Part shown: piece after piece, positions 1 through 64,000 of the stretch
How positions within the stretch are numbered: the stretch's first letter is position 1
Layout of the letters: the number at the start of each line of letters is the position of its first letter
Source: Pyrinomonadaceae bacterium
GTDB lineage: Bacteria > Acidobacteriota > Blastocatellia > Pyrinomonadales > Pyrinomonadaceae
Reading direction: 5' to 3'
DNA length: 64,000 nucleotides
Assembly: GCA_043768465.1 (NCBI GenBank)
Contig: JAYVKL010000045.1
Coordinates: forward strand, 342-64,341
Made by a program: the position numbers and the translations under genes
The notes under the pieces: model-generated
Database searches by the model: none
What the model saw: only the letters and a program-made list of their open reading frames with translations
What the model was told of the DNA's origin: nothing

Positions 1-256
1 GTCATTTTCGCCCGCAGGAATCGGTTCCAGAGATGAAAAAGCCCTTTTTTTCGCAACCGATGTCGGAGGCGTAGTTGAATTTTATCCGTCAAAGCGAACG
101 GTTTTGCGTTTTGACATCGGCGACACGATCATCGTTTACAAAGCCGGTATCCAGCCCAAACAGTTTAATCCGGGCTTTACGCGCCACACTTTTCAATTCA
201 GCACCGGCTTCGGTTTTCGCTTTTGAGATCGTCAAGCCCGCGCTCGATAAAATGTT

Positions 257-1402
257 ATGAACAAATTTAGAAAATGGTTTCTTATCGTCTTTATCAGTTT
301 GTTTTCTCTCGACGGTTTCGCTCAAAATCCGTCGCCGACTCCGCCAGACGAACGGATCAATGTTTTGACCGAGGAAGTTCGGCTGAACGTCTCGGCGCAG
401 TCTGCCGACGGGCGGTTTGTGCCGACGCTGCGAGCGGACGATTTGCTGATCGTCGAGAGCGGCGACCCGCAGACGATCACGAGTATCAAGCGCGTTCCCG
501 CCAATGTTTTGCTTTTGCTGGATGCGGGCGGCGAACCGAATTTCGTTAAAAACGCCGCGACGACGCGCATCACGGCGAAGATCGTCGTCGGAAATCTTGC
601 GCCGACCGACACTTTTGCCGTGATGCAGTATAACGACAAAATCGAAACACTGGTGGATTGGACGGCTAAAGGGGCGTTCGATTTATCGAACTTGGACAAT
701 AAACTTTTAAGCGGCAAGCGGTCACGTTTTTCGGAAGCATTGAACGCGGCGGTCAACGCCTTCAAATCGCGCCCTTCGGAAAATCGTCAGTTAGTTCTGA
801 TTACGGACGGCACGGAAAGCGTCGCCGACGAAGCCGAACAGCAGAAAGCCTTGCAAAATCTGCTCGCCGCCAATATCACCGTTCACGTCATCGGCTATAC
901 GCAGCTCGAAGAACAAAAAGCGCAGCAGGCGACGCAGAGAATCAAGCTCAACAAAGAGAAAACGCAGCCGCGGCTTCCCGATTATATTATCGAGCCGCTT
1001 TTGCAGATTTTGCCGGAAACCGAACACAATAAAGCGCGAACCATTTTGAAAACGATGAACGAATCGCGGCGCATCGTCATCATCCAATTCGACAACGCGA
1101 TGATCAAAGTCGTGCGGCGCAGGTGGGCGGCGTGGCGATTGAGCGAGCCGAGGCTGCAAGGCTTAGCCGACGATTCGGGCGGCGTTTTTCTCGCTCCCGA
1201 ATCAATCGAATCAATGTGGAAATTTGCATCGGAAGTCGCCCGCATCATCGGTTCGCAATACGTCGTTACCTACACGCCGAAAAAAGCCATCGCCGATTCG
1301 CCGAAAAATAATCCGCGAAAGGTGCGCGTCAGTTCGCACTGCGACGGCGTGCAGATTCGTTCGAGACAAAAGATTTACACCGACTTCGGTAAATTGAATT
1401 AA
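257..1402 (+). CDS. Secreted VWA (von Willebrand factor A) domain protein
   Basis: 381-aa ORF with an N-terminal signal peptide (MNKFRKWFLIVFISLFSLDGFAQ). VWA-type core (VLLLLDAGG ... QLVLITDGTES ... VHVIGY). Same architecture as the ORF at 26541-27743. Confidence 0.75.
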   Translation: MNKFRKWFLIVFISLFSLDGFAQNPSPTPPDERINVLTEEVRLNVSAQSADGRFVPTLRADDLLIVESGDPQTITSIKRVPANVLLLLDAGGEPNFVKNAATTRITAKIVVGNLAPTDTFAVMQYNDKIETLVDWTAKGAFDLSNLDNKLLSGKRSRFSEALNAAVNAFKSRPSENRQLVLITDGTESVADEAEQQKALQNLLAANITVHVIGYTQLEEQKAQQATQRIKLNKEKTQPRLPDYIIEPLLQILPETEHNKARTILKTMNESRRIVIIQFDNAMIKVVRRRWAAWRLSEPRLQGLADDSGGVFLAPESIESMWKFASEVARIIGSQYVVTYTPKKAIADSPKNNPRKVRVSSHCDGVQIRSRQKIYTDFGKLN

Positions 1403-1429
1403 CTCGTATTCGATGCGAAACAGAGATTA

Positions 1430-1467
1430 AAAAAAGCGGACGTTTGTAATCAACGTCCGCTTTTTTT
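1430..1467. terminator. Bidirectional rho-independent terminator between convergent genes
   Basis: aaaaaagcggacg-tttgtaatcaa-cgtccgcttttttt: GC-rich stem flanked by an A-run and a T-run. Lies between the VWA stop (1402) and the PpiD-like stop (1486). Confidence 0.75.
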
Positions 1468-1485
1468 GATCGGATTATTTGACTT

Positions 1486-3552
1486 CTATTTCGCCGGAGC
1501 CTGCTGCTGCGACTGTTTTTGAAGCTGCTCCTGAATTTGCTTTTGAAGCTCCGGCGGAATTTTCGATTGCGACGGCGATTTCGGAGCGTCGGAATCCGCC
1601 TCGTCCGCCGTGTCGAGTTTCGCCAGCACGTCCTGATAAATCACGATGTCTTTTTTCGCTTCCATCTCGCGCTTGACCGATGCCAGATAATCGGTAAAAA
1701 TTCGACCGCGTTTTTCCGACACTTTCTGCTCGACGAGTCGGTCGCGCTCTTTGGCGAAATCTTCCGTTTTCGCTTCTTGGCGGCTGTTGACTCCGATGAT
1801 ATAAAAATTATCGCCAATCTTGATCGGCGTTTTGGTGACTTCGCCCGTTTTCAGCGCGTAAACCGCGTCTTCCAACGCCGACGAGGTTGCCGCGCTCGGA
1901 CCGTTCCCAAGCGGCGAGCCTAAAATAAAAGTTTTCGCGTCCTGCGCCTTCAAACCTCTGCTCTGCGCGGCGGCTGACAGATTCGCCGCCGAAGCTGCAC
2001 CCGAAGCGATTTCTTTGGCGATTATTTCGACTTTGGCTTGCGCCTGCTGAATCTTCAAGGTTTCGGCGACCTGCGACTTTACTTCGTCAAACTCGGCATC
2101 GCGCGGCTCGCGTTTTTCCACCAGCAGCGGAATCGCAAAACCGTTTTGAATCGGTGTCTTTTCGCCGACATCGTTCGGATTATTCAAATTGGCGATGCCT
2201 TCTTCAAACTGCGGCGAGTTGCCGACGTTTTCCACCGTGTCGCCCGGTTTGACGAAGCCGGTTTCGCGCACCATATCTTTCGCGCTTAGATTCGCCTGCG
2301 CCGCAAACTCTTCCGCCGTTTTCTGGACATCTTTGGTCTCCTTTAAACGGTCATCAATTTTCTGCGCGAGTTCGGCGGCGGCGGCGTAGCCTTTGCGATT
2401 TCTGAGGGAAACTTCAATCTCTTTTTTCGCGGCTTCAAAAGTTTTCGGAACGGCTTCGCCGCGCCGCAGAATAAAGTATCTGTTTTCGTATTTGATCGGC
2501 TCGGTTACTTCGCCCGGCTGCATCGCCAGCAGTTTCTGATATGGATCATTCGGATTCTGTTTGTTTTCCTTGACCAAACCCGCCAATTTGCCGCCTCTGG
2601 CTTTACTCGCCGCGTCTTCCGAATAACCGTTGACGAGCTGCGTAAAGGCTTCTTCGGAAATCGTGTCGCCGTCTTTTTTAGCTTGCGTCGCAATGTCGTT
2701 GGCTTTCTGCGCGATTTGCGCTTCGAGTTCCGGCTTCGGGATTCTGAGAACGATTTGCTGTCCTTCGACACCGGCTTGTTTTTTATCCGCCGGGATATTG
2801 GCGAACTCGCTTTGCAGTTCCGCGTCGGTCAAAGGGATTTTTTCGCCGAGCTTCGACGTGTTGACGAAAATATAGCGAATCTTTTTCTGCGGCGAATTGA
2901 TGTAATAATTTTTCTTGTTCTGCTCAAAGTAGGTTTTCAGTTCCTCATCGGACGGTTTGATATTCTGCGCCACATCGGTCGAAGTCACGGGAACGTAAGT
3001 TAGATCGAATTTGCTGTTTTTGCGCTGGTAATCTTCCAGAACTTCCTGTTCGGAAACGCTTGCGCCCGATGTGACGAAGGCTTCGAGTTTTTGCGAAGAC
3101 AGATAATCGCGGACGGCTTCTTCATATTTCTGAACGCTCCCGTTTTGTTCAGTCACATTCTGCTCGTAACGCTGCTGATCAAACGGCTTGCCGTCGGTTG
3201 ATTTGAATTGTTTGCGGATAAAACCCGCCACTTCCGCATCAGTCGTCGTCAATCCCAGACGCGCCGCTTCGACGCGCATCAGACGGTCGCGGACGAGTTG
3301 GTCAATCAACAATTTGCTCGGTGTCGGTCGCCCGCCGCGACTCATATTTTCCTGCTGCAACGCGGCATCGCCGAGCGTCACTCTTTCGCCGCCGACTTTC
3401 GCCGCCGTCTCTTCGCTGCGCGTCAAACCGCCGGAGGCGACGTTGCGGCTCGAAGGAGCGTAGAAAAACACCAAACTCGCCGCCATCAAAATGGCGAAAC
3501 CCAAAATGAAGAAATTGCGCGTTTTCTCTAAACGACTGAAAAACTTTAACAT
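1486..3552 (-). CDS. PpiD-like periplasmic chaperone / parvulin-type peptidyl-prolyl isomerase, membrane anchored
   Basis: 688-aa ORF. N-terminal single TM helix (FFILGFAILMAASLVFFYA), SurA-N-like region, degenerate parvulin segment and a long acidic/Gln-rich tail. Confidence 0.7.
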   Translation of the reverse strand: MLKFFSRLEKTRNFFILGFAILMAASLVFFYAPSSRNVASGGLTRSEETAAKVGGERVTLGDAALQQENMSRGGRPTPSKLLIDQLVRDRLMRVEAARLGLTTTDAEVAGFIRKQFKSTDGKPFDQQRYEQNVTEQNGSVQKYEEAVRDYLSSQKLEAFVTSGASVSEQEVLEDYQRKNSKFDLTYVPVTSTDVAQNIKPSDEELKTYFEQNKKNYYINSPQKKIRYIFVNTSKLGEKIPLTDAELQSEFANIPADKKQAGVEGQQIVLRIPKPELEAQIAQKANDIATQAKKDGDTISEEAFTQLVNGYSEDAASKARGGKLAGLVKENKQNPNDPYQKLLAMQPGEVTEPIKYENRYFILRRGEAVPKTFEAAKKEIEVSLRNRKGYAAAAELAQKIDDRLKETKDVQKTAEEFAAQANLSAKDMVRETGFVKPGDTVENVGNSPQFEEGIANLNNPNDVGEKTPIQNGFAIPLLVEKREPRDAEFDEVKSQVAETLKIQQAQAKVEIIAKEIASGAASAANLSAAAQSRGLKAQDAKTFILGSPLGNGPSAATSSALEDAVYALKTGEVTKTPIKIGDNFYIIGVNSRQEAKTEDFAKERDRLVEQKVSEKRGRIFTDYLASVKREMEAKKDIVIYQDVLAKLDTADEADSDAPKSPSQSKIPPELQKQIQEQLQKQSQQQAPAK

Positions 3553-3711
3553 CTTTTATTTTCCTAATTTTTACCGATTGAAATTTATAGATTGGACAAA
3601 GCGTGTATTTTATCCAAATTTTCCGGCAAAGTCCAAAGCGTAACGGTTTGATGCCCGAATCGGATGATTTGAAACCTTGCAATCTCGACTTAAACATCTA
3701 AAATGTGAGAG

Positions 3712-5058
3712 ATGAATTTTTTAACGACTGCCGAACAACTGAAGAACGAATTAGATGAATTGCGCCCGCTCGACGCGGAAGCCGAAGCCGGAATTATGCA
3801 GAAATTCCGGCTCGACTGGAATTATCACTCGAACAATCTCGAAGGCAATTCGCTGACTTACGGCGAGACGAAAGCCTTGATTTTGTTCGGCATCACGGCG
3901 CAGGGCAAGCCGCTCAAAGATCATTTTGAAATCACCGGACACAACGAAGCGATCAACTGGATTCTGGAAATCGTCAAGGGAGAAACTGTTTTGACCGAAG
4001 CGTTTATCCGCCAACTGCACACGCTTCTGCTCAAAGAATCAAGTTGCAAAGAAGCCTTAACGCCCGAAGGAAAACCGACGCGCCGCAAAATCGAAGTCGG
4101 CAAATACAAAACGCAGCCGAATCACGTTATCACCGTTACGGGCGAAACTTTCTACCTTGCCACTCCAGAGGAAACTCCGGCGAAAATGCACGATTTACTC
4201 GAATGGTTTAGAAAGGAAAAAGAGAAAGCAACCGTCAATCCGGTAATTTTAGCCGCGCTTTTTCATTACCACTTCATTCGCATTCACCCGTTCGACGACG
4301 GCAACAGCAGAGTCGCCAGAATTTTAATGAACTTTGTCCTAATGCAGTTCGGCTATCCGCCCGCAATTATCAAAACCGAAGACAAAGAAAATTATTACGC
4401 CGTTTTGCGCCTCGCCGATGCGGACGAACTTGAGCCTTTTATCGAATATATCGCACAAAACCTTACTCGTTCGCTTGAGATTATGATCCGCGGCGCGAAG
4501 GGCGAGAATATCGAAGAGCCTGACGATTTGGATAAAGAGTTGGCTTTGCTGGAAAGAAATATTAGGGCAATCGGAAAAAAAATTGAGATACAAAAAGACA
4601 AACCCGTTGTTTTAAAAATTTTTGACAATTCAATTACCCCTTTAGCCAACGAGTTTTTTGTTCAATTCAGAGTATTTGATAAGTTTTATTTAGAGAATCA
4701 CGCCCGGATAATTCTCAACAATAAAGCAGTTCTTGGAGAGTATGACAATGCTCCTCATTATGCGAAAAAAGAATTGGAGGAATCACCAAACGCCAATTTC
4801 AGTGAAATTGAACTTGTCTATTCGAGTAATTATTTTAATCAAGATGGTTTTGGACATTTTAACTATGAATCTAAATTAGTTGTTTATCTTGAGCAGACGG
4901 GTTATAAAATTGCTGACAAGGAGAGAAAACTGATTTATGAAAAACTTTATTCTGAACAATTAAGTGTGGAAGAAATACAAAGCATTATTTCAGACGAAAA
5001 AAGAAAACACATTGAAGTTATACAAAATCGATATGAACGAGCAATGAGAAAAACTTAA
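3712..5058 (+). CDS. Fic family protein (putative AMPylase) with N-terminal inhibitory motif and an unassigned C-terminal extension
   Basis: Fic active-site loop HPFDDGNSRVARIL. The upstream SNNLEG matches the (S/T)xxxE(G/N) auto-inhibition motif. The last ~165 aa (from ~4560) are encoded by visibly AT-rich DNA and have no motif I recognise. Confidence 0.85.
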   Translation: MNFLTTAEQLKNELDELRPLDAEAEAGIMQKFRLDWNYHSNNLEGNSLTYGETKALILFGITAQGKPLKDHFEITGHNEAINWILEIVKGETVLTEAFIRQLHTLLLKESSCKEALTPEGKPTRRKIEVGKYKTQPNHVITVTGETFYLATPEETPAKMHDLLEWFRKEKEKATVNPVILAALFHYHFIRIHPFDDGNSRVARILMNFVLMQFGYPPAIIKTEDKENYYAVLRLADADELEPFIEYIAQNLTRSLEIMIRGAKGENIEEPDDLDKELALLERNIRAIGKKIEIQKDKPVVLKIFDNSITPLANEFFVQFRVFDKFYLENHARIILNNKAVLGEYDNAPHYAKKELEESPNANFSEIELVYSSNYFNQDGFGHFNYESKLVVYLEQTGYKIADKERKLIYEKLYSEQLSVEEIQSIISDEKRKHIEVIQNRYERAMRKT

Positions 5059-5061
5059 TTC

Positions 5062-7071
5062 TCAACCGACCATTTCTTTAAATTCATCCTCGCTCAAAAC
5101 TTTTACGCCGAAAATTTCGGCTTTCGTCAATTTTGAACCCGCGTCCGAACCGGCAACGACGTAATCGGTTTTTTTGCTGACCGACGACGAAACGCGCCCG
5201 CCGCGTTCTTCGATGATTTTCGCGGCATCGTCGCGCGTCAATCGTTCGAGCTTTCCGGTCAGCACGAAAATTTTGCCGGCGAAATTTCCGTTTGAGTTTG
5301 CCGAGACATCGCCGTCAATTTCCGTTTTCACGCCCGCGGTTTTTAGTCTCTCGATTGTTTCGAGACTTTTCGGACGGCGGAAAAAATTATAAACCGAAAC
5401 GGCAACGGCTAATCCGATTTCGTGAATCGCGTCGAGTTCTTCAACCGACGCGGCGGCGAGATTTTCAATGTTTCTAAAGTTCCGCGCCAGGATTTTCGCA
5501 TAGCGTTCGCCGACGTGCCGAATGTCCAAACCGTAAAGTAATCGCTGCAAGCCGCGCGTTTTCGACAATTCGATTTGTTCGATCAGTTTCGTCGCCGATT
5601 TTTCGGCTTTGCGTTCGAGCGCGGCGATTTGCTCGAACGTCAAATCGTATAAATCGGCAACGGTTTTCGCCATTCCCAAATCTACCAGCGTCTCGACTAA
5701 AACATCGCCCAAACCTTCGATGTCCATCGCCTTCCGCGCCGCGAAAAAAAGAATTCGCGCTTTGATTTTCGCCGGACAATCGTCGTTCGAGCAGCGCGTT
5801 ACCGATTCACCAAGCGGGCGCACTGCCGGAAAGCGACAGACGGGACAAATTTTCGGAAACTCGTATTCGGTTTCCGTGCCGTCGCGTTTCGATTCGATCA
5901 CCTGCAAAATCTGCGGAATAATCTCGCCGGATTTTTCGATTAAAACCCAATCGCCGATCTTCAAATCAAGTCGTTTGATTTCGTCTTCGTTGTGCAGACT
6001 CGCCCGCGCCACGGTCGTTCCGGCGAGCGTCACCGGCGTTAGATAGGCGACCGGAGTCAACGCGCCGGTTCTGCCGACTTGAATATTTATCGCTTCGAGC
6101 CGCGTCGTCGCCTGCACCGCCGGATATTTATACGCGATTGCCCAGCGCGGAGCTTTCGTCGTCGCGCCGAATTCCTGCTGCAACTGCGTTTGATTGATTT
6201 TGACGACCACGCCGTCAATTTCGTAGTCGAGCGCGTCCCGAAGCGTTTGCATTTTACCGATGAACGCGGCGAGTTCGTCAAAGTTCGCGCACAAAGCGCG
6301 ATGCGGATTAACGTGAAAACTTTTCGCTGTGAGCCATTCAAAAATTTCCCAATGCGTCGGAAATATTTTCGCCGCGCCGCTCAATAAATCATACGGAAAA
6401 ACATCCAAGCCGCGAGATTTAACGACGCTCGAATCGAGTTGCCGCAGCGTTCCCGCCGCGCAGTTGCGCGGGTTGGCGAAAGTTTTTTCGCCCTGCATTT
6501 CCAGTTCGCCGTTGATTTTTTGAAACTGCGAGCGCGGCAGAAAAACTTCGCCGCGCACTTCGACTTGTTCAGGAAAATCGCCGTTTAATTTCAAAGGAAC
6601 CGACCAAATCATTTTGACGTTCGAGAAAACATCGTCGCCGACCGCGCCGTCGCCGCGCGTCGCGCCCGCCACCAAAACGCCGTTTTCGTAATGTAGCGCA
6701 ACCGATAAACCGTCAATTTTAAGTTCGGCGACGTAATCGAATTCGCGTCCGTCCGCTAGTTTCCGACAGCGTTCGTCAAAAGCCTGCAAATCTTCCAGAT
6801 TGTAGGAATTATCGAGCGACATCAACGGAACGCGATGGACAAATGGCTTAAAGCATTCGGCGCGTCCGCCGACTCGCTGCGTCGGACTGTCGGGTGTCAT
6901 CAATTCGGGATTGGCGGTTTCGAGTTCTTTTAGTTCGGAGAGCAGCGCGTCAAACTCCGCATCGGCGATTTCCGGCGCATTGTTTTGATAATAAAGTTCG
7001 TTGTGCCGATTGATTTCATCTCGTAGACTTGCGACCTTGGTTAACGAATTTTTTTCGGCGTGTTCGGGCAT
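5062..7071 (-). CDS. ligA: NAD-dependent DNA ligase
   Basis: 669 aa. Contains the adenylation motif KIDGLS, the Zn-finger Cys cluster (CPVCRF...RCSNDDCPA), HhH repeats and a C-terminal BRCT (FVLTGKL...SVSKKTDYVVAG). Confidence 0.95.
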   Translation of the reverse strand: MPEHAEKNSLTKVASLRDEINRHNELYYQNNAPEIADAEFDALLSELKELETANPELMTPDSPTQRVGGRAECFKPFVHRVPLMSLDNSYNLEDLQAFDERCRKLADGREFDYVAELKIDGLSVALHYENGVLVAGATRGDGAVGDDVFSNVKMIWSVPLKLNGDFPEQVEVRGEVFLPRSQFQKINGELEMQGEKTFANPRNCAAGTLRQLDSSVVKSRGLDVFPYDLLSGAAKIFPTHWEIFEWLTAKSFHVNPHRALCANFDELAAFIGKMQTLRDALDYEIDGVVVKINQTQLQQEFGATTKAPRWAIAYKYPAVQATTRLEAINIQVGRTGALTPVAYLTPVTLAGTTVARASLHNEDEIKRLDLKIGDWVLIEKSGEIIPQILQVIESKRDGTETEYEFPKICPVCRFPAVRPLGESVTRCSNDDCPAKIKARILFFAARKAMDIEGLGDVLVETLVDLGMAKTVADLYDLTFEQIAALERKAEKSATKLIEQIELSKTRGLQRLLYGLDIRHVGERYAKILARNFRNIENLAAASVEELDAIHEIGLAVAVSVYNFFRRPKSLETIERLKTAGVKTEIDGDVSANSNGNFAGKIFVLTGKLERLTRDDAAKIIEERGGRVSSSVSKKTDYVVAGSDAGSKLTKAEIFGVKVLSEDEFKEMVG

Positions 7072-7074
7072 AAT

Positions 7075-7245
7075 CTATAATTTATTTTGGTGATTTTCGT
7101 TTTCATTATCTTGATCCAAATGCGCTTCGGCAAGTTTCCTAATGCCCCTTTGACAGGGTTCGTCAAAACTAATGTTTAATTTATCAGTCAACTTTAAAGC
7201 TCGTTCGTAAGTCTCAACCGGAATATCAATTATAATTTTCTTCAT
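7075..7245 (-). CDS. Possible 56-aa small protein (RHH-like N-terminus), not in the supplied ORF track
   Basis: Hand translation: MKKIIIDIPVETYERALKLTDKLNISFDEPCQRGIRKLAEAHLDQDNENENHQNKL. ATG at 7245 and TAG at 7077-7075, 3 nt upstream of the ligA start. No homology check possible. Confidence 0.3.
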   Translation of the reverse strand: MKKIIIDIPVETYERALKLTDKLNISFDEPCQRGIRKLAEAHLDQDNENENHQNKL

Positions 7246-7344
7246 AATTTAAATTATTTTTCGTTTGTATAAAATCTTAACGAGAAAGTTCCAGTGCAGG
7301 CAATGTCAGGATTGATGTCAAAAATTCCGCTAAACTTCAAGCGA

Positions 7345-7803
7345 TTAATAACGGCGAATCAAGACCACGCCGACCGTAATCAACACCGCGCCGAGAACGC
7401 GAAATAGATTGATCGGTTTTTCGTTCGCGCCGAGCCAGCCGAAATGATCGATCAGCAGAGTTACGAACATCTGCCCGGCAATCGCCAGACTGAAAGCCAG
7501 CGCGACGGAGATGCGCGGAATAATGGTCGCCATCACGGACACGAAAAACGCGCCTAAAAATCCGCCGATTAACGCCACCGGCGGCGCGTTTTTCACCGTC
7601 GCCAAATCGCCGAGCGGAACGCCCGTCAAAATCATATAAACGAACAGCGCGACGGTTCCGATGCTGAAGGAAATGAACGCCGCGAGAATCGGATTGCCAA
7701 CCGAATCCGACAGTTTGCTGTTGACGACCGCCTGCGTCGGCATCGCCATTCCCGCCAGAATCGCTAAAATGATGAAAAAGTAATTGTTGAAAAATGAGGT
7801 CAT
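7345..7803 (-). CDS. DMT-superfamily membrane protein (YdcZ/DUF606-like)
   Basis: 152 aa with 4-5 predicted TM helices. The N-terminal PTQAVVNSKL pattern is typical of DUF606. Confidence 0.7.
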   Translation of the reverse strand: MTSFFNNYFFIILAILAGMAMPTQAVVNSKLSDSVGNPILAAFISFSIGTVALFVYMILTGVPLGDLATVKNAPPVALIGGFLGAFFVSVMATIIPRISVALAFSLAIAGQMFVTLLIDHFGWLGANEKPINLFRVLGAVLITVGVVLIRRY

Positions 7804-7820
7804 TTTTTAATGGATAGTAC

Positions 7821-7932
7821 TTACGCAGTTGAAACATTATTGAACGATTCTTTATTGAAAATAAATGACTTACGGTAAAGTAGCACTTTCCAAAATGCCT
7901 GCAAATCGTTGATTTTTCGTTCAACTGCGTAA
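7821..7932. repeat. Rep-C element copy 1 (TIR TTACGCAGTTGAA ... TTCAACTGCGTAA)
   Basis: 13-nt terminal inverted repeats shared with 33336-33450 and 46007-46128. The interior differs from the other two copies. Confidence 0.7.
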
Positions 7933-7940
7933 CTCCTAAA

Positions 7941-7997
7941 TGGATAATTGATGATTGATAAGTTGATTATCCATTATCCATTATCCATTATCCATTA
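7941..7997. repeat. Imperfect hairpin with tandem heptamer arm (ATTATCC x4 / GGATAAT)
   Basis: tggataattgatgattgataa ... attatccattatccattatccattatcca. The right arm overlaps the guaD stop codon. The same heptamer recurs at 33270-33293. Confidence 0.6.
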
Positions 7998-8471
7998 GTA
8001 TTCTGTTTTATCTTTTTTCGCCGTCCAATTTTTGAATGCCGCTAAACCTTCCGCGCGGAGAAAATTGATACTTTTAATTTTTCTTTTCCCGACGGGTAGA
8101 GCGATTTCCTCGTAAATAAATGAATCGTCGAAACCGGCGTTTGCCGCGTCGGTATGAGTGCAAGCGAAGAAAATTTCTTTTGGTCGCGCCCAGTAAATCG
8201 CGCCCAAACACATCGGACACGGCTCGCACGAAGTGTAGAGAACGCATTCGTCGAGTTGAAAAGATTTGAGTTTCCGGCAAGCGTTTCTGATCGCCACGAT
8301 TTCGGCGTGCGCGGTCGGATCGTTCGTCGAAGTAACCTGATTACAGCCTTCGCCGACGATTTCGCCGCCTTTGACGATGACCGCGCCGAACGGTCCGCCC
8401 GCGCCTCGATCAACGCCGGTTTGCGCCAATTCGATGGCGCGGCGCATAAAATTTTCGTCCTGTTCCGTCAT
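7995..8471 (-). CDS. guaD: Guanine deaminase-type CDA-fold nucleoside deaminase
   Basis: 158 aa. Carries the HAE ... PCPMC zinc motifs. Long near-identical stretches to my memory of B. subtilis GuaD (GGPFGAVIVK, NDPTAHAE, LYTSCEPCPMCLGAIYWARPK, AGFDDSFIY). Confidence 0.8.
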   Translation of the reverse strand: MTEQDENFMRRAIELAQTGVDRGAGGPFGAVIVKGGEIVGEGCNQVTSTNDPTAHAEIVAIRNACRKLKSFQLDECVLYTSCEPCPMCLGAIYWARPKEIFFACTHTDAANAGFDDSFIYEEIALPVGKRKIKSINFLRAEGLAAFKNWTAKKDKTEY

Positions 8472-8478
8472 TCGTCGT

Positions 8479-9345
8479 CTATTGTTTCGGCTTAATTTTT
8501 ATCTCGAAAAGTTTTTTCCAGTTTTTGCCGGTCACGAAAATTCTGTCGCGTTCCGCATCATACGCGATGCCGTTCAGAGTGTTTTCCGGGTCGCGTTCCA
8601 CGTCGTCCGGCGAGATGCCGCCCAAATCAATCCAGCCGAGCAGTTTGCCGGAGGTCGGATCAATCCGCGCGATGTGATTCGGTTTGCCGATTTCTTCGGA
8701 ATGCCAGACGTTCGCCCAAATCTCGCCTTTGATGTATTCGAGTTCATTGATTTTCATCAGAGGTTTGCCGTTTTCATTATTGACGACGATGGTGCGAATC
8801 GTCTTGAAAGTCTCCGGTTCGACGACGCGGATAATGTGCGTTCCATCGCTCATAATCGGATTTTTGCCGTCGTTCGTCAAACCCCAGCCTTCGCCCGCGT
8901 AGCCGAAATTACCGAGCAGTTTGAAAGTCGCCGCATCGTAAATAAAACCGTTGCCTTCCTGCCACGTCATCTGATAAATTTTGCCGTTTAAAACGGTTAT
9001 GCCTTCGCCGAAACTGCTTTTCGCCAGCCCGACTTTCTGCACGACTTTGCCGGTTTCGAGTTCGACTTTTCGCAAATCGGATTTGCCTTCCTGCCCGGTG
9101 CTTTCATACAAAAAACCGTTGTAGAAAAACAATCCTTCGGTGAACGCCGTCGGGTCGTGTTTGAAAGTATTGACGATTTCAAAAGTGTAAACCGGCACTT
9201 TATTATCAGCCGTTTGATTATTCGAGTTCACGGTTTTATTGACGCTGGCGATGTTGCCGGCGTTGACGTTCGTTCGATTTGGCGGCGTTCCGGTTTTGCA
9301 GGAAACAGCGAAAACGGTAAATATAATCAGTAAAAAAAAACGCAT
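8479..9345 (-). CDS. Glutaminyl-peptide cyclotransferase (beta-propeller type), secreted
   Basis: 288 aa with a signal peptide. FTEGLFFYNGFLYESTGQEGKSDLRKVELETGK is the typical bacterial/plant QC signature. Confidence 0.8.
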   Translation of the reverse strand: MRFFLLIIFTVFAVSCKTGTPPNRTNVNAGNIASVNKTVNSNNQTADNKVPVYTFEIVNTFKHDPTAFTEGLFFYNGFLYESTGQEGKSDLRKVELETGKVVQKVGLAKSSFGEGITVLNGKIYQMTWQEGNGFIYDAATFKLLGNFGYAGEGWGLTNDGKNPIMSDGTHIIRVVEPETFKTIRTIVVNNENGKPLMKINELEYIKGEIWANVWHSEEIGKPNHIARIDPTSGKLLGWIDLGGISPDDVERDPENTLNGIAYDAERDRIFVTGKNWKKLFEIKIKPKQ

Positions 9346-9352
9346 ATTGTTT

Positions 9353-9400
9353 TGAGTGGAGAGTCGAGATTTTCAATTCCGTATCTCGACTCTCGACTAT
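9353..9400. repeat. Short hairpin with GAGAGTC/GACTCTC units
   Basis: gagtggagagtcgagat-loop-atctcgactctcgact. The related tract ctctcgactctcgactctcgc sits inside the GT39 CDS at 31404-31429. Confidence 0.55.
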
Positions 9401-10722
9401 TTTCCCAGAGCTTGATCAATCGCCTGCCGAAAACCGGCGGGCGAAAAACGGCGCACTTTCACGCCGTTAACGTAAATCGTCGGCGTTCCCGAAATGCCGA
9501 GCGTTTTGCCGTCGGCAATGTCTTTTTCGATGTCGGGAGCGAACTTTTTGCTTTTCAAATCGGCGGCAAATTGTTTGACGTTCAACCCGACTTGCGCCGC
9601 GTATTCGATCAGGGACGTTTCATTGAGTTTAGCTTGATTGGCGTATAAAATCTCGGTATATTCAAAAAATTTTCCCTGCGCGTGCGCCGCATTCGCCGCG
9701 AGCGCGGCGGCATAGGCGTTTTCGTGAATCTGCACGAGGGGAAAATCGCGCACGACGAAACGGATTTTGTCGCCGTAGCTTTTCAAAACTTCCTGCAAGA
9801 CCGGATGCGCCGCCGAACACGCCGAACACTGAAAATCGGAAAACATCACGACCGTGACGGGCGCGTTTGCTTTCCCGCGCGACGGCTGATTTTCCGTGGA
9901 AACGATTTGGACAATCGGCGAAATCTGTTTGATTTTGAACTGCGCGGCGTATTTTTTAAACAATCTTTGGCGCAGAGTTGATTCGAGCGCGAGCCGTTCC
10001 GCGTCGGAATAATCTTTCAATTTATCGGTGATTTCGCGGGCGATGTAATCGCTCGCGTCAATATTTTGGGCTTTTGCTTCGACGGCGGCGAGATTGGAAT
10101 AAACGATTTGCTCCAAAGATTCGCGGGCATCGTCGTAAACGTCGGCTTCGAGTTCGGAGAGCGCGATTTTATTTTTCGCTTCGTAGTTTTCGACGGAAAT
10201 CTGCCGGTCGCCGACGGTTGCCAAAACTTCAAACCGGCTCAAGTTCGCCGCGTTGACATCTTTGCCGAGCGCGGCTTTAAACTTTGTTTTCAGACTTGCA
10301 ATCAAAACCGCATAAGCCTTCTGCTGCGAATCGCGCTGCAAAAAAGCGACGATTTGCGGTTTGACCTGTTCCAAAGTCTGGCTCCCGACGGCGGCGCGAT
10401 TCGCGTCGTAAACCGCTTGAACTTCCTTTCCAGACGGCGCGGAAACTTTGTTTTTAATTTCCGTTTCAATCAATTTTTCGACGGTAATTTTCCGCGCCGC
10501 CGATTCTTTTTCAAACAAAACATCGACGATTTGCTGTTCGAGCAAAACCTGCCGCGTGTTTTTCAAGGTCGCCGGAAGATTTTCCAGTTCGCCGCGAACT
10601 TCCGGCGCAAGGTCCTGGGCGGTGAAATTTCGCCCGTTCGCCGTCGCCAGAACTTCGTCGGACTTTTGGGCGAAAACAACTCCGCAAAATAGCAATAAGA
10701 AGACCGACAAAAACAATTTCAT
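9397..10722 (-). CDS. Secreted thioredoxin-fold DsbA-family protein with SurA-N-like domain
   Basis: 441 aa with a signal peptide. CxxC in VTVVMFSDFQCSACSAAH, followed by a DsbA-like C-terminus (GISGTPTIYVNG). Confidence 0.7.
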   Translation of the reverse strand: MKLFLSVFLLLFCGVVFAQKSDEVLATANGRNFTAQDLAPEVRGELENLPATLKNTRQVLLEQQIVDVLFEKESAARKITVEKLIETEIKNKVSAPSGKEVQAVYDANRAAVGSQTLEQVKPQIVAFLQRDSQQKAYAVLIASLKTKFKAALGKDVNAANLSRFEVLATVGDRQISVENYEAKNKIALSELEADVYDDARESLEQIVYSNLAAVEAKAQNIDASDYIAREITDKLKDYSDAERLALESTLRQRLFKKYAAQFKIKQISPIVQIVSTENQPSRGKANAPVTVVMFSDFQCSACSAAHPVLQEVLKSYGDKIRFVVRDFPLVQIHENAYAAALAANAAHAQGKFFEYTEILYANQAKLNETSLIEYAAQVGLNVKQFAADLKSKKFAPDIEKDIADGKTLGISGTPTIYVNGVKVRRFSPAGFRQAIDQALGK

Positions 10723-10769
10723 AATAAAAACTTTTCGCGCCTAACTTAGCTTATAATCCGAGTTTTTCA

Positions 10770-10871
10770 GCTTTCACTCTTCGTTCTGAGTTCAAACTTC
10801 AGTTTGTTCTTCCGCCAGCGAAGCGCAGCGGCAACACGCTCAAGCGTGAACTCAGAACGAAGAACGAAAGC
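10770..10871 (+). repeat. Rep-A element copy A
   Basis: gctttcactcttcgttctgagttca-CAAACTTCAGTTTG-..CCGCCAGCGAAGCGCAGCGG..-CACGCTCAAGCGTG-aactcagaacgaagaacgaaagc. Terminal inverted repeats enclose three sub-hairpins. Confidence 0.8.
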
Positions 10872-10881
10872 CTGAAGGTGC

Positions 10882-11862
10882 TTAATCGGCGAAATTCAAT
10901 CGCACTCGAATCGCTTCCTTTTCGTGCGGTGTGCCGAAAATTTCCGGGTGAAAAATCTTCGCTAAAATCTCCGCGCCGTCCACGATTCTCGGCGCGGGGC
11001 GCGAAAAATACGCGCTCGCGTCAACCGCCCAAACATTATTATTTACGACGGCGGGCAAATCTCGCCAGTTCGCCGGAAACGCGGTTTGCGGAAGTTGGCG
11101 CACGATGTCGGCGATGTAATAACCGCACGGAATCAACACTAAAATCTCCGGTTGAGATTCGTAAATCGCCGCGTAGGTTGTCGTCAGCGACTTTTTTCCC
11201 GCTTCGCCCAGTAGCGGAAAGCCGCCCGCAAGTTTGGTTTGTTCGGGAACCCAATGTCCGGGCGCGAACGGCGGCTCTAGCCATTCGAGCATAAAAACGC
11301 GCGGCTGTTTTAACTTGGAATTTGGAGTTTGGAATCTGGAATTCTCTTCGTCTTCGCGGATGCGATTTTGAATTACATTGAGGCGATTCTGTAAATTTTC
11401 GACGACTGATTTTCCTTTTTCAGGAACGCCGCACAATTCGGCGACGGTTTTTATGTTGTCCAAAACGTCGGCAATCGTGTTCGGCTCAAGCGAAAGAACG
11501 GTCGCGTCGCTGACAGACATTTTCGCCGCCTTCTGCACGGTTTTATACGAGACGGCGCAAACTTCGCAGAGTTCCTGCGTGATGATTATATCCGGTTTTA
11601 GCTCGCGTAAAAGCGATTCGTTTAAGTCGTAAATCGAACCGTGTCCGTCCAAATTCGAGCGGACGGCGTGGTCAATTTCCGCGCTCGACATCGTTTCGTG
11701 CGAAAGTCGGCTCGCCGTCAAAGCCGGGCGGTCGGCGATTGATTCGGGAAAATCGCATTCGTGCGTAATGCCGACGAGATTGCTCTCCAAACCTAAAGCG
11801 CAGATGATTTCCGTTGCCGACGGCAGCAGTGAAACGATTTTTAATGATGAACTTTTCGTCAT
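10882..11862 (-). CDS. Cobalamin/siderophore-type periplasmic-binding-fold protein without signal peptide
   Basis: 326 aa. SLLPSATEIICALGL ... LVGITHECDFP is typical of the BtuF/FhuD fold (PF01497-like). No signal peptide is visible. The inter-lobe linker carries a heptamer-tract-encoded peptide (SRFQTPNSKLKQ, DNA 11314-11344). Confidence 0.7.
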   Translation of the reverse strand: MTKSSSLKIVSLLPSATEIICALGLESNLVGITHECDFPESIADRPALTASRLSHETMSSAEIDHAVRSNLDGHGSIYDLNESLLRELKPDIIITQELCEVCAVSYKTVQKAAKMSVSDATVLSLEPNTIADVLDNIKTVAELCGVPEKGKSVVENLQNRLNVIQNRIREDEENSRFQTPNSKLKQPRVFMLEWLEPPFAPGHWVPEQTKLAGGFPLLGEAGKKSLTTTYAAIYESQPEILVLIPCGYYIADIVRQLPQTAFPANWRDLPAVVNNNVWAVDASAYFSRPAPRIVDGAEILAKIFHPEIFGTPHEKEAIRVRLNFAD

Positions 11863-11946
11863 AAATTATAGTGAAGGCGAGTTTTCATCCGATGTCAAGC
11901 CGTTCGGTTTCGAGCAATCGGCGGGCGGCGCATCACCCGGAAAATT

Positions 11947-12270
11947 ATGAACAACCTTTGCCGTAACACCGTAATCAAAGAACTGCCGACAAACTATTTG
12001 TCGAATAAAGTTATGGCTACTTACAAAGACCCGATTCAATGTTTTGCGCCGCTCGAAGTCATCGAGAGATTACTGGAGATTCGCGCCGAATTAGGTTTCC
12101 CGGCAGCGATCTACGTTGATAACTCGATGGATTTAGCCGAATTTCTGGACGCTTACGGATTTGATGTTTACTCGTTTTCAAGCGGCAGCGAAAAAATAAA
12201 TTACGGCGATTATCGCGCCTCGATTGTGCCGGGCGGCGATGCCGTTCACTGCTCGATGACGGCGCACTAA
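11947..12270 (+). CDS. Hypothetical protein (possibly starting at the internal Met, MATYKDP...)
   Basis: 107-aa ORF followed by a terminator-like hairpin. No recognisable motif. Confidence 0.3.
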   Translation: MNNLCRNTVIKELPTNYLSNKVMATYKDPIQCFAPLEVIERLLEIRAELGFPAAIYVDNSMDLAEFLDAYGFDVYSFSSGSEKINYGDYRASIVPGGDAVHCSMTAH

Positions 12271-12293
12271 AGATTTTACGATTCCCCAAACAA

Positions 12294-12352
12294 ACAGAAG
12301 GAACGCGGAAGGTGATTTTTCATAGGAAAGCCTTCCGCTTTCTGTTTTTACT
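12294..12352. terminator. Terminator-like hairpin between convergent genes
   Basis: acagaaggaacgcggaagg ... ccttccgctttctgt followed by a T-rich run. Confidence 0.5.
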
Positions 12353-12395
12353 TGGATTTTTTTATTTTTGAAACAGCTTCTGGATTTGATTTTTC

Positions 12396-13688
12396 CTAAA
12401 TCGCTTTGACGATGAATAGGGTTCCGTCGTCGTCCAGAAATTTTCTTTCCGTGAAATCCGCGACACCTTTTCTGATAAAATCAATCAGCTCTTTGGCGGA
12501 CAAATCTATTCCTTCCAGAACCCTTTTGGCGAAACGGTCGTTGCCGTATTCTTCGCCGTTGGCGTTCGCGCTTTCGACGATGCCGTCGGTGTAAAGAACC
12601 ATCAACTGATTTTCTTCAAACCGAATAAAATGCTGATGATAACGCGAATCGAAGAACATTCCGAGCGGCAAATCGCCGTATTCGACGAACCGATATTCGC
12701 CGTTCGGTTTGATGAGCAAAGGCGGATTATGTCCGGCGTTGGAGAAAACGAACGTCCGATTCGTCGCGTCCAGAATCCCGTAAATCGCCGTGATAAATTG
12801 ATTGTCGTCGACCGAATCCCAGAGCAGATTGCCGACTTTCGACAGAGCGATGTGCGGCGCATAGCCGATTTGAACGCTCGAACGGAGCGAAGCTCGCAGA
12901 AACGCCATCAAAAGCGCGGCGGGAATTCCCTTGCCGACGGCATCGGCGACGACGATGCCGATTTGGTCGTCGAACATTTTCACCCAATCATAGTAATCGC
13001 CCGAAACCTCTTCGGTCGGAAAAACATACGCGCTGATGTCGAAGCCTTCAAACTGCGGGTCGGCGGCGGGCAGCAATTCGAGTTGGACTTGCCGCGCGAT
13101 TTCAAGCTGCGTTTGCAAACGGTTTTTTTCGACGACCTGTTCGTGCAGTTGGACTTTTTCGATGATAATCGCCACCTGCGAAGCGAGCATAGTCAAAACC
13201 GATAAATCGTCTTCGTCATAAGCGTTCAGCGAATCGCTCTCCAAATCGAACACGCCGATCACCTCGTCATTGGAAATAATCGGCGCGACCATCTCCGATT
13301 TCGTCAGTTCTCTGGCTCGAAAATAGCGTGAATCCTGACTGACATCCGCCGAAATAAGCGGCTTCCGACTCTGCGCGACGTAACCGATAAAACCTTCGCC
13401 GACCTTCAAACGCGGCTCGACCATTTCGGAACTTATCTGATAGCCGCGAATCGCTTTCGATTTGAAAACATACTCCGTTTCTTCGTCTCGGACGACTGAT
13501 TCGACTAAATAAATCCCCGCCGCGTCGTAGTGCATCAACGAGCCGAGCGTGTCCATCACGAGCGTCAGAACCTCGTCCAAATCCAGCGAACGGCTGATGG
13601 TTTTCGTAATATCGAGCAGCATCCGCAGTTTATCAACCGTCGAAAGTTCCGGGTCGGGCGGAGAATTTTGGGCAATCGGTTCAATCAT
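12396..13688 (-). CDS. GAF domain + PP2C (SpoIIE/RsbU-type) serine phosphatase
   Basis: N-terminal GAF (GEGFIGYVAQSRKPLISADV ... APIISNDEVIGVFDLES). C-terminal PP2C (SGDYYDW ... VVADAVGKGIPAALLM ... YTDGIVE). I place the start at ATG 13688 (MIEPIAQ...). The track start at 13730 would translate the heptamer hairpin. Confidence 0.85.
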   Translation of the reverse strand: MIEPIAQNSPPDPELSTVDKLRMLLDITKTISRSLDLDEVLTLVMDTLGSLMHYDAAGIYLVESVVRDEETEYVFKSKAIRGYQISSEMVEPRLKVGEGFIGYVAQSRKPLISADVSQDSRYFRARELTKSEMVAPIISNDEVIGVFDLESDSLNAYDEDDLSVLTMLASQVAIIIEKVQLHEQVVEKNRLQTQLEIARQVQLELLPAADPQFEGFDISAYVFPTEEVSGDYYDWVKMFDDQIGIVVADAVGKGIPAALLMAFLRASLRSSVQIGYAPHIALSKVGNLLWDSVDDNQFITAIYGILDATNRTFVFSNAGHNPPLLIKPNGEYRFVEYGDLPLGMFFDSRYHQHFIRFEENQLMVLYTDGIVESANANGEEYGNDRFAKRVLEGIDLSAKELIDFIRKGVADFTERKFLDDDGTLFIVKAI

Positions 13689-13695
13689 ATTGAGT

Positions 13696-13768
13696 AATGG
13701 TAAATGGTAAATGGTAAATGGTAAATACAAGATTCATATTTACCATTTACCATTTACCATTTGCCATT
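13696..13768. repeat. 73-nt hairpin: 32-bp stem of GGTAAAT heptamers, 9-nt loop
   Basis: Left arm 13696-13727 is aatggtaaatggtaaatggtaaatggtaaata. The right arm 13737-13768 is its complement with one G.T position. Loop is caagattca. It fills the ImmA-like/PP2C spacer. Confidence 0.9.
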
Positions 13769-13772
13769 TGAA

Positions 13773-14396
13773 TTATTCGCCACTCAACACTTTGACTTTG
13801 TATTCATCCCACAAACGCGAAATTTTCATTCGATATTCGACGAGTTCGCGGCTGACGTTAAAATGGCGGGCGATCTCACGCGAGGTTTTCCCCTGTGAAA
13901 TCATCGTCTGCAAAGCCGAATACGGCACGAGTGCCGCCGCGCCGACCGAATACGCCGCCTCTTCGTCGTCTTCGCGGTAATCCCGCGCAATCGGTTTGCC
14001 GTGTTTATTGACCGTTTCGACGGCGAGACGCGACGGCTGATGTCCGAGAAAAACGTGACAGATTTCCTCCATCAAAGTCGCGTTCTGCCGGTTTTCGCCG
14101 TGCGTCGGATTTAAGACAATCAATTTTCTGCCGTCAAACAACGCTTGCGAACACGCGCCGCCCGACCATTTATCGCTGCCCGCGCCGAGCAGGTGCGCCC
14201 TGGTTTCGGCGGTTAAAAACGGTTCGATTTGCTCGAACGAAGCGACGAGCAGATTGGCGTAACGCGCCAGCTCAAACGGATTTAGACGCTCGTCGTCGCG
14301 CCGCAGACCGGCGAATTCGCGCAAGCCGATGGCTCTGATTTCATACTGTCTGCCTTTGTTGCTCGGCGGCAAAATTGAAGTGTCCACGTCCGCCAT
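13773..14396 (-). CDS. ImmA/IrrE-family (COG2856-like) putative metallopeptidase with C-terminal HTH
   Basis: LMEEICHVFLGH sits at the HEXXH position, with Met where the first His would be. Downstream EEAAYSVGAAALVPY resembles the E..A..FA..LL.P motif. The C-terminal GKTSREIARHFNVSRELVEYR is HTH-like. Start placed at ATG 14396. Confidence 0.5.
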   Translation of the reverse strand: MADVDTSILPPSNKGRQYEIRAIGLREFAGLRRDDERLNPFELARYANLLVASFEQIEPFLTAETRAHLLGAGSDKWSGGACSQALFDGRKLIVLNPTHGENRQNATLMEEICHVFLGHQPSRLAVETVNKHGKPIARDYREDDEEAAYSVGAAALVPYSALQTMISQGKTSREIARHFNVSRELVEYRMKISRLWDEYKVKVLSGE

Positions 14397-14408
14397 TATA
14401 AATTGAAA

Positions 14409-14523
14409 AAAGGTCAAAGGTAAAAGGTCAAAGGCTTATCAAATCGTTTGATCGTTAATTTGATTTCAGAGATGACTTTTCAACGTTCATCATTTTGACG
14501 TTCTTACCTTTGACCTTTGACCC
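14409..14523. repeat. Hairpin with AAAGGTC heptamer arms and ~65-nt loop
   Basis: aaaggtcaaaggtaaaaggtcaaagg ... cttacctttgacctttgaccc, in the divergent ImmA-like/pgsA spacer. Confidence 0.7.
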
Positions 14524-14591
14524 GTTTCCTTGACACTGATTCGCTCTGAAACCTACACTTGGACTTTACCGGTAAACGAAGTTTTAGCATT

Positions 14592-15332
14592 GTGAATCTG
14601 CCGAATTATCTATCTTTAGCGCGTATCGTTCTCGTTCCGCTGCTGGTCGTCATCTTACTGACACCGTTTGCGGAAGATTATTTAGGCATCAGCAGCTACG
14701 CGCTCGCCATCGCTATTTTTCTCGCCGCCTCGTTCACCGATATTCTCGACGGACATCTCGCCCGCCGCCGCAATCAGGTTTCCGATTTAGGCAAACTGCT
14801 CGACCCGATTGCCGATAAACTGCTGGTTTCCGCCGCTTTAATCGTGTTGGTCGAAAAACATCTCGCGCCCGCCTGGGTCGTCGTCATTATTTTGGGCAGA
14901 GAATTTATCATCACGGGTTTGCGCTCGATGGCGGCGAGCGAAGGCATTATTATTCAGGCGCAGAAAAGCGGAAAAATCAAAATGTGGGCGCAGTGCGTCG
15001 CCATTGTCGCCCTGCTCGTGGCGGGCGCAAACGGCAATCCGCCGGTGTCGAATTTCGGCTGGGAGCTGCCGACTTTTCGCTTTTGGGAAGTCGCCGAAGT
15101 GCAGACGGCGTTCAACCATCTTTCAAATTTCGCGGTAGATACGGACGACTGGCGCGTCTTCGGGTATTTAGTCGGACGCGGCGGATTGTGGGTTTCCGTG
15201 ATCGCCGCCGCGTGGTCAATGTATGATTATTTCCGATATTTTTTCGTCGAAAACAAACGGCGCAAATCCTTAGCCGAATCAATTCTCGTCAACTCCAAAA
15301 CCGCTGAAATCGCGCCGCCTTCCAAAGTTTAA
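14592..15332 (+). CDS. pgsA: CDP-diacylglycerol--glycerol-3-phosphate 3-phosphatidyltransferase
   Basis: CDP-alcohol phosphatidyltransferase motif DILDGHLARRRNQVSDLGKLLDPIADK. Start placed at GTG 14592 (xNLPNYLSLARI, the usual PgsA N-terminus). The track start at 14559 is a TTG, 11 codons upstream. Confidence 0.85.
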   Translation: MNLPNYLSLARIVLVPLLVVILLTPFAEDYLGISSYALAIAIFLAASFTDILDGHLARRRNQVSDLGKLLDPIADKLLVSAALIVLVEKHLAPAWVVVIILGREFIITGLRSMAASEGIIIQAQKSGKIKMWAQCVAIVALLVAGANGNPPVSNFGWELPTFRFWEVAEVQTAFNHLSNFAVDTDDWRVFGYLVGRGGLWVSVIAAAWSMYDYFRYFFVENKRRKSLAESILVNSKTAEIAPPSKV

Positions 15333-15340
15333 AATAAAAA

Positions 15341-15377
15341 ACGAATGACGAACATTAAAGAAACATTCGTCATTCGT
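15341..15377. terminator. Bidirectional terminator-like hairpin
   Basis: acgaatgacgaa-cattaaagaaaca-ttcgtcattcgt, flanked by A/T runs, between convergent genes. Confidence 0.6.
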
Positions 15378-15398
15378 CATTTGAAATTCGCCTTTTGA

Positions 15399-16382
15399 TT
15401 ATTGAAGTTCCACGCTGTCGCCCGTGTGAATCTCCTGCGTCGTGCGGACGATCACCGCCGTCGCCGTTCGTTCCTTGACGTTCAAAATCACGATTTCGCC
15501 GAGGACGTTTCGCAGATTTGCCTGCCGACCGCGTTTGGCTTTTTCAGTCGTAACAACTTTTCCATTGGCTTTTTCGCCGCCTTTGCGCCCCGCCTGATTG
15601 GAAAATTTGCCGCCGCGATATTCGTAGCTTTGGAAACCTTCCTGTCTCGCGCTGACCGATTCGGGCGGCAAATCGTCGAGAATTTGTCCCGAACCGAGTT
15701 TGCGATAAATCGTCAGATAATCGCCGGTTTTTACGTTATCTTCCGCGCCTAAATCAATATAGACGATTTGTTCGCGCCCCAGGAGTTCCTGATTATCCCG
15801 CGCCATAAAAATTTTGCCGTTGGTTTTGCCCGACGAATCCGCAAAAAGATTTAACGCCGGACGCTTTTCAAAAACCGGACTCGTCCGCGACGGAATCGGC
15901 TGCACCAAATCGCCCAGAATCAGATTGTCGCACGACGAGACGACCCGCACGACCGAAGTCTCCGATTTGACATTGACAACCTCGACCGCGCCGATTTCCT
16001 GCACATAAAAACCGAGGTTTTTCTTTTTCGTCCAGCGCGTTTCGACGCGCCCGCGCGGACGAATAACCGACATCAAATCGCCGACTTTCACGCCCTTGTT
16101 CGCGCCCATATTGACGTAGAGAAAATCGTTCTGCGCGTAGATATTCTTTTCCTGCTCTTTGTCCGCGCCGACGATTTCATTTTTGACATCCACCGTGCCG
16201 GTTTCGACGTAACCGGCGCAGTATAAATTGTTTTTGCCGACAATCGGCAACTTCCGCACGTCTCGATTGACGACCAAACGCGGCGTGGGAGCCGGCTTCT
16301 GCGCCCAGGCGTTCGCCGCCAAAAAAAACACGATTAAAGAAAGCGTTCCGCAACTTGTTCTGTAGAAATTCTGAAAACTCAC
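15399..16382 (-). CDS. Secreted hypothetical protein
   Basis: 327 aa with a signal peptide (LSLIVFFLAANAWAQ). Repeated ...GD.V... beta-rich segments. No family recognised. Confidence 0.55.
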   Translation of the reverse strand: MSFQNFYRTSCGTLSLIVFFLAANAWAQKPAPTPRLVVNRDVRKLPIVGKNNLYCAGYVETGTVDVKNEIVGADKEQEKNIYAQNDFLYVNMGANKGVKVGDLMSVIRPRGRVETRWTKKKNLGFYVQEIGAVEVVNVKSETSVVRVVSSCDNLILGDLVQPIPSRTSPVFEKRPALNLFADSSGKTNGKIFMARDNQELLGREQIVYIDLGAEDNVKTGDYLTIYRKLGSGQILDDLPPESVSARQEGFQSYEYRGGKFSNQAGRKGGEKANGKVVTTEKAKRGRQANLRNVLGEIVILNVKERTATAVIVRTTQEIHTGDSVELQ

Positions 16383-16547
16383 GTTGTTCTCCTTTTTGTT
16401 TGACTGAATTTAAATTTGAAAAAAGACTGAGGCTAATTTGAAAAATCGGCTGTTCGCCCGGTTCGGGCAATTCCTATCGTAACCTTTTAGTTAAACAATC
16501 GTCAACAATTATTTTTTTCGTTCAACCAAATAATTTTATTCTCGCGC

Positions 16548-16576
16548 TTGCACTAATCAAAAGGATTTTGTAGTAT
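16548..16576 (+). promoter_or_regulatory. Sigma70-like promoter for tRNA-Thr
   Basis: TTGCAC - 17 nt - TAGTAT, ending ~25 nt upstream of the tRNA 5' end. Confidence 0.45.
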
Positions 16577-16601
16577 TTTTGCTGATCATTGAGTTTCGTC
16601 A

Positions 16602-16677
16602 GCCGGTGTAGCTCAGTTGGTAGAGCGTTTGATTTGTAATCAAAATGTCGGCGGTTCAAATCCGTTCACCGGCTCCA
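16602..16677 (+). tRNA. tRNA-Thr (anticodon UGU), CCA encoded
   Basis: Hand-folded cloverleaf. Acceptor GCCGGTG/CACCGGC, D-arm GCTCAGTTGGTAGAGC, anticodon stem TTTGA/TCAAA with loop TTTGTAA, T-arm GGCGG-TTCAAAT-CCGTT, then T-CCA. Confidence 0.9.
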
Positions 16678-16889
16678 GAAATTTTATTAAAAGGCGATTT
16701 CGGCGGGAAGTCGTCTTTTTTATTTGAGGCGAATAAAATTTCGCCGCCTGCCGATTCAAAAACGCTCTGACCTCTAAACGCATTGTCCTTAACCACAAAC
16801 AGTCGCTGCGATAGAAAAAATTCATATCATTTCTATTTCAAAAAATGCTAATCTTTAACCTGATTTGAAATCAAGGAGGAAGTTTTTTT

Positions 16890-17765
16890 ATGTCTTTAAT
16901 GATTTGTCCCGAATGCGCTCACGAAGTTTCGTCGTCAGCCGTCAATTGTCCGAACTGCGGTCGTCCGTTTGTCAAACCGATTGTGCAGCCGAAGGTAATC
17001 GTTCGGGAACTGCCGCCGGAGAAGGAAGGTTTTCCGACGTGGGCGTTTATCCCGCTCGGACTGCTCGGCTTGGTGCTGGTGTTCGTCGTGTTCGCCTTTA
17101 TGCGAAGCGGCGACGATGAAGCGCAGAAGAATATCAATATCAAAGTCGCCTCGCTGCCGCCGACCGCCAATTCACGCGAAACGACCGTCCGCGCCGACGC
17201 GCCGCCGAATCAGGTGATCGTGCCGTCAACTTCGCAGTTCGGTCAAGTCGCCGCGCCGCCGCCCGTTTCATCGCAGACGACGATCACGACTTTGCCTTCG
17301 ACGACAACCGCGACGACGACGGCTCCGCCGGTCGCGCCCGATAAAGGAACGGTCAGTTTAGAAGCGAAAGTGGTCGGCAGAAGCGGAGCGCAAGCCGTGC
17401 CGAAAGAAGTTTTTTACTTACTCGACAAAGATTTAGAAAGCATTCTGCGCGACGCGAACATCGAAGACGAAAGCGGGCAGGGATTGGTCAACGCCTTCGG
17501 ATTATCAATCGTTTACCCGGATCGTTACGGCGATGTCAGGAAAAAAGCGTTGGCGGCAATCGGCAAACATTCCAAATATAAAGTAACGACCGACGCCAGC
17601 GGCAAAGGTCAGATGAAGGATGTCAAACCCGACAATTATTATCTGTTTGCGATCACTAAAACCGCCAACGGCTTCGCCATCTGGAAAAATTCCGTCACCA
17701 TTCAGCCCGGTCAAAACGCGCTTGTTCTAGAGCCGGTCAGCCCGACGGAAATCACGCCGGAGTAA
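16890..17765 (+). CDS. Zinc-ribbon membrane protein with Pro/Thr-rich linker and beta-rich C-terminal domain
   Basis: CPECAHEVSSSAVNCPNCG zinc ribbon, one TM helix, a T/P-rich spacer and a C-terminal domain resembling carboxypeptidase-regulatory/Ig-like folds. Confidence 0.6.
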   Translation: MSLMICPECAHEVSSSAVNCPNCGRPFVKPIVQPKVIVRELPPEKEGFPTWAFIPLGLLGLVLVFVVFAFMRSGDDEAQKNINIKVASLPPTANSRETTVRADAPPNQVIVPSTSQFGQVAAPPPVSSQTTITTLPSTTTATTTAPPVAPDKGTVSLEAKVVGRSGAQAVPKEVFYLLDKDLESILRDANIEDESGQGLVNAFGLSIVYPDRYGDVRKKALAAIGKHSKYKVTTDASGKGQMKDVKPDNYYLFAITKTANGFAIWKNSVTIQPGQNALVLEPVSPTEITPE

Positions 17766-17786
17766 ATTTATTTTGCCAGGCGGACG

Positions 17787-17820
17787 AAAAGCAGAGATAT
17801 TGTTTATCTCTGCTTTTTTA
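17787..17820 (+). terminator. Rho-independent terminator
   Basis: gcagagata-ttgtt-tatctctgc followed by tttttta. Confidence 0.7.
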
Positions 17821-17849
17821 TTTTTCGTGCGGCGTTTTTTAACTTTGAT

Positions 17850-18794
17850 ATGAAGCCTGAAAAAATTTTCATCAACCGATTCGGACGCTTGCGAAGCGGC
17901 TGGCGATTCGTCGTTTTTACGATTTTGTTCGCTTGTTTCGGCGGCGCGTTCGCGGCGGTTGCCGAGTTTGCCTTGACGAAAGCGGCGATTGATGTCGGTT
18001 CGGGAAGCGTTCTGAATCTGCTTTTGAACAGTTTGACATCTTTCGCCGCCGCGCTGCTGGTCGGCTGGTTTTGCGGAAAGTATCTGGAAAATCTGCCGTT
18101 TCGCGCCCTCGGCGCGTGGTTTACGCGAAACTGGCTGAAAGATTTGCTTTTAGGAATTCTTTTCGGCGCGTTCGCGGTTGCGCTCGCCGTGCTGTCCGCG
18201 TTTATCGGCGGCGGCTTGAGTTTTCGATTGAATGAAACCAACGGGCAATCGGCGATTTTGCTGACGCTCGGCGTTTCGCTGGTTGTTTTTAGCGCGGGCG
18301 CGGCTTTTGAAGAAATCCTTTTTCGCGGCTATCTGTTTCAAACGCTCGCCCGCGCCGATCTCGCGTGGCTAGCGATTGCCTCGACCGCGCTGTTTTTCGC
18401 CGCCGCGCATCTCGGCAATCCGAACGCCACTTATATTTCAACTTTCAACACGGCGTTGGCGGGCGTTTGGTTCGGGCTGGCGTATCTGAAAACGCGGACG
18501 CTGTGGTTCGTTTTCGGTTTGCATCTGGCGTGGAATTGGTTTCAAGGCGCGATTTTCGGCATCGAAGTCAGCGGCATCACATCGCTGACGACCGCGCCGC
18601 TATTGCAGGAAATTGACGGCGGTCCGGCGTGGCTAACCGGCGCAAACTACGGCATCGAAGGCGGAATCGTCTGCACCGTTGCGCTGATTACCTCGATTTT
18701 GTTAATTTGGTTTTTGCCGATTCTCAAACCGACGGCGGAAATGCTGATTTTGACGAGTGAAGAAAAGCCGGCAAAAAAATCGCTTGACGGTTAA
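17850..18794 (+). CDS. CPBP-family intramembrane glutamic endopeptidase (CAAX protease-like)
   Basis: Motif 1 is EEILFRGYLF. Motif 2 is FFAAAHLGN. Motif 3 is HLAWNW. Multiple TM helices. Confidence 0.85.
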   Translation: MKPEKIFINRFGRLRSGWRFVVFTILFACFGGAFAAVAEFALTKAAIDVGSGSVLNLLLNSLTSFAAALLVGWFCGKYLENLPFRALGAWFTRNWLKDLLLGILFGAFAVALAVLSAFIGGGLSFRLNETNGQSAILLTLGVSLVVFSAGAAFEEILFRGYLFQTLARADLAWLAIASTALFFAAAHLGNPNATYISTFNTALAGVWFGLAYLKTRTLWFVFGLHLAWNWFQGAIFGIEVSGITSLTTAPLLQEIDGGPAWLTGANYGIEGGIVCTVALITSILLIWFLPILKPTAEMLILTSEEKPAKKSLDG

Positions 18795-18855
18795 TCGTCA
18801 AACGATTTTTAGCCTCCAAATTTCTTATTTGAATTCGTCAATCATTCGGTGAGAG

Positions 18856-18949
18856 GTTAATTTTACATTCTAAATTCGTCATTCTAAATTTTTATCCGAT
18901 AAAAATAATCTATCGGAACAAAATGAGAAATGATGAATGTAAAATTAAC
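18856..18949. repeat. Rep-B element, diverged copy (core hairpin only)
   Basis: gttaattttacattctaaattcgtcattctaaatttttatccgataaaaa...aatgagaaatgatgaatgtaaaattaac. The core is shared with 43163-43313, 54344-54467 and 59306-60683. Confidence 0.6.
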
Positions 18950-18982
18950 TGTTTCTTCGATTTTTCAAACAACACATAAAAT

Positions 18983-21424
18983 TTAAAATCCGAAACTCAA
19001 ACCGATTCTGCCGTTGCGATCAAACGTGCGAAAGCCATTTTCGTAATAATTGTCGCCGAACAGATTTTCAATCGTGCCGAAGACGCGCAGATTAAAGCGT
19101 TCGCCTTTCAAAGGGAAATTATAGCCGCCCGTCAAATCGCCGCGCCGGTTGCCGCGAAAGCGATAAATATAGGTCGAAAAATTCTGCCCGCTGAAAATCG
19201 GCGCGAGATAATCGCTCGACGCGAGCAAGTCGAAATTCACCCAGGCGCGTTTGAACCGCTGCGTCGCCACCAACGTAAATTGATGTTTCGGAATTCCCAA
19301 AGTTTCGATGTTTCGATTGGAAGCAACCTGCGGAACGCGCTGGTCGCTGTTCGTAAAAGTGTAGGATGCGAAAATGTCAGTCGAGTCGGTGGCGCGAGCT
19401 TGCCCGCTGAATTCGCCGCCGCGAGCGATGCCGCCTTTCGTGTTCAAATAACCGCCGAAATCGCGCCGCGTTGTTCCGATATTCGGGACGACGTTGCCGA
19501 AACCAATCGTCTTAATCAATTTCGTATAGAAATAAACCGCCGTTAATTTGGCGCGATTGCCGAACAAATTTTGTTCGATGCCGCCGTCAAAAGCGATGGT
19601 TTTTTCCGGCTTTAGATTCGGGTCGCCGAGTGCTTCAAAACGCGGGTTAGTGTCAGGAAAGGTGAAAGTATTGTAAAAAGTTCCGAAACGTTCAAAAAGC
19701 GACGGCACGCGGTAGCCGTTGCCGACGTGAGCGCGGATTTTCGTTCCCGAACGGTTGAAAAAATACGAAGCCGCGCCGTCAAAAGTATAGGCGTTCGGCG
19801 GATTCGCCAGCGTCAGATTCGTGTAAGGCGCATTATTCAAACTGAAGCTCGGCGTTTTCAGATTGAAAAATTGAGCGCGAAAACCGCCCGCCAATTGCAG
19901 TCTGTTTCTGAATAATTTCAAGAGATTCTGCGCGTAAATCGTGTTGCTCGACTGTTTGGCGCGGGCGAAAAAATTGTTCGTGCCGCTCGGCGTGAAACCG
20001 TCGTTGCCGTATTTTTCGTTCTCGAATTCGTAGCCGACGGTCGTCTCAAGGTAGCGGCTCGGTGTCCAATTTAATTGCCCGTTCGCCGTATTTATCAAAC
20101 CTTTGAAAACGCTCGTCGAAGCACTCTGAAAACCGCTGCCGAGAATGCCGTTGTCGTTTTTGCGCCGCGTTCGCAAGCCTTGATACGAAGCGCGAAAAAA
20201 TAATTTGTCGGTGATAACCTGGGTCAGCGCGAGTTGTCCGACCAAGGTCTGCGATTTTTGAAAAGCGTCCGGGTCGTTTACGTCCGGGAGAAAGTTGGCG
20301 TTGCCGCGATTCGTAACATTTTGCCCGTTATCGAGACGTTTCAACTGTTCACGCGAAAGCGGCACGGCATCGAGAATTTCCGAGGCTGAAGGAAAAACTG
20401 CACCGAAAAAGGTATCGGGACTCGAATTCAAACGGACGTAAGCGTCGGTGACGAAAATTCTGCCGGAGATGTTGGTTTTAGAAAACGGATTGTATTCGAC
20501 GCGAGTTTGAAAATTCGTGTTGTGCGCGTCGTCCTGCCCGTCAATTCCTTTGGTGTAAACCGTCCGCGCACCGCCGACGTTAAAGCCGATTTTGCCGTCT
20601 TTTGTGCCGTCGGAAATGTTGGCGCGAAAGCGTCCCAAACCGTAACCGCCGAACGCGCCGCCGACTTGTCCGTGAAAGCCGGGCTGCGGTTTCGGAGTCT
20701 GAAAATCAATCGTGCCGCCGACGGCGTTCGTGCCGTAAAGCGACGAACCCGAACCGCGCAGAACTTCGATTCGATCAACGCTCGTCAATGTAAAATCCGA
20801 CAAAAACGGCGACGCATCGCCCGTAATCGCCGCCGCGTCCCGAAACCGAATCCCGTCAATCAAAATCGCCGTATCCTGATTTCGCAAACCGCGAGTTTTG
20901 ATATTCGCCGTCCGCCCGAAACCGCCGAGCTGCTGAACGCGAAAACCCGGAATCGAGCGCAACGATTCGACCAAAGAGAAATCGGCGCGGTCGCGTAATT
21001 CCTGCGCCCCGATGATGTTGACGGTTTTGGAAACTTCGTCGAGCATTTGCGTTGTGCCGGAGGCAATCACCGAAACTTCTTCTCGGATCGGTTGATAAGA
21101 ATTTATTTGCAGATCAACTGTTTCCAGTCCTTCGTATAGCAAATTAACCGTTATCGTCGGCGAAACTCCGTTTTTATTTTCTCGAACCCGACTTGCCGAC
21201 AGGAGATATTTTCCCGCCTGCATTCCGCTGAAATTATATTCACCGTTTGTATTGGTTGAGGTTGTGTATTTAACTTTATTATCCTTTTCAGAAATCAAAG
21301 TAACTGTTGCATTAGCGATTACGCCATTTTCACCAGTAACTTTCCCTTTCAGATAAATGCTTTCTTGTGCAAAAATTCCGATTGTCAAAAAGCAAATTAA
21401 ACTTAAAACTTTTATAGTCTTCAT
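18983..21424 (-). CDS. TonB-dependent outer-membrane receptor with carboxypeptidase-regulatory-like N-domain (probable BtuB-type cobalamin receptor)
   Basis: 813 aa. Signal peptide, CarboxypepD_reg-like segment (TVTLISEKDN...TNGEYNF), plug (VSKTVNIIGAQELRDR ... RVQQLGGFGR), beta-barrel and terminal ...GLSFGF. The cobalamin assignment comes from the riboswitch immediately upstream. Confidence 0.85.
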   Translation of the reverse strand: MKTIKVLSLICFLTIGIFAQESIYLKGKVTGENGVIANATVTLISEKDNKVKYTTSTNTNGEYNFSGMQAGKYLLSASRVRENKNGVSPTITVNLLYEGLETVDLQINSYQPIREEVSVIASGTTQMLDEVSKTVNIIGAQELRDRADFSLVESLRSIPGFRVQQLGGFGRTANIKTRGLRNQDTAILIDGIRFRDAAAITGDASPFLSDFTLTSVDRIEVLRGSGSSLYGTNAVGGTIDFQTPKPQPGFHGQVGGAFGGYGLGRFRANISDGTKDGKIGFNVGGARTVYTKGIDGQDDAHNTNFQTRVEYNPFSKTNISGRIFVTDAYVRLNSSPDTFFGAVFPSASEILDAVPLSREQLKRLDNGQNVTNRGNANFLPDVNDPDAFQKSQTLVGQLALTQVITDKLFFRASYQGLRTRRKNDNGILGSGFQSASTSVFKGLINTANGQLNWTPSRYLETTVGYEFENEKYGNDGFTPSGTNNFFARAKQSSNTIYAQNLLKLFRNRLQLAGGFRAQFFNLKTPSFSLNNAPYTNLTLANPPNAYTFDGAASYFFNRSGTKIRAHVGNGYRVPSLFERFGTFYNTFTFPDTNPRFEALGDPNLKPEKTIAFDGGIEQNLFGNRAKLTAVYFYTKLIKTIGFGNVVPNIGTTRRDFGGYLNTKGGIARGGEFSGQARATDSTDIFASYTFTNSDQRVPQVASNRNIETLGIPKHQFTLVATQRFKRAWVNFDLLASSDYLAPIFSGQNFSTYIYRFRGNRRGDLTGGYNFPLKGERFNLRVFGTIENLFGDNYYENGFRTFDRNGRIGLSFGF

Positions 21425-21444
21425 ATTTTTCCTTTTCCGCCCAG

Positions 21445-21655
21445 CGCGGAAGTGGTTTCGGTAATAAACAAGCCGCGTAAAGTTCCCGACTTTGCGATTT
21501 TAGATTTTAGATTTTGGATCGGAAGATTCGCCAACTCTAAATCTGAGCCACTGAAATCAAACAATCCAAAATCCAAAATCGGTAATCTAAAATCGCCTTC
21601 ACGGTTGCGTGGGCAGTCGCGGATTTGCGCCGCGTTCCTTTGCGCCGGTTGCTCG
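21445..21655 (-). promoter_or_regulatory. Cobalamin riboswitch (leader of the TonB receptor gene)
   Basis: Minus-strand reading gives aaaGGAAcgcGGCGcaAATCCgcgaCtGcCCaCGCAACcGTGaagg. A long hairpin follows at 21496-21594, then the B12-box-like AAAGTCGGGAAC... This parallels the riboswitch at 24600-24806. Confidence 0.7.
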
Positions 21656-21656
21656 T

Positions 21657-21738
21657 CTTTGTTCTGAGTTCAAACTTCAGTTTGCTTGCCGCCAGCGAAG
21701 CGCCGCGGCTTTTGCACGCTGAAGCGTGAACTCAAAAC
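21657..21738 (+). repeat. Rep-A element copy B
   Basis: ctttgttctgagttca-CAAACTTCAGTTTG-..CCGCCAGCGAAGCGCCGCGG..-CACGCTGAAGCGTG-aactcaaaac. Abuts the ATPase stop codon. Confidence 0.8.
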
Positions 21739-21739
21739 T

Positions 21740-22510
21740 TTAGTAAATCGTCGTCATTCGTCTTTTTCCGCTCGCCGGATTTTCGTCGAGCAAAACTCTG
21801 ACGTTGAAAACCTCCTGTAAGTTTTCGCGGGTCAAAACCGTTTCGGGCGCACCTTTTGATAAAATCGCGCCGTTTTTTAATAAAATAATTTCGTCGGCAA
21901 ATTCCGATGCCAAATTCAAATCGTGCGTGATAACGATTGCCGCGCTTTCGCAGCTTTCGCAACGCGACTTTATCAGGCGAAACAGCAACACCTGATGCGC
22001 CAAATCGAGATTTGCCGTCGGTTCGTCGAGCAGTAAAATTCGCGCTCCCGTCGTCAAAGCTCTGGCTAGAACGACGCGCTGCCGCTCGCCGCCGGAAAGC
22101 CGGTTCATCAAACGATTTTCGTAATTCGTCAAATCGCACTGCTCTAAATTACTCAAAGCAATCTGCCAATCGTCGCTCGTTTCCCAACCGAAAGCCGCGC
22201 CGTGCGCGAATCTACCTGCCAGCACGAATTCTAAAACCGACACGGGAAAACTCGTTTCCGTTTCTTGCGCGATAACGGCGATTTCGCGGGCGATTTCGCG
22301 GCGGGAAAAATCTTTGACAGGTTTGCCGTTTAATAAAATTGTGCCTTTCGCTACCGGCAAACCGCCGTTCAAAGATTTCAGAACCGTTGTTTTCCCTGCG
22401 CCGTTCGCTCCTAATAGAGCGATGATTTTCCCCGTTTCCAATTTAAACGAAACGTCCTGCACGACCGCAAACACGCCGTAGTTTATCGAGATGTTTTGAA
22501 CTTCGAGCAT
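21740..22510 (-). CDS. ABC transporter ATP-binding protein (BtuD/FecE type)
   Basis: Walker A GANGAGKTT, signature LSGGERQR, Walker B ILLLDEP. Confidence 0.9.
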   Translation of the reverse strand: MLEVQNISINYGVFAVVQDVSFKLETGKIIALLGANGAGKTTVLKSLNGGLPVAKGTILLNGKPVKDFSRREIAREIAVIAQETETSFPVSVLEFVLAGRFAHGAAFGWETSDDWQIALSNLEQCDLTNYENRLMNRLSGGERQRVVLARALTTGARILLLDEPTANLDLAHQVLLFRLIKSRCESCESAAIVITHDLNLASEFADEIILLKNGAILSKGAPETVLTRENLQEVFNVRVLLDENPASGKRRMTTIY

Positions 22511-22517
22511 TTTTCAG

Positions 22518-22586
22518 CCACGAGCAAACACGAAATTTCACGAAAAAGGATTTTAAATTTTCGTGTCTTTTCGTGTTTGTTCGTGG
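22518..22586. repeat. Rep-D hairpin (ACACGAAA-type ~10-nt units), copy 1
   Basis: ccacgagcaaacacgaaatttcacgaaaa - loop - ttttcgtgtcttttcgtgtttgttcgtgg. The right arm is near-identical to 47195-47228. It fills the permease-stop to ATPase-start spacer. Confidence 0.75.
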
Positions 22587-23561
22587 TTAATTCTTCCTCA
22601 ATAAATAAATAAACAACGGCGCACCGATTAGAGCGGTAATCGCGCCGACGGGCAATTCACGCGGCGCGATTGCCGTTCGCGCCATCGTGTCCGCCGCGAC
22701 GACGAAAACCGCGCCCGCCAATGCCGAAAACGGAATCACCAGACGATTATCGCTGCCAATCGTCAGACGAATCAGATGCGGCACAATCAGCCCGACGTAA
22801 CCGACCGAACCGCTCGCTGCAACCGAAATGCCGACGAGTGCCGAAGCCGTCGTGAAAACAATCAGGCGAACTTTACTGGTTTCCACGCCGAAATCGAAGG
22901 CATCGCGCTCGCCGATCATCATCAAATTCAACGCTTTCGCCTGCGAAGATAAAATAATCGTCCCGCCAATCGCGCAGATCAGAGTCGTGTAAAATCCGTT
23001 TTTCGTCGCTTGCGACAAATCGCCGAGCAGCCAGAACGTAAACGAGCGTAGTTTTGCCGCGTCCAAAAGCGTCGTCAGCAAAACCAGAATCGAAGACAAA
23101 AACGTCGTCACGATCACGCCCGCTAAAACGAGGCGTTCGACGCTCATTCCGGCGCGGCTTTTCGCCATTTGATAAACCGTCAAAGTCGCCAAACCTGCGC
23201 CGGCGATGGCGAAAATCGGACGCGCCCAAGCGGAATCGGCAAAGAAAACAAAAGCCAGCATCGTTCCCAAAGCCGCGCCGTTCGACACGCCCAACAGATA
23301 CGGCTCCGCCAAAGGATTCCGCAAAAGCGATTGCAGCGACGCGCCCGCCAACGCCAGACTCGCCCCGACGGCTCCGCCGAGCAAAACTCGCGGCAGACGA
23401 ATATCAAAAAGAATCGTCTGCTGATTCTCGTCCAATTCAAAGAACGCGAGCTTTTCACTGCCAAATAAAACGGCAATCGTCAAAACAATCAACAGCAAAA
23501 TCAGGAGACCAACGCCAAAACGCCAACCTCGAACCTTGAACCTTGAACCTTGAATTTTCAC
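22587..23561 (-). CDS. FecCD/BtuC-family ABC permease
   Basis: Typical BtuC pattern (LPRVLLGGAVGASLALAGASLQSLLRNPLAEPYLLGVS). Start placed at GTG 23561, which overlaps the upstream stop as GTGA. The first codons are encoded by GGTTCAA heptamers (KIQGSRFKVRGWRF). Confidence 0.85.
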   Translation of the reverse strand: MKIQGSRFKVRGWRFGVGLLILLLIVLTIAVLFGSEKLAFFELDENQQTILFDIRLPRVLLGGAVGASLALAGASLQSLLRNPLAEPYLLGVSNGAALGTMLAFVFFADSAWARPIFAIAGAGLATLTVYQMAKSRAGMSVERLVLAGVIVTTFLSSILVLLTTLLDAAKLRSFTFWLLGDLSQATKNGFYTTLICAIGGTIILSSQAKALNLMMIGERDAFDFGVETSKVRLIVFTTASALVGISVAASGSVGYVGLIVPHLIRLTIGSDNRLVIPFSALAGAVFVVAADTMARTAIAPRELPVGAITALIGAPLFIYLLRKN

Positions 23562-24484
23562 TCGTGCAAATCCTTCGCCAGCAGTTCGAGCGCGTCCACG
23601 ACGCGCGGACCCGGACGCGAAAGCCAAGCGGCGTTAAGGTGAAAAACTCGCTTGTTTTTGACCGCGCCGGAATTTACAAAAACGTCGTTCGGTTCTCTAT
23701 TATCTTCGCTGTCCGACAAAATTATCGCGTCGGGATTTAACGCCAGAGCCGTTTCCTTGCTCAGTTTTGGATACGCCGCTGCGACCTCTTTCGTCGCCGA
23801 TTCGCCGCCCGCCCGTTCGATAATTTCGGTGATAAACGAATCTTTGCCGACGGTGAACAGCGGCTCTTTCGAGATTTGCACGAAGACTTTTGTTTTCGGT
23901 TTGTCTTTGACTTTTTCGGCGACGGCTCGGACGCGCCTTTCCAAATCGGCGATTAACTTTTCGGCGTTCGTCGGCGTTCCCAAAATATCGCCGAGTTGTT
24001 TTAAGTTTCGCAAAATACCTTCAAAATCATTCGGGTTGGTGATGAAAACGGCGATATTCTGCCGTTCGAGCGTGGTCGTGAAATTTTCGATTTGCGAGGC
24101 GGTCGAAACGAAAACGATCTGCGGCTTGAGCGCGATAATCGTTTCGATATTCGGATTGATCGTGTCGCCGATTTTCGGGATTCTCTGTGCCTCCGCCGGA
24201 TAATCGCAAAAAGAAGTTACGCCGACGAGTTTGTCGCCCGCGCCGACGGCAAAAATGTTTTCCGTCAGATTCGGAGCGAGGGAGACGGCGCGGTTAATCG
24301 TCAGCGGAATTTTTATCGTTCTGCCCAAATCGTCGGTTATTTCGCGCGTCGGCAAAGCGGTTGGCACGGCTTGATCGGCACTCCGGCAATCGGTCAGCGC
24401 GAGCAGCGCGAACAGCAGAAAATACGACGCGGCGGCGCGTTTGAAAAGATGGCGATTTGAATGGGTAAGTTTCGTGGTCAACAA
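23558..24484 (-). CDS. Periplasmic substrate-binding protein, BtuF/FhuD fold (probable cobalamin-binding lipoprotein)
   Basis: Signal/lipobox-like LLALTDC. RAVSLAPNLTENIFAVGAGDKLVGVTSFCDYP is typical of PF01497-like binding proteins. TTG start. A cobalamin riboswitch lies upstream. Confidence 0.8.
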   Translation of the reverse strand: MLTTKLTHSNRHLFKRAAASYFLLFALLALTDCRSADQAVPTALPTREITDDLGRTIKIPLTINRAVSLAPNLTENIFAVGAGDKLVGVTSFCDYPAEAQRIPKIGDTINPNIETIIALKPQIVFVSTASQIENFTTTLERQNIAVFITNPNDFEGILRNLKQLGDILGTPTNAEKLIADLERRVRAVAEKVKDKPKTKVFVQISKEPLFTVGKDSFITEIIERAGGESATKEVAAAYPKLSKETALALNPDAIILSDSEDNREPNDVFVNSGAVKNKRVFHLNAAWLSRPGPRVVDALELLAKDLHE

Positions 24485-24599
24485 ATAAAAAATCCTGCCT
24501 TATAATGCTTTTCGCAATCGGGACGAAAGGCAGTGCGGACAAGATTTTTTATTCACATTCGCGGAAAAAGGAGATAAAACAAAATGACACCCGTTAAAG

Positions 24600-24806
24600 C
24601 CAAACGTCCTGACGCGGGACGATTTTCGGCTAAAAAACTTCAGACAGGTTTCCAGACTTTGCAATTAGCAGTCATCAGTTAGCAGTTATCATAAAATCAA
24701 AATGATAACTGCTAGCTGATGACTGCTAATTGCTTCACTGTGGCGCGACCGTGCGGGATTGACACCCGACTTTCCCATATCTTTGCCGCTTTTTTCAAAA
24801 AGCGGC
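24600..24806 (-). promoter_or_regulatory. Cobalamin riboswitch (leader of the btuF/C/D-like operon)
   Basis: Minus-strand reading gives GGGAAagtcGGGTGtcAATCCcgcaCgGtCgCGCCACaGTGaagc. A 73-nt hairpin follows at 24661-24733, then the B12 box AAAGTCTGGAAACCTGTC (24660-24641). Downstream is a terminator-like stem ctgcctt...aaggcag plus U-run (~24490-24535). Confidence 0.8.
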
Positions 24807-24977
24807 GCATCCGAAGCGTTTTAGGCTGAAAAGAACAAACCGAAATTTACCGACGAATCTGTAAATAAGGTGAAAGGCAACTTAGCACGATGAATCGTCA
24901 CAAGTCAAAAGCAATCGAATTTTGCGCTGATTTTGCTTGATCTTCGGCTTCGCTTGCGGCTATCCTGAAAAGGTCGA

Positions 24978-26297
24978 ATGAACCGAAACATCAAAAATTT
25001 TATGGAAGAAACCGAAAACGTGATTGCGGTAATTTTAGGCGGCGGCGCGGGTTCCAGACTTTTCCCGCTGACCAAAGAACGGGCGAAACCGGCGGTTCCG
25101 CTCGGCGGTAAATATCGTCTGATTGACGTGCCGATTTCCAACTGCATCAATTCGAGCGTAATGCAGATTTTCGTTCTCACGCAATATAATTCCGCGTCGT
25201 TAAATCGTCATATCTCCAGAACCTATCGCTTTTCGAGCTTCTCGACCGGCTTCGTCGAAGTCCTGGCGGCGGAGCAGACCAAAGACAACCCGGAATGGTT
25301 TCAAGGAACGGCGGACGCGGTGCGCCAAATGCTGCCGCATATCCGTGACTGGCGCGTGAAAACCGTTTTAATATTGTCGGGCGATCATCTTTACCGGATG
25401 GATTACCGTAAATTTCTCGAACGTCATCACGAAACCGCCGCCGATGTGACGGTTGCCGTCATTCCCGCTAATCCGTCGGACGCGGAAGGTTTCGGACTGC
25501 TCAAAACCGACGCGGACGGGCGCATCGTCGAGTTTAAGGAAAAGCCGAAAGGCGCGGCTCTCGAAGCGATGCGCGTGGACACGACGCGGTTCGGTTTAAC
25601 AAAGGAAGAAGCGGCGAGCCGTCCGTTTCTGGCTTCGATGGGAATTTACGTTTTCAATTATCAAAAATTAGTCGAACTGCTTGACGAAGACCGAACGCGC
25701 TTTGATTTCGGCGGCGAAATTATCCCGTCGGCGATTGAGAAATTGAATGTCCAGGCGCATCTTTTCGACGGTTACTGGGAAGACATCGGGACGATCCGAG
25801 CATTTTATCAGGCGAATCTTGATCTGGCATCGCCCTTGCCGAAGTTCGATTTTTTCAACAACGACGACCCGATTTACACGCGCAGCCGCTATCTGCCGCC
25901 GTCCAAAGTTCACGCCTGCGACGTGGATAATGCGATGATTAGCGAAGGCTGTATTCTGAACGGCGTTTACGCGAGAAATTCGATTATCGGTTTGCGAAGC
26001 CGCATTGACGAAGGCACCCGGCTTGAAGATTCAATCGTGATGGGCGCGGATTTTTTTGAATCGCTCGACGAATTGGAAGACAATCTCGCCAATCGCCAAC
26101 CGCACGTCGGCATCGGTAAAAATTCGATTATTCGCGGCGCGATCATTGATAAAAACGCTCGCATCGGCAACAACGTCCAACTCGTCAACAAATATGACGC
26201 GGAAATCGCCGACGACGCAAACGGCTGCTGGTTCATCCGCGACGGCATCGTCATCGTCCCGAAAGGCGCGATTATTGTTGACGGAACTGAAGTTTAA
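24978..26297 (+). CDS. glgC: Glucose-1-phosphate adenylyltransferase
   Basis: [45 protein letters not shown], plus the C-terminal left-handed beta-helix region. Confidence 0.9.
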
Positions 26298-26354
26298 TTT
26301 AGGGAATCAAACGCGGAATGACGAATGTTTTCGTCTGTCAGCCGACTCAAAATC

Positions 26355-26452
26355 GCCCTCTTCGCGTCAGAGTCCACGCTTGAGCTTGTTCTTCCGTCGC
26401 GCTTCGCTGCCGGAGCAGACAAACTGAAGTTTGGACTCTGAACGAAGAAGGC
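26355..26452 (-). repeat. Rep-A element copy C (inverted orientation)
   Basis: gccctcttcgcgtcagagtcca-CGCTTGAGC-..CGTCGCGCTTCGCTGCCGG..-CAAACTGAAGTTTG-gactctgaacgaagaaggc. Confidence 0.8.
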
Positions 26453-26540
26453 GATTTCTCCTAATGTTGAGTTGGGTTTCAAAAGCGAAAGGCTGCCGGA
26501 GTGTGAACTCTTGACAGCCTTTCGCTTTAATCTTCGACTT

Positions 26541-27743
26541 CTATTTTGAAGCCCGTTCATTCTCGCCGACGATATAGCTGTTTTTCGCGCGCACGACTAA
26601 ATTCGGGCGTTTGACGCGGACGCGAATGGCTTTGCGCTCGCCCTTCGCGCCGACCGTTTCCGGGTAATATCCCAAAGAATACTGGCGGCGCAGTTCCTCG
26701 GCGATGCCGGAAAACGCCGCGTCCAGATTGTTGTTCGCTTCAAATTTTCTGCCGCCGCTGCTGCGCGCCAACGCTTCCAGATATTGTCTGCCCGTTTCAT
26801 ATTCGGCGCGTGTTCCGCCGCCGCCGCCGCTCGGAAAATTGCCGCCGTTGATTCCGATAGTGCCGCCGCTTAAAATATCGCCGAGAATGCCGCCCCAGCC
26901 GCCGCCGCGCCGCTGGCGTGGATACGGACTCGGATAATTGCCGCCGCTGCCGGCTCCCATTTCCGTCGAAGTATCGTAGCGCACCGGAAAGAAAAGGGCT
27001 TCGGTTTCTTCGGCGGCGCGGATGCTGCTTTGATAATCAGCCCGCCTCGAGGTCGTATCCACGCCGTCGGTGAACAAAACGACCGCCTTGCGTCCTTCGA
27101 TGCGCGTCAGTTCCCGATTGATAACGTAATCAACCGCTTCGTAAAGCGATGTGCCGTCGCCGAATCGCGTCCGTCGAATCGCATTTCTGAGCGCGTTGCG
27201 ATTGTTCGTCGCCGGACTCAGGATATTGACTTTCTCGTCAAACGAAATCACCATCACTTTATCGTTTCTCCCCAATTGGTCAACGAAAGCGATTGCCGCG
27301 TCCTGAATTTCATTGATTTGAAACTTCGTCGAAGGGCTGACATCGAGCATCAAAATCACCGTAAACGGAACTTCGACCGAATTGAAACTGTCAATCTGCT
27401 GCTGTTTGCCGTTCTCGAAAATCTGGAAATCCTCTTTTTTCAAGCCGGTGATAAATCTGCCTTCGCGGTCAATCACCGAGACGGGAAAAGTTACGAGATT
27501 CGTTTCAATCTTAATAACATCGTTGTCTTCCTCGATCACTTCGGCATTCGCCGGCGCGGGCGGCGCGGGCTTTCTCACCTCGCCCTTCAAAACCGGCGGC
27601 TGTTTTGCCGCCGTCGGATTTGGCGAATCGCTCGACGGCGCGGGATTCGGCACGATACGCGGGCGCGTCGAACGTGCGGTTTGCGCCGCCACCGGCAGCA
27701 GAAAAACCCCCAAACACACTAAAATAACGGCGTATCTTTTCAT
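26541..27743 (-). CDS. Secreted VWA domain protein
   Basis: Start placed at ATG 27743 (MKRYAVILVCLGVFLLPVAAQ signal peptide). VWA core (VILMLDVSPST ... VVLFTDGVDT) and a Gly-rich segment. Same architecture as 257-1402. Confidence 0.8.
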   Translation of the reverse strand: MKRYAVILVCLGVFLLPVAAQTARSTRPRIVPNPAPSSDSPNPTAAKQPPVLKGEVRKPAPPAPANAEVIEEDNDVIKIETNLVTFPVSVIDREGRFITGLKKEDFQIFENGKQQQIDSFNSVEVPFTVILMLDVSPSTKFQINEIQDAAIAFVDQLGRNDKVMVISFDEKVNILSPATNNRNALRNAIRRTRFGDGTSLYEAVDYVINRELTRIEGRKAVVLFTDGVDTTSRRADYQSSIRAAEETEALFFPVRYDTSTEMGAGSGGNYPSPYPRQRRGGGWGGILGDILSGGTIGINGGNFPSGGGGGTRAEYETGRQYLEALARSSGGRKFEANNNLDAAFSGIAEELRRQYSLGYYPETVGAKGERKAIRVRVKRPNLVVRAKNSYIVGENERASK

Positions 27744-27886
27744 AACTTCTGAATTCTCCAAACAATTATCGTCGGCGTTGGGAAGAGAATTTTTTGATTG
27801 TCGTTTGGTGTTTTTAGATGTCTTAAACTTTCGTTTCGGCAAGTTGAGTCAGGATTAAGCCGTAAGTTTTCATAAAGTCGGAACGA

Positions 27887-28996
27887 TTATCTTTCGTCCA
27901 GCATTTCCGCCGCTAATTCGTGAAACCGGCGGCGCACGGCATTGATGTTGGCGAACGGCAGTTCGCGGGCGTGCGTGCGGTTGGTCAGCAAAATAAAAAT
28001 CCGTTCGCTTTCCGGCTCAATCCACAGCGAAGTTCCCGTAAAACCTAAATGCCCGAAACTGTCTTTTGATAAAGCGTCCGAAGCCGTCGAATCTTTCGTC
28101 GCGCCGAGTTGAAACGCGATGGAACGCGCTTCGTTCAAATTCGGCGTGAAATTCGTGCGAAACAATTCGCACGTTTCCGGCTTTAGCAGAGTCGTCTGAT
28201 TCGCCAGAAACTGTTGCGCGATTACGAAAGTTTCAAACGCCGTTGAAAAAAGTCCGGCGTGTCCCGAAACGCCGTTCATAAAATAGCAATTGCCGTCGTG
28301 AACTTCGCCCCAAATCTGATATTCGCGCCATTTATATTTTGAAATGTCGAAACCTTTTTCAACGCACATTTGCTTTTCGTATTCATTCCCCTTTTCGCTG
28401 GCGGCGATTCTCTTTTGTAATTCAGGCGGCGGGTTATAAAAAGTATTTTGCAAAGCTAAAGGCGCGAAAACTTTTCTTTCAGCAATTTTGTCAATTCTTT
28501 CGCCACAGAGTCTTTCAAGTAAAAACGTCAAGGTTATAAAATTCAGATCGCTATATGTAACTGTCTGCTGATCCCAATTGAAAGGCGTTCTAATAATTTC
28601 CGCGAGAACTTCTGCACGATTTCTAGCTGATAAGTAAAAAGGTTTCCAAGCCGTATAGAAGGATTTATGCCCAAGCAATTCCTCAATTAGAACATCGTTT
28701 ATAAAGTTGCAGTTCAATTCAAATTCAGACAAATAAAAATCAATAAATTTTTCTAAATGCAGTTCGCCGCGTTCGATCAATTTCGCGCACAGCAAACCCG
28801 TTACGAGCGGTTTCGTCAAACTCGCCAAATCGTAAATCGTATCGAGATTCGCCGCAATTTTTTCCGGTTCGACAACAGCGAAACCGAGCGCATCGGTGAA
28901 AACGACTGCGCCTTTTTCCGCGACGAGATAGACGGCGGACGGGAAATCCTTCGCTTCGATGCGCGATTGCAGAAAGTCGGAAATTCTATTTTCCAT
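27887..28996 (-). CDS. Serine hydrolase, beta-lactamase/transpeptidase-like family
   Basis: SxxK motif in IYDLASLTKPLV. C-terminal HLGFTGTSLW (KTG-like region). The central ~95 codons (DNA ~28480-28770) are visibly AT-rich. Confidence 0.8.
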   Translation of the reverse strand: MENRISDFLQSRIEAKDFPSAVYLVAEKGAVVFTDALGFAVVEPEKIAANLDTIYDLASLTKPLVTGLLCAKLIERGELHLEKFIDFYLSEFELNCNFINDVLIEELLGHKSFYTAWKPFYLSARNRAEVLAEIIRTPFNWDQQTVTYSDLNFITLTFLLERLCGERIDKIAERKVFAPLALQNTFYNPPPELQKRIAASEKGNEYEKQMCVEKGFDISKYKWREYQIWGEVHDGNCYFMNGVSGHAGLFSTAFETFVIAQQFLANQTTLLKPETCELFRTNFTPNLNEARSIAFQLGATKDSTASDALSKDSFGHLGFTGTSLWIEPESERIFILLTNRTHARELPFANINAVRRRFHELAAEMLDER

Positions 28997-29018
28997 TAGT
29001 TTTTATTAATTTTGGAAT

Positions 29019-29113
29019 GCCCGGCTTCGTTCAGAGTCCACGCTTAAGCGTGTTTCCGCCGCGCTTCGCTGGCGGAAGAACAAACTAAAGTTTGGACTCT
29101 GAACGAAGCAGGC
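29019..29113 (-). repeat. Rep-A element copy D (inverted orientation; best-preserved copy)
   Basis: gcccggcttcgttcagagtcca-CGCTTAAGCGTG-tttCCGCCGCGCTTCGCTGGCGGaagaa-CAAACTAAAGTTTG-gactctgaacgaagcaggc. Confidence 0.85.
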
Positions 29114-29145
29114 AACTTGACTCTCAAAACTAAATTTACAAAACT

Positions 29146-30144
29146 CTAAACATTCAAACGACTGCGATGCTTTTCGATTTTGTCCAATACGCCCAACGCC
29201 AAACTCAAGGCGCGTCTGCCGTCTTCGGCGGTAATCGGCGGCGTTTTATCATTGGTGATGCAATCCAAAAACGCCGTAATTTCGGCGCGGAGCGGTTCGA
29301 CATCAACGATTTCCAAGCGATTGACCGAGATTCCGAGTAGCGGATGAATCGCGTTCGGCGCGAGTGATGTCACGGACGCGAATTTCGTCGCGTAATCTAA
29401 AACGACGTAAGAATTCGTTTGATAAAAGCGCGTTTTGCGAATCTTTTCCGTGCCGATTCTGGAAGCCGTGATGTTGGCGACCGCGCCGTTTTCAAACTCG
29501 ATGCGGGCGTTCGCAGCATCAACTTTGTCGGAAATAACCGGAATGCCGACGGCGTGAATTTCGGAAACTTTGACATCTTCGCCGACCAGCCACTGAACCG
29601 CGTCCAAATCGTGAATCATCACGTCCAACACGACATCAACATCCAAACTGCGATTCGGAAATGGCGAAACGCGATGAATCTCGAAATATAACGGGCGATC
29701 AACGTGCGGGCGCAGCGCGATCATCGCCGGATTGAATCTTTCCAAATGCCCGACCATCAGTTTCGCGCCGGATTTGGCGGCGGCGGCAATCATCAAATCG
29801 GCTTCATCCAGAGTTTTCGCAAACGGCTTTTCGACCAATACGTTCACACCGTTTTCGAGAAACGCGCAGGCGATTTCGCAATGCGTTTCAGTCGGCGTAA
29901 CGATGGAAACCGCATCAACTTTACCAATCATTTCGCGCCAATCGGTGAAAAACGCGCAGTTGTTTTTCTCGCCAATCGAACGCGCATTTTCTTCGTGTTT
30001 ATCGCAAACGCCGACGAATTCACTGTCGCCGTTTTGAGCGATTTCCGCGTAATTGCGGGCGTGATGCTGACCGAGCGAGCCGACCCCGACGACGGCGGTT
30101 TTTTGAATCTGGAATTTGGAATCTGGAATCTGTATTTCGTGCAT
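29146..30144 (-). CDS. Gfo/Idh/MocA-family NAD(P)-dependent oxidoreductase
   Basis: Rossmann motif VVGVGSLGQHHARNY, EKPFAKTLDEADLM and a C-terminal GFO_IDH_MocA_C-like region. The first 14 codons are encoded by GGAATCT-type heptamers (HEIQIPDSKFQIQ). Confidence 0.85.
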   Translation of the reverse strand: MHEIQIPDSKFQIQKTAVVGVGSLGQHHARNYAEIAQNGDSEFVGVCDKHEENARSIGEKNNCAFFTDWREMIGKVDAVSIVTPTETHCEIACAFLENGVNVLVEKPFAKTLDEADLMIAAAAKSGAKLMVGHLERFNPAMIALRPHVDRPLYFEIHRVSPFPNRSLDVDVVLDVMIHDLDAVQWLVGEDVKVSEIHAVGIPVISDKVDAANARIEFENGAVANITASRIGTEKIRKTRFYQTNSYVVLDYATKFASVTSLAPNAIHPLLGISVNRLEIVDVEPLRAEITAFLDCITNDKTPPITAEDGRRALSLALGVLDKIEKHRSRLNV

Positions 30145-30236
30145 AATTGAAAGTCGAATCTATTTCAGCGATACTTTCATTTTCATTGATGCTGTCGAGA
30201 ATTACAAAAACCGAACATTGATTCGTTGAGCCGCCG

Positions 30237-31988
30237 ATGACGGAAAATCCAAAATCCAAAATCCAAAATCCAGGATCCAGAATCCTTTGGCTGCTGTTCG
30301 CGTTGCTGATTGTCTTCGTCTATTTTTTCGGCTTGACGCTTCCGCTGTTGGGTCCCGACGAACCGCGTTACGCGCAGGTCGCCCGCGAAATGTATTTGCG
30401 CGGCGATTGGATTACGCCGACGCTCGGCGGTTTCGACTGGTTTGAAAAACCCGCGCTGCTTTACTGGCTCGAAATCGCGTCGTATAAAATCTTCGGCGTT
30501 TCGGAGTTTGCGGCGCGTTTCGGTTCGGCGGTTTTCGGGTTGGGAACGATTGCCTGTTTGTGGATTTTGGGGAAATCGGTTTCAGGTTTCAGGTTTCAGG
30601 TTTCAGGTGAAAAGATAGAAATCCTAAAGCAAACGTCTGAAATTCAGAAACCAGAAACCAGAGACCTGGAACCAGAAACCAGAAACCTGAAACCTGAAAC
30701 CAGAAACCTGAAACCTGAAACCTCCGTTTTTGCCAATTGGCTGGCTTTGATCGCCGCGTCATCAATTGGTTTGATCGTCTTTTCACGCGGCGCGAGTTTC
30801 GATATTATCCTCACTTTTCCGATTACCGCTGCGCTGGTTTGCTATTTTCTTTTTGAATCTTTGCTCCAAAAGCATTATTTTTGCGCCGTCCCGAATTCAA
30901 TTGTTCTTTCGAAATCTACGGCGGCAAACCTGATCGCTGCCGCGCCGCCGATTGCCTGGGCGAGCTTGTTTCTCGCCGGTTTTTACTTTTTTATCGGTTT
31001 CGCATTGCTTGCCAAAGGCCTGATCGGGTTGATTTTCCCGCTTACCATCGTGTTTTTTTATCACCTTCTGAAGTTTGAACTGCTGCCGGGCAAAGTATTT
31101 CTCATCAGTCTGATTTGGGGAACGATTATCAGTTTGCTCGTCGCGTCAATCTGGTATCTGCCGATGTATCGGGCGCACGGCTGGAAGTTCGTGGACGAGT
31201 TTTTTATCCAGCATCAATTTCAGCGTTTCACGTCCGACAAATATCAGCATCAGCAGCCGTTCTGGTTTTTCTTCGTCGTTCTGCCGCTGATGACTTTGCC
31301 GTGGCTGCCGTTTTTTCTGGCTTCGATCTGGAATTTTTTCAAGGTTCAAGGTTCAAGGTTTAAAGTTCAAAGTTCAAGATTTAATGTTCAAGGTTCAAAT
31401 AATCTCTCGACTCTCGACTCTCGCCTCGCTCCTTTCGCCTTCGCGTGGCTCGCCGTGCCGCTCGTTTTTTTCTCGCTTTCCGGCTCGAAACTTCCCGGCT
31501 ATATTTTGCCGGCACTGCCCGGCGCAATCGTTTTAACGGCGATTTATGTGGCTGATTTTGTGCGGAAATCGCGGACGCGAACGCGTGTTTTGCAGATTGC
31601 GGCAGCTTCGACTTTTCTATTCGTCTTCGTCGGTCTGCAATTTTTCGCGGCGGATTATACAAATTACGAAACCGTCAAAAATATGATTGCGGCGGCGGAT
31701 GCCAAAGGCTTTGCCGATGCCGAATTCGTCAGTCTCTACACGGTTTCGCACAATCTCGAATTCTACGCCGCCGGCAGATTAGAACGCGACGCGGACGGCA
31801 AACTCAAACGCTACGACGATTTTTCCGTGTTGATAAAAGCGGTCAAAACGGCAGGCGACCAACGAATTTTAGTCGTCGTGCCGCAAGCCAATGTGCCGAA
31901 TCTGCAAAAGGAAAACGACTTGGCGGACATCGAAACGATTGCCGAAAACGGCGAATCAGCGATTATCTTGATTAAGCCGAAACGGTAA
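30237..31988 (+). CDS. Glycosyltransferase family 39 (ArnT/PMT-like) membrane protein
   Basis: GPDEPRYAQVAREMYLRGDWITP signature and more than 10 TM helices. Carries three heptamer-tract-encoded segments (N-terminus, 30577-30725 and 31340-31429). Confidence 0.8.
   Translation: MTENPKSKIQNPGSRILWLLFALLIVFVYFFGLTLPLLGPDEPRYAQVAREMYLRGDWITPTLGGFDWFEKPALLYWLEIASYKIFGVSEFAARFGSAVFGLGTIACLWILGKSVSGFRFQVSGEKIEILKQTSEIQKPETRDLEPETRNLKPETRNLKPETSVFANWLALIAASSIGLIVFSRGASFDIILTFPITAALVCYFLFESLLQKHYFCAVPNSIVLSKSTAANLIAAAPPIAWASLFLAGFYFFIGFALLAKGLIGLIFPLTIVFFYHLLKFELLPGKVFLISLIWGTIISLLVASIWYLPMYRAHGWKFVDEFFIQHQFQRFTSDKYQHQQPFWFFFVVLPLMTLPWLPFFLASIWNFFKVQGSRFKVQSSRFNVQGSNNLSTLDSRLAPFAFAWLAVPLVFFSLSGSKLPGYILPALPGAIVLTAIYVADFVRKSRTRTRVLQIAAASTFLFVFVGLQFFAADYTNYETVKNMIAAADAKGFADAEFVSLYTVSHNLEFYAAGRLERDADGKLKRYDDFSVLIKAVKTAGDQRILVVVPQANVPNLQKENDLADIETIAENGESAIILIKPKR
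30577..30725. repeat. Heptamer-arm hairpin (GGTTTCA / TGAAACC) lying in frame inside the GT39 CDS
   Basis: cggtttcaggtttcaggtttcaggtttcaggtg ... cagaaaccagaaaccagagacctggaaccagaaaccagaaacctgaaacctgaaaccagaaacctgaaacctgaaacc. It translates as [11 protein letters not shown]...KPETRDLEPETRNLKPETRNLKPET. Confidence 0.9.
31340..31429. repeat. Tandem GGTTCAA-type heptamers plus CTCTCGA units, in frame inside the GT39 CDS
   Basis: caaggttcaaggttcaaggtttaaagttcaaagttcaagatttaatgttcaaggttcaaat...ctctcgactctcgactctcgc. It translates as KVQGSRFKVQSSRFNVQGSNNLSTLDSRL. Confidence 0.85.
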
Positions 31989-32020
31989 AAGTTAAGCAGG
32001 TGAACAGAAATAACCCGTTG

Positions 32021-32124
32021 TTTTGCTTCGTTCAGAGTCCAAACGCGAAACGCAATTTGTCTTCGTCCGCCAGCGAAGCGCGGCGGAAACACGCTGGAGG
32101 CGTGGACTCTGAACGAAGACCAAA
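32021..32124 (+). repeat. Rep-A element copy E
   Basis: ttttgcttcgttcagagtcca-AACGCGAAACGCAATTTG-..CCGCCAGCGAAGCGCGGCGG..-CACGCTGGAGGCGTG-gactctgaacgaagaccaaaa. Confidence 0.8.
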
Positions 32125-32301
32125 ATATCTCGGAACTTTCAACTAGAGCAGATTGCGAATTAGTGTCTGGCAGACTGTTAGTCTGCCGCATATTTTTGAC
32201 GGAAATTTCGATGGTAGCAGACTAACAGTCTGTCATACATTCGATCCAAATTTGATCGAAATGATTATCAGCCGTTCCGAATCTGCCGCAAAAACGTCGT
32301 T

Positions 32302-33282
32302 TCAATTTTGCGCCGCCCGTTTCAATCTGTCCGTTAAAGCCGCGCCGATTCCCGCATCCGCCACTGTTTCGCAATAAATCGTCTTGATATTCCGTCGGTC
32401 GCATTCCCGAAAAAAGGCGAAAACTTCGTGCGCGTATTCGTCAACCGACGCGCAAATTTTCACCGAATCAAACGGCTGATGCGGTTCATTTAATCCGATA
32501 AACGCGCTTGATCTGGAATCTGAAATCTGAAATCTGGAATCTGGAATTAAAACTACTCGCGCCGTCGGCGAATAATGACGATGTTTCAAACCCGGACTTT
32601 TCGGCGTTTCATCATTTCCGGCTTGATAATTTCGCGTTTCTGGAACGATCCTCTGCAAATCGCGCAGTGAAATCGCGCCGCTTCGCAAAACCAGAGGCGC
32701 GTTCGCAGTGCAGTCAACGACGGTTGACTCCAATCCGATTTCCGTCATTGCTCCCTTCAGAATGCAGTCAATCACACCGTCTAAATCTTCAAACACGGCT
32801 TGCCACGTCGTCGGCGAAGGCTTGCCCGAAAGATTTGCCGACGGCGCAACAATTGGCGTTTCGCAAGCCGTCAGGAATTCCCGCGCCAGTTCACTGCGCG
32901 GCATTCGCACGCCGATTGTTTCGAGATTCGCCGTCGCAAGCAAAGGCACTCGCGCCGCTTTCGGTAACACTAAAGTCAAAGGCGCGGGGAAAAACGCCGC
33001 GATAAACTTCTCCGCCGACGGCGTAACTTCGGAAACAAGAAGCTTGATTTGTTCCAGACTTCCGACGTGCGCGATCAGCGGATTATCGTTCGGTCGCCGT
33101 TTCGCCGCAAAAATTTTAGCAATCGCCGCCGCATCGAAAACATCTGCGCCCAAACCGTAAACCGTTTCGGTCGGAAACGCGACGATGCCGCCGCTTTTAA
33201 TAAATTCGGCGGCTTCAGTCGGCGATTCGGTTAGGACGGTTTTCATTTTCACAGTTAAAACTTTTACGACTTCATTATCCAT
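32302..33282 (-). CDS. L-threonylcarbamoyladenylate synthase (Sua5/YwlC type, YrdC domain + Sua5 C-domain)
   Basis: GGIVAFPTETVYGLGADVFD and IAHV motifs. The inter-domain linker contains the heptamer-encoded IPDSRFQISDSRSS (DNA 32510-32547). An alternative start is ATG 33246 (MKTVLTES...). Confidence 0.85.
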   Translation of the reverse strand: MDNEVVKVLTVKMKTVLTESPTEAAEFIKSGGIVAFPTETVYGLGADVFDAAAIAKIFAAKRRPNDNPLIAHVGSLEQIKLLVSEVTPSAEKFIAAFFPAPLTLVLPKAARVPLLATANLETIGVRMPRSELAREFLTACETPIVAPSANLSGKPSPTTWQAVFEDLDGVIDCILKGAMTEIGLESTVVDCTANAPLVLRSGAISLRDLQRIVPETRNYQAGNDETPKSPGLKHRHYSPTARVVLIPDSRFQISDSRSSAFIGLNEPHQPFDSVKICASVDEYAHEVFAFFRECDRRNIKTIYCETVADAGIGAALTDRLKRAAQN

Positions 33283-33335
33283 TATCCATTATCCGTTTTC
33301 CATTTCGCCGCCGCTTTCGTTAAAGTTTATAGAAG

Positions 33336-33450
33336 TTACGCGAGTTGAAAATTAAAGGGATATTTTAACAGGATGGACAGGATGAACAGGATCAGCAGAC
33401 AATTCGGCAAGTCTCCTGTCCATCCTGTTAGTTTTCTTTCAACTGCATAA
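33336..33450. repeat. Rep-C element copy 2
   Basis: TTACGCGAGTTGAAaattaaagggatattttaacaggatggacaggatgaacaggat...ctcctgtccatcctgttagttttcTTTCAACTGCATAA. The interior is a CAGGATG-unit hairpin. Confidence 0.75.
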
Positions 33451-33466
33451 CTCGTAATTTAACCAA

Positions 33467-35302
33467 ATGACATTAGAAGAAAAACTCAAAAACCTGCCGA
33501 CTTCGCCCGGCGTTTACTTACACAAAAACTCGGACGGCAAAATTATCTACGTCGGCAAGGCGAAGAACCTGAAAAACCGCGTCCGCTCGTATTTCCAATC
33601 GAATCGCGGACACGATAGAAAAACGCGCGAACTCGTCAAACGCATCGCCGATCTGGAATTCATCGTCGTTGACAACGAAGTCGAAGCGTTGGTTTTAGAA
33701 TCGAATCTCATCAAAAAACACAAGCCGCGCTTTAATGTTTTACTCAAAGACGACAAACAGTATCCGCATTTGAAAATGACGAACGAGCCGTTTCCGAAAG
33801 TCGTCATCACGCGCAAGATCCTGCGCGACGGCGCGAGTTACTACGGACCGTTTCTGCCCGCCAGTTTAGCCAGACGAACGCTCGATTTAATCAACCGGAC
33901 GTTTCAGATGCGAACCTGCGACATCGAAATCAACGGCAAACTGCCGCGCCCGTGCCTTGAATATCACCTGAAACGCTGTCTTGCGCCGTGCGTCAAAGAG
34001 CTTTGCAAGCCGGACGAATACAGCCAGGCGGCGAGCGATGTCAAATTATTATTGGAAGGCAAAAATAAGGAACTCGCCGACAAATTGCAGTTGCGAATGT
34101 GGCATTTCGCCGAAAACGAAAACTACGAAATGGCGGCGAAATACCGCGATTTGCACAAAACCGTGCTGGCTTTGGGCGAACAGCAGAAAATGGCGATGAC
34201 GGCTGACCGCGACGTTGACATCATCGGTTTTTACCGCGAAAAACAGCGGCTGGCGATGCAGCTTTTCACGATGCGCGAAGGCAAAATCGTCGGGCGGCGC
34301 GAGTTTTTCTGGGAAGATTTGGACGGCGAAAACTTCGATGTTTCGGAATTTTTAGGCGAAGTTTTGTCGCAGTATTACTCGACCGATTATGTGCCTTTGG
34401 AGATTCACGTTCCGGCTGATTTCGCCGACCGCGACGTTTTGGAAAAGGTTCTAACGACGCGGCGCGGGCGCAAAGTTCGCATTTTCGACCCGAAACGCGG
34501 GCAGAAAGCCGAGATGATAACCTTAGTCGAAACCAATGCCAAAATCGCGTTTGAACAAAGATTTCGCGTTCTCAAACCCGATTCGCAAAAACTTCTGGAA
34601 GACTTGCAGGAACTGCTGGAGCTGCCGCATTTTCCCGAACGCATCGAATCGTTCGACATCTCGAACATTCAGGGTTCGGAGAACGTCGCCGGCATCGTCG
34701 TCTTTGAGAACGGCAAACCGAACCGCTCCGAATATCGCCGCTTGATTATCAAAACCGTCGAAGGTGCAAACGATTTCGCCTCGATGAACGAAGCCGTTTT
34801 TAGAAGGTATAAACGATTATTAAATGAAGAAAAACCGCTGCCGCAATTGATTTTCATAGACGGCGGCAAAGGTCAAATTTCGGCGGCGGCGGCGGCGATG
34901 CAGTCGCTTGACCTGGAGATGATTCCCATCGTCGGATTGGTCAAACCGCCGAAACATCACAACCAAATCTCGCACCTTTTGCGTTTCGGCTACGAAGACG
35001 CGCCCGTGCCGTTTGAAGTCGGCTTGCCCGTCTTTCGTCTAATCCAGCAAATCCGCGACGACACGCACAAAACCGCTATCGAATTTCACCGCAAACGCCG
35101 CGAAACCCGCGATTTTACATCGGAATTGACCGCCATTCCCGGTGTTGCCGAAAAGCGCAAAATGAAATTACTGCGAAACTTCGGTTCAATCGAACGCATC
35201 GCCAAAGCATCAATCGAAGAACTTTCGCCGTTCATCGGCGCGAAAACCGCGAAGATGGTTTACGATCATTTTCAGAAGCAAAAGAAATTAGCTAATAAAT
35301 AA
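33467..35302 (+). CDS. uvrC: Excinuclease ABC subunit C
   Basis: GIY-YIG domain (GVYLHKNSDGKIIYVGKAKNLKNRVRSYF), UVR domain, RNase H-like endonuclease region and C-terminal HhH. Confidence 0.95.
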   Translation: MTLEEKLKNLPTSPGVYLHKNSDGKIIYVGKAKNLKNRVRSYFQSNRGHDRKTRELVKRIADLEFIVVDNEVEALVLESNLIKKHKPRFNVLLKDDKQYPHLKMTNEPFPKVVITRKILRDGASYYGPFLPASLARRTLDLINRTFQMRTCDIEINGKLPRPCLEYHLKRCLAPCVKELCKPDEYSQAASDVKLLLEGKNKELADKLQLRMWHFAENENYEMAAKYRDLHKTVLALGEQQKMAMTADRDVDIIGFYREKQRLAMQLFTMREGKIVGRREFFWEDLDGENFDVSEFLGEVLSQYYSTDYVPLEIHVPADFADRDVLEKVLTTRRGRKVRIFDPKRGQKAEMITLVETNAKIAFEQRFRVLKPDSQKLLEDLQELLELPHFPERIESFDISNIQGSENVAGIVVFENGKPNRSEYRRLIIKTVEGANDFASMNEAVFRRYKRLLNEEKPLPQLIFIDGGKGQISAAAAAMQSLDLEMIPIVGLVKPPKHHNQISHLLRFGYEDAPVPFEVGLPVFRLIQQIRDDTHKTAIEFHRKRRETRDFTSELTAIPGVAEKRKMKLLRNFGSIERIAKASIEELSPFIGAKTAKMVYDHFQKQKKLANK

Positions 35303-35303
35303 T

Positions 35304-37373
35304 CTAAGAATTTTGATCCTCAGCATATTTAATTGTTAACTCATCTTCAAAATCGAACAGTTGCAAAGCGTATTTTAGCCTATCGAATTTTACGGTGTTA
35401 CTTAAATGCGACTCAATAGAGTAAGTATCATTCAGTTGAACAGGTTGTCTTAAATTGTTTTCAGCAAGATTTTTAGTCAAGCCAATTTTCTCACCTAAAC
35501 CTGTAGTAAAAAATGTTTCAGGCTGCAATTCAAATAACTGTTTGCATATCTCTAAATAAAGTTTGGTAATTTCTCTGACTTCAATTTTTTGATCGAGAAA
35601 AATCGCATAATCTAATTTTTTATGAGTTGGGTCATCAGCATCGAAAATGCTAACTTCACCATTGCTTAGTTCATCTAAAATAGTAATTGCAGGAATTTGC
35701 CAAACTTTTAAAAATCTTTTAGCGATCAAATCGGAACGCTTTTCTATTTCAGCCTTGTCCCATTTTTCCAGACTTGCAAGGTATTTATTGAGCCAAAGCC
35801 GACTGTCTTTATATCCGGCATTCTCCAAATCTCTTTTGAAGGAAAATGTTTTATTGCTTAATTTTCCGTTATTACCGGACAAAGTTAAATTTCCGACTGT
35901 GTTTAAGTAATTCTCTTTGATGAACTTGTGATCCTCCGCGCCTATCTCCGTTTTCCATTTTGGATCAGGATTTTGTGGAAAAATATGTTCAATTGTTATG
36001 TCAGAATTATCATCAATAACAACCGGCTCTTTATTCTGGAAATTTTCCAACCGTTCAAGCAAGTATGTTCTGTTCTTTGCTTTGATGTTGTAAACGTCTT
36101 TTTCTTTGAGAGCATTTATTGTTTCAGTATCTCTTGGAAAACGACTATTGCCAATCAATTTAAGCAACGCTTTCTGAACAGAATACAAATAGTTTTCTTT
36201 TTCAACTTTGTCGTAAAGCGTCATAAAGATTTTGTTTCTACCTTCCGTTCCAAATCCGACAATAAATCTTCGCCAAGTGAATGACTGCACCAAATCCAAA
36301 ATTGAAACAAAAGTCGGCTTGTCAATAATAGAGTTTGCGTAATCTTCATATACTTTCATCAAAAAAGGGTAGGCGACGTTTATTTCCAACCGATTAATAT
36401 ACTCAAGTTGAATTCTTATGTCCTTATCCGGTTCATTTTGTGGGTTAATTAACTTGTTGTAATACTTAACCAATGACTTGATTTTTAACAAAACATCCTC
36501 CAATTGTGCAATTGAGGATGTTGGATATTTTGATTTAAATTCAAGATAAACTTTTCCTTTGTTCGGAATTTTGTTGTTTTCAAGCGTTAAGTAATCACGG
36601 ATAAAATCTGACACTCGACTAAGGTTTGAAGTTTCATCTTTAGCCAGTTTCTCGATGACTTCCCAGTAATTTTGGTAAATCAAGTTTTGGTCTCTTCTAT
36701 TTAACCCGATCAAAATATAATTGCGAATCAAATCCGCCGGCGATAATGTCAAACCAGTAGAATTTAGGCTCTCAAAGATTCTTTGCGGATTATCTTTTTC
36801 TCTATCGAGCGAAACTTCAACGAACATTAGTTTTGATAAGCCCGCCAAAACTGTCTTATAGTTTTCTTCATTTATTCTTCCCTTAAAATAATCAAAGTTA
36901 TCGGTTATTTTTGAGTAATCATTATATTCTTCAGTCTGATCGCTTCTGAGTAGATACTTTAAGGCTCGGTCGTTGTTATCTGTCGGTCTGAGTTTTAACT
37001 TTTCTTCCTCACGAGCAAACTTGTTAATTAAATACGTTTCACTTATTTCGCTGACAAGTTCATCGTCTTTCAATTCGATTGCCAAACTATAGATGGCTAA
37101 ATAAATTAATGTCAGCGTCGTTAATCTTTGCTGTCCGTCAATAATTGTAAGTTCCTTGATTCTCGAAGTTATGTAATCGTCATCGTGAACATAAACTATA
37201 CTTCCAATAAAATGAGCATTCATCTCACTACTCACTCCAACTTCAAAAATGTCATCAAGTAGTTGTTTACAATGGCTTGGAGACCAATCATAATTCCTTT
37301 GATAAACAGGAATTACAAACTGAGTTTTGTTAGAAGACAAGAAATCTTCGACTTTTGTTTCATTAGCTTTCAT
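35304..37373 (-). CDS. GmrSD-like DUF262 + DUF1524 protein (putative type IV, modification-dependent restriction endonuclease)
   Basis: N-terminal DUF262 motifs FVIPVYQRNYDWS and IIDGQQRLTTL. C-terminal His-Me/HNH-like DUF1524 (ITIEHIFPQNP ... VGNLTLSGNNGKLSNKTF). The DNA is visibly AT-rich. Confidence 0.8.
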   Translation of the reverse strand: MKANETKVEDFLSSNKTQFVIPVYQRNYDWSPSHCKQLLDDIFEVGVSSEMNAHFIGSIVYVHDDDYITSRIKELTIIDGQQRLTTLTLIYLAIYSLAIELKDDELVSEISETYLINKFAREEEKLKLRPTDNNDRALKYLLRSDQTEEYNDYSKITDNFDYFKGRINEENYKTVLAGLSKLMFVEVSLDREKDNPQRIFESLNSTGLTLSPADLIRNYILIGLNRRDQNLIYQNYWEVIEKLAKDETSNLSRVSDFIRDYLTLENNKIPNKGKVYLEFKSKYPTSSIAQLEDVLLKIKSLVKYYNKLINPQNEPDKDIRIQLEYINRLEINVAYPFLMKVYEDYANSIIDKPTFVSILDLVQSFTWRRFIVGFGTEGRNKIFMTLYDKVEKENYLYSVQKALLKLIGNSRFPRDTETINALKEKDVYNIKAKNRTYLLERLENFQNKEPVVIDDNSDITIEHIFPQNPDPKWKTEIGAEDHKFIKENYLNTVGNLTLSGNNGKLSNKTFSFKRDLENAGYKDSRLWLNKYLASLEKWDKAEIEKRSDLIAKRFLKVWQIPAITILDELSNGEVSIFDADDPTHKKLDYAIFLDQKIEVREITKLYLEICKQLFELQPETFFTTGLGEKIGLTKNLAENNLRQPVQLNDTYSIESHLSNTVKFDRLKYALQLFDFEDELTIKYAEDQNS

Positions 37374-37397
37374 ATTTATTCTATTTTGTAAGTGAAT

Positions 37398-37652
37398 TTA
37401 AGTGTGTTTCTCAGGCAGGAGCGCAATCAAACCGCGCAGAGCGTTGTTGACCGCTTTCGTGTCGGGAAAATATACTTTCACGTCTTCGTCAAGAAAAATC
37501 GGGCGCGTTTCTTTGATAACGGTTGAGCCGTCCGATTGATGAATAATCGTCGTGTAACCGTTTTTCATCGCCTCATAATACTTTCCGCGAATACCTTTTT
37601 TGCCGCAAAAATCGTATTCGGCTCGCATTTCGTCTTTAGGATTGTTCTTCAT
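37398..37652 (-). CDS. BrnA-like antitoxin
   Basis: 84 aa. Overlaps the BrnT stop by 17 nt. AEYDF..KKGIRGKY and the C-terminal IFLDEDVKVYFPDTKAVNNALRGL resemble BrnA-family antitoxins. Confidence 0.55.
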   Translation of the reverse strand: MKNNPKDEMRAEYDFCGKKGIRGKYYEAMKNGYTTIIHQSDGSTVIKETRPIFLDEDVKVYFPDTKAVNNALRGLIALLPEKHT

Positions 37653-38004
37653 AAATCTTTCTCTCTAAAACAGTCGCGTTACGGCAACTGATAATTCTAA
37701 TCGAAATTTCGCCGCCGTTAACGGAAACTTCCGTGTGAACGACGAGCAGAATGCGATTGACACTTGAAAGACCGATGCTGATAGATATTTCTTCTCCAAT
37801 CGAATGAAATTCGTCGGCGAATGTTACAAGCAGCAGATCGTTGAAAACCGTTTCGGCTTCGTCAAAATCAATTTTATGTTTTCGCAGATTCGCTTTCGCT
37901 TTATTTTCGTCCCATTCAAAAATCACTCTGCCATTATATGACAGAATCTTACTGCAATCTACAAATTCATTTTCCTCATATAGGCGCGAAGACAGCTTGC
38001 CCAA
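37636..38004 (-). CDS. BrnT-family (DUF497) toxin
   Basis: FEWDENKAKANLRKHKIDFDEAETVFND is the BrnT signature. A GTG at 37926 (xIFEWDE...) is a plausible alternative start. Confidence 0.8.
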   Translation of the reverse strand: MGKLSSRLYEENEFVDCSKILSYNGRVIFEWDENKAKANLRKHKIDFDEAETVFNDLLLVTFADEFHSIGEEISISIGLSSVNRILLVVHTEVSVNGGEISIRIISCRNATVLERKIYEEQS

Positions 38005-38063
38005 CGCAGTGATAAACGCTTTGCAAGTCTCAATTGACGATTTCGCAGCGACAAGTTAAAAAC

Positions 38064-38098
38064 AGAAAAAGAGACGCAAAACGCGCCTCTTTTTTTTG
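38064..38098. terminator. Bidirectional terminator-like hairpin downstream of the acyltransferase gene
   Basis: aaaaagagacgc-aaaac-gcgcctcttttttttg. One mismatch in the stem, with A/T runs on both sides. Confidence 0.55.
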
Positions 38099-38254
38099 TT
38101 TTATCTATAATGACTTCAAAAAGTCAGGATTCTTATCCTTTCTCGTTTGAAGTGGTTTTATGTTTATCTATCATATATTTACCACCCCCTGAAAAAGATT
38201 ATAGAAAATTGCGCGGAGAAAATGCAAGCGTTATTTTCGATGCCCGCAAATAAT

Positions 38255-39175
38255 TTAGTAAAGCGGCTTTTCACCTTTCGGGCGCGTGTTCCAGCGTTTG
38301 TGAATCCACAACCACTGTTCCGGGTATTTTCTGACGTAGCGTTCGACGACGTTCGTAATTGCCTGTGTCAGTTCACCGATGTTTTCGTCGGAATTGTCGC
38401 CCGCTCGATATTCGACCGGCGGTTCGAGGTGAACGACGTATTTGTTTTTCGCTTCGTTCCAGACGGCAAACGCGGGCAATACAATCGCGTTGGTTTTCAA
38501 CGCCAATTTAGCGATGCTCGTCGTCGTCGAAGCCGGAATGCCGAAAAAATCAACGAACGTGCCTTCGCGTTCCTGCACGTTCAAATCGGCTAAAATCCCC
38601 AATAGTTCGCCGTTTTCCAAAACCCGGAACATCGTTCGTGCCGACTTGGTTTTATCCAAAGTTACCGAACCGAAACGGGTGCGAAAATTGTCCACGAAAC
38701 TTTCGATCAGAGGATTGTCAATCCGGCGCACCAGAATGTTCATCCCGAAACCGAACGCAGGCGGCAAAAGATTGAAAACCTCCCAACTACCGAAATGTCC
38801 GGTGAAAAATAAAATCCCTCTGCCGGTTTCTCTGGCGCGGTCGAAGTTTTCGCGCCCGTCGAGTTCGACTAAATCTCGAATGTCTTCGTGCCGGAATTTT
38901 CGGAAATGCGAGACGAATCCGAGATGTCTGCCGAGACTTTCAAACGTGCCGCGAATAATTTTTCGGCGTTCGGTTTCGGGCATTTCGGGAAACGCGATTT
39001 CCAGGTTGCGCCGCGCCGTTTCGGTTAACTTCGGGAAGCTCGAACCGATCAGTTTGCCGAGCGATTTGCCGAACTTCATCGAAGTTTCGAGCGGCAGCGC
39101 GCCGACTGCGCCCAGGAATGACCGCACGGCGAGCAGTTCCGATTTGTTTTGTAAAATGCTGCGTTTTTTCGCCAT
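38255..39175 (-). CDS. Lipid A biosynthesis (LpxL/HtrB-like) lysophospholipid acyltransferase
   Basis: HX4E/D motif in FFTGHFGSWE. Family-typical C-terminus YPEQWLWIHKRW. Start placed at ATG 39175 (MAKKRSIL...), which avoids overlap with the upstream gene. Confidence 0.8.
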   Translation of the reverse strand: MAKKRSILQNKSELLAVRSFLGAVGALPLETSMKFGKSLGKLIGSSFPKLTETARRNLEIAFPEMPETERRKIIRGTFESLGRHLGFVSHFRKFRHEDIRDLVELDGRENFDRARETGRGILFFTGHFGSWEVFNLLPPAFGFGMNILVRRIDNPLIESFVDNFRTRFGSVTLDKTKSARTMFRVLENGELLGILADLNVQEREGTFVDFFGIPASTTTSIAKLALKTNAIVLPAFAVWNEAKNKYVVHLEPPVEYRAGDNSDENIGELTQAITNVVERYVRKYPEQWLWIHKRWNTRPKGEKPLY

Positions 39176-39185
39176 TAAAATTAAA

Positions 39186-39677
39186 TCAACTCCACCGAAA
39201 AAATCTTTTCGCCAGCGGTAAAAGCCCATGTCCGGCAACGGTTTCCCTGAAGAAAATTTCGTGTTCGCCTTCGATCCGCGACATTTCCATCATCTCGTCG
39301 AAGCAGTCGGACATCTTCAATTCCCTAGCGTATTCCGCCGCGTCAACGTATTCCTGCACGTTTTGACTTTCCAGTCTGCCCGCAAAATACATCGGAAAAA
39401 ACCAGCCCGCCGCGTAACAGGTCAAACCTAAACTTCTGCCAAGCGTCCAAAAGATTTTTTCGCGCCATCGGTTTGGTTTCGCGTTGAATTTTTTGAGCCA
39501 TCGCGCGACGTTTTCGCGGTGCGACCATTCTTCGGCTTCGATTGCCTCGATCCTCCGGCGTTCCGCCGAAGGTTTCAACGATTTCCAATGTCCGCGATAC
39601 GCATAAGCCGCCGCCATTTCGCCGGCGTGAGCGTTCTGCAGAATACGGATGAGATTCTTTTGCGCGTCGAGTTTCAT
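39186..39677 (-). CDS. Ferritin-like/di-iron (COQ7-like) domain protein
   Basis: 163 aa. EMAAAYAY ... EAEEWSHRENV ... EGEHEIFF fits a paired E...ExxH arrangement. The assignment is tentative. Confidence 0.4.
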   Translation of the reverse strand: MKLDAQKNLIRILQNAHAGEMAAAYAYRGHWKSLKPSAERRRIEAIEAEEWSHRENVARWLKKFNAKPNRWREKIFWTLGRSLGLTCYAAGWFFPMYFAGRLESQNVQEYVDAAEYARELKMSDCFDEMMEMSRIEGEHEIFFRETVAGHGLLPLAKRFFRWS

Positions 39678-39695
39678 AGGTCTTCGAGAGTTTTT

Positions 39696-40730
39696 TTATC
39701 CGGTAATCAACACACAATCGCCGTAACTGTAAAAACGGTAGCCGGATTCGACCGCGTGGCGATACGCCCGCATCGTTAAATCGTAACCCGCAAACGTCGA
39801 AACCAGCACCAACAAGGACGATTGCGGCAAATGAAAATTAGTCAAAAGTCCGTTGATAATCTTAAATTTATAGCCGGGCGTAACGGTCAGATGCGCCGTA
39901 AATGCTCCCGCCGCGATGTGCGCGTTCTCGTCGGCGACCGATTCTAAAGCCCGCGTTGTCGTCGTGCCGACGGCGATTATTCGCCGGTTCCCGGCTTTTG
40001 CCCGGTTGATAATATCGGCGGCGGCATCGGAAATCTCGCCGCTTTCCGCCGACACTCGATGTTCCGACAAATCGGCGACGCGCACCGGTTCGAAAGTTCC
40101 GTAACCGACGTGCAAAGTGATTTCCGCGATTTCCACGTCGAGATTTTTGATTTCCGCCAAAATTTCCGGCGTGAAATGCAGTCCGGCGGTCGGGGCGGCG
40201 ACGGCTCCACGCTGTTTGGCGAAAACGGTTTGGTAACGACTTTTATCCGCCTCCGAAATGCCGTCGGCGCGTTTGATATACGGCGGCAAAGGCGTGCTGC
40301 CAACGCGCTCTAAAATCTCGTCGAGATCGCCGTCCGTTTTAAATTCGACGATGACGCGACCTTCGGCAGTGCGGTCGGTAACTGTGGCTGAAAGATTTTC
40401 GCCGAACGAAATTCGCTTGCCCGTTTTCAATCTTCGCGCCGGTTTTGCCAATGTTTCCCAAATCCGATGTTCGATTTCGCGCACTAGAAAAAGCTCGACT
40501 TTGCCGCCGGTTTCGCTGATGCCGAGCAGCCGCGCCGGAAAAACTTTCGTATTATTGAGAACGAGAACGTCGCCCTTTTTCAGAAACTGCGGAAAGTTGT
40601 AAAAGTGTTCGTCGTAAAAATTTTGCCCGCCGCGATCAACGATCAGCATCCGCGAAAACTCGCGTTTCTCCAAAGGATTCTGCGCGATCAAGGCTTCCGG
40701 CAGATTATATTCAAATTCTGAAATCAACAT
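39696..40730 (-). CDS. queA: tRNA preQ1(34) S-adenosylmethionine ribosyltransferase-isomerase
   Basis: MLISEFEYNLPEALIAQNPLEKR, PLPPYIKR, AAPTAGLHFT and SYGDCVLI. Confidence 0.95.
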   Translation of the reverse strand: MLISEFEYNLPEALIAQNPLEKREFSRMLIVDRGGQNFYDEHFYNFPQFLKKGDVLVLNNTKVFPARLLGISETGGKVELFLVREIEHRIWETLAKPARRLKTGKRISFGENLSATVTDRTAEGRVIVEFKTDGDLDEILERVGSTPLPPYIKRADGISEADKSRYQTVFAKQRGAVAAPTAGLHFTPEILAEIKNLDVEIAEITLHVGYGTFEPVRVADLSEHRVSAESGEISDAAADIINRAKAGNRRIIAVGTTTTRALESVADENAHIAAGAFTAHLTVTPGYKFKIINGLLTNFHLPQSSLLVLVSTFAGYDLTMRAYRHAVESGYRFYSYGDCVLITG

Positions 40731-40790
40731 AAAACAGATTTAATTATGCACCGTCTTGAGAAATTAGGCAGTCACGCAAAATTATCTTGA

Positions 40791-40860
40791 TGTTCAGAGT
40801 TCCAACTTTAGTTGGCTCTTAAGCGCGGCGAAGAACCAACTAAAGTTGGAACTCTGAACG
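40791..40860. repeat. Rep-A element copy F (short, degenerate)
   Basis: tgttcagagttccaactttagttggctcttaagcgcggcgaagaaccaactaaagttggaactctgaacg. Confidence 0.6.
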
Positions 40861-41151
40861 CGGCTTCGTTTTTTTATAAAAATAATTCTGTCTGACTGCT
40901 TAACAAAAATATGTCGTGAATTCATACAAACCTGCTTTATTTGTGAAGGTCGAGAATTTCAAACACTGAACAAATGCCGTGATTGATGAGCTTTTCCAAA
41001 GTGGAATAAATGTTGCTGTGGTCAAAAACCTGATATGTAGAATTTCAATATGAAATAAAATTCTGCGGCGATTTGTTTGGTGGATGACAGAAACAGATTG
41101 TCTGTTTTGTTACAAATAATAAAACACAGAACGAAAAAGGAGAGATGAATT

Positions 41152-41754
41152 ATGGAAGTAGATAAACAAAATTCGGGAACGATAAACCCGGTGACAGACA
41201 GCAAACCGGCGAGCGGTGAAACAGCGGCGGCAGTCAAGCCGATGGCGGAAAGAACGGCGGCAGGAAGCGGCGAATCAATCAAAGAGACATTGAATCAGGC
41301 AAAGGACGCTGCTGGACAAGCGGCGACGCAGGTTGTCGGACAGGCGAAGGAAAAAGCCTCGTCGCTGCTCGGCGAGCAAAAAACCAACCTGGCGGCGGGC
41401 ATTAACACCGTCGCCGACAGCATCCGGCAAATCGGCGAGAATTTGCAGGGCGGCGACGGCGGCGAAAAAAATCAGATTGCGGCGTTGGCGGGCAAATACG
41501 GCGATTCTTTAGCCGGACAAGTCGAAAAAATCTCGCACTACGTCGAAGACAAAAACTTCGGAGAATTGGCGCGTGATGCCGAACATTTTGCGCGGCGCAA
41601 TCCGGCGGTATTCGTCGGCGGCGCGTTCGCACTGGGAATTTTAGCGGCGCGATTTTTGAAAAGTTCCGGTTCGCAGCGGACAAATGGAAATCAGTTGTCG
41701 GGCAATTCAAACGGCAAAAAGGCTTTGAACAGAACGGCGGTGCAAGCGTCATAA
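41152..41754 (+). CDS. Hypothetical stress-cluster protein with C-terminal TM helix
   Basis: 200 aa, Ala/Gly/Gln-rich helical repeats, C-terminal RRNPAVFVGGAFALGILAARFL. First gene of a three-gene cluster with DUF1469-like and DUF3618-like genes. Confidence 0.5.
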   Translation: MEVDKQNSGTINPVTDSKPASGETAAAVKPMAERTAAGSGESIKETLNQAKDAAGQAATQVVGQAKEKASSLLGEQKTNLAAGINTVADSIRQIGENLQGGDGGEKNQIAALAGKYGDSLAGQVEKISHYVEDKNFGELARDAEHFARRNPAVFVGGAFALGILAARFLKSSGSQRTNGNQLSGNSNGKKALNRTAVQAS

Positions 41755-41779
41755 AACAGGAGTTATCGGGAGGTATTTT

Positions 41780-42178
41780 ATGGCACAACAAAAACTCGCT
41801 GAAGAACGCTCGCTGGGCGATTTGTTCTCCGAACTTGCCGCCGAAACCGGTATACTCGTCCGGCAGGAAGTCGCGCTGGCGCAAACCGAATTGACTCAAA
41901 AGGCGACCAGCGTCGGCAAAAACGTCGGCTTTTTAGTGGTCGGCGGCGCGGTCGGTTACGCAGCTTTGCTCGCCGTTCTCGCGGCGGTGGTTATCGGGCT
42001 GGCGAATTTCATTCCGGCTTGGGCAGCGGCTTTGATCCTCGGAGTGATCGTCGGCATCGTCGCTTTTCTGATGGTTTCTTCGGCATTAAAATCATTAAAA
42101 ACGACTGAATTAACGCCGCACGAAACGGTTAAATCATTGAAGGAGGATGCAGAATGGGTGAAAAATCAGGTGAGCTGA
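41780..42178 (+). CDS. DUF1469 / holin-X-like small membrane protein
   Basis: LFSELAAETGILVRQEVALAQTEL followed by two TM helices. Confidence 0.65.
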   Translation: MAQQKLAEERSLGDLFSELAAETGILVRQEVALAQTELTQKATSVGKNVGFLVVGGAVGYAALLAVLAAVVIGLANFIPAWAAALILGVIVGIVAFLMVSSALKSLKTTELTPHETVKSLKEDAEWVKNQVS

Positions 42179-43164
42179 ACGACACGGAACGAATGGATAC
42201 GAATCTGACAAAAGCGAATTTCGACGAAAGCGACGATTTGTTGGAAATTCAGACGGAAGCCGCCGATGTTGATAAAACTTCGTCCGACGATGCCGAACAG
42301 ATTCGTGAGCGTATCGAAGAAACGCGCTCGCAGATGAGCGAAACGATTGACGCGATTCAGGATAAATTAAGTATCGCCAACATCACCGAACAAGTTAAAG
42401 ACCAGGTTTCGGAGCAAATCGGCAGTGCTGTCGAAGGCGCGAAAGATGCTTTTTTCGGAAGCGCGGCGGATGTCGTCAACAGCATCGGCAGAGGTTTCAG
42501 GCAGGTGGGCAGATCGGATTTAGCCAGAAAAGCGCAAGCTCAACCGTGGCTTTTGCCCGTCGTCGGAATGGGAATCGGCGCGATTTTAGTTCGGGCGTTA
42601 TTCGGCGGCGGCAAGCAGAAAAAGTATGCTTCTTACCGTTACGAAAACTTTGAAGGCGGTTACAATCCCGACGAAAGCAGGTATCCCGATCGGACGCGCC
42701 GGAAGTTTCAGTCGGACAAGAAAAGCGAACCGGGTTACAAAGCGACGCGCGGCAAGGTCGAGGACGCGGCGAACACGGCATACGATAGCGCGGCGGAGTT
42801 TGCCGGTTCAGCGTATGAAGGTGTCGGCAGCGCGGCGAGCAAAACGTATCAAGGTATCGGCAAAGCATCAGGTTTCGCCTACGAAAAAGCGGGCGATTTA
42901 GGAGAAGAAATGAAAAAAAATTACGAACATTACATTGAAGAAAATCCTTTGGTAGTCGGCGCGGTGGCGTTCGCCGTCGGCGCGGCGGTCGGTTACGCGA
43001 TTCCTTTGACCAAAGCCGAAAACGATTGTCTGGGCGAAATGCGCGATAACGTCCTAGACAAGGCGCAAGCCTCGGCGCAGGACGCAATCGGCACGGTCAA
43101 ACAGGTAGTCGGCGATGTTCAGCAAACAATTGTTGACGAAGTTAAATCGAAAACCGCTGCTTAG
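42154..43164 (+). CDS. DUF3618-like protein with TM segments
   Basis: EQIRERIEETRSQMSETIDAIQDKLS is DUF3618-like. Start uncertain (alternative ATG at 42193). Confidence 0.6.
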   Translation: MGEKSGELNDTERMDTNLTKANFDESDDLLEIQTEAADVDKTSSDDAEQIRERIEETRSQMSETIDAIQDKLSIANITEQVKDQVSEQIGSAVEGAKDAFFGSAADVVNSIGRGFRQVGRSDLARKAQAQPWLLPVVGMGIGAILVRALFGGGKQKKYASYRYENFEGGYNPDESRYPDRTRRKFQSDKKSEPGYKATRGKVEDAANTAYDSAAEFAGSAYEGVGSAASKTYQGIGKASGFAYEKAGDLGEEMKKNYEHYIEENPLVVGAVAFAVGAAVGYAIPLTKAENDCLGEMRDNVLDKAQASAQDAIGTVKQVVGDVQQTIVDEVKSKTAA

Positions 43165-43313
43165 AGCGTGTTTGGAAATTCAAAAGGATTGGCAATTTTG
43201 CATTTTACATTCTTCATTCTAAATTTTTATCCGGTAAAAATTAAAAATGTAAAATGAAGAATGTAAAATTAAGCCGTCAACTTTTCGACCGAACGACTTT
43301 CCAAACACGCCCT
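43163..43313. repeat. Rep-B element, intact ~151-bp copy
   Basis: TIRs are AGAGCGTGTTTGGAAA ... TTTCCAAACACGCCCT. The core hairpin is aattttgcattttacattcttcattctaaattttt-atccgg-taaaaattaaaaatgtaaaatgaagaatgtaaaatt, built from TACATT-type heptamers. Confidence 0.8.
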
Positions 43314-43328
43314 TAGATTGTAAGCTAC

Positions 43329-43386
43329 AAAAAGCACGAAGGACGCTGAGATAGATCAATTTATCTCAGCGTCCTTCGTGCTTTTT
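43329..43386. terminator. Bidirectional rho-independent terminator (24-bp perfect stem)
   Basis: aaaagcacgaaggacgctgagata-gatcaat-ttatctcagcgtccttcgtgcttttt, between the DUF3618 gene (+) and serS (-). Confidence 0.8.
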
Positions 43387-43390
43387 GCAA

Positions 43391-44683
43391 TTATTCTTCT
43401 TTTTCGATTCTGTTCAAATTGTTCATATACGGCTGAAGAATTTCGGGAATCCGAATTGAACCGTCAGCGTTCTGATAATTCTCTAAAATCGCAATCCAGG
43501 TTCGCCCAACCGCCAAACCCGAACCGTTGAGCGTGTGAACAAACTCCGGTTTCGCGCCGCCCGTGCGACGAAAGCGCAGGTTCATTCGCCGGGCTTGAAA
43601 ATCGCCGCAGTTGGAACAACTGGAAATTTCCCGATAGGTTTTCTGGCTGGGAAGCCAGACCTCGATGTCATAAGTTTTCACTGCCCCGAAACCTAGATCG
43701 CCGGTTGATAAAACGACGGTGCGATGCGGCAAACCTAATTTCTGCAAAATCGTTTCGGCATTCGCCGTTAGTTTTTCGTGTTCTGCGACCGAGTTTTCGG
43801 GCGCGGATAACTTCACCAGTTCGACTTTTTCAAATTGATGCTGGCGAATCAAACCGCGCGTGTCGCGCCCGTAACTGCCCGCTTCCGAACGAAAACACGG
43901 CGTGTAAGCCGCATAGTGTTTCGGCAAATCCTTCGCGTCCAGAATTTCTTCCGAGTGATAATTCGTTACCGGAACTTCCGCCGTCGGAATCAGGGCGAAA
44001 CCGCGTTCGTCTTTGATGTGAAACAGTTCGTCTTCAAATTTCGGCAGTTGATTCGTCCCGAAAAGCGATTTGCGGTTAACCAGAAACGGCGGCAGCGTTT
44101 CGGTATAGCCGTGTTCGACGGTGTGAACGTCGAGCATAAAATTAACCAGAGCGCGGCTTAATCTCGCGCCCGCGCCGTTCAGAATCGCAAAGCGCGAACC
44201 CGTGATTTTCACGGCGCGTTCCAAATCCAGAATGCCCAACGCTTCGCCCAAATCAACGTGATCTTTCACTTCGTAGTCGAAATGTTTCGGCTCGCCCCAT
44301 CTGCGGATTTCGACGTTTGCCGCTTCGTCCGCGCCGATTGGAACATCGATGGCGGGAATGTTCGGCAAGTGTGAAAGCAGATCGCGCATCGCGTTTTCGG
44401 CTTCGTCGCGCTGTTTTTCGCGGGTTGTTTGTTGGGCTTTTACCTCCGCGACTTGCGCCTTCAGTTCATCGGCTTGTTCGCGTTTCCCGGCTTGCATCAG
44501 ACCGCCGATAACCTTACTCATCCCGTTGCGGGCTTGGTTCATCGAATCTGCTTCGCTGATAACGCGCCGCCGCGTGGCATCCAATTCGGCGAATGCTTCA
44601 AGGCTTTCAATTGGAAAATTGCGATTCTGTAAAGCGGTTCGCACCGCATCTAAATTTTCTCGGACGTAATGTAAATCAAGCAT
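43391..44683 (-). CDS. serS: Serine--tRNA ligase
   Basis: N-terminal coiled-coil arm. Class II motifs ([33 protein letters not shown]). Confidence 0.95.
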
Positions 44684-44882
44684 CTTTTTATAAAATTACC
44701 TTTTAAAGCGAATCGGCACTTGGTAATCAAAAATTATACAAGTCCCTCTCTGCGTCCTCTGCGCCTCTGCGTGAGAAAGTATTTCACGCAGAGGACACAG
44801 AGAAAAACTCAACTCTATTGATATATTCTCAACCGCCGCTCGCATTTTAATCGTCTATTCAACCGAATTTTATGATTGGCGC

Positions 44883-44912
44883 AAAATAAAACGGCGGTCA
44901 AAAACCGCCGCG
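44883..44912 (-). terminator. Rho-independent terminator downstream of the hydrolase gene
   Basis: Minus strand reads cggcggt-ttttga-ccgccg followed by ttttatttt. Confidence 0.6.
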
Positions 44913-44937
44913 ACTGTCTTTTGTAAAATTACGTTTT

Positions 44938-45987
44938 TCAAGGACACGACGAGCCTTGCGCGTAAGTGCATTTCTGACTCCACAGAAACGACGGGCTGCT
45001 CTGCGAATTGACGACCGGCGCGTCCGTTGATTCGAGCGGCGAAATTGTTCGCCCGCCGACGATGCCGCGCCATTTGCCCATTCCCGAATCAACGCCGAAA
45101 GCGACGTTTTTCGCCGTTTGATTCGCCGTGAAAGTGTAAACGGAAAGCGCGTGCAGTCTGCGCCAAACGCCCCACGCATCATAGCCGTCAGTGGCGGCGG
45201 CGGTTTGTCCCAAGCCGTCGGTTACGGGAACGGTATGTCCGGCGTTCAGCGAACAATAAGTTTGCGAAGCGCGAATCACCTGCCATTTTCGCTCGGTAAT
45301 TTGCGGCAGACGGTTCCACACATCATTCTGCCCGATCAAATGCTGGTTGGTTGCGTCATCCCAATAAACCTGCACGATCATTTTCGCACTTGCCGGAAGT
45401 TGTTCCATATTCGTTCCCCAGTTATACCAGGGAGCCATTATAAACATAAATAATCCGTTTGCACCCCAGCCCTGCGCGACCCCGCGCCGCGCCATTTCGG
45501 GAGTCGCGCCCGCGCCGTAGGAATGTCCGGCGAAACCGACTTTGGTCGTGTCCATAATCGCCGCGTTCTGCTGGACGGCGGTCAAAAATCCGTTCCAGAG
45601 TTGGTTGTAGCGAATCGTGTGCGTCGTCAATAAACTCTGAGTGTAAGGAGAAAAAACGACGATGTAGCCGTTGCTCGCCAATTGGCGCATCAGGGTTTCG
45701 TAAAATTGATAACTCGTGCCGCCGAAGCCGTGCGCGAAGAAAATGACTGGGACTTTATTCTGCGCGGTCGCATTGCCTGGTATGAAAACCGAAATCGGCG
45801 CGGGCGCGGATGGGTCGGGATTGGTGATCGTCTGGCGCGTCACGCTCAATTGCCCGAAGCCGCCGTATTCGCCGGAGAGCGGCAGCGTCGTCGCCTTCAA
45901 ACCGCATTGCGCGATTTGCGCCTGAACCGTCGAGACGTTAAAAACCAGAATCGCCGCTGCTAATAAAATCAGGATTGCTTTTTTCAT
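44938..45987 (-). CDS. Secreted alpha/beta hydrolase (chlorophyllase/PAF-acetylhydrolase/dienelactone-hydrolase-like)
   Basis: Signal peptide. VIFFAHGFGG oxyanion region. Nucleophile elbow GHSYGAG. Confidence 0.6.
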   Translation of the reverse strand: MKKAILILLAAAILVFNVSTVQAQIAQCGLKATTLPLSGEYGGFGQLSVTRQTITNPDPSAPAPISVFIPGNATAQNKVPVIFFAHGFGGTSYQFYETLMRQLASNGYIVVFSPYTQSLLTTHTIRYNQLWNGFLTAVQQNAAIMDTTKVGFAGHSYGAGATPEMARRGVAQGWGANGLFMFIMAPWYNWGTNMEQLPASAKMIVQVYWDDATNQHLIGQNDVWNRLPQITERKWQVIRASQTYCSLNAGHTVPVTDGLGQTAAATDGYDAWGVWRRLHALSVYTFTANQTAKNVAFGVDSGMGKWRGIVGGRTISPLESTDAPVVNSQSSPSFLWSQKCTYAQGSSCP

Positions 45988-46006
45988 TTCGATATTTCTT
46001 TAAAAG

Positions 46007-46128
46007 TTAAGCAGTTGAAAAATTAAGGGCATATTTTAACAGGATGAACAGGATTAACCGACAATTCGTCAAATCTCTTTTATCCTGTCTGTCCTGTCCA
46101 TCCTGTAAATTTTCTTTCAATTGCGTAA
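46007..46128. repeat. Rep-C element copy 3
   Basis: TTAAGCAGTTGAAaaattaagggcatattttaacaggatgaacaggat...cctgtctgtcctgtccatcctgtaaattttcTTTCAATTGCGTAA. The interior is homologous to copy 2. Confidence 0.75.
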
Positions 46129-46257
46129 CTCGTATTCTTGTTTAGTTCTCGAATTCGCTCGCCGAAAATTTGTTTCTCAACCGTCTTTCACCTAAAATTA
46201 CAGTTTCGTCTGATTGCTGACTGACGCAGCCTAGAATCATAATTTATCAGTATTTAT

Positions 46258-47130
46258 ATGAAACAAAAAATTCGCAAAGCCGTTTTTCCCGCCGCCGGTC
46301 TGGGAACGAGATTTCTGCCCGCCACCAAAGCCTCGCCCAAAGAGATGCTGCCGCTGGTTGATAAGCCTTTGATTCAGTATTCGATTGAAGAAGCCGTCGC
46401 CTCCGGCATCGAATCAATTTTGATCGTTACCGGGCGCGATAAATCGGCGATTGAAAATCATTTCGACATTTCCTACGAACTCGAACATATTTTGCGGGAG
46501 AAAGGCAAAACCGAGTTTTTCGATCAGGTTCGCGCCATTTCCGAACTCGCCAAAATCTGCTACACGCGCCAGAAACAGGCTCTCGGTTTAGGACACGCAA
46601 TTTATCAGGCGAAGGATTTTGCCGAAAACGAACCGTTCGCCGTGCTTTTGGCGGATGACATTGTGGACGCGGAAAAGCCCGCGCTCAAACAGATGATCGA
46701 GGTGTTTGAAGAATTCAACGCGCCCGTTATCGCCACGATGCAGATCGCGGGCGCGGCGATTTCGCGGTTCGGCGTGATTGATGCCGACGAAGTTGCGCCG
46801 AACGTTTACAAAATAAAAGATATGGTCGAGAAGCCGAAATACGAAGACGCGCCTTCGGATTTGGCGATTATCGGCAGATATATTTTAACGCCCGACGTTT
46901 TCGACGCGATTGAAAGGACGGAAAAAGGCGCGGGCGGCGAAATCCAAATCACCGACGCGATGCGTTTAATGCTCAAAGAAAATAAACCGTTCTACGCCGT
47001 CAAACTCGAAGGCACGCGCCACGACGCGGGCGACAAACTCGGATTTTTAATCGCCACGGTCGAATTCGCCTTGAAGCGCGAAGATTTGAGCGGCGACTTT
47101 CGGGAATACTTGAAAACTTTAAAGTTGTAA
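46258..47130 (+). CDS. galU: UTP--glucose-1-phosphate uridylyltransferase
   Basis: AVFPAAGLGTRFLPATKASPKEMLPLVDKPLIQY, with VLLADD and GRYILTP motifs. Confidence 0.95.
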   Translation: MKQKIRKAVFPAAGLGTRFLPATKASPKEMLPLVDKPLIQYSIEEAVASGIESILIVTGRDKSAIENHFDISYELEHILREKGKTEFFDQVRAISELAKICYTRQKQALGLGHAIYQAKDFAENEPFAVLLADDIVDAEKPALKQMIEVFEEFNAPVIATMQIAGAAISRFGVIDADEVAPNVYKIKDMVEKPKYEDAPSDLAIIGRYILTPDVFDAIERTEKGAGGEIQITDAMRLMLKENKPFYAVKLEGTRHDAGDKLGFLIATVEFALKREDLSGDFREYLKTLKL

Positions 47131-47146
47131 TTCCAAAACAATTTTT

Positions 47147-47228
47147 AGCCGCGAACAAACACGAAAAAATACAGAAAATAAATTGACCTTTATTTTTCTT
47201 TCGTGTCTTTTCGTGTTTGTTCGCGGCT
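47147..47228. repeat. Rep-D hairpin, copy 2
   Basis: agccgcgaacaaacacgaaaaaa ... tttctttcgtgtcttttcgtgtttgttcgcggct. Between galU (+) and the convergent histidine kinase gene. Confidence 0.75.
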
Positions 47229-47237
47229 CAATCTTTT

Positions 47238-49316
47238 TTACAGGCGCGGCAGCGTGAAGCTAAACCGCGAACCCGCGCCGATTTCCGATTTAACTTCGAC
47301 CGCGCCGCCATGCTGTTCGATGATTTCCTTGACCAAAGATAATCCGAGTCCGGTTGATTCTTCTTCTTTATCGAAACCGTCACGCGCCACGCGATAAAAT
47401 TTTTGCCAGATTTTATCCTGTTCTCCCATCGGAATGCCGTAACCGCGGTCTTCGACGACGACGCGCAGAAAATCCGATTCCAGCATCGTCGAGATAATAA
47501 CGCTCGTTCGTTCCGGGCTGTAGCGAATCGCGTTGTCAATCAGATGCCTGACGGCGCGCGTAATCAAACCTTTATCGGCGGCGACCGGCGGCAGGTGCGT
47601 GTTCGCCTGTTCGACCAGGCGGATGCGCTTGCGTTTGGCATGGTCCTGCAAATCGCCGACCACTTCGCTGACCACCGCGTCGAGTTTGACCGGCGTTTTA
47701 ATAAATTCCTGTTTGTCGGATTGTTCGAGATTGGAAACCGACAGAAACGTCGAAAGCATTTTCGATAACCGCTGCGATTCGTGGGAAATGATTGTTAAAA
47801 ATTCGCGCGATTCTTCTTTGATGGCATCGTCCATCAACAACAGTTCGGCGAAACCGCTGATCGAGGTGATCGGCGTGCGAAGTTCGTGCGACATCAAACT
47901 CGCCATATCGCTGCGGAGCTTTTCGTTTTCTTTGACGGCGGAGACATCGCGGAAAGTAAGCAGAAAACACGCCGGTTTCATCAGTGCGCTCGTTTCGTGA
48001 ATCGCCGTATCGTCAAACGGAACTTTCACCAGGGAAATCTGCATATCGAGGGTTTTATTGGTCTTCGCAAAATAAAGTTCGCTCTTGAAAGTATCGCCCG
48101 TTTGCAGAACGCGCCGAATCGCCAGTTGCGGCTCGCTGAAAACGTCGGTCTTAAAGCGGTCAAGCAGCCCGAACAAATCAATTTCGTAAAATTCCTGATG
48201 GCTCAATTGCGCGAAACGCCGAATCTGCCGGTTCAGATACGCGATGGTTCCATCCAGATAGGCGACGGCGTAGGCTTCGTTCAGATATGAACTTGCCAGT
48301 GCGCTGAACGCCTGTTCCTTGATATTCGTGTGGACGAGACTGATGATGGCAAGCCGGTTTTCCGCCGATTCGCTCGAAAACGAACTTTGCCAAGACTCGT
48401 GCGGCAGCATTCGCCCGCGCAATTCTTTACGCTGAAAATTTCGGGCTAACTGCTCGCTGAACGCTTCGAGCAGATGCTGGTCGCCGCGTTCAAAATTTTG
48501 ATTGATCTGCACGAATAAAACGCCGACCGCAGCACCCGCAAAAATCAGCGGAATGGCGATTCGCGCCGATGTTTCCTCGTTTTCGGCGGTTTGCACAATC
48601 GTTTCGAGCCGCGCCAACGCCGCCTCGCAGAACCCGACGTTTTCGCGCCACGACGACTGTCTTTCGATGAAAGAGTCCGCCGATTTACCGTTTCGCGCCC
48701 GCCCGACCGGATGCAGATCGCCGTCCGCCGTGCGGCGAAAAATTATCGCTTCGGACAGCGGCAAAACCGTTTCGAGCAGGCGCAGACCGCTCTCGATTCG
48801 CAAATCCGCCGACTTTCCTTCCAACAGATAGCCTGCCGAGGCAAGCGTCACCAGGCTGTCCGTCAACGCGGTGTCAATCAGCCACAAAGTCTTAAAATGA
48901 ATAAAAACAATTGTCAGCAAAATTGTCAGTGCCATCGGAACGAACAGCAGGCTGACTTCAAAAAACCGCGCCGCGATAACACTCAAAACCAGCCACGCCG
49001 CCAGAAATTCCAGCGCATACCGCAAAGCTTTTTTCGGGCAGAATTTTTCGGTGAGCAATCCGGTAATCACGCTCACCGCGATTAAAATTAAAGGATTCCA
49101 CCAAACAAACACCGCGCCCAGCGGTTTGACAATTGCCGAAAACCCAGAGAACGCGGGAATCCAGAAGCGTCCCACCACTGAAACCAAAAGGGCAGCCGCC
49201 ACCGAAATCAACAGCGATAGCTTAATGCTTTTAAATTTAAATTTCGTCATAAAAGGAAGAATTTCGGCAGCAACGGAAGATTTGAGGTTAAAAAGAAGTT
49301 GGGTGGCGGCAAACAT
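47238..49316 (-). CDS. Membrane sensor histidine kinase (multi-TM N-domain, GAF/PAS-like middle, HisKA + HATPase_c); no adjacent response regulator
   Basis: H-box SHELRTPITSISGFAELL, N-box LIDNAIRYS and G-boxes EDRGYGIP / STGLGLSLVKEI. Start uncertain (alternative Met at MTKFKFK). Confidence 0.85.
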   Translation of the reverse strand: MFAATQLLFNLKSSVAAEILPFMTKFKFKSIKLSLLISVAAALLVSVVGRFWIPAFSGFSAIVKPLGAVFVWWNPLILIAVSVITGLLTEKFCPKKALRYALEFLAAWLVLSVIAARFFEVSLLFVPMALTILLTIVFIHFKTLWLIDTALTDSLVTLASAGYLLEGKSADLRIESGLRLLETVLPLSEAIIFRRTADGDLHPVGRARNGKSADSFIERQSSWRENVGFCEAALARLETIVQTAENEETSARIAIPLIFAGAAVGVLFVQINQNFERGDQHLLEAFSEQLARNFQRKELRGRMLPHESWQSSFSSESAENRLAIISLVHTNIKEQAFSALASSYLNEAYAVAYLDGTIAYLNRQIRRFAQLSHQEFYEIDLFGLLDRFKTDVFSEPQLAIRRVLQTGDTFKSELYFAKTNKTLDMQISLVKVPFDDTAIHETSALMKPACFLLTFRDVSAVKENEKLRSDMASLMSHELRTPITSISGFAELLLMDDAIKEESREFLTIISHESQRLSKMLSTFLSVSNLEQSDKQEFIKTPVKLDAVVSEVVGDLQDHAKRKRIRLVEQANTHLPPVAADKGLITRAVRHLIDNAIRYSPERTSVIISTMLESDFLRVVVEDRGYGIPMGEQDKIWQKFYRVARDGFDKEEESTGLGLSLVKEIIEQHGGAVEVKSEIGAGSRFSFTLPRL

Positions 49317-49449
49317 TGTTTGCTCATTAAATTATGCAATGGAACGCTCTGGAAAAGCAAGGAATTTTTCCGTCCGTCCGACGCTGCCGAATTCGACTTT
49401 TGCCCTTTGCGTCGAAAAACTTCATAATAAAAATCTTATCTGAGGCATT

Positions 49450-49962
49450 ATGCGAATACTTTCCGATTTCCGACTTCTACTGCTGGGACTGTGGTTGGGC
49501 GCGGCTTGTTTTTTGAGTTTCGCGCTGGCACCGAGTGCGTTCAGCGTTCTGCCTTCGCGCGAATCGGCGGGTGCCATCGTCAATCAAACATTGGCGATTC
49601 TCAATTACAGCGGCATCGTCAGCGGGCTGATTCTGCTGGCGAGTTCTTATCTTCCGAAGAATAATTTCAACCGCATCCGGCTGTGGATCGAACGAATTTT
49701 ACTGCTGGTCGTCACCGCCGCATGCGCTTTCGGACAATTTTTCATCGGCGCAAAGTTGCAGAATCTTCGCGCCGTTATCGGGCGACCGGTGGAAGAGTTG
49801 GCGGCGGATGATGCTTTGCGAATCGCCTTTAACGATTTGCACGGACAATCGGTGACGACCCTGAGCGCGGCGATGATTGCCGCCTTTATCGCCTTCTTTC
49901 TAATCGCGCGACGCGCCCGAAACTACGAAAATCAATTAAAAACAAATGTTGAACTCCATTAG
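49450..49962 (+). CDS. DUF4149-like membrane protein
   Basis: 170 aa with 4 TM helices. The N-terminal LLLLGLWLGAACFLSFALAPSAF pattern is typical of DUF4149. Confidence 0.55.
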   Translation: MRILSDFRLLLLGLWLGAACFLSFALAPSAFSVLPSRESAGAIVNQTLAILNYSGIVSGLILLASSYLPKNNFNRIRLWIERILLLVVTAACAFGQFFIGAKLQNLRAVIGRPVEELAADDALRIAFNDLHGQSVTTLSAAMIAAFIAFFLIARRARNYENQLKTNVELH

Positions 49963-50806
49963 AGAAAATATCGAACGCCGTCTCGGAATCGCCCGCGCCG
50001 CGCCGGTTGCCGAGAAAGCGTTGGTTGAAAATATCGTCACGATTGCCGGTCGTTACCGCAACTGGCGGACGAACGATAATTTGACGAATTATCCATTCGT
50101 CGAAAACAAAAACGTGCCTTTTACGCCGATGCGCCGCGCTCTGCCGATGCTGAATTTGGCGTTGATCTCCTCCGCCGGAGCGTATATTGACGGGACGGAA
50201 GCCTTCGATGTAACGGCGCGGGGCGGCGATGCGAGTTTCCGGGAAATTCCGATTGAAGTCGAAGCCGTCGATCTGCTTTACGCCGGGCGCGGCTACGATA
50301 TGACCGCCGTCCGTGCCGACCGCAACGCGCAGATTCCCGTTGACCGCCTGTTTGAATATCAGGAAAACGGCGTGATCGGACAATTAAATGACGTTTGGTG
50401 GAGTTTGAACGGCTGGATTCCGAATGTGCGACTCGTCGCCGAAGAACTCGCGCCGAAAATCGCCGAGCGCGTCGCCCGATACGAAGTACAAGCCGCGCTT
50501 TTGATTCCCGCCTCGCGTCTCTGTCATCAGACTTTAGGCATTGTCGCCCGCGCTCTGGAGTCGGCAAATGTTCCGACGATGATGCTTTCGGTTGACCGCG
50601 CCGCGACCGATTTGGTGCGCCCGCCACGCACGGCTTATTACACCGGCGAATTCGGCAGCGTCGCCGGCAAACCGAATTGGAGAGAATATCAACTGCGCGT
50701 TCTGGACGAAGCCCTGCGCTGGATTGAAACCTTCGACCAACCCGGCTCGAAACGGCTCGGAGTCAAGCTGGAAACCGAAATCGAACAGGAACGCGGCGAA
50801 CAATAA
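49946..50806 (+). CDS. GrdB/PrdB-like (glycine/betaine/D-proline reductase B family) protein, Cys-type homologue
   Basis: 286 aa. The family call is from overall resemblance (NLALISSAGAYI..., LIPASRLCHQTLGIVARALESANVPT). Low certainty without a search. Confidence 0.4.
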   Translation: MLNSIRENIERRLGIARAAPVAEKALVENIVTIAGRYRNWRTNDNLTNYPFVENKNVPFTPMRRALPMLNLALISSAGAYIDGTEAFDVTARGGDASFREIPIEVEAVDLLYAGRGYDMTAVRADRNAQIPVDRLFEYQENGVIGQLNDVWWSLNGWIPNVRLVAEELAPKIAERVARYEVQAALLIPASRLCHQTLGIVARALESANVPTMMLSVDRAATDLVRPPRTAYYTGEFGSVAGKPNWREYQLRVLDEALRWIETFDQPGSKRLGVKLETEIEQERGEQ

Positions 50807-50881
50807 AATTCTTTATTTCAAAAGGCAAAAGGCAAAAGTTTCAGATTGAAATTTTGCCTTCTGTTTTTTGCTTTTGCCTTC

Positions 50882-51008
50882 TATAACGGTTTTCAAATTC
50901 AAGCGACCGATTTTGCGGAAACCCGCACGAAGTAAGAGTGTTTTGACTGATGCACCATTACTTCGTGCGGGTTTCCGCATTAGTCGCACATTTCTGAAAA
51001 CCGCTATA
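50882..51008. repeat. 127-bp long inverted repeat between convergent genes
   Basis: tataacggttttca..gcgac..GCGGAAACCCGCACGAAGTA - 23-nt loop - TACTTCGTGCGGGTTTCCGC..gtcgc..tgaaaaccgctata. Includes a 20-bp perfect core. Confidence 0.8.
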
Positions 51009-51022
51009 AAAGAATCCGGTCG

Positions 51023-51904
51023 CTACCGCTTCCGGTTCTGATTTTTGAGCAATTGCCGCGTCGCCAGCCAGACGAAACGCGGATTCAGAAGCAAATATCT
51101 GCGCCAGAGACGTTTCGGTTCCTGCGTCAGGCGAAACAGCCATTCGAGTCCGAGTCTGCCCAACCATTCGGGCGATTCCTTGACTTCTCCCGCGTAGAAA
51201 TCGAACGACGCGCCGACACCGAGCATTACGGCGGAAACTTTGTCTTTATGCGCCGCCATCCAATTTTCCTGTTTCGGACAGCCCAAACCCATAAACAGCA
51301 AATCCGGTTTTTTTCGATTTATTTCCTTTGTGATTTCCGCGTCTTCTTCGCCGGTCAAAAGTCGAAACGGCGGTGAAAATGAATAAACGATATTTAATCC
51401 GGGAAAATCTATTTCAGCGCGTTTTGCAATCGCGTCAATCACCGTTTGCCGTCCGCCGTAAAATCCGACGGTCAAACCGTTTGCTTCGGCGAACGCGCAC
51501 AGCAAAATCATCAAATCGTTGGCGCGAACTCGACTGGCGTTTTTTGCGCCCTGCAATTTCTGCATCCAGACGAGCGGCATTCCGTCCGGGATTATCACGT
51601 CTGCGCCGTTGACCTTCGCGCCGTACTCGGCGTGGTCATACGATTCCATCACCATATGGACGGTCGAAAAGCAGACGTAGCCGCCGTTTCCGGCTTTCAC
51701 GAGTTCGTTGATTCGCCGAATCGCCGACTCCGCGCTGACGACGTTCGGAAACAATCCGACGACGCGGACGCGCTCTAATTCGACAGGTTTTTCCCTCGTT
51801 TCAGTTGCCTTGACAGACATTTCGCGGGTATTACAAACTGTCCGAATTTTTATTCGCCGAACCGATTTATCAGACTTTTTGATTTTAACTTTTATTTTCT
51901 CCAA
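51023..51904 (-). CDS. WecB/TagA/CpsF-family glycosyltransferase
   Basis: IIPDGMPLVWM and GLGCPKQENWM motifs. An alternative start at ATG 51820 (MSVKAT...) would remove the 20-nt overlap with tal. Confidence 0.8.
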   Translation of the reverse strand: MEKIKVKIKKSDKSVRRIKIRTVCNTREMSVKATETREKPVELERVRVVGLFPNVVSAESAIRRINELVKAGNGGYVCFSTVHMVMESYDHAEYGAKVNGADVIIPDGMPLVWMQKLQGAKNASRVRANDLMILLCAFAEANGLTVGFYGGRQTVIDAIAKRAEIDFPGLNIVYSFSPPFRLLTGEEDAEITKEINRKKPDLLFMGLGCPKQENWMAAHKDKVSAVMLGVGASFDFYAGEVKESPEWLGRLGLEWLFRLTQEPKRLWRRYLLLNPRFVWLATRQLLKNQNRKR

Positions 51905-53054
51905 TCGCTTTTTCGACCGCCGCGATCATCTTGTCGAACGGTTCGACGAACAGGCGCACGGCATCAATCAATAATTTATCGGTCGCCGCTTCCAAAGATA
52001 TTCCGGCTTTTTCCAAATTCGCCAGCGTCTCTTTCGCCGCTTCGACGTTTTCGATCAGACTTTCGCGCAGTTTGCCGTGATCGCGGAAAGCGTCCCAAGT
52101 GACGGGCGGAATCGTGTTCACCGTGTCTTTGCCGATGAGTTCTTCGATATATAAAACATCGCTGTAATCGGCGTTTTTCGTTCCCGTCGAAGCCCACAAA
52201 ACTCTCTGCGTCTGTGCGCCTTGTGCCGCTAAATTTGCCCAGCGTGTCCCGGAAAAGATTTCTTCATAAGTTTGATAAGCCATTTTCGCGTTCGCAATCG
52301 CCACTTTGCCGCGCAGATTTTCCAGCGTCGTTTTTTCGTCGCCGCTCGCCGCTTTTAATTTTTCTTCGATTTGTGAATCAACCAACGAATCAATCCGCGA
52401 CACGAAAAAACTGGCGACCGACGCGACCGAACTCAAATCGCCGTTTTCCGCCGCCCGTTTTTCGAGTCCGGCAACGTAGGCTTCGGCGACTTTGGCGTAG
52501 GCGGACTGCGCGAAGAGCAGCGTTATATTAATGTTTATTCCTTCGGAGATGAGTTGCTTGATAACGTCGAAACTGACGGCGGTTGCCGGAACTTTGACCA
52601 TTAAATTCGGGCGGTCAACGGCTTTCCACAAACGCCGCGCTTCTTCGAGCGTCCCGTCCGAATTATCGGCGAGCGCGGGCGAAACTTCCAAAGACACATA
52701 ACCGTCGCGCATTTTCGTCTGCTCGTAAACGCCGCGCAGAGCGTCCGCCGCCGTCCGAATATCTTCGATGGCGATTTTTTCGTAAATCTCGATTGCGCTC
52801 AAACCTTTTTCGTGCGCGAGTGCGGCAATCGAATCTTTATAATGCTCGCTGCCGATGGCTTTTTCAAAAATCGCCGGGTTTGAAGTCATTCCCTTCAAAC
52901 CGTCCTCGTCAATCAGACGTTTCAGTTCGCCCGTCGTAAAAAGGTCGCGGCGAATGTAATCGAGCCACGGCGACTGCCCGTATTCGGCAAGCTGTTTAAG
53001 CGAATTCTGTTGTGTTTTTGCTGATTCCATAAATCTCCTTTCCTGCTTTTCCAA
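51885..53054 (-). CDS. tal: Transaldolase
   Basis: GMTSNPAIFEKAI, active-site Lys context LMVKVPAT, and NITLLFA. Confidence 0.9.
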   Translation of the reverse strand: MEKQERRFMESAKTQQNSLKQLAEYGQSPWLDYIRRDLFTTGELKRLIDEDGLKGMTSNPAIFEKAIGSEHYKDSIAALAHEKGLSAIEIYEKIAIEDIRTAADALRGVYEQTKMRDGYVSLEVSPALADNSDGTLEEARRLWKAVDRPNLMVKVPATAVSFDVIKQLISEGININITLLFAQSAYAKVAEAYVAGLEKRAAENGDLSSVASVASFFVSRIDSLVDSQIEEKLKAASGDEKTTLENLRGKVAIANAKMAYQTYEEIFSGTRWANLAAQGAQTQRVLWASTGTKNADYSDVLYIEELIGKDTVNTIPPVTWDAFRDHGKLRESLIENVEAAKETLANLEKAGISLEAATDKLLIDAVRLFVEPFDKMIAAVEKAIGENKS

Positions 53055-53281
53055 AAATTATTTTGTAGATTTTCATTCGAGAGCGACGATTTAATTCAAA
53101 CGGCAAACGAACACTTCGATTTTACCGGAACCGTCGGCATCAACTCTTTATTTGATTCTACTCCAAAACGCCCGCGCGTCGAACGCCAAAATTTCAACGC
53201 GCCCGTCAAAGTCCTATTTTCTTTCCGCGCCGGAAACTTTATAATGGCGGCGACGGCAAAATATCACCGTCGCCTAAACTT

Positions 53282-54259
53282 ATGAAATCTTCGCACAAAA
53301 TAATCGTGACCGGCGGCGCGGGCTTTATCGGCAGCGCGATTGTCGAGCGGCTCAACCGACTCGGCGAAACCGATGTTTTAATCGTTGACCGGCTCGACGA
53401 AACCGACAAATGGAAAAATCTCGCGCCGCTGCGTTTCGGCGATTATATTGATGCCGACGATTTTATCGAAAGCCTCGATAATCTGGGCGAAACGCAGGTT
53501 TTGCTTCATTTGGGAGCATGTTCGGCGACGACCGAACGCGACGCAAATTTTATGATGCGGAACAATTACGAATTCACCAAACGACTGGCGAATTGGTCAA
53601 TCGAAAAAGACGTGCGGTTTATTTACGCTTCGTCCGCCGCGACTTACGGCGACGGAGCGAACGGAATGAGCGACGGCGCGGACGATTTGCAGAAATTGCG
53701 CCCGCTCAATGTTTACGGCTATTCCAAACATCTTTTCGATTGTTATGCGCGGCGGAATCGCCTGTTTGAAAAAATCGTCGGCTTAAAGTATTTCAATGTT
53801 TTCGGTCCGAATGAAAATCACAAGGGCGAGATGCGCTCGCTCGTCAACAAGGCTTTCGCGCAGATTCGGGAAACGGGGAAATTGCAGCTATTCAAAAGCG
53901 CGAGTCCCGATTATTGGGACGGCGAATTCGGACGTGATTTTGTTTATGTGAAGGACGCGGTGGAAATGACCGTCCATTTTATCGGTAATCCGGCGAACGG
54001 TTTGTTCAACGTCGGCTCCGGTGAAATGCACACCTGGAACGAACTAGCGAAAGCGATTTTCGCCGCGCTCGATCTGCCGCCGAACATCGAATTCGTCGAA
54101 ATGCCGGAGCATTTGCGCGACCGTTATCAGTATCACACGCAAGCCGATTTGACGAAAATCTATGAAACAGGCTACGAAAAACCGCCGACTTCGCTCCGAG
54201 ACGCGGTTGCCGATTATGTGCGAAATTATTTAATTCCCGATAAATTTTTAGGCGACTAA
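53282..54259 (+). CDS. hldD: ADP-glyceromanno-heptose 6-epimerase
   Basis: IIVTGGAGFIGSAIV Rossmann, YASSAATYG, YGYSK catalytic motif and GLKYFNVFGPNE. Confidence 0.9.
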   Translation: MKSSHKIIVTGGAGFIGSAIVERLNRLGETDVLIVDRLDETDKWKNLAPLRFGDYIDADDFIESLDNLGETQVLLHLGACSATTERDANFMMRNNYEFTKRLANWSIEKDVRFIYASSAATYGDGANGMSDGADDLQKLRPLNVYGYSKHLFDCYARRNRLFEKIVGLKYFNVFGPNENHKGEMRSLVNKAFAQIRETGKLQLFKSASPDYWDGEFGRDFVYVKDAVEMTVHFIGNPANGLFNVGSGEMHTWNELAKAIFAALDLPPNIEFVEMPEHLRDRYQYHTQADLTKIYETGYEKPPTSLRDAVADYVRNYLIPDKFLGD

Positions 54260-54343
54260 AAATCAGTCTAATGAGCGAGTTTCGTAGAGCGCAGCAGCGC
54301 GTATAACAGAAGTATCCGCTGTCGTTCGCTGTGCCGATTAAAA

Positions 54344-54467
54344 GCCGTCTCAAAAATCGGAAATTCTAAATTTTTCATTTTTCATTCTAAATTTTACCGA
54401 GGAAAAAATGAAGAATTGAGAATGTAAAATTTAGAATTTAAGACGACCGGCGGATTTTTGAGATAGC
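54344..54467. repeat. Rep-B-related element
   Basis: gccgTCTCAAAAATCgg...aaattctaaatttttcatttttcattctaaatttt-accgagg-aaaaaatgaagaattgagaatgtaaaatttagaattt...ccggcgGATTTTTGAGAtagc. Confidence 0.65.
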
Positions 54468-54474
54468 TTCCAGT

Positions 54475-54523
54475 AAAAAAGGAACGTCGTTCCATTGTCT
54501 TAACGAAACGACGTTCCTTTCTT
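54475..54523. terminator. Bidirectional terminator-like hairpin
   Basis: aaaaaaggaacgtcgtt-ccattgtcttaacga-aacgacgttcctttctt, between hldD (+) and the dksA-like gene (-). Confidence 0.7.
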
Positions 54524-54615
54524 ATTCCTTAATCTTTGCCTTTAAAAAAGTGAGCCGACAACGCGCTAAAAATCAACACATTTCAAACATTCGACTGCTT
54601 TTTCGACGCGCTTGA

Positions 54616-54969
54616 TTATTCTTCGTCAAACAAACCCTGCTCGACAAGCTGCTGGCAATCCAGACAATAACGCGCCCAGGGAACGGCATCGAGTCGTTTC
54701 GGATTCACCTCTTTTTCGCAGTTCTGGCAAATTCCGTATTCGTCATCGCCGAGGCGCGTCAACGCTTCGTTGATTAAAACCAATTGTTTGCTTTCGTTTT
54801 CCGACACCGCCAGCATGACGTTTTTAGAATAGTTTCTAACCGCCAAATCAACCGGATCAGGCGTTTCGGCATCGTCCACCGAAAGATCGTTGCTGCTTAA
54901 TTTGGATAAAAGAACCGCGCGCTCGGCGAGCAGTTTCTCTTTGATGCTTTCTAATTTCAAGTTGCTCAT
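54616..54969 (-). CDS. DksA/TraR-family C4 zinc-finger protein
   Basis: CQNCEKEVNPKRLDAVPWARYCLDCQ, preceded by a coiled-coil region. Confidence 0.8.
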   Translation of the reverse strand: MSNLKLESIKEKLLAERAVLLSKLSSNDLSVDDAETPDPVDLAVRNYSKNVMLAVSENESKQLVLINEALTRLGDDEYGICQNCEKEVNPKRLDAVPWARYCLDCQQLVEQGLFDEE

Positions 54970-55406
54970 TTCTGATATGGAAACCCTTTTATTATTGTAA
55001 ATGCGCGGTATAATTGCTCCGCTAAAATCACCCGCGCCGTTTCGTGCGTAAAAGTCAGAAGCGACAAGGATAAACTAAAATCAGCCTTTTCGACAACCGC
55101 CGCCGCGACACCTTCCGCGCCGCCGATGACGAAAGCGACTTCCTTCACTCCGCGATTCTGCCAAATTTCTATCTTTCCGGCTAAATCAAACGATGAAACA
55201 GCCTGTCCTTTCACGTCCAATAAACAGACGAATTGGCTTTGATTCACTTTTTCCAGAATTCGTTTGCTTTCACTTTCTACGGTTTCATCGCGCAGTTCCG
55301 TGATTTCGTATTTCACGAAATGCGACAGGCGTTGCAGGTATTCCGTCTGCAACGCCTGCCAGTTTTTGTCTCTGGTTTTACCGACCCAGACGAAGCGGAA
55401 TTTCAT
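54966..55406 (-). CDS. rlmH: 23S rRNA (pseudouridine1915-N3)-methyltransferase
   Basis: SPOUT fold. MKFRFVWVGKTRD start at ATG 55406, plus IGGAEG and PHETARVILAEQLYRAFTI motifs. The track start at 55439 would translate part of a hairpin repeat. Confidence 0.9.
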   Translation of the reverse strand: MKFRFVWVGKTRDKNWQALQTEYLQRLSHFVKYEITELRDETVESESKRILEKVNQSQFVCLLDVKGQAVSSFDLAGKIEIWQNRGVKEVAFVIGGAEGVAAAVVEKADFSLSLSLLTFTHETARVILAEQLYRAFTIIKGFPYQK

Positions 55407-55415
55407 AAAACATTT

Positions 55416-55486
55416 AGCCACAGAGATCACAGGGATCACCGAGAAAAATTTATAAACTCTCTGTGATCTCTGTGATCTCTGTGGCT
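55416..55486. repeat. Hairpin with ~9-nt tandem units (CACAGAGAT / ATCTCTGTG)
   Basis: agccacagagatcacagggatcaccgag - loop - ctctgtgatctctgtgatctctgtggct. ~29 bp with 2 mismatches, in the rsfS-rlmH spacer. Confidence 0.8.
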
Positions 55487-55489
55487 GAT

Positions 55490-55918
55490 TTAAATTTCTT
55501 CGGGAATTTCGACTTTTTTCGCGTCGCGCCAGAGTCGTTCCAGATCGTAAAATTCACGCGCTTTCTGCTCAAAGATATGAACGATAAAATCGCCGTAATC
55601 GAGCAAAATCCATTCGCCCGCCGTGTAGCCTTCGACGCGAATGACACGCGAATTCAATTTTTCTCTGAGTTTTTCGGTAATCTCGTCGGAGATTGCCTGC
55701 ACCTGCCGCATATTAGAGCCGCTGGCGATGATAAAAAATTCCGTAAAGCTCGCCACTTCGCGCAAATCAATGGCGGTAATCTCAAACGCCTTTTTCTCGT
55801 TCGCGCTGGTGATCGCCAGTTTTACCGCGTCGTCCAAGTCAGCGAACGGTGTCACGGCGGCGGCGATTTCGATGGTTTCCGTCGCGTGCTGTAAAGATTT
55901 TTCCTGTATTGCTTCCAT
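55490..55918 (-). CDS. rsfS: Ribosome silencing factor
   Basis: RsfS/iojap pattern [32 protein letters not shown] ... [14 protein letters not shown]. Confidence 0.9.
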
Positions 55919-55923
55919 AATTT

Positions 55924-55985
55924 CAGTTGTCAGTCATCAGTCGTCAGTCATTTTGTAATCAATGATAACTGATGACTGATAACCG
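55924..55985. repeat. Imperfect hairpin with CAGTCAT heptamers
   Basis: cagttgtcagtcatcagtcgtcagtcatt-ttgtaatc-aatgataactgatgactgataaccg. The same unit forms the hairpin inside the riboswitch at 24661-24733. Confidence 0.7.
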
Positions 55986-55986
55986 T

Positions 55987-56691
55987 CTAAATGTAAAGTT
56001 CGTATTTTTCGACGTATTTTGCAACCTCGTCCGGCACGAGTTCGCGCCAATCTGTTTGATTATCACGAATTTTCTGTCGAATCTCCGTTGCCGAAACGTC
56101 GAGATTGACGGCATCGGTGAGGTAAATTTTAGTTTCTCGCTTCTCGTTTCTCGTTTCTCGCTTTCCATCTGAAACCTGAAACCTGAAACCTGAAACCTGT
56201 CCGCGTAAATCAACGATTCGGGCGCGAATCGCTTCCGTCACCTGTGAAAATTCGATTTCGTAATCGGGGCGCGTGACGACGATGATATTGGTCTGCGTTA
56301 AAACCGTTTCCCACTCGCGCCAGGTCGTGATTTCCGTCCAGGAGTCCGCGCCGATGACAAAGTAGATTTCCGCGTCGGGCAAATTATTTACCAATTTCGC
56401 CTGCGTTTCAAACGTAAAAGGCTTTTCGGGAGCGTCGAGTTCGATGGTGGAAATTTCAATTTTAGCTTCGTTCGCCGTCGCCAGACAAAGCATCGCGTAT
56501 CGGTGAAACGCCGAAGTCGGCTGGCGGTCTTTTTTGTGCGGCGCGTGAAAAGCCGGAATGAAAACGAATCGGTCGAGCGCGAATAATTCGATTGTTTTTC
56601 GCGCAATCGCCAAATGTCCGTTGTGAAGCGGATCAAACGAGCCGCCGTAAAACGCGATGCGCCCATGTTTCACCGATTTGTTAAAATTCAT
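55987..56691 (-). CDS. nadD: Nicotinate-nucleotide adenylyltransferase
   Basis: [15 protein letters not shown] (HxGH) and the C-terminal DVSATEIR (ISST-like). Start placed at ATG 56691, with GTG 56673 also possible. Contains a ~25-aa heptamer-encoded insert. Confidence 0.9.
56133..56199. repeat. Two adjacent heptamer tracts (TTTCTCG x4, CTGAAAC x4) in frame inside nadD
   Basis: tttctcgcttctcgtttctcgtttctcgctttcc + atctgaaacctgaaacctgaaacctgaaacctg. Translated on the minus strand as [25 protein letters not shown]. The second tract matches the right arm of the hairpin at 58279-58351. Confidence 0.9.
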
Positions 56692-57727
56692 CGGCGTTCG
56701 GCGGCGGTTCCAAATCAATTTGCTCGCGCTTCATTTCGTCTAATTTTTGCGCGACGGCGTTGACCAATTCTTTGGTTCCCAAATTTGTCACGGCGGAAAT
56801 TTGCAGAAACGGTTTGCCGTCTTTTTCGGCGAGTTCGCGCAATTTTTCCAATCTTTCCGGCACGTCCAAAGCATCGAGTTTGGTGGCGACGACGATTTGC
56901 GGGCGCGTCGCCAGGTTTTGATCGTAATTCGCCAGTTCACGATTGATAATCTCGTAATCTTCGTTGGAATCGCGCCCGGAAATCGAAGAAACATCAACCA
57001 GATGGAGAATCAATTTCGTCCGCTCGACGTGGCGCAAAAATCGGTCGCCCAAACCCGCGCCTTCCGACGCGCCTTCAATCAAACCCGGAATGTCGGCGAC
57101 AACGAAGGTTTTGTATTCGCCCAAATCAACCACGCCCAAATTCGGCTCTAAAGTCGTGAACGGATAATCGGCGATTTTCGGTTTGGCGGCGGAAATAACC
57201 GAAATCAAAGTTGATTTCCCGGCGTTCGGAAAACCGACCAGCCCGACATCGGCGATCAATTTTAATTCAAGCTGCAATTCCTTTTCTTCGCCTTCGCGCC
57301 CCGTGTAATGATATTTCGGGGCGCGATTGGTGGACGTGGCGAAATGCTGATTTCCCCAGCCGCCTTTGCCGCCTTTCGCCGCCAAAAATCTTTGTTCGGC
57401 TTTGGTGAAATCGAACAGCAAATCTTCCGATTCCGCGTCGAAAACCTGCGTTCCGACCGGAACTCTGATAATCACGTCCGCGCTGTCTTTGCCGTGCCGG
57501 TTCGAGCCTTCGCCGTGCCGCCCGCGCTCGGCTTTGTGTTCGGGGTTATAGCGCAAGTGCAAAAGCGTGTTTAAACTTTCACCCGCTTCCATCCAGACAT
57601 CGCCGCCTTTGCCGCCGTCGCCGCCCGAAGGTCCGCCGCGCGGCACAAACTTTTCGCGTCGGAAAGCCGTTACGCCGTCGCCGCCTTTGCCGGAAGCGAT
57701 TTTAATTTTTACGCGGTCTATAAACAT
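56681..57727 (-). CDS. obgE: GTPase Obg/CgtA
   Basis: Obg fold ([18 protein letters not shown]), G1 GFPNAGKST and G3 DIPGLIEGA. Confidence 0.95.
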
Positions 57728-57773
57728 TGATATTTTCGATTTTCGATTGACTATTGGTGAATTTCAGATTCGA

Positions 57774-57852
57774 GGTTTTGAGCTCAAACTTCAGTTTGCT
57801 TTCTGCCAGCGAAGCGAAGCAGCAAAACACGCTCAAATGTGAACTTAGAACG
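57774..57852 (+). repeat. Rep-A element copy G
   Basis: ggttttgagctca-AACTTCAGTTTG-..CTGCCAGCGAAGCGAAGCAGC..-CACGCTCAAATGTG-aacttagaacg, in the rpmA-obg spacer. Confidence 0.75.
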
Positions 57853-57970
57853 GTTGACAAAATAAAAACGCGCCCGCCAAACTTTTGAAGATTAGCGAGT
57901 CGCGCCGTTTGATTATGCGAATCTTGCGAAGAATAATTCGCTTGACCGCCAACCCAAATTCGCAAATTAT

Positions 57971-58267
57971 TCAGGCGGCAACGGCGATTTCCTTCGGCGC
58001 GATTTCCGCCGCGCCTTCGGCGTAAACGCTGATAAACTTGCCTTTCTGACCTTTGTTTTCAAATTTAACGAAACCTTCGATCAGCGAAAATAACGTGTCG
58101 TCTTTGCCGCGCCCGACGTTTTTGCCCGGCTTCCATTTCGTGCCGCGCTGCCGCGCCAGAATGTTGCCGCCGAGAACGTGTTCGCCGCCGAATTTCTTCA
58201 AACCTAGCCGCTGCGCGTTCGAGTCGCGCCCGTTTCGGGATGAACCTACACCTTTTTTATGAGCCAT
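57971..58267 (-). CDS. rpmA: 50S ribosomal protein L27
   Basis: [29 protein letters not shown]. Confidence 0.97.
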
Positions 58268-58278
58268 AATTCTGTTCA

Positions 58279-58351
58279 GGTTTCAGGTTTCAGGTTTCAG
58301 GTTTCAGATTGCATTTTCCAATCTGAAACCTGAAACCTGAAACCTGAAACC
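58279..58351. repeat. 73-nt perfect hairpin: 32-bp stem of GGTTTCA heptamers, 9-nt loop
   Basis: 58279-58310 is ggtttcaggtttcaggtttcaggtttcagatt. 58320-58351 is its exact reverse complement. Loop is gcattttcc. It occupies most of the 96-nt rplU-rpmA spacer. Confidence 0.95.
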
Positions 58352-58363
58352 AACTCTCCTTTA

Positions 58364-58648
58364 CTAGTCAATTTTAATTTCCGTGTAACCTTGCCGATGA
58401 CCTTGTTTGCGTTTGTATTGTTTGCGGCGTTTCTTCTTGAAGACAATTACTTTATCGCCGCGTCCGTGTCCGAGAACCGTCGCGTTCAAGGTCGCCGCGC
58501 CGAACGTCATATCCGCGCCTTCGCCCGATGACAGAGCTTCGAGTTCGACCGTTTCGCCCTCTTTCTTAGCAATCGAAGGAACCCGTAATTTTTGTCCCGA
58601 TTCGACCGCGAATTGTTTGCCGCCTGTTCTGATAATTGCGTAACTCAT
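58364..58648 (-). CDS. rplU: 50S ribosomal protein L21
   Basis: MSYAIIRTGGKQFAV ... RRKQYKRKQGHRQ. Confidence 0.95.
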   Translation of the reverse strand: MSYAIIRTGGKQFAVESGQKLRVPSIAKKEGETVELEALSSGEGADMTFGAATLNATVLGHGRGDKVIVFKKKRRKQYKRKQGHRQGYTEIKID

Positions 58649-58704
58649 TTGTTTGTTATCTCCTTCACACCGGCAGTCTTTTCGTGCCGTGTCGAAAAAT
58701 GTAG

Positions 58705-58734
58705 ATTATACGAAATTATTTCCGGCGCGGTCAA
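58705..58734 (-). promoter_or_regulatory. Sigma70-like promoter for rplU-rpmA
   Basis: Minus strand reads TTGACC (58734-58729) - 18 nt - TATAAT (58710-58705). This leaves a ~50-nt leader with a small hairpin before the SD sequence GAAGGAG. Confidence 0.5.
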
Positions 58735-59392
58735 ACGCGGACAAAATATCCGTCAAGAAAAATTCACCGGTAAATGATATTTTCTCGCCTCGAACGGCGC
58801 GTTAGTAAATACGGAGACCGAGTTTGTCAGCCGACGGTGAAAAATTATGCGAATGCGATGACCTGCCAAAAGCCGCAGATATTTTAATGCTCGAATTATT
58901 TCTGAAATCCGAGCAGTTTTACAAGTATTTTTCATCATCGTGATTTTTATTTGGCAGTCTTTGACTTTGACTGAAGATTTTCGGGTTGCTGGTCCTGAAT
59001 TCAGCGCGTCAAAAACAGCACCGGATTATGAAAAAACTTCGATTTATTTTTTATTACATCAAACTGCGTTCGAGCGTTATGCTCGGCTTTCACCAAACGA
59101 GTTATCCGCTGAACTTGAAATGGCATTGGAAGTTCTGGAAATATCAGGAGAAACAGCGCAGCGGTCGTTGAGACCGATTCTTGTCCCGGTAGTTTTTTCG
59201 CGGCGTTCCCGGTCAGCTTTTTCAAATACTTCTTTCCCTGATCTTTTCCGCTCTTCAACCGAAAATTGACAGCTTTTCGTCCCGGCGCATCTTCATTTAT
59301 TTTTTAGAGCGTGTTTGAAAATTCAAAAAAGACCGGCAATTTTACATTTTACATTCTAAATTTTTATCCGGTAAAAATTTAGAATGTCGAAT

Positions 59393-60613
59393 AGGGCAAA
59401 CGCATTAAAATTTTAGAATTTTCAGCAGGTAACTTTCGTCCCAACCGGCTTTCAGGCGTTTGCTCTTGATTCCTTGTTTGCAACTTTTTTCTTGTTTCAG
59501 CAGATTTATTCCTAAATGCCTGATAATTGCCGGATTTTCTGCCGCATTGCCCGTCCGTGTCCGGCATTCATCTTCTCGAAACCCGATCTCTAAACACCAA
59601 TGCAACTCGTTTTCAATTGCCCAATGTCCTCTCACGGCGCGTAAGGCTTCTTTTGCATTTGCCCCTAAACTGCTGATGAAATATCGCCTTTCGACCGTTT
59701 TCTCGCCGCCGATAACTTCTCTGACAGCCTCGACCATAATCACACTTTTCAGATTTTTCCAGTCTTCTCGTTTCTCCAACCACTGGATTTCTTCGGTTAT
59801 CCAACACCGTCTTTGCTCGATTCGCCCGTGTCCTTTTTCCAATGTTTCACAGTAATCAAACGCTATCTCCCGGAATTTTGTGCGCTCCACCCAATCCAAA
59901 TAATCTTTAATGTCCTGATGTAAATTGCCTTGATTGCCTTTCAAGCTAATGACATAATCCGCGTCTTTTTCCGCTATTTCTTTGACGATCTCTTTTTGAC
60001 AACCCATCGCGTCAATCGTCACGATACAACCGGCAATCTCGATGATTTTTAACAGTTCGGGAATCGCCGTAATCTCGTTCGATTTATCTTCACACTTGAT
60101 TTGTCCCAACCCCACCGATTGCTCACTTGCCCACGCGCTGACCATATTTAACGCTTCTTTGCCGCTTGGCGTTGTCTTACTCCGTCGAATTACTTTCCCG
60201 TCAATGTTCACTAATTGCCCCGCACTCAAACTGACCGCCGAGCGAATCCATTCCAAAAACGATGTCTTTAACTCGTCCGCATCCAACAAAATAAACACCC
60301 GCCGAAAGGTGTCAGGCGACGGAATTCCGTTTTCCAACTCCAAAAACGAGGCTCACCATTCGCGTTTAGCGTGTCCGAATTCCTCGATGTCTTCCCAAGT
60401 TTCCGCCGCACAAATCATCGCACAAACCGCAATCACCAGAATATCCACCAACAGATGCCGCTGATGCTGCTCAATACGCGGGTCTTTGATAGCTGATATA
60501 TTTTCAAATAACGTCTTTACTTTTAATTGTCCCAAGTCATTGCTCCCATTTAGTAAATCTAAATGAAAGTTTGACACATCTTCTCTTTCTACAAAATTTA
60601 ATGCGTAAGCCCT
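59393..60613 (-). mobile_element. ISAs1-family insertion sequence (~1.22 kb)
   Basis: Terminal IRs AGGGCAAACGCATTAAAATTTT / AAAATTTAATGCGTAAGCCCT. Flanked by the direct repeat AGAATGTCGAAT (59381-59392 and 60614-60625). The duplication is 10-12 bp, depending on where the IR starts. Confidence 0.85.
59405..60577 (-). pseudogene. ISAs1-family (H-repeat-like) DDE transposase interrupted by one in-frame TGA
   Basis: The N-terminal 74 aa (...DPRIEQHQRHLLVDILVIAVCAMICAAETWEDIEEFGHAKREW) stop at TGA 60355-60353. The same frame continues ASFLELENGIPSPDTFRRVF ... DKSNEITAIPELL ... TIDAMGCQKEI ... RYFISSL ... HWAIENELHW. Confidence 0.8.
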
Positions 60614-60827
60614 AGAATGTCGAATGTAAAATGTAAAATTAAGCCGTCCAATTTTCGACTAGGTGAATTTCCAAACACGCTCTGATAAAAATCCGCCGGC
60701 AAGATCCGAATTAAACGCGGACGAACGCCGAGAGACACGGATAAAAGCAAAAAACTCAGAGAAAAATCGGCGTTCGTCCGCGTTTACGGGCGGTTAAATT
60801 TCCTTGTTTTTGATTTTCACGAGCGGT

Positions 60828-62429
60828 CTAAAGAATTTCCTTTGCCACTCGCACGCCGTGGTAAAACGCTTCTTCAAAAAGCGCGATGCCGCTCAAATCG
60901 GAATGCGCGAAATGGATGTTTCTAAACGGTTTCTGCGCTTGTTCCCGCGAGCCGTTCCATAAAAAATTTGTGCGCGGCGAAATCATCGCGTGTCCCCAGC
61001 GCATCACGTCAATTCGTTCGGTCAACTCTCGAATGTTCGGATGCGCTCTGGATAAATCGGTTAAAACGATGTCGGCGAGTTCCTGAAAATCAAGCCCGAA
61101 AAGTTTGGCGCGTCCGTTTTCTTCGCCGCACATCGGATAATAATAGGTGAAAACCGCCGCGCCGTAATCAACGCCTTTTTGATGCGTCGAATTGACGTAG
61201 CCGAGCGACGGACTTTCGTATAGAACATTGTCCCACGCGAGCGGAAAATCCTTCGGGAAACGGTTTTTCGGACGGTCTTTCAAAAACAGATTCGCCACAA
61301 ACCAGGCGTTATGTTCAAATTCCTTGACGTATTGGGGCGGATTCGTTTTGAAATCTCGAATCAAGTATTTCGCCGTAAAAACCGGCGCGGCGAAAATCGC
61401 CTTTTCCGCGTGAATGCCGCGAATTTCATTGGTTTCCGTGTTCAGATAAATCACGTCAACGCCTTTTTCGTGCGGAATAATTTCGAGCGCAAGCGTTTTC
61501 AAACGAGTTTTGTCTTTAACTTTATCGGCTAAAAAATTGACGAATCTGCCGTTGCCTTCGGGAAAAGTAATAAAAGGCTGCGATTCTTCGCCCGATTTTC
61601 GGACCCGCGAACAGAAATAAAAAAGTCCCGCCCAAGCCGAAGTTTGCTCCAACTTTAAACCGTAATCGTCGCGGGTGGCGTAATCGCAATACCAAAACAG
61701 ACGCTCCGACGAAAAGCCTTTCCGCCTGAGCCAATCGCCGAACGAAATTTTGTCGAGCGCGACGGCTTCCGCGTCATTTGAACAATCGGCAACCGGCAAA
61801 GTGAAAGCGCGTCTGCCTTGTGAATCGCGCCAATTAACCCAAAAATTAATTTCACTTTGAAACGATTTTAATTGATTTTTATCATCTTCCGACGCGCCGG
61901 TGTTCAAATATAAACCTTCATACCAGCGACCTTTATAGAAACTTCGTTCTTCCGGTTCGCGGCACAAAAACTGTTCTTTGACGATGATTTCGCCGTGTTC
62001 GTTTCTGCCTTCGGTCAGATTCATCTCGTCGAGCAGTGCGATCAATTCGGCGTTTTCCCGAAACGGAACCGGCAAATAATGTGCGCCCCACGGATAAGAA
62101 ACGATGCTTGAAGTCCCGCTCTGCGCCGTGCCGCCGATTTTATTTTCTAATTCTAAAAGCACGAAATCGTTGAAATTATTTTTCCGAAATTTCCAAGCCG
62201 CGCTCAAACCCGCCGCGCCGCCGCCGATGATGGCGACTTTCACGTTTTCCCAATTGTTCACGGGAACTTCCGAGTTTCGCAACTCGCGCAAAATATGTCC
62301 GACGTTGACGTTTGCACCGACGATTTCGCCGGCGATGGCAGAGTTTTCAAAATTTGATTTGCACGCCGCAAGCGCGAACGGCAAGCCTAAAAATGCTGCG
62401 AGAATTTCGCGCCGGGTGAATTTTGACAT
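60828..62429 (-). CDS. Tat-exported FAD/NAD(P)-binding oxidoreductase (amine-oxidase-like)
   Basis: Twin-arginine leader MSKFTRREILAAFLGLPFALAAC. Dinucleotide-binding VAIIGGGAAGLSAAW. Its ATG overlaps the PIN gene stop (TAATG). Confidence 0.7.
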   Translation of the reverse strand: MSKFTRREILAAFLGLPFALAACKSNFENSAIAGEIVGANVNVGHILRELRNSEVPVNNWENVKVAIIGGGAAGLSAAWKFRKNNFNDFVLLELENKIGGTAQSGTSSIVSYPWGAHYLPVPFRENAELIALLDEMNLTEGRNEHGEIIVKEQFLCREPEERSFYKGRWYEGLYLNTGASEDDKNQLKSFQSEINFWVNWRDSQGRRAFTLPVADCSNDAEAVALDKISFGDWLRRKGFSSERLFWYCDYATRDDYGLKLEQTSAWAGLFYFCSRVRKSGEESQPFITFPEGNGRFVNFLADKVKDKTRLKTLALEIIPHEKGVDVIYLNTETNEIRGIHAEKAIFAAPVFTAKYLIRDFKTNPPQYVKEFEHNAWFVANLFLKDRPKNRFPKDFPLAWDNVLYESPSLGYVNSTHQKGVDYGAAVFTYYYPMCGEENGRAKLFGLDFQELADIVLTDLSRAHPNIRELTERIDVMRWGHAMISPRTNFLWNGSREQAQKPFRNIHFAHSDLSGIALFEEAFYHGVRVAKEIL

Positions 62430-62875
62430 TATAATTCGAGGGTGTCGAGGATGATCATTCGGAGTTCGGTAACACGCCTTAAACCGTTGTCATTGCACAG
62501 AAAAGCATCGCAATTATTTTCCAAAGCGGTGGCGATTTGCAGCGCGTCCGGCGTTCGCAGATTGTATTTGGCGCGAAGTTCGGCGGCGCGTTCGGCGATT
62601 GAGGCGGTCAGAGAAAAAAGCTGAAAATTTGTTCCGTTGAAGAGTAAATCGCGGTAGTCGTCGGCTAAAGTTTGATTATTTCGGCGCAACGGTTGAACTA
62701 AAACTTCCGTGAGCGTGATGACCGAACTGCACGACTGAAAATCGCTGTCGGTGATGCGCTTGAAAATTTCGCGCATCAAATCAACGTAAAGCGGATTTTG
62801 TTCGACAAAATAAATAAACGGCGAAGTGTCAAGACTTAGAAAATCAACATTTTCCAGAGCATCGTCTAATTTCAT
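62429..62875 (-). CDS. PIN-domain toxin (VapC-like)
   Basis: LSLDTSPFIYF (N-terminal acidic residue), TLTEVL, and LRTPDALQIATA. Start placed at ATG 62875, overlapping the antitoxin stop (TAATG). Confidence 0.7.
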   Translation of the reverse strand: MKLDDALENVDFLSLDTSPFIYFVEQNPLYVDLMREIFKRITDSDFQSCSSVITLTEVLVQPLRRNNQTLADDYRDLLFNGTNFQLFSLTASIAERAAELRAKYNLRTPDALQIATALENNCDAFLCNDNGLRRVTELRMIILDTLEL

Positions 62876-63099
62876 TACGGACGATGCTCCCACTCGTTTC
62901 TTAACTCGTCAACGTATTCCTGCGCGTCTATGCCTTTCCAAACTTCCTTTCCCAAACCTTCGAGTTCGAGCAGACTGCGTTTCGGTTTCTCAGCCTCCGT
63001 TTCGGCTAAATCGCTTGAAACTTTTGCGATCAAACGCAGTTTTTCGCGGTTCGGCAAAGGTTTGACGTGCTGCTGATAAATTTCTTCGGCGGTCTGCAT
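62875..63099 (-). CDS. Putative antitoxin of the PIN toxin
   Basis: 74 aa, immediately upstream of and overlapping the PIN gene. The C-terminal LLELEGLGKEVWKGIDAQEYVDELRNEW resembles small antitoxins commonly paired with PIN toxins. Confidence 0.55.
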   Translation of the reverse strand: MQTAEEIYQQHVKPLPNREKLRLIAKVSSDLAETEAEKPKRSLLELEGLGKEVWKGIDAQEYVDELRNEWEHRP

Positions 63100-63139
63100 A
63101 TATTTTTCTCCTTGTCTCCAATACCGATTTTACAATAAT

Positions 63140-64000
63140 TTACTCGAATCTTCGCCATTCCGCTTCGTAATAGCGCACGAGCGATTGATTATCAAGCCGG
63201 TTGATTTCGATTGTTTCGTTCGGCAAATTTATGTCCGCCGAAAACTCGAACATCGCCGCCAGAGTTTTGTCGTTCAAAAATTTAAGTTCGATATTTTCGG
63301 GCAATTTCGAAGGTGCGTCGAACGGCTGAAGTTTTGCCAGCGCGTAGCCCCAAACGCCGAAACTCGGCACGGTCGTTTGGTAAGGTTTGACGGTAAAACC
63401 AACCGATTCAAGCGTTTTGATAATGCACCAGAAGGATTTTCGCGCCATCAGCGGCGAAGTCGTTTGGATGACGACTGCCGAATCGGGTTTTAATTTACGC
63501 TTCAAAAGATTGTAAAAGCGCGTCGTGTAAAGTTTTCCCAAAGCGAAATTGTTCGGGTCGGGAAAATCAACGATTGCTACGTCGAACGGTTCGGTTTCAA
63601 TCGAATCGAGCCAGACGAAGGCATCGGCGTTGACGACGGAAACCTTTGGATTGTCGAACGAATGCCGGTTTAATTCGCCCAACGCCGGAACCTTTTTTGA
63701 GATGCGCGTCATCGCCGGATCGAGGTCAACGAGTTGAATTGATTCGACTGACGGATACTTTAAAATCTCGCGCAATGCCAAACCGTCGCCGCCGCCTAAG
63801 ACTAAAACGCGCTTCGGATTTGCGCCGAACGCGGCAAACGGCGGATGCACCAACGCTTCGTGATAACGGTATTCGTCAAACGAATTAAATTGCAGGTTGC
63901 CGTTCAAAAAAAGGGCGTAGCCGGTTTTGCCTTTGGTCACGACGATGCGCTGATACGACGAACTTTCGGCGTAGATTATGTTGTCGGTAAAAAGCGAATC
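63140..64000 (-). CDS. Spermidine-synthase-like polyamine aminopropyltransferase (5' end outside the window)
   Basis: YHEALVHPP, VLVLGGGDGLALREILKY and LVDLDPAM motifs. The frame stays open upstream of the track GTG start (…SSSYQRIVVTKGK…) to the window edge, so the gene is truncated by the window. Confidence 0.8.
   Translation of the reverse strand, partial: DSLFTDNIIYAESSSYQRIVVTKGKTGYALFLNGNLQFNSFDEYRYHEALVHPPFAAFGANPKRVLVLGGGDGLALREILKYPSVESIQLVDLDPAMTRISKKVPALGELNRHSFDNPKVSVVNADAFVWLDSIETEPFDVAIVDFPDPNNFALGKLYTTRFYNLLKRKLKPDSAVVIQTTSPLMARKSFWCIIKTLESVGFTVKPYQTTVPSFGVWGYALAKLQPFDAPSKLPENIELKFLNDKTLAAMFEFSADINLPNETIEINRLDNQSLVRYYEAEWRRFE

Follow-up and report, generated by a model that had tools for sequence, protein, structure and literature searches.

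Inverted heptanucleotide arrays translated within a glycosyltransferase gene of a Pyrinomonadaceae bacterium and a probable family-wide repeat population

Introduction

The systems closest to the repeats described here are the STRR of heterocystous cyanobacteria and the excess of 7-nt repeats seen in bacteria generally (Mrazek et al. 2007, as relayed in PMC4679880 and PMC4692102). As these secondary accounts present them, they resemble our arrays in having tandem 7-nt units in a few to tens of copies, a strong over-representation of period 7, an enrichment in noncoding DNA, and a proposed origin in polymerase slippage. Unlike them, the repeats reported here comprise many units per genome, and a large share lies in frame in housekeeping proteins at family-wide orthologous sites. 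The GGGAATC repeats of Xanthomonas and the GGGGAYT repeats of Nostoc likewise form heptamer arrays, some of them as inverted pairs able to adopt stem-loops, which occupy the same intergenic positions in related species and are highly variable in length and sequence (PMC4692102). Whereas those repeats are G-quadruplex-prone and essentially intergenic, the present ones are A/T-rich, do not form G-quadruplexes, and are translated. In the TAACTGA direct repeats of marine Beggiatoaceae, as here, a 7-nt unit translated through all three phases yields a peptide with a 7-residue period, placement is restricted by the stop codons of one orientation, and the phylogenetic distribution is patchy with no known mechanism of transfer (PMC4679880). 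The TAACTGA repeats differ in that they consist of a single unit, are located mostly 5' of start codons, and are almost never inverted, with in-frame translation discussed only as a possibility (PMC4679880).

Three further systems are relevant. The Rickettsia palindromic elements (Ogata et al. 2000, as relayed in PMC10969869) are palindromes that lie in frame in metabolic genes unrelated to one another, at sites that the protein fold can accommodate, and the hairpin-forming repeat that is the subject of this report is also in frame at a structurally permissive position. According to that secondary source, however, they constitute consensus families of ∼150 bp with a conserved peptide, whereas only the heptamer arms are shared here and the number of units varies. 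The heptanucleotide contingency repeats of Haemophilus are short tandem units whose copy number is altered by slippage (PMC8262952); in the present case no on/off alleles were found, the genes concerned have housekeeping functions, and all variants seen preserve the frame. REP/BIME sequences are imperfect extragenic palindromes of 20-40 nt associated with a RAYT gene, whereas the arms described here are tandem arrays rather than single palindromes. No paper on heptamer repeats in Acidobacteria was found in the literature searched, and the Acidobacteriota and the Pyrinomonadaceae were absent from the heptamer-repeat papers that were found.

The window analyzed here is a stretch of 64,000 nt from a Pyrinomonadaceae bacterium (Acidobacteriota; GCA_043768465.1, contig JAYVKL010000045.1), the contig being derived from a MEGAHIT metagenome assembly.

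Results

The first-pass annotation had placed a heptamer hairpin in frame within a glycosyltransferase gene, and this is indeed the case. The open reading frame in question extends from 30237 to 31988 on the forward strand, is also called in the public assembly, and runs for 583 amino acid residues uninterrupted across a 31-bp stem. It encodes an ArnT-like GT-C membrane glycosyltransferase of the GT39/PMT_2 type. The PMT_2 match of the window protein is weak; PF13231/PF02366 matches were obtained on its orthologues. The best Foldseek matches to its AlphaFold model are the ArnT structures 5f15 and 5ezm, with E = 3e-13 and TM scores of 0.58-0.63. The protein displays the GT-C fold with an N-terminal DE-containing loop, and its GPDEPRY motif is conserved.

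The two arms of the stem, 30578-30608 and 30685-30715, are each 31 nt long and 97% complementary, with pairing in further registers also available (inverted repeats I1-I7). Folded as RNA the hairpin has a free energy of -64 kcal/mol (z = -8.3), and none of 200 shuffled sequences was as stable. As DNA the values are -34.7 kcal/mol and z = -7.2. The left (5') arm, 30578-30608, consists of (GGTTTCA)x4.4 with 100% matches in TRF and encodes the peptide SGFRFQVSG. It is followed by a unique spacer, 30609-30644, which forms the loop, encodes EKIEILKQTSEI, and is unlike the loops of other GGTTTCA hairpins. The right (3') arm, 30645-30723, contains 11 CWGAAAC units (TGAAACC or AGAAACC) and encodes QKPETRDLEPETRNLKPETRNLKPET. 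This arm has a 21-nt super-period, for which TRF gave 92% matches versus 87% for period 7 (11.1 copies). A unit-by-unit phase table shows that all three of the in-frame units read AGA and that all four TGA units lie in the nonreading phases. Note that in L001 both arms are altered, to GGTTTCT and AGAAACC, such that the sequence is stop-free and pairing is still complete. A hairpin with z < -5 occurs in only ∼6 of 81 GT39 orthologues. The terminator scan did not report the GT39 hairpin, which is thus not of the terminator type (a G+C-rich stem followed directly by a U tract), and a Rfam scan of the whole window returned a tRNA and a cobalamin riboswitch only, with no match at the hairpins.

A second tract in the same gene, previously noted at 31340-31429, is present and in frame at 31338-31427 (forward strand). 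It is composed of two adjoining, noncomplementary arrays, (TTCAAGG)x8.7 and (CTCTCGA)x3.4, and encodes QGSRFKVQSSRFNVQGSNNLSTLDSRL in what is here termed loop 2. The AlphaFold pLDDT falls below 50 at residues 1-12, 118-161, and 377-394, which are exactly the three tracts of the protein. Loop 1, which carries the hairpin, is 51 residues long here versus 6-16 in distant orthologues.

The other translated tracts listed in the first-pass annotation are all present and in frame, although they belong to six distinct proteins rather than to at least seven. The third GT39 tract is an N-terminal (AAAATCC)x6 array at 30244-30285 (forward strand; peptide NPKSKIQNPGSR). It constitutes the right arm of an inverted pair whose left arm, at 30101-30132 on the reverse strand, encodes IPDSKFQIQ at the N-terminus of a GFO/IDH/MocA protein (coding-strand units AGATTCC and AAATTCC). 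The two arms thus lie in two divergently transcribed genes and flank their promoter. The GFO gene has no alternative start codon ahead of the Rossmann strand, and the N-terminus of its orthologues exists in long and short forms. In Sua5, a TCCAGAT-type array at 32511-32547 (reverse strand) encodes DSRFQISDSRSS; it is positioned between strands β1 and β2 of the Sua5_C domain and not in an inter-domain linker as had been proposed. The NadD tract at 56130-56199 (reverse strand) reads (GGTTTCA)x4 and then (GAGAAAC)x4 on the coding strand, forms a weak hairpin, and gives rise to a 26-residue peptide. NadD has ∼26 residues more than the solved NadD structures, and the lengths of its orthologues tend toward 7-residue steps. 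A GGTTCAA array at 23521-23554 (reverse strand; KIQGSRFKVRGWRF) lies at the N-terminus of a FecCD/BtuC-like permease, for which the public gene call is 324 residues, and corresponds to residues 2-14 since its GTG start shares bases with the stop codon upstream (GTGA). Finally, a degenerate ATTCCAA array at 11315-11343 (reverse strand; SRFQTPNSKLKQ) is found in a Peripla_BP_2 protein that is BtuF-like, a periplasmic binding protein rather than one of the cobalamin-binding fold to which it had been assigned. The arrays at 13696-13770 and 14409-14434 are upstream of true start codons. The placement of an array at 33271-33294 is ambiguous: the public Sua5 start is at 33282 (326 residues), whereas the orthologues have 314 residues, which suggests an internal start at 33246.

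The noncoding DNA of the window holds additional examples. An intergenic, near-perfect hairpin at 58275-58351 pairs a GGTTTCA-type array (TRF unit TTCAGGT, x4.7) with a TGAAACC-type array (CTGAAAC, x4.1) across a 15-nt spacer, or 11-12 nt between the aligned arms, with a free energy of -60.6 kcal/mol. Upstream of a SpoIIE/GAF gene, a noncoding hairpin at 13696-13770 is formed by (AATGGTA)x4.4 and (ATTTACC)x4.6, and two Logan contigs terminate precisely there. The inverted pair at 14409-14522 (AAAGGTC/TTTGACC; 59-nt spacer) is also noncoding, and that at 21496-21580 (GATTTTA/AAAATCC) is intergenic. A further intergenic hairpin, 55414-55486, is built from 9-nt units (GCCACAGAGATCACAGGG.../...CTCTGTGGC), and elements of this type are found in GT39 loops 1 and 2 of other species. 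The hairpin families at 43193-43278 and 59336-60645 resemble dispersed copies in that both the ends and the loop are conserved. The GCCACAGAG 9-mer family likewise resembles dispersed copies, and therefore copying between loci takes place as well. The insertion sequence at 59394-60613 (DDE_Tnp_1) was rejected as an origin of the hairpin arms, given that its terminal repeats are its own, that it carries a 13-nt duplication, and that it is itself inserted into a hairpin.

The window contains 27 period-7 arrays, versus 0-1 in shuffled sequences and 0-7 for other periods. Related DNA totaling 784 kb contains 201 such arrays, as compared to 4-13 for periods of 6, 8, 9, 10, and 12, and their density drops from 5.8 to 0.5 per 10 kb as phylogenetic distance grows. 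As in heptanucleotide SSR and STRR, the units are arranged head to tail and period 7 is over-represented in the genome. An inverted partner is located within 200 nt of 12 of the 27 window arrays (about 40%) and a direct partner near just one. Sixteen of the arrays fall in the noncoding 14% of the window (p = 9e-8), where array density is 8.6-fold higher than in coding DNA, and the remaining 11 are translated. The more hydrophilic strand is the sense strand in 83 of 102 arrays, or in 28 of 41 when unique units are counted (p = 0.03).

Comparison with strain L086/L098, which is 99.6% identical, revealed that 21 nt of the right arm, 30664-30684, are missing from that strain. These correspond to three units and seven residues, and members of the protein cluster indeed differ by exactly seven residues. 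The conspecific contig was extended via β-lactamase-like and ABC ATPase protein homologues; a SpoIIE homologue was rejected as a further conspecific contig since its best match is only 93% identical. Just two indels were seen across ∼23 kb of DNA at 99.6% identity, the 21-nt one in the coding arm and one of 17 nt in an intergenic 9-mer arm, so that both affect repeat arms. Eight of the 52 SNPs lie inside arrays, which make up 2.9% of the sequence compared (p = 1e-4). In L089, two homogenizing SNPs render the right arm a cleaner 21-nt repeat, and five clustered SNPs at 31406-31419 in loop 2 distinguish the present strain from two conspecific strains. The copy number of five further arrays, four of them intergenic, is unchanged between the 99.6%-identical strains, and hence slippage is not fast. 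The loop 1 arrays of the conspecific strains L002 and L087 are unrelated to each other, a difference that is beyond slippage alone and requires recombination or ectopic conversion.

The first-pass annotation had suggested that the tracts are tolerated only when stop-free and frame-preserving, and had asked that inserted lengths be multiples of three. Such a filter is supported: in-frame units read AGA, the strain difference is exactly 21 nt, noncoding density is elevated, and none of 90 GT39 loci examined, including orthologues and conspecific copies, is frameshifted. One locus was flagged as such through a motif match that proved spurious.

In many Pyrinomonadaceae species, period-7 arrays with differing units are found at the same sites, namely the GT39 N-terminus, GT39 loops 1 and 2, the GFO N-terminus, Sua5, and NadD. 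The species that share these sites display 45-75% protein identity. This bears on the proposal that the tracts are lineage-specific insertions into permissive loops or termini. The permissive locations are borne out by the low pLDDT in GT39, the ∼26 extra residues of NadD, and the longer loop 1 of GT39. As for insertion, the additional length in NadD and GT39 loop 1 agrees with it, whereas the family-wide occupancy of the same sites by differing units fits it poorly, as does Sua5, in which the tract substitutes for a segment of equal length.

A new observation is that inverted arms co-vary between genomes even when they reside in separate, divergent genes. The N-terminal arms of GFO and GT39 match (score of at least 16) in 21% of genomes versus 3.9% of cross-genome pairings. 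In 13 of 15 strong pairs, the two arms are each other's best match within ∼9 kb of the same locus, and on this basis a genome-wide preference for particular units was largely rejected as the cause of the matching.

Metagenomes were scanned for (GGTTTCA)x4.3, that unit alone, and the outcome is therefore not a measure of whether the unit is special. (GGTTTCA)n arrays were found in at least 120 metagenome contigs with GC contents of 30-70%. Among the matches listed, in-frame arrays occur in an Acyl_transf_3 protein, a molybdopterin oxidoreductase, and a weakly PMT_2-like protein. Also new are 33 GGTTTCA hairpins among the matches listed, the loops (2-224 nt) and flanks of which are unrelated, with arms ranging from ∼4 to more than 20 units and a fixed polarity: the G/T-rich arm is 5' in 33 of 34 GGTTTCA hairpins among these matches. 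Outside of the GGTTTCA family there is a trend in polarity at nonpromoter sites (11 versus 4 by hand count, p roughly 0.1); at promoter pairs, polarity is confounded with coding orientation. Inspection by eye of the flanks of the window copies and of the 33 metagenomic hairpins listed revealed no target-site duplications. There is no full-length consensus of arms plus internal sequence, as the loops differ among the three GGTTTCA copies of the window and the 33 metagenomic hairpins listed.

Discussion

The inverted heptanucleotide arrays of GT39 probably belong to a population of microsatellite-like repeats, of which they represent one copy and which has expanded within one lineage of the Pyrinomonadaceae. 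The arrays would be DNA-level repeats whose length changes through slipped-strand mispairing, with fast homogenization of units inside each arm and a slower homogenization from arm to arm, for which template switching or gene conversion involving the inverted repeats is the probable route. Most would persist in noncoding DNA, and those in genes would be retained only at disordered loops, strand connections, and termini. There, length may be expected to change in steps of three units (21 nt, seven residues), in-frame stop codons would be mutated away, TGA to AGA in each third unit of the right arm, and the translated strand would be the one that yields a hydrophilic peptide rich in Ser, Lys, Arg, Gln, Pro, and Asn. 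If the arrays are indeed DNA-level repeats that pass through such a filter of frame, stop codons, and hydropathy, then the GT39 hairpin would be a tolerated, translated by-product rather than a GT39-specific regulatory element or a phase-variation switch. Against this explanation, it leaves the period of 7 without any mechanism, and both the fixed polarity of the GGTTTCA hairpins and the compensated change in the L001 arms could alternatively reflect selection on structure.

A different reading of the heptamer arrays, to which we assign a low probability, is that a polar DNA-level process operating across many phyla brackets arbitrary unique DNA with inverted heptamer arrays, the G/T-rich arm always 5', and keeps the arms matched even across two genes. 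If true, this would amount to a prokaryotic equivalent of foldback-type repeats, one that continually writes and rewrites 7-residue periodic peptides in the loops and termini of essential proteins.

It is rather doubtful that the hairpin represents a miniature palindromic element of the MITE or Rickettsia type that is mobile and has inserted in frame at a permissive site, with heptamer arrays as its terminal inverted repeats by coincidence. The dispersed copies with common ends and loop at 43193-43278 and 59336-60645 are what such an element would leave behind, as are the GCCACAGAG hairpins at unrelated loci (GT39 loops 1 and 2 of different species and intergenic DNA of the window) and the occurrence of one peptide pair, a 10-residue peptide and KPETRNL, in both GT39 and NadD. 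The exchange of loop 1 between conspecific strains and the presence of (GGTTTCA)n in at least 120 metagenome contigs, in frame in three kinds of protein, can be understood in the same manner. Against a mobile element, the 33 listed GGTTTCA hairpins have unrelated loops and flanks, no visible target-site duplications, and widely varying arm lengths. Furthermore, the arrays occupy the same orthologous sites in species of 45-75% protein identity, one inverted pair is split over two genes around a functional promoter, and the window contains no partner transposase, its only insertion sequence having different terminal repeats and sitting inside a hairpin.

Selection for a nucleic acid structure, either an mRNA hairpin that paces the translation or membrane insertion of GT39 or a cruciform that modulates the GFO/GT39 promoter, is unlikely. 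Such selection could account for the high stability of the stem, the restored complementarity of the two L001 arms, the co-variation of the promoter-flanking arms, and the fixed polarity with the G/T-rich arm 5'. Yet the hairpin is missing from most GT39 orthologues, its arm length varies between 99.6%-identical strains, many coding arrays have no partner arm, and the hairpin has neither a Rfam match nor a terminator-like tail. Moreover, the two promoter arms would not be on a single transcript.

The suggestion that the tracts are potential phase-variation sites, at which gain or loss of units would toggle GT39 and other genes, found no sign in its favor beyond the facts that 7 nt is not a multiple of three and that unit number is polymorphic. 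A contingency locus is very improbable given that the sole length variant comprises three units and is in frame, no frame-shifting on/off alleles were seen at any of the 90 loci, the hosts include the housekeeping genes NadD and Sua5, and the arrays have few units (4-11) and are for the most part unchanged from strain to strain. An assembly or gene-calling artifact has a negligible chance of being the answer, for although the contig came from a MEGAHIT metagenome and other assemblies break at a perfect hairpin, the reading frame and tract recur in independent assemblies from several samples, arrays lie at the same sites in the long, chromosome-scale assemblies L004, L006, and L084, and the conserved GT39 blocks on either side of the tract share one frame.

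In practical terms, the tracts make proteins look more divergent than they are and give low-complexity loops in annotations, and the perfect hairpins break short-read assemblies. To our knowledge, the over-representation of heptanucleotides in bacteria, known since 2007, has no accepted explanation and has received almost no follow-up. The occurrence of the same arrays in noncoding DNA and in essential genes allows mutation (slippage and homogenization) to be separated from selection (frame, stop codons, and hydropathy) at single sites. In addition, in-frame protein palindromes, known from one obligate parasite, Rickettsia, are extended to free-living soil bacteria, in which the repeats follow no consensus.

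The GT39 hairpin and its host protein

The GT39 reading frame extends from 30237 to 31988 on the plus strand and encodes a protein of 583 amino acid residues. The identical frame is called in the public assembly of the source contig. GT39 is the name given to the orthologues by the sources, and the host protein belongs to the ArnT-like GT-C glycosyltransferases. The best structural matches of its AlphaFold model are the ArnT structures 5f15 and 5ezm. The first-pass annotation described translation straight across a heptamer hairpin, and this observation is confirmed as a whole. The left arm, (GGTTTCA)x4.4, lies at 30578-30608, and the right arm, with 11 units of CWGAAAC, at 30645-30723, the two being separated by a 36-nt spacer of unique sequence. 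The arms form inverted repeats of 31 nt that are 97% complementary in several registers. Folded as RNA, the hairpin reaches -64 kcal/mol (z = -8.3); folded as DNA, it reaches -34.7 kcal/mol (z = -7.2).

A pure TGAAACC array would carry an in-frame TGA at each third unit. In the GT39 right arm AGA stands instead at the three in-frame units, which start at 30659, 30680, and 30701, and all four TGA-bearing units fall in the other two phases. This phasing accounts for the 21-nt super-period detected by TRF (92% matches at period 21 versus 87% at period 7). In L001, the closest species of the genome collection (66% protein identity), both arms are altered to GGTTTCT/AGAAACC, which provides a hairpin without stops in any frame and with complete pairing.

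Three segments of the AlphaFold model have a pLDDT under 50, residues 1-12, 118-161, and 377-394; they are the three tracts of the protein, each positioned between or before helices. Residues 215-233 (about 30879-30935) form a fourth segment, CAVPNSIVLSKSTAANLIAAAPP, of low confidence and rich in indels; it is found in some orthologues and missing from others, and heptamer periodicity is not obvious in it.

The remaining tracts of the first-pass list are all present and in frame, in six distinct proteins rather than the seven claimed. FecCD begins with a GTG that overlaps the preceding stop codon, and thus its tract comprises residues 2-14. The Sua5 tract, formerly assigned to an inter-domain linker, sits between β1 and β2 of the Sua5_C domain. 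The NadD of the window contains about 26 residues more than the solved NadD structures. Arrays 13696-13770 and 14409-14434 precede the true start codons, and array 33271-33294 is ambiguous, given a public Sua5 start at 33282 (326 residues) versus orthologues of 314 residues. Of 102 arrays that are stop-free in both orientations, 83 are translated in the more hydrophilic one; counted by unique unit, the figure is 28 of 41 (p = 0.03).

The heptamer-array population

The window, from a member of the Pyrinomonadaceae (Acidobacteriota), contains 27 period-7 arrays versus 0-1 in shuffles, and almost none of other periods. Across 784 kb (the window plus 83 related loci) there are 201, versus 4-13 for periods 6, 8, 9, 10, and 12. 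Their density drops from 5.8 per 10 kb to about 0.5 with divergence of the GT39 orthologue. For twelve of the 27 window arrays an inverted partner lies no more than 200 nt away, and one has a separate direct partner. Sixteen are located in the non-coding 14% of the window, where their density is 8.6 times that of coding DNA (p = 9e-8). A second hairpin class is built from 9-nt units, GCCACAGAG-NN-CACAGAG; it occupies the intergenic segment 55414-55486 and, in other species, is present within loops 1 and 2 of GT39. Further 9-nt-unit hairpins, AACAGGATG / CATCCTGT, are observed at 33367-33432 and 46038-46106.

An ISAs1-like insertion sequence occupies 59394-60613 (DDE_Tnp_1 plus DDE_Tnp_1_assoc, the transposase apparently split between two frames). 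Its terminal repeats are AGGGCAAACGCATTAAA / TTTAATGCGTAAGCCCT, and it shows a 13-nt duplication, TAGAATGTCGAAT. It interrupts a hairpin element (flanks 59336-59393 and 60614-60645) in the right arm; a near-identical intact copy of that hairpin element lies at 43193-43278. A cobalamin riboswitch (24626-24829, minus strand) precedes the BtuF-like/FecCD/ABC ATPase/TonB-receptor operon, and a degenerate period-7/14 array (24661-24691) lies within the riboswitch match. The low-GC patch at 35304-38004 (36% at 36001-38000) carries a BrnT-like toxin pair as well as a GmrSD-type restriction protein and probably represents an acquired defence islet.

An exact scan of metagenomes with one heptamer unit, as (GGTTTCA)x4.3, yielded at least 120 contigs (L105-L224) of 30-70% GC. 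Among those listed, 34 have an inverted partner, and in 33 of these 34 hairpins the G/T-rich GGTTTCA arm is at the 5' end. Their loops measure anywhere between 2 and 224 nt and, like the flanks, are unrelated to one another; target duplications were not seen at these hairpins. At least three of the listed arrays are in frame in real proteins, namely an Acyl_transf_3 protein, a molybdopterin oxidoreductase, where the array is located between the two domains, and a weakly PMT_2-like membrane protein. The metagenome hairpins often pair a GGTGTCA arm with a TGAAACC arm, which suggests that the arms were homogenised each on its own.

Strain variation and orthologous sites

In the 90%-identity protein cluster of the window GT39, one member has 576 residues and lacks exactly LEPETRN. 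Its DNA (L086, L091, and L098, all from a single contig of sample ERZ27280971) shares about 99.6% identity with the window across roughly 23 kb and has only two indels. One removes three units (21 nt) at 30664-30684; the other is a 17-nt arm extension or change at 33413, in the intergenic 9-mer hairpin 33367-33432. In strain L089 two SNPs make the deletion-site stretch of the right arm a cleaner repeat (CTGAAAC-CTGAAAC-CAGAAAC). Arrays represent 2.9% of the sequence and contain eight of 52 SNPs (p = 1e-4). A 14-nt stretch of the GT39 loop-2 array (31338-31427) holds five of the eight; there, three CTCTCGA units are perfect in the window and degenerate in the other strains. Copy number is equal in both strains at the intergenic arrays 13696-13770, 14409-14522, and 21496-21580 and at the coding FecCD array 23521-23554. 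Conserved GT39 blocks lie in differing frames at 0 of 90 loci. Taken together, the strain data support slippage plus a frame filter.

Two further features may be noted. L002 and L087/L088, conspecific with each other, carry unrelated loop-1 arrays, CAGTGGT-type versus (AGTTCAA)x5, the new one being similar to the loop-2 array of GT39 itself. Outside loop 1, L002 and L087 are 99.5% identical, with a few extra SNPs within about 60 nt; the unrelated arrays imply allele replacement via recombination or ectopic conversion. Additionally, two independent Logan contigs, L099 and L100, both stop at the first base (13697) of the perfect hairpin 13696-13770; hairpins of this kind break short-read assemblies.

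GT39 loop 1 is 6-16 residues long and aperiodic in distant orthologues, and 17-56 residues long in closer ones, with arrays of many differing units. A strong loop-1 hairpin (z < -5) occurs at only about 6 of 81 loci; other loci have two non-complementary arrays. Arrays in loop 2 and at the GT39 N-terminus are present across the family, and the GFO N-terminus has two forms, one long with an array and one short. NadD orthologues display a hypervariable loop, frequently with the same pair of peptides as GT39, one of ten residues and KPETRNL, and their lengths tend to 7-residue steps. The Sua5 segment is 10-12 residues, unchanged in length in distant orthologues without an array; close relatives have differing units in the same phase (DSRFQIPDSR, NPKSKIQNPK, SSKFKVQSSK, NGKWKVENGK, SPKSKVQSPK).

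The promoter-flanking arms

The N-terminal arrays of GFO (30101-30132), a GFO/IDH/MocA-family gene, and GT39 (30244-30285) form an inverted pair around the shared divergent promoter, such that the two N-terminal peptides are encoded by the two arms. The unit varies between genomes, yet the arms match each other: 32/32 nt in L084 (TTTGGAA), 30 in L001 (GATTTTG), and 25 in L041 and L080 (GCGGATT), with TTTGTCC the unit in L040 and L085. A match score of at least 16 is reached in 21% of genomes versus 3.9% of cross-genome pairings, and in 13 of 15 strong cases the partner arm outmatches everything else in about 9 kb of its own locus. Since the arms should be on separate transcripts, this co-variation points to a DNA-level process rather than to selection on an RNA hairpin.

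Discussion

The hairpins do not belong to the Rickettsia palindromic elements, MITEs, contingency loci, or Rfam families by the tests that define these, nor is the GT39 hairpin a terminator by the same standard. On/off switching of the phase-variation type, a potential behaviour in the first-pass annotation, is argued against by the 21-nt in-frame variant, the stable arrays, and the lack of frameshifts at the GT39 loci. The reading of the tracts as tolerated insertions is partly supported. The stop-free, frame-preserving filter is upheld by the AGA phasing, together with those frame data. With respect to lineage-specific insertion, NadD and GT39 loop 1 are indeed longer here, but given the shared sites with differing units, the equal Sua5 length, and the loop-1 replacement, the description is too simple. 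The tract sites are long-lived permissive positions with turnover of repeat content.

The closest kin are heptanucleotide SSRs and cyanobacterial STRR; the heptamer repeats of Xanthomonas and Nostoc, which include inverted pairs and vary in length and sequence at conserved positions (PMC4692102); the TAACTGA repeats of Beggiatoaceae, for which a 7-residue periodic translation was noted (PMC4679880); and the Rickettsia palindromic elements, a precedent for in-frame palindromes (PMC10969869). The Pyrinomonadaceae arrays differ in combining tandem heptamer arms, many units, and in-frame placement in housekeeping proteins at orthologous sites, and in the absence of a full-length consensus among their copies. 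Our literature search found no paper on such repeats in Acidobacteria.

On balance, the GT39 tract is probably a tolerated, translated copy from a slippage-driven population of heptamer arrays. Slippage would generate the population, and selection would filter the coding arrays for frame, stop codons, and hydropathy. Period 7, arm polarity, and arm co-variation lie outside this account, and it is on these three features that the moderate interest of the finding rests.

Follow-up and report, generated by a model that had tools for sequence, protein, structure and literature searches.

The window, a stretch of 64,000 nucleotides from a soil bacterium of the Pyrinomonadaceae (GCA_043768465.1, contig JAYVKL010000045.1), carries nadD on the minus strand at positions 55987-56691. 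The ORF list and the translation give a protein of 234 amino acids counted from the ATG at 56691; the open frame also extends to a TTG upstream, at 56718, and the gene overlaps the end of obg. The product scores 178 bits (1.5e-52) against the NadD equivalog model NF000840 of NCBIfam, above the cutoff of 150, and 165 bits against TIGR00482 (cutoff 112), and the chains matched in a PDB sequence search are solved NadD chains. The AF2 model of the protein has a mean pLDDT of 82.9, and its best 50 Foldseek matches are all NadD, with target-normalised TM scores of 0.74-0.90; the top matches are solved NadD structures with TM scores of 0.82-0.90 on the same normalisation. The curated sequence model, the similarity to solved chains, and the predicted fold identify the product as NadD, nicotinate-nucleotide adenylyltransferase. 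A search of the genome under study (G000) for a second good nadD match found none, and nadD is therefore a single-copy gene. The (H/T)xGH motif at residues 16-26 is invariant or nearly so in 30 orthologues. The ISSTxxR-type nucleotidyltransferase motif, which reads VSATEIR (residues 199-205, 56077-56097, minus strand), is also intact and conserved in this alignment, with S200, T202, I204, and R205 invariant or nearly so.

Just upstream of the ISST-type motif nadD contains two tracts of heptameric repeats, which were reported in an initial annotation of the sequence and are confirmed by the sequence, the ORF, and TRF, which reports both tracts. On the plus strand, positions 56133-56160 read TTTCTCG CTTCTCG TTTCTCG TTTCTCG. 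This tract had been described as TTTCTCG x4; it does have four units, however they are not exact copies, as the second unit, CTTCTCG, carries one T>C mismatch. The tract is followed by CTTTCC at 56161-56166 and by ATCTGAAACCTGAAACCTGAAACCTGAAACC at 56167-56197. The sense strand reads (GGTTTCA)x4.4, ATGGAAA, and a GC(GAGAAAC)x4-type tract, all in frame, and translation shows that the minus-strand ORF is unbroken through both tracts, which bears out the view of an array translated inside an essential single-copy gene. The left arm, CAG(GTTTCAG)x4 or (GGTTTCA)x4.4, is located at 56169-56199, as determined by TRF, a pattern search, and comparison with the related genome G023. The inter-arm loop, ATGGAAA, is located at 56162-56168 according to the sequence, the fold, and the same comparison. 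The right arm, GC(GAGAAAC)(GAGAAAC)(GAGAAGC)(GAGAAAC), is located at 56132-56161 and is assigned by in-register pairing and by orthologues; all three features are given in the sense of the minus strand. The right arm pairs with the left arm in register at five of the seven positions of each unit. The insert folds into four in-register 5-bp GUUUC/GAAAC helices with -24.8 kcal/mol versus -17.2 kcal/mol for shuffled sequences (z -3.1), and a separate shuffle test gave a z of -4.6. GAGAAAC differs at a single position from CAGAAAC, which lacks a stop and forms the right arm opposite GGTTTCA arrays in a GT39-type gene and in a GlnE-like gene of the same genome. It is also identical at five of seven positions to CGAGAGT, the second commonest unit of the genome, so that it is chiefly the orthologues that identify this tract as the right arm. 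There are no other GAGAAAC arrays among the exact arrays of G000. The two nadD tracts are both arms of one degenerate heptamer hairpin, which is translated. They had been taken for two different heptamer tracts, one of them a half element, and this does not agree with the in-register pairing, with the single step that separates the right arm from CAGAAAC, or with the orthologues, in which the right arm encodes KPETRNLKPET.

At the protein level, the 30-orthologue alignment, the AF2 model, and a ladder of loop lengths define a hypervariable loop of residues 164-188 (56128-56202, minus strand), which is flanked by the conserved sequences IVDLR and IYLTD and has the VSATEIR motif directly downstream. 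The alignment, a check suggested in the initial annotation, agreed with expectation; the loop sequence is unconserved. Mapping on the AF2 model also agreed with the proposed surface loop, as residues 162-188 are predicted to form a coil between the strands 159-161 and 189-192. The pLDDT falls below 50 at residues 172-183, the remaining model is confident, and the loop is predicted to be disordered and on the surface of the protein. The size of the insert, originally given as about 25 amino acids, depends on the reference. This value is fair in comparison with minimal NadD proteins, such as the mycobacterial protein, relative to which the insert is about 26 amino acids (about 34 query residues face 8), however, the insert is only 8-12 amino acids relative to same-class relatives, the outgroups whose loops are non-repetitive and 13-17 amino acids long, and 14 amino acids (2 x 7) relative to the shortest loops in the genus. 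A sequencing error or a gene boundary was considered and rejected, since the ORF is continuous, seven independent assemblies are identical, and 24 congeners keep the C-terminal part in frame.

Heptamer arrays are abundant in the G000 assembly (369 contigs, 4.5 Mb, 49.5% G+C). Of the exact arrays with at least three copies, 193 have a 7-nt unit, 14 a 6-nt unit, and 2 an 8-nt unit, so that tandem 7-nt units are far commoner than the neighbouring periods, as in other heptanucleotide simple sequence repeats (SSRs). TRF returned 465 period-7 rows, which correspond to about 460 heptamer arrays, and 45 canonical units occur among the exact heptamer arrays. GGTTTCA is the top unit and accounts for 51 of the 193 exact arrays of at least three units; its 21-nt pattern has 14 matches in the window versus none in shuffled sequences. 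The dispersal of GGTTTCA that had been inferred from three loci is correct, although the number of loci was too low. Almost every GGTTTCA array has a TGAAACC-type arm no more than 100 nt downstream, and non-coding adjacent arrays are convergent inverted pairs, with 74 of 90 pairs complementary at six or more of the seven positions. About a fifth of the arrays (about 99 of 460) are located inside coding ORFs and most others form inverted pairs between genes. The hosts include LeuRS, ArgRS, CoaBC, TruB, a chorismate-binding enzyme, and an aspartate-oxidase-like flavoprotein, and the peptide encoded by the nadD left arm recurs in LeuRS, ArgRS, CoaBC, TruB, and GT39. As arrays sit in many other enzymes, NadD is not a special case. 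Two other hairpins in the window serve as comparisons. The closest in-genome parallel to nadD is the translated GGTTTCA/CAGAAAC hairpin of the GT39-type gene (30578-30722, plus strand), which was located by TRF and a pattern search; its GGTTTCA array lies at 30578-30608, and its right arm encodes KPETRNLKPET. The local control is a hairpin of CAGTCAT/TGATAAC-type units found by TRF in the nadD-rsfS spacer (55923-55983).

The reading of heptamer arrays in coding sequence is constrained by stop codons. Since 7 and 3 have no common factor, arrays of at least three units are read in all three phases. Over a length of 21 nt, a TGAAACC array therefore places a TGA in each of the phases, and a perfect right arm is untranslatable. 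The unit on the sense strand is stop-free in 93 of the 99 coding arrays. A TGAAACC arm would persist in genes only once its T has been replaced, and the replacements seen would be CAGAAAC in other genes, GAGAAAC in nadD, AAGAAAC in G023, and CCGAACC in the closest relatives. The GAGAAAC arm of nadD thus derives from the complementary arm CTGAAAC by removal of the TGA stop; the order of the right-arm substitutions is inferred. KPETRNLKPET likewise reads as the plain translation of the stop-free canonical right arm. In CoaBC of G000 the two right-arm units with a would-be in-frame TGA read CAA and CGA instead (DLKPEIQNLKPETRNLKPQ). T>A variants of the right arm are also found in a non-coding spacer, rplM-rpsI, which speaks against this account. 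A test across the genome bore out stop purging as the sole cause of arm divergence only in part. Only 8 of 21 coding array pairs are complementary at six or more of the seven positions, compared with 74 of 90 non-coding pairs, and among the 11 coding pairs that are stop-free on both arms, 8 match at only three to four positions; this poor complementarity counts against stop removal alone.

Comparison of orthologues shows that the insert has been inherited vertically. A NadD tree built with the loop masked places G000, G023, and G014 in one clade (support 100/99). Outside the insert, nadD of G000 and G023 are 84.4% identical (70.8% at third codon positions), and the loop between the arms together with the right arm is identical at 25 of 37 positions; the right arm in G023 reads AAGAAAC, AAGAAAC, TTGAAAC, TTAAAGC. 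The rplU-rpmA spacer of G023 also features a GGTTTCA hairpin at the same site as in G000; its loop differs from that of G000, and its right arm is degenerate. The nadD and rplU-rpmA arrays are both found in G023, and both loci were therefore occupied before the species split. In 24 of 24 genus genomes a repeat-built hypervariable loop is found between IVDLR and IYITD of NadD, and the units differ by lineage (GGTTTCA/GGATTCA, AAAGACC/AAAATCC, GAATTAC, CAGCGGT, and ACGATTC). Many NadD homologues with 67-80% identity feature the left-arm peptide followed by KPETRNLKPET, and in the two closest metagenomic relatives the right arm is (CCCGAAC)x4. The insert is older than the split of G000 and G023, and probably older than much of the genus. 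G000 and G023 share a perfect left arm, whereas that of P0002 and P0003, which are closer relatives, is degenerate, a distribution that is not predicted by pure drift and slippage.

The length of the loop changes by whole units. Loops of 11, 18, 25, or 32 amino acids are found in 74 of 120 NadD homologues, and when similar loops are collapsed the same ladder holds for 43 of 74 loop families, for which one in seven would be expected (binomial p of 3e-18, uncorrected for phylogeny). Unrelated unit families fall into identical length classes. The closest relative is 95.4% identical outside the insert, and over the inter-arm loop together with the right arm the identity drops to 57%. Its nadD left arm is longer by exactly 21 nucleotides, and its right arm is altered at three of seven positions in all four units with no change in length. 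Seven assemblies from different samples do not differ in the DNA of the nadD insert. In two of them the nadD-rsfS spacer hairpin located 40 nt downstream carries an additional 7 nt, or one unit, and the alignment of the seven also shows one SNP. The 7-nt spacer indel, the 21-nt nadD indel, and the 7-amino acid ladder are all changes by whole units, and the strain, relative, and ladder data together identify the gain and loss of units as an active local process. They also show that the reading frame of nadD admits only steps of three units and that variant units spread through a whole arm. This is not the behaviour of a contingency locus, as the seven assemblies contain no length variant of the insert, the steps between homologues are in frame, and nadD is single-copy.

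Overall, the locus is quite probably a whole heptamer hairpin in a permissive loop of NadD, inherited vertically and evolving by local slippage that is filtered for frame and for stop codons. Replication slippage would be the molecular mechanism, with units added and removed in place. Selection on the essential nadD gene passes only three-unit steps (21 nt, 7 amino acids) and stop-free variants. Variant units also sweep through an arm by concerted evolution, so that arrays diverge about nine times as fast as the flanking sequence. A specific role of the loop in catalysis is most likely absent, and the loop would be neutral.

Rewriting of arrays toward a species-specific master unit was considered as an explanation for the perfect GGTTTCA of the nadD left arm, which would then be owed to copying and not to local slippage alone. 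Possible routes for such templated or sequence-directed homogenisation are ectopic conversion among dispersed arrays, arm-to-arm template switching in quasi-palindromes, and a factor that favours particular heptamers. It is consistent with the nadD left arm, which is identical at 31 of 31 positions in G000 and G023 (a chance of about 0.005 if sites are independent) against 84.4% for the remaining gene, and with the share of the exact arrays taken by a single unit (51 of 193). The dominant units are also species-specific. GGTTTCA x3 has 76 matches in G000, 15 in G023, and 0-2 in most congeners, and the reversed control ACTTTGG, which dominates in G012, G004, G001, and G003, has 61 matches in G012, 55 in G004, and none in G000. 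Ten short orthologous sites with GGTTTCA were taken from G023 and G014 and looked up in G000, and all ten are filled by heptamer hairpins there, which is not the presence and absence pattern of MITE- or REP-type elements. Eight of the hairpins are related, two are built of an unrelated unit (GGTTTCA versus CGAGAGT and GGTTTCA versus GATAATG), and no site is empty. At one site, C44, the two arms are perfectly complementary in G000, and in G023 the left arm has a different unit. The species differences in dominant units and the two sites with unrelated units were counted against the slippage reading. However, nadD is the only locus in the genome with a GAGAAAC array, so its right arm at least was not copied from elsewhere, and the length ladder keeps its ancestral class across unrelated unit families, which arbitrary foreign arrays would not do. 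Additionally, there are no common flanks that would support ectopic recombination, and convergent selection or mutational bias could yield an equal dominance of few units. Homogenisation of this kind is thus unlikely to be the main explanation, and it is similarly doubtful that the genus as a whole rewrites its arrays in place toward species master units, in nadD, leuS, argS, and coaBC as elsewhere. The initial annotation had favoured mobility or templated copying of arms over local slippage alone, and homogenisation is the softened form of this idea. The species-specific units, the two sites with unrelated units, the poor complementarity of coding pairs, and the left arms of the closer relatives may reflect a templated or sequence-directed component acting genome-wide. 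They give no support to a landing in nadD, and slippage is supported by the 7-amino acid, 21-nt, and 7-nt steps.

Such a landing, in which a single hairpin arm is transposed or copied into nadD beside an unrelated array, was proposed initially, and in its favour 31 nt of nadD, ATCTGAAACCTGAAACCTGAAACCTGAAACC, recur 2.1 kb away at 58321-58351 in the right arm of the rplU-rpmA spacer hairpin. TRF and the fold define this hairpin as (GGTTTCA)x4.7, a 17-nt loop, and (TGAAACC)x4 at 58275-58351, with an RNA fold of -59.6 kcal/mol (z -13). Some coding arrays also adjoin arrays of clearly unrelated units, namely GTTTCAG with CTCGCCT in the chorismate-binding enzyme and GAATTAC with GAAACCRG in two genes. 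The shared 31 nt are, however, what is expected from two arrays of the commonest unit and do not indicate a special link between the loci; the identity reaches just 3 nt (ATC) past the repeat, and 8 of the 51 GGTTTCA arrays have a GAT/GATT variant at their end. The second nadD tract is complementary in register and homologous to the right arms of orthologues, and nadD and rplU-rpmA were both already filled in G023, with repeats at the nadD site in all 24 congeners. Target-site features, which had been sought as evidence of insertion, are absent from the flanks of 38 arrays, where neither a target duplication nor an end motif nor any other target-site motif was found and the only signal is a unit periodicity that fades with distance. 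Hairpin loops and flanks differ at all 51 GGTTTCA loci, over which no conserved element sequence, fixed ends, or target-site signature of the MITE or REP type was found. A mobile half element is therefore highly improbable. It is also very unlikely that the insert is a functional element, either as an mRNA hairpin that regulates translation or decay, as a phase-variation switch, or as a species-specific loop peptide. Repeats do fill the site in 24 of 24 genus genomes, and the hairpin potential is significant in G000, G023, P0002, and P0003 (z -2.5 to -6.5), but most members of the genus have single-arm arrays with z near 0, the loop sequence is wholly unconserved, and identical peptides are found in many unrelated enzymes. 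A one-unit slip would truncate the essential, single-copy NadD before the ISST motif, and no length variant is found in the seven assemblies. A conserved RNA structure in the nadD mRNA was likewise rejected, as only the group of G000, G023, P0002, and P0003 together with G006 beats shuffled sequences.

The frame-filtered heptamer hairpin of nadD can be compared with several known systems. The STRR sequences of heterocystous cyanobacteria (Calothrix/Nostoc) are heptanucleotide SSRs (Rehm et al. 2015, PMC4692102), and an excess of heptameric SSRs in bacteria was noted in 2007 according to the summary given in the same paper. The arrays of G000 share with these the 7-nt unit, short arrays of typically 3-8 units, hundreds of dispersed copies that are mostly intergenic and under-represented in coding sequence, and a species-specific repertoire of units. 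Unlike STRR, they are found in the Acidobacteriota (Pyrinomonadaceae), about a fifth of them are translated, essential enzymes included, and one protein loop can here be followed over more than 100 homologues with its 7-amino acid ladder. A search of the available literature found no paper on heptanucleotide repeats in Acidobacteria. The GGGAATC repeats of Xanthomonas campestris and axonopodis occur as 70-75 convergent inverted pairs per genome, and their G-rich units form G-quadruplexes in vitro (PMC4692102). Both systems feature inverted heptamer pairs with stem-loop potential, a preference for about four units, a location between genes, and under-representation on the coding strand. However, GGTTTCA has no G-tract of three, and a GGG tract is also absent from ACTCTCG, AAATGGT, and other common units, so the G-quadruplex rationale does not apply; many units coexist in G000, and translated, stop-purged arms are not described for Xanthomonas. 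In-frame variation of coding tandem repeats and the evolution of SSRs under frame constraint were treated by Lin and Kussell 2012, as cited in PMC4692102. As in such repeats, frame-breaking length changes are removed by selection and repeats survive in permissive disordered regions. In contrast to them, the nadD unit is not a multiple of three, and the allowed quantum is therefore three units, with each array read in all phases; this three-phase reading results in a peptide with a 7-amino acid period and in an absolute ban on units with a stop in any phase. Palindromes of the REP/REPIN and MITE type are also dispersed, hairpin-forming, and mostly between genes, but the arms described here consist of tandem repeats, with a copy number and a loop peculiar to each locus. 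Among known heptamer SSRs the nadD locus stands out mainly for its 7-amino acid ladder and for the arm purged of stops.

The nadD insert is a natural example of a non-triplet microsatellite that builds and remodels a protein loop. The essential enzymes NadD, LeuRS, ArgRS, and CoaBC tolerate heptamer inserts, and in annotation inserts of this kind should not be mistaken for assembly errors or for gene boundaries. With more than 100 homologues, at least five unit families, and a single length ladder, the NadD loop could act as a molecular ruler of repeat dynamics across an uncultured genus. If rewriting toward master units were true after all, the sites of the hairpins would be kept and their sequence replaced as a whole. 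The genomes compared here make it testable why species favour their own heptamers and why hairpin sites outlast the units that fill them.

The dominant heptamer unit varies from species to species, as determined by pattern counts over the whole genomes of the source organism (G000) and the related genomes G001-G024. GGTTTCA x3 gives 76 matches in G000, and ACTTTGG x3, the reversed control pattern for this count, gives 61 matches in G012, 55 in G004, 27 in G001, 25 in G003, and 0 in G000. Units also differ at single sites. At two orthologous intergenic sites, hairpins built from unrelated units occupy exactly the same place, and the flanks are alignable right up to the hairpin. A CGAGAGT hairpin (window 9259-9489, contig C45:9600-9830) and a GATAATG hairpin upstream of dnaJ (contig C48:2400-2680) in G000 each correspond in position to a GGTTTCA hairpin in G023 or G014, the relatives that form a NadD clade with G000.

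Comparison with G023 also bears on single arms. In the rplM-rpsI spacer (G000 C193:6880-7100) every unit of the right arm reads CAGAAAx in G000 versus CTGAAAC in G023. This difference is a concerted T>A change of the whole arm in non-coding DNA, and the left arm shows no change matching it between the two genomes. A (CCTGAAA)x5-6 arm that leads straight into a start codon (…CCTGAAAGATGAGC…; G000 C139:5900-6120) matches G023 base for base over more than 100 nt, although most arrays are not so conserved.

Around nadD, seven assemblies from one strain group were compared at the hairpin of CAGTCAT-type units in the nadD-rsfS spacer (window 55923-55983). Two of the seven have an additional 7-nt unit, GATGACC, and the hairpin also has a C/T SNP. 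The nadD gene beside this variable hairpin has no differences in all seven. For the related contigs L047-L049, gene coordinates imply a difference of +9 nt in L048 in the rsfS-rlmH spacer, which contains a 9-mer (CACAGAGAT) hairpin (window about 55440-55490), and of +115 nt in L047 in the rpmA-obg spacer (window 57728-57970).

Translated heptamer inserts are also found in other enzymes of G000. The leucyl-tRNA synthetase features two separate regions in one ORF, at C6:6644-6761 and about 1.1 kb downstream, with the peptides ...NQQPATSN (19 preceding protein letters not shown) and ESRESRVENEESKSQIPNPKSQ; QVSGFRFQ-type inserts occur in ArgRS, CoaBC, and TruB. One pair of unlike arrays, GAATTAC units followed 5-10 nt on by GAAACC(A/G)G units, was observed in three different genes, at G000 C12:30892-30967 and C44:18898-18972 and in the NadD loops of G019 and G003 (loci L006 and L017), and it encodes the peptide ELRITNYELR...KPETRNQK. 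This pairing is commoner than would be expected from the rarity of GAATTAC arrays.

Follow-up and report, generated by a model that had tools for sequence, protein, structure and literature searches.

Tandem arrays of heptanucleotides, known since 1990, constitute the most frequent type of long simple repeat in bacteria. In genes 38 and 25 of phage T4, which possess split ribosome-binding sites, a stable hairpin brings the Shine-Dalgarno (SD) sequence and the AUG to functional spacing. The small dispersed repeats (SDR) of Nostoc, reportedly described by Elhai et al. in 2008, are said to be mobile units of 21-27 nt that occur in hairpin or heptamer contexts.

For the cyanobacterial STRRs, or "long simple sequence repeats" (LSSR; Mrazek et al. 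2007), polymerase slippage has been proposed, according to the accounts given in PMC4679880 and PMC4692102. Direct repeats of the unit TAACTGA were found in marine Beggiatoaceae, some Cyanobacteria and Bacteroidetes (MacGregor 2015, PMC4679880). Xanthomonas genomes each contain 70-75 inverted pairs of GGGAATC heptamer arrays in convergent orientation (Rehm et al. 2015, PMC4692102). For Acidobacteria, our literature search returned no report, in agreement with the original prediction made for the DNA analysed here from its letters alone.

This DNA is a stretch of 64 kb, in the following called the window, from an uncultured soil bacterium of the Pyrinomonadaceae (Acidobacteriota). It contains numerous hairpins whose arms are tandem arrays of short units.

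Heptamer arrays are over-represented and have a preferred polarity

The window contains 25 period-7 tracts (at least 2.5 copies), compared to 0.35 on average for 40 dinucleotide shuffles; the density is thus above that of shuffled sequence, as had been expected. Two period-9 tracts compare to 0.025 in dinucleotide shuffles, and the tract counts for periods 4, 5 and 6 in the window are at the chance level of such shuffles. TRF lists the same arrays independently. The units belong to at least 15 classes, none of which has a G3 run in the window, and the same class recurs at two to three separate loci within the 64 kb. Of the array bases, 40% lie outside the ORF map, in only 12.5% of the window; intragenic arrays are still frequent.

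Between genes, most arrays belong to inverted pairs that converge, with the G/T-rich arm leading whichever strand is read, and that fold into hairpins of 14-35 bp; about 15 convergent opposite-strand pairs of the same unit lie close together within the window. Within genes, arrays are found singly and in frame. G exceeds C in the 5' arm for 42 tract entries versus 4, and a hand count among roughly 34 distinct hairpins gave about 30 versus 2. This polarity also holds for non-complementary pairs such as GGAATGC ... AAAATCC in L008 and TTCAAGG ... CTCTCGA at 31338-31427. It is a constraint for any mechanism.

A dedicated repeat-adding activity (telomerase-, reverse-transcriptase- or primase-polymerase-like) that adds G/T-rich heptamers to the 3' ends of broken DNA would give convergent arrays when such ends are joined. 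The strong convergent polarity, which includes non-complementary pairs, the strict period of 7, the favoured units of each genome, and the patchy distribution across phyla and within the family (PMC4679880) are consistent with it. However, no candidate enzyme was seen in the window, and many units coexist per genome, unlike the product of a single fixed template. The gradual unit change at orthologous loci and two adjacent arrays in nadD that are both G-rich on one strand also speak against such an activity, which we consider highly improbable.

Tract densities of 3.7-7.1 per 10 kb were determined for the window, L013 (OZ252004.1, a single-contig chromosome of 4.75 Mb), L016 (an MFD MAG contig of 339 kb), L019, L020 and L021, compared to 0-0.6 for other Pyrinomonadaceae; the heptamer-poor genomes include L011, L014, L018, L022 and L023. 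Five of the 13 Pyrinomonadaceae loci are high, and approximately half of the sampled related genomes have the trait. About 65 outgroup loci contain mostly no or one tract and at most three, with the exception of L058; the trait is not present in the other Acidobacteria sampled.

Short contigs break within the hairpins (L003, L004, L005, L010; L174-L177), as might be expected if the tracts were artefacts of short-read metagenome assembly. Yet independent assemblies, made from different samples with different assemblers, contain identical arrays, equivalent arrays exist in the single-contig chromosome L013 and in MFD MAG contigs (L016), and intragenic arrays keep their reading frames in two strains. 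The independent and single-contig assemblies thus rule out an artefact with near certainty.

A hairpin in the rplU-rpmA spacer is conserved in architecture

The prototype hairpin had been predicted to take up most of the 96-nt gap between rplU and rpmA, and the Pfam families Ribosomal_L21p and Ribosomal_L27 indeed flank it. A sequence check confirmed the exact reverse complementarity of 58279-58310 and 58320-58351, and the inverted-repeat search widened the claimed stem to arms of 33 nt with 100% complementarity and a loop of 7 nt. Folded as RNA, the spacer reaches -61.6 kcal/mol (z = -12.5), which was equalled by none of 200 dinucleotide shuffles. In the mRNA, the order is AAGGAG, 5 nt, the 73-nt hairpin, 11 nt, AUG, and no SD is located between hairpin and start codon. 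The same arrangement, with the SD solely before the hairpin, was found in 14 of 34 orthologous spacers; in half of them an SD follows the hairpin.

Hairpins of 60-109 nt with heptamer arms of differing units make up the spacer in most relatives whose L27 is at least 80% identical. Outgroup spacers have 0-40 nt and are devoid of arrays. Furthermore, some close relatives possess no hairpin at this junction; their spacers measure 12 nt (L023), 32 nt (L014) or 3-5 nt (L109, L115, L118-L120). The comparison of orthologous spacers that had been proposed as a check was informative: in L006 (93% nucleotide identity), the arms are GATTCCA/TGGAATC versus GGTTTCA/TGAAACC in the window, in register and with compensating changes, which means that the architecture was kept and the unit exchanged. 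The two arms can also be homogenised separately, as in L092-L094 (GGATTGC versus AAATCCC) and L013 (GATTTGC versus AATCGAA), and in many lineages they pair at just five of seven positions. In L005 and L009, both short-read multi-k assemblies, the loop appears to be inverted between identical arms. Judged from these alignments, the family has inherited the rplU-rpmA hairpin vertically, as an orthologous locus whose unit sequence drifts.

Hairpins and arrays at other sites

All 16 loci to which the same architecture with different units had been ascribed fold as hairpins with 14-38 pairs and z values of -4.3 to -18.3 relative to mononucleotide shuffles. Their periods are as stated; the best arm period is 7 at the ten heptamer loci and 8-10 at the remaining six. 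Additional loci were found at 30578-30723, 30105-30132/30244-30285, 43195-43273, 54361-54441 and 59339-59364/60614-60639, together with eight unpaired arrays, all of which are intragenic according to the ORF map of the window. The features are compiled in Table 1.

Table 1. Repeat features and associated genes of the window, in order of position.
Feature	Position	Strand	Remarks
GGATAAT-type hairpin	7941..7997	none	dG -18.0, z -4.8, period 7; TRF
GAGAGTC hairpin	9353..9400	none	z -7.5; fills 51-nt junction 9397-10722(-) / 8479-9345(-)
Array TTGGAAT x4	11315..11343	-	within Peripla_BP_2 gene
(AATGGTA)x4.4 / (ATTTACC)x4.6 hairpin	13696..13768	none	32 bp, 97% complementarity; dG -43.7, z -13.6
Long-loop hairpin, AAAGGTC / GACCTTT arms	14409..14523	none	between divergent genes; z -4.9
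Short hairpin, CGAATGA / TCATTCG units	15341..15377	none	between convergent genes; z -5.9
Imperfect hairpin, GATTTTA / AAAATCC arms	21496..21594	none	upstream of TonB-dependent receptor gene; z -5.9
Hairpin with ~10-nt units, CACGAAA core, copy 1	22518..22586	none	z -8.6
Array AACCTTG x4.3	23525..23554	-	first ~12 codons of FecCD-type permease (called gene 324 aa)
32-bp hairpin, period-7 arms, CAGTYAT type	24661..24733	none	z -15.6
Convergent arrays (GAATCTG)x4, (AAAATCC)x6	30105..30285	none	30105-30132 / 30244-30285, ~110 nt apart
Hairpin-forming arrays (GGTTTCA)x4.4 ... (CWGAAAC)x11	30578..30723	+	z -11.4
Compound in-frame arrays (TTCAAGG)x8.7 + (CTCTCGA)x3.4	31338..31427	+	within ORF 30237-31988
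In-frame array ATCTGGA x5.3	32511..32547	-	within Sua5/TsaC gene 32302-33282(-)
Array GGATAAT (on - strand)	33273..33294	-	overlaps Sua5 start codon
9-nt-unit hairpin (ACAGGATG-type), copy 1	33368..33432	none	~120-nt dispersed element upstream of uvrC
ATTTTAC-family hairpin, period-7 arms	43195..43273	none	loop TTATCCGGTAAAAATT and flanks conserved
8-9-nt-unit hairpin, CTCTGCGTC	44747..44800	none	z -5.1; TRF
ACAGGATG element, copy 2	46040..46112	none	unit numbers differ in both arms; aligned with 33368 copy
CACGAAA-core hairpin, copy 2	47147..47228	none	between convergent genes; T-run after
CAAAAGG / CCTTTTG hairpin	50816..50880	none	between convergent genes; z -4.9
ATTTTAC-family hairpin, diverged copy	54361..54441	none	inverted repeat, fold, family alignment
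9-nt-unit hairpin, CACAGAGAT	55416..55486	none	between rsfS and rlmH; dG -49.6, z -15.0
CAGTCAT / NNACTGA hairpin	55924..55985	none	flush: nadD stop (TAG+1 nt), rsfS ATG 5 nt after
Adjacent in-frame arrays (GGTTTCA)x4.4, (CGAGAAA)x4 on - strand	56134..56199	-	variable loop of NadD
rpmA (ribosomal protein L27), downstream cistron	57971..58267	-	Pfam Ribosomal_L27
Prototype hairpin, (GGTTTCA)x4.5, 7-9 nt loop, (TGAAACC)x4.5	58279..58351	none	in rplU-rpmA mRNA spacer
Shine-Dalgarno-like AAGGAG	58356..58361	-	upstream of prototype hairpin; read from sequence
rplU (ribosomal protein L21), upstream cistron	58364..58648	-	Pfam Ribosomal_L21p
ATTTTAC-family hairpin split by IS	59339..60639	none	5' arm + loop 59339-59392; remaining 3' arm 60614-60639

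At operon-internal junctions, the stop codon lies 0-4 nt before the stem and the ATG 5-11 nt after it, mostly without an SD and without a U-tract. These distances were read manually; automated stop/hairpin/start distances across relatives were noisy, with uncertain MFE boundaries and start codons. For example, the ATG lies 7 nt beyond the stem at 13696-13768 and, without an SD, 8 nt beyond that at 9353-9400. A look-up of the protein encoded at 13773-14417 returned no record. At 7941-7997, the 3' array (ATTATCC x4.6) takes in the stop codon of the deaminase gene 7995-8471(-), and an SD follows the hairpin. That the start-proximal arm carries stop codons in every frame was rejected as a general rule: by eye, this holds for CTGAAAC and NNACTGA and not for ATTTACC and TCTCGAC.

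Intrinsic termination was ruled out for the operon-internal hairpins, because a U-tract is missing and the stems are A/T-rich; the sequences that follow are, for example, TGAACAGAATTATG, AAATTATG and ACTCAATATG, and the sequence flanking the prototype stem likewise contains no U-tract after it. A terminator function is possible only for hairpins between convergent genes (15341, 47147); that at 15341-15377 could act in this way because its flanks are A/T-rich. A cobalamin riboswitch (Rfam RF00174, 38 bits) lies at 24626-24829(-); the hairpin at 24661-24733 forms its variable peripheral stem and is an unaligned insertion relative to the RF00174 model. At gathering thresholds, Rfam identified only a tRNA and this riboswitch in the window, and no family covers the hairpins.

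Within genes, the arrays 30105-30132 and 30244-30285 lie in the first codons of two divergent genes, one each, and a GFO_IDH_MocA domain begins at residue 15. The arrays at 30578-30723 are translated in frame within an ArnT/PMT_2-like ORF, 30237-31988, whose Pfam PMT_2 match ends at residue 114. In L013, the variable loop of NadD that bears arrays in the window is occupied by a different heptamer array.

Arrays change by whole units, and some hairpins are dispersed

Compared to strain ERZ27280971, which differs by about 0.3% substitutions (about 78 substitution groups in about 24 kb), all four indels are located within arrays (+7, -9, -21 and +17 nt), and three of the four are whole-unit multiples. 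One arm of 55924-55985 contains an additional unit (7 nt) in strain L002, and in the same strain one arm of 55416-55486 is shorter by one unit (9 nt). Strain L179 is devoid of 21 nt of 30578-30723, which corresponds to three units and is in frame (576 versus 583 aa), and differs by a 17-nt indel at 33368-33432. The differences between strains are unit indels, with no presence/absence among them. A 5.8-kb comparison of seven contigs contained no array indel, and turnover is therefore not uniformly fast; a strain comparison of 20.2-25.0 kb yielded zero indels. At the level of sequence, it is shown by these comparisons that arrays turn over by whole-unit gain and loss, that each arm is homogenised on its own, and that a given locus can persist over family-level evolutionary time despite unit drift.

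The original prediction had postulated a generating mechanism, for instance the slippage-driven expansion of pre-existing stems. A slippage-type process agrees with the four strain indels, but the pre-existing stem does not hold for the NadD-RsfS junction. There, the genes overlap or abut in most relatives; the stop/start overlap is TAATG/ATGA in L011, L012, L014 and L018, and a hairpin is present in the window and in L013. Pure expansion was thus ruled out at this site, where relatives have an overlap and no spacer.

Several loci are copies of dispersed hairpin families; copying to new sites therefore also occurs. The hairpin at 22518-22586 aligns with 47147-47228 across the arms and part of the flanks. 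This pair and the pair 33368/46040, which had been counted among the products of the same mechanism because of their architecture with 8-10-nt units, turned out to be ordinary family copies with conserved loop and flanks. The conserved loop and flanks of 43195-43273 likewise indicate a dispersed element. A further member of its ATTTTAC family is interrupted by an IS, which encodes a transposase with DDE_Tnp_1 and has duplicated the 12-nt target AGAATGTCGAAT. The CAGTYAT hairpins at 24661 and 55924 have TCAGTCATCAGTTA in common, and L016 contains three near-identical CAGTGGT hairpins with similar loops. Units favoured by individual genomes are CAGTGGT (L016), TTAGCNN with two variable positions (L021) and AGAGGYY (L020). 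Judging by their common loops and flanks, some hairpins are thus shown to form dispersed families. The window also carries a true REPIN-like family, CGTTCAGAGTCCA, which is separate from the heptamer hairpins.

A single MITE was ruled out, because units, loops and flanks differ; the hairpins at 58279, 13696, 9353 and 7941, for example, have no common loop or flank. The expectation that a single dispersed element is less likely was therefore correct for the heptamer loci, but not for the versions with 8-10-nt units or for ATTTTAC and CAGTYAT, which are dispersed families. Note that the window probably represents 1-2% of the genome, and seemingly unique hairpins may have copies elsewhere.

More generally, the hairpins could be non-autonomous mobile elements (REPIN- or MITE-like) that are moved by an enzyme encoded elsewhere, in which case the heptamer period and the unit changes would be secondary and the favoured units would mark active families. 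The families that share loops and flanks (ATTTTAC at 43195, 54361 and 59339/60614; CACGAAA; ACAGGATG; CAGTYAT), the three CAGTGGT hairpins of L016, the genome-specific dominant units, the repetition of a unit class at two to three loci and the hairpin gained at the once-overlapping NadD-RsfS stop/start fit this explanation. However, most heptamer hairpins of the window have neither loop nor flank in common, and no terminal signature, shared termini or target-site duplication was seen at them; the ends of the sole IS, AGGGCAAACGCATTAAA, are unrelated. A Pfam search of about 60 ORFs for a local generator detected no RAYT/Y1, IS200-like, reverse-transcriptase or PrimPol gene; it identified housekeeping genes, a GmrSD nuclease, a BrnT toxin and one DDE IS, whose transposase is the only one and which is itself inserted into a hairpin. 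Moreover, the rplU-rpmA hairpin is vertical across the family with gradual unit change, and the strain differences do not concern presence or absence. General mobility of this kind is therefore unlikely.

A possible role of the stems in the mRNA

The hairpins may be processing or stability elements, putatively sites for RNase III or, similar to REP/BIME, barriers to 3' exonucleases. They may also be looped-out split ribosome-binding sites, which would determine how strongly neighbouring cistrons are translated relative to each other. Tandem repeats would then be the easiest evolutionary route to a long selected stem. The rplU-rpmA hairpin has been retained family-wide despite complete sequence turnover and with compensatory arm changes, its perfect 33-bp duplex is, as is generally known, long enough for RNase III, and the hairpins are placed flush from stop to start. 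In the spacers with an SD only upstream of the stem, the stem must fold in order to join SD and AUG. On the basis of this geometry, translational coupling or a split ribosome-binding site may apply.

Selection for RNA structure, on the other hand, accounts for neither the 7-nt period nor the polarity. As the arms of many lineages pair at only five of seven positions, perfect pairing is not strongly selected, and close relatives dispense with the hairpin at the same junctions. Arrays also occur unpaired in genes, and the arms at 30105 and 30244 belong to two divergent transcripts, so that no RNA hairpin is possible there. As a general explanation, selected RNA elements are doubtful.

Discussion

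On balance, it appears probable, with considerable reservation, that the loci are heptanucleotide tandem-repeat arrays of the STRR or "long simple sequence repeat" kind, confined to some of the Pyrinomonadaceae, which turn over by whole units, are rarely copied and are tolerated in unconstrained DNA. Slipped-strand mispairing would change the number of units, and 7-nt loops likely escape mismatch repair. Template switching from arm to arm within a hairpin could occasionally restore perfect complementarity and invert the loop. New loci would arise rarely, by copying of an existing hairpin into a new site. Selection would leave arrays solely in unconstrained sequence, and the presumably tolerated sites are the exact interval between a stop and the next start, variable loops or termini of proteins (in multiples of three units) and the variable stem of a riboswitch. 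A folded stem would hold the upstream stop (or SD) at about 6-15 nt from the next AUG, and for this reason a self-complementary insert would be tolerated where an unstructured one would uncouple translation.

Plain slippage would not be expected to give a period of 7 nt or to place the G/T-rich arm first, and the genome-specific favoured units argue for a sequence-aware process beyond simple slippage. A more far-reaching proposal is a lineage-restricted system (structure-specific copying or insertion, or an end-extending polymerase) that sets self-folding inserts precisely at stop/start junctions. Looped out between cistrons, these inserts would serve the cell as split ribosome-binding sites or coupling devices, and the heptamers of cyanobacteria, Xanthomonas, Beggiatoaceae and Bacteroidetes would go back to such a system as well. 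We regard this as quite unlikely; if it were true, the rich and poor sister genomes would make the system discoverable.

The presence of heptamer-rich and heptamer-poor genomes in one family provides an unusually clean comparative setting. The rplU-rpmA spacer alone displays the full trajectory from a 12-nt SD spacer to hairpins of 100 nt, and unit indels, one of them in frame inside a gene, are visible at the strain level. The arrays create slippage-prone tracts in genes such as nadD, and the hairpins break short-read assemblies. Stable stems between SD and start codon of essential genes matter for gene calling and expression prediction in Acidobacteriota.

Comparison with known repeat systems

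The architecture is not new: convergent heptamer pairs exist in Xanthomonas (PMC4692102) and arrays that abut start codons elsewhere (PMC4679880). Like the GGGAATC repeats, the arrays described here consist of tandem 7-nt units strongly over-represented between genes; they are frequently convergent on opposite strands with the G-rich arm first, so that stem-loops or cruciforms are possible, and their unit number varies between related genomes while the single or paired type is kept (PMC4692102). In contrast to the essentially single G-rich consensus with G-quadruplex potential of Xanthomonas, the units, of which there are at least 15, are mostly A/T-rich and contain only GG. Furthermore, arrays here also occur in frame inside genes, and in a different phylum.

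With the TAACTGA repeats, the arrays share the location a few nucleotides upstream of start codons, often without an SD, the overlap with upstream stops, the occurrence within ribosomal-protein operons, the patchy distribution across lineages and the position at the protein periphery, even at the N-terminus of a corrinoid ABC permease (PMC4679880). This geometry, an array few nucleotides before the ATG, was found at nadD-rsfS and five other junctions. The unit itself is approached at one locus only, where NNACTGA x4 (55924-55951, - strand) ends 5 nt before the rsfS ATG; L013 has TAACTGA x2.6. In BOGUAY, one unit dominates and inverted pairs amount to 1/170, whereas here many units exist and intergenic arrays usually come as inverted pairs.

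REP/REPIN sequences with RAYT are similar in being extragenic, hairpin-forming inverted doublets of about 60-100 nt that are flush with gene ends and belong to many-copy families (PMC3116915). A fixed consensus of about 20-25 nt without an internal 7-nt period characterises REPINs (PMC3116915), whereas most heptamer hairpins have no consensus in common. Such a consensus exists for CGTTCAGAGTCCA and, loosely, for the ATTTTAC, CACGAAA and ACAGGATG families. The rplU-rpmA layout has the same geometry as the split ribosome-binding sites of T4, which is an analogy only; half of the orthologous spacers have an SD after the hairpin.

The closest correspondence is to the STRR/LSSR of heterocystous cyanobacteria, for which the accounts in PMC4679880 and PMC4692102 mention several lineage-specific heptamer families per genome and a dominance of heptamers among repeats of 5-11 nt, as found here. 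In these accounts the repeats appear mainly as direct arrays, and hairpin arrangement and arm polarity are not stressed. The arrays of the window are head-to-tail 7-nt arrays with an excess of period 7, a sporadic distribution among lineages, 7-nt variation between strains and an enrichment between genes, which are the features of that class. They are a real and fast-changing class of repeats that is known from cyanobacteria, Xanthomonas and sulfur bacteria; the phylum is new.

The heptamer hairpins are real and far exceed chance

In the prototype hairpin, arm 58279-58310 (GGTTTCA x4.5) pairs without a mismatch with its reverse complement at 58320-58351, exactly as originally predicted; in an inverted-repeat search the arms reached 33 nt, leaving a loop of 7 nt. 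The RNA of the rplU-rpmA spacer folds with -61.6 kcal/mol (z = -12.5). All 16 loci listed in the original prediction adopted a hairpin fold (z -4.3 to -18.3), and the proposed unit lengths were recovered: the best arm period is 7 at the ten heptamer loci and 8-10 at the remaining ones. The window contains 25 period-7 tracts (tandem arrays of at least 2.5 copies), compared to an average of 0.35 over 40 dinucleotide-shuffled versions. In our own tract scan, with which the TRF result agrees, periods 4-6 remained at shuffle level and the enrichment is specific to period 7. Equivalent arrays are present in the single-contig 4.75-Mb chromosome of L013 and in the 339-kb MFD MAG contig of L016 (L-numbers denote loci or contigs compared with the window); an origin in short-read artefacts, which had been considered, is therefore ruled out. 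The feature is real, striking and far over chance, and its kind is already known.

Features of the window; "new" marks loci absent from the original list
Feature	Coordinates	Strand	Remark
rplU, Ribosomal_L21p	58364-58648	-	ORF flanking prototype
rpmA, Ribosomal_L27	57971-58267	-	ORF flanking prototype
Hairpin	43195-43273		new
Hairpin	54361-54441		new
Hairpin copy split by IS	59339-59364 / 60614-60639		new
ORF-internal hairpin	30578-30723		new
Convergent pair	30105-30132 / 30244-30285		new; arms in first codons of two divergent genes
Unpaired arrays (n=8)	11315, 23525, 31338, 31404, 32511, 33273, 56134, 56169		new; all within ORFs
CGTTCAGAGTCCA doublets	10782/10847, 29028/29093, 32029/32103, 40791/40848
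CGTTCAGAGTCCA singles	21660, 26432, 57840

The intragenic arrays of the window are translated in frame. The reading frame of an ArnT/PMT_2-like ORF (30237-31988) passes through three arrays. NadD carries two within a loop of variable length among relatives, and in L013 NadD a different heptamer array occupies the same loop position. Arrays lie at or near the N-terminus of a GFO/IDH/MocA oxidoreductase, a FecCD permease and Sua5, the last with one further internal array. In a cobalamin riboswitch (RF00174, 38 bits, 24626-24829, minus strand), the variable peripheral stem is formed by hairpin 24661-24733, which has 32 bp and period-7 arms. Downstream of the riboswitch lies a btuF-like / FecCD / ABC ATPase / TonB-receptor operon, whose FecCD permease has a heptamer array within its first ~12 codons.

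Arrays turn over between strains and relatives

Contigs L002, L172 and L179 of sample ERZ27280971 were compared with the window over ~24 kb, which contained ~78 substitution groups. All four indels fall within tandem-array hairpins: hairpin 55924-55985 has +7 nt in one arm, the 9-mer hairpin 55416-55486 has -9 nt, likewise in one arm, the long arm of the intragenic hairpin has -21 nt (three units, frame preserved, 576 versus 583 aa), and the 33368 hairpin has +17 nt. A 5.8-kb stretch with three repeat loci had no indel. The indels, all in arrays, demonstrate turnover of the slippage type that had been proposed. In L005 and L009 the prototype has an inverted 7-nt loop (GAAAATG versus CATTTTC) with unchanged arms and nucleotide-identical rpmA, as would be expected if template switching or recombination took place from arm to arm; this inversion was read from multi-k short-read assemblies and is provisional pending reads.

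The orthologous rplU-rpmA spacer was compared in 13 genome loci and ~65 metagenome loci. Where L27 identity is 80% or more, most relatives carry a 60-109-nt hairpin with heptamer arms, whose units differ yet are related, often with a common GGATT/AATCC core. A plain SD spacer of 12 nt without hairpin is present in L023, the L014 spacer comprises 32 nt, and more distant bacteria have 0-40 nt and no arrays. In L006 (rpmA 93% nt identity), GATTCCA/TGGAATC is in register with GGTTTCA/TGAAACC of the window, two substitutions per unit having spread to every unit of both arms. In L091-L094 and L013 each arm is internally uniform, and the arms pair at just 5-6 of 7 positions. Units are therefore homogenised faster inside an arm than from one arm to the other, and the arms are not strictly required to pair perfectly.

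In the rpmA-obg (L27-Obg) spacers (window 57728-57970), a GC-rich hairpin is conserved among the relatives L016, L017 and L019-L023; it reads GACGCCCGCGCC...GGGCGTC, with a T-rich stretch behind it, and is probably the terminator of the rplU-rpmA operon. The 87-codon ORF 57702-57965 of the window had no Pfam match and is probably spurious.

Placement at operon junctions

In six operon junctions, 0-4 nt separate the stop codon from the stem that follows, and a further 5-11 nt separate the stem from the ATG; neither an SD nor a U-tract occurs 3' of the stem. Because the U-tract is missing, these hairpins are not intrinsic terminators. The SD of the prototype (AAGGAG) precedes the stem; among 34 orthologous rplU-rpmA spacers, 14 have an SD-like motif solely 5' of the hairpin and 13 solely 3' of it. 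Given these positions, folding would hold the stop codon or SD near the next AUG. Self-complementarity may be the reason why a translationally coupled junction tolerates an insert of 50-100 nt; this would explain why intergenic arrays are paired and intragenic ones single.

Some hairpins were copied to new sites

The original prediction included slippage-driven expansion of pre-existing stems, which fails at the nadD-rsfS junction. The window has a 62-nt hairpin in a 68-nt spacer, and the 122-nt spacer of L013 holds a related one; in L011, L012, L014 and L018 stop and start overlap (TAATG/ATGA). As these relatives offer neither spacer nor stem to expand, the hairpin sequence was brought in. 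At this junction, TAACTGA x2.6 direct repeats in L013 (OZ252004.1, 12300-12322) end 5 nt 5' of the rsfS start codon, and the window contains NNACTGA x4 at 55924-55951.

Dispersed families with common loops and flanks comprise 22518 and 47147, 33368 and 46040, 24661 and 55924, the ATTTTAC family, and three CAGTGGT hairpins in L016. Genomes favour specific units (TTAGCNN in L021, AGAGGYY in L020, CAGTGGT in L016), and in the window unit classes reappear at separate loci. Copying to new sites is thus part of the biology, shown for some loci only. That a single dispersed element is unlikely holds insofar as units differ among loci, but several loci are dispersed-family copies. ORF domain searches found no transposase candidate for hairpin copying within the window.

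Arrays in L021 (e.g. 3730-3804, 5741-5848, 15177-15297; TTAGCNN / NNGCTAA) and L020 (9368-9440; AGAGGYY) combine a fixed 5-nt core with two variable positions per unit, and resemble phased recognition sites more closely than they resemble products of slippage alone. A ~120-nt element that includes the 9-mer hairpin (33300-33460 and 45990-46150) is conserved 5' of uvrC (33467) and an NTP_transferase gene (46258). It had no Rfam match and could be a shared promoter/operator or small RNA.

A heptamer hairpin of the ATTTTAC family (59339-60639) is interrupted in its 3' arm by an IS (DDE_Tnp_1 plus DDE_Tnp_1_assoc, genes on the minus strand). The IS has the ends AGGGCAAACGCATTAAA / TTTAATGCGTAAGCCCT, and the two copies of its duplicated 12-nt target AGAATGTCGAAT lie at 59381 and 60614; hairpin repeats may be the target of this IS. 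Inverted doublets of CGTTCAGAGTCCA, ~55-75 nt apart and without heptamer periodicity, form a separate REP/REPIN-like family (17 matches versus 2.15 expected). A GmrSD-type restriction endonuclease gene (35304-37373) adjoins a BrnT toxin gene (37636-38004); this small defence/toxin island (35304-38004) has no connection to the repeats.

Polarity of the arms

When paired arrays of the window and its relatives were listed, G exceeded C in the 5' arm of 42 entries versus 4, and T exceeded A in 33 versus 14. Collapsed per hairpin by hand, G>C holds for about 30 versus 2 of ~34 distinct hairpins, counts that are not all independent since about ten are orthologous rplU-rpmA spacers. The hairpin being symmetric, the polarity is valid on both strands. 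It was also seen in non-complementary neighbours (L008; 31338-31427), and the "convergent" orientation reported for Xanthomonas (PMC4692102) is the same. Conceivably, a C-rich 5' arm is avoided because Rho could enter where it is exposed, A/C-rich leaders are preferred beside the start codon, or some mechanism adds G/T-rich units to 3' ends. Simple slippage would account for neither the period of 7 nor the polarity.

Distribution and comparison with known repeats

The Obg protein (best matches 72-84% identical) assigns the window to Pyrinomonadaceae (Acidobacteriota, Blastocatellia). Period-7 tracts number 3.9 per 10 kb in the window and 3.7-7.1 in L013, L016, L019, L020 and L021, while the eight remaining Pyrinomonadaceae loci have only 0-0.6; even inside one family, then, the trait is distributed patchily. 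The ~65 outgroup loci mostly have 0-1 tracts each (maximum 3), with L058 as sole exception. This contig of an unrelated MAG (JAFZOL010000044.1, "Clostridia bacterium" from rumen, 61% GC) has 11 period-7 tracts in 21 kb (at 9128-9871 and elsewhere), including convergent arrays AGATGTG...CATCTNA and AGGGGCC...GGCCCCT around GC-rich inner segments. Either the same architecture exists in another lineage, or the contig is mis-binned.

Every defining feature of the heptamer STRR/LSSR class was found, whereas REPIN, MITE and terminator identities were rejected for most loci, which lack the respective features; we therefore assign the hairpins to this known kind. Among the long simple repeats of bacteria, heptamers are the most frequent, with slippage as proposed cause (Mrazek 2007, as cited in PMC4679880). 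Xanthomonas genomes each contain 70-75 convergent inverted pairs of GGGAATC arrays (PMC4692102). TAACTGA arrays of Beggiatoaceae, Cyanobacteria and Bacteroidetes occur just 5' of start codons, in r-protein operons and at protein termini (PMC4679880), and a regulatory role was proposed for Nostoc heptamers near start codons (bioRxiv 10.1101/2022.06.06.494920). A heptamer apparently of this MacGregor type, TAACTGA in L013 and NNACTGA in the window, occurs in Acidobacteriota with the same position and orientation at one locus, the nadD-rsfS junction. Our literature search found no report of such repeats for Acidobacteria, in line with the original prediction, which was not aware of a description for a genome of such gene content. 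Useful additions are the variety of units inside single genomes, the pairing that is usual for intergenic arrays, intragenic arrays that stay in frame and include an indel of three units, and orthologous loci that can be followed through a family.
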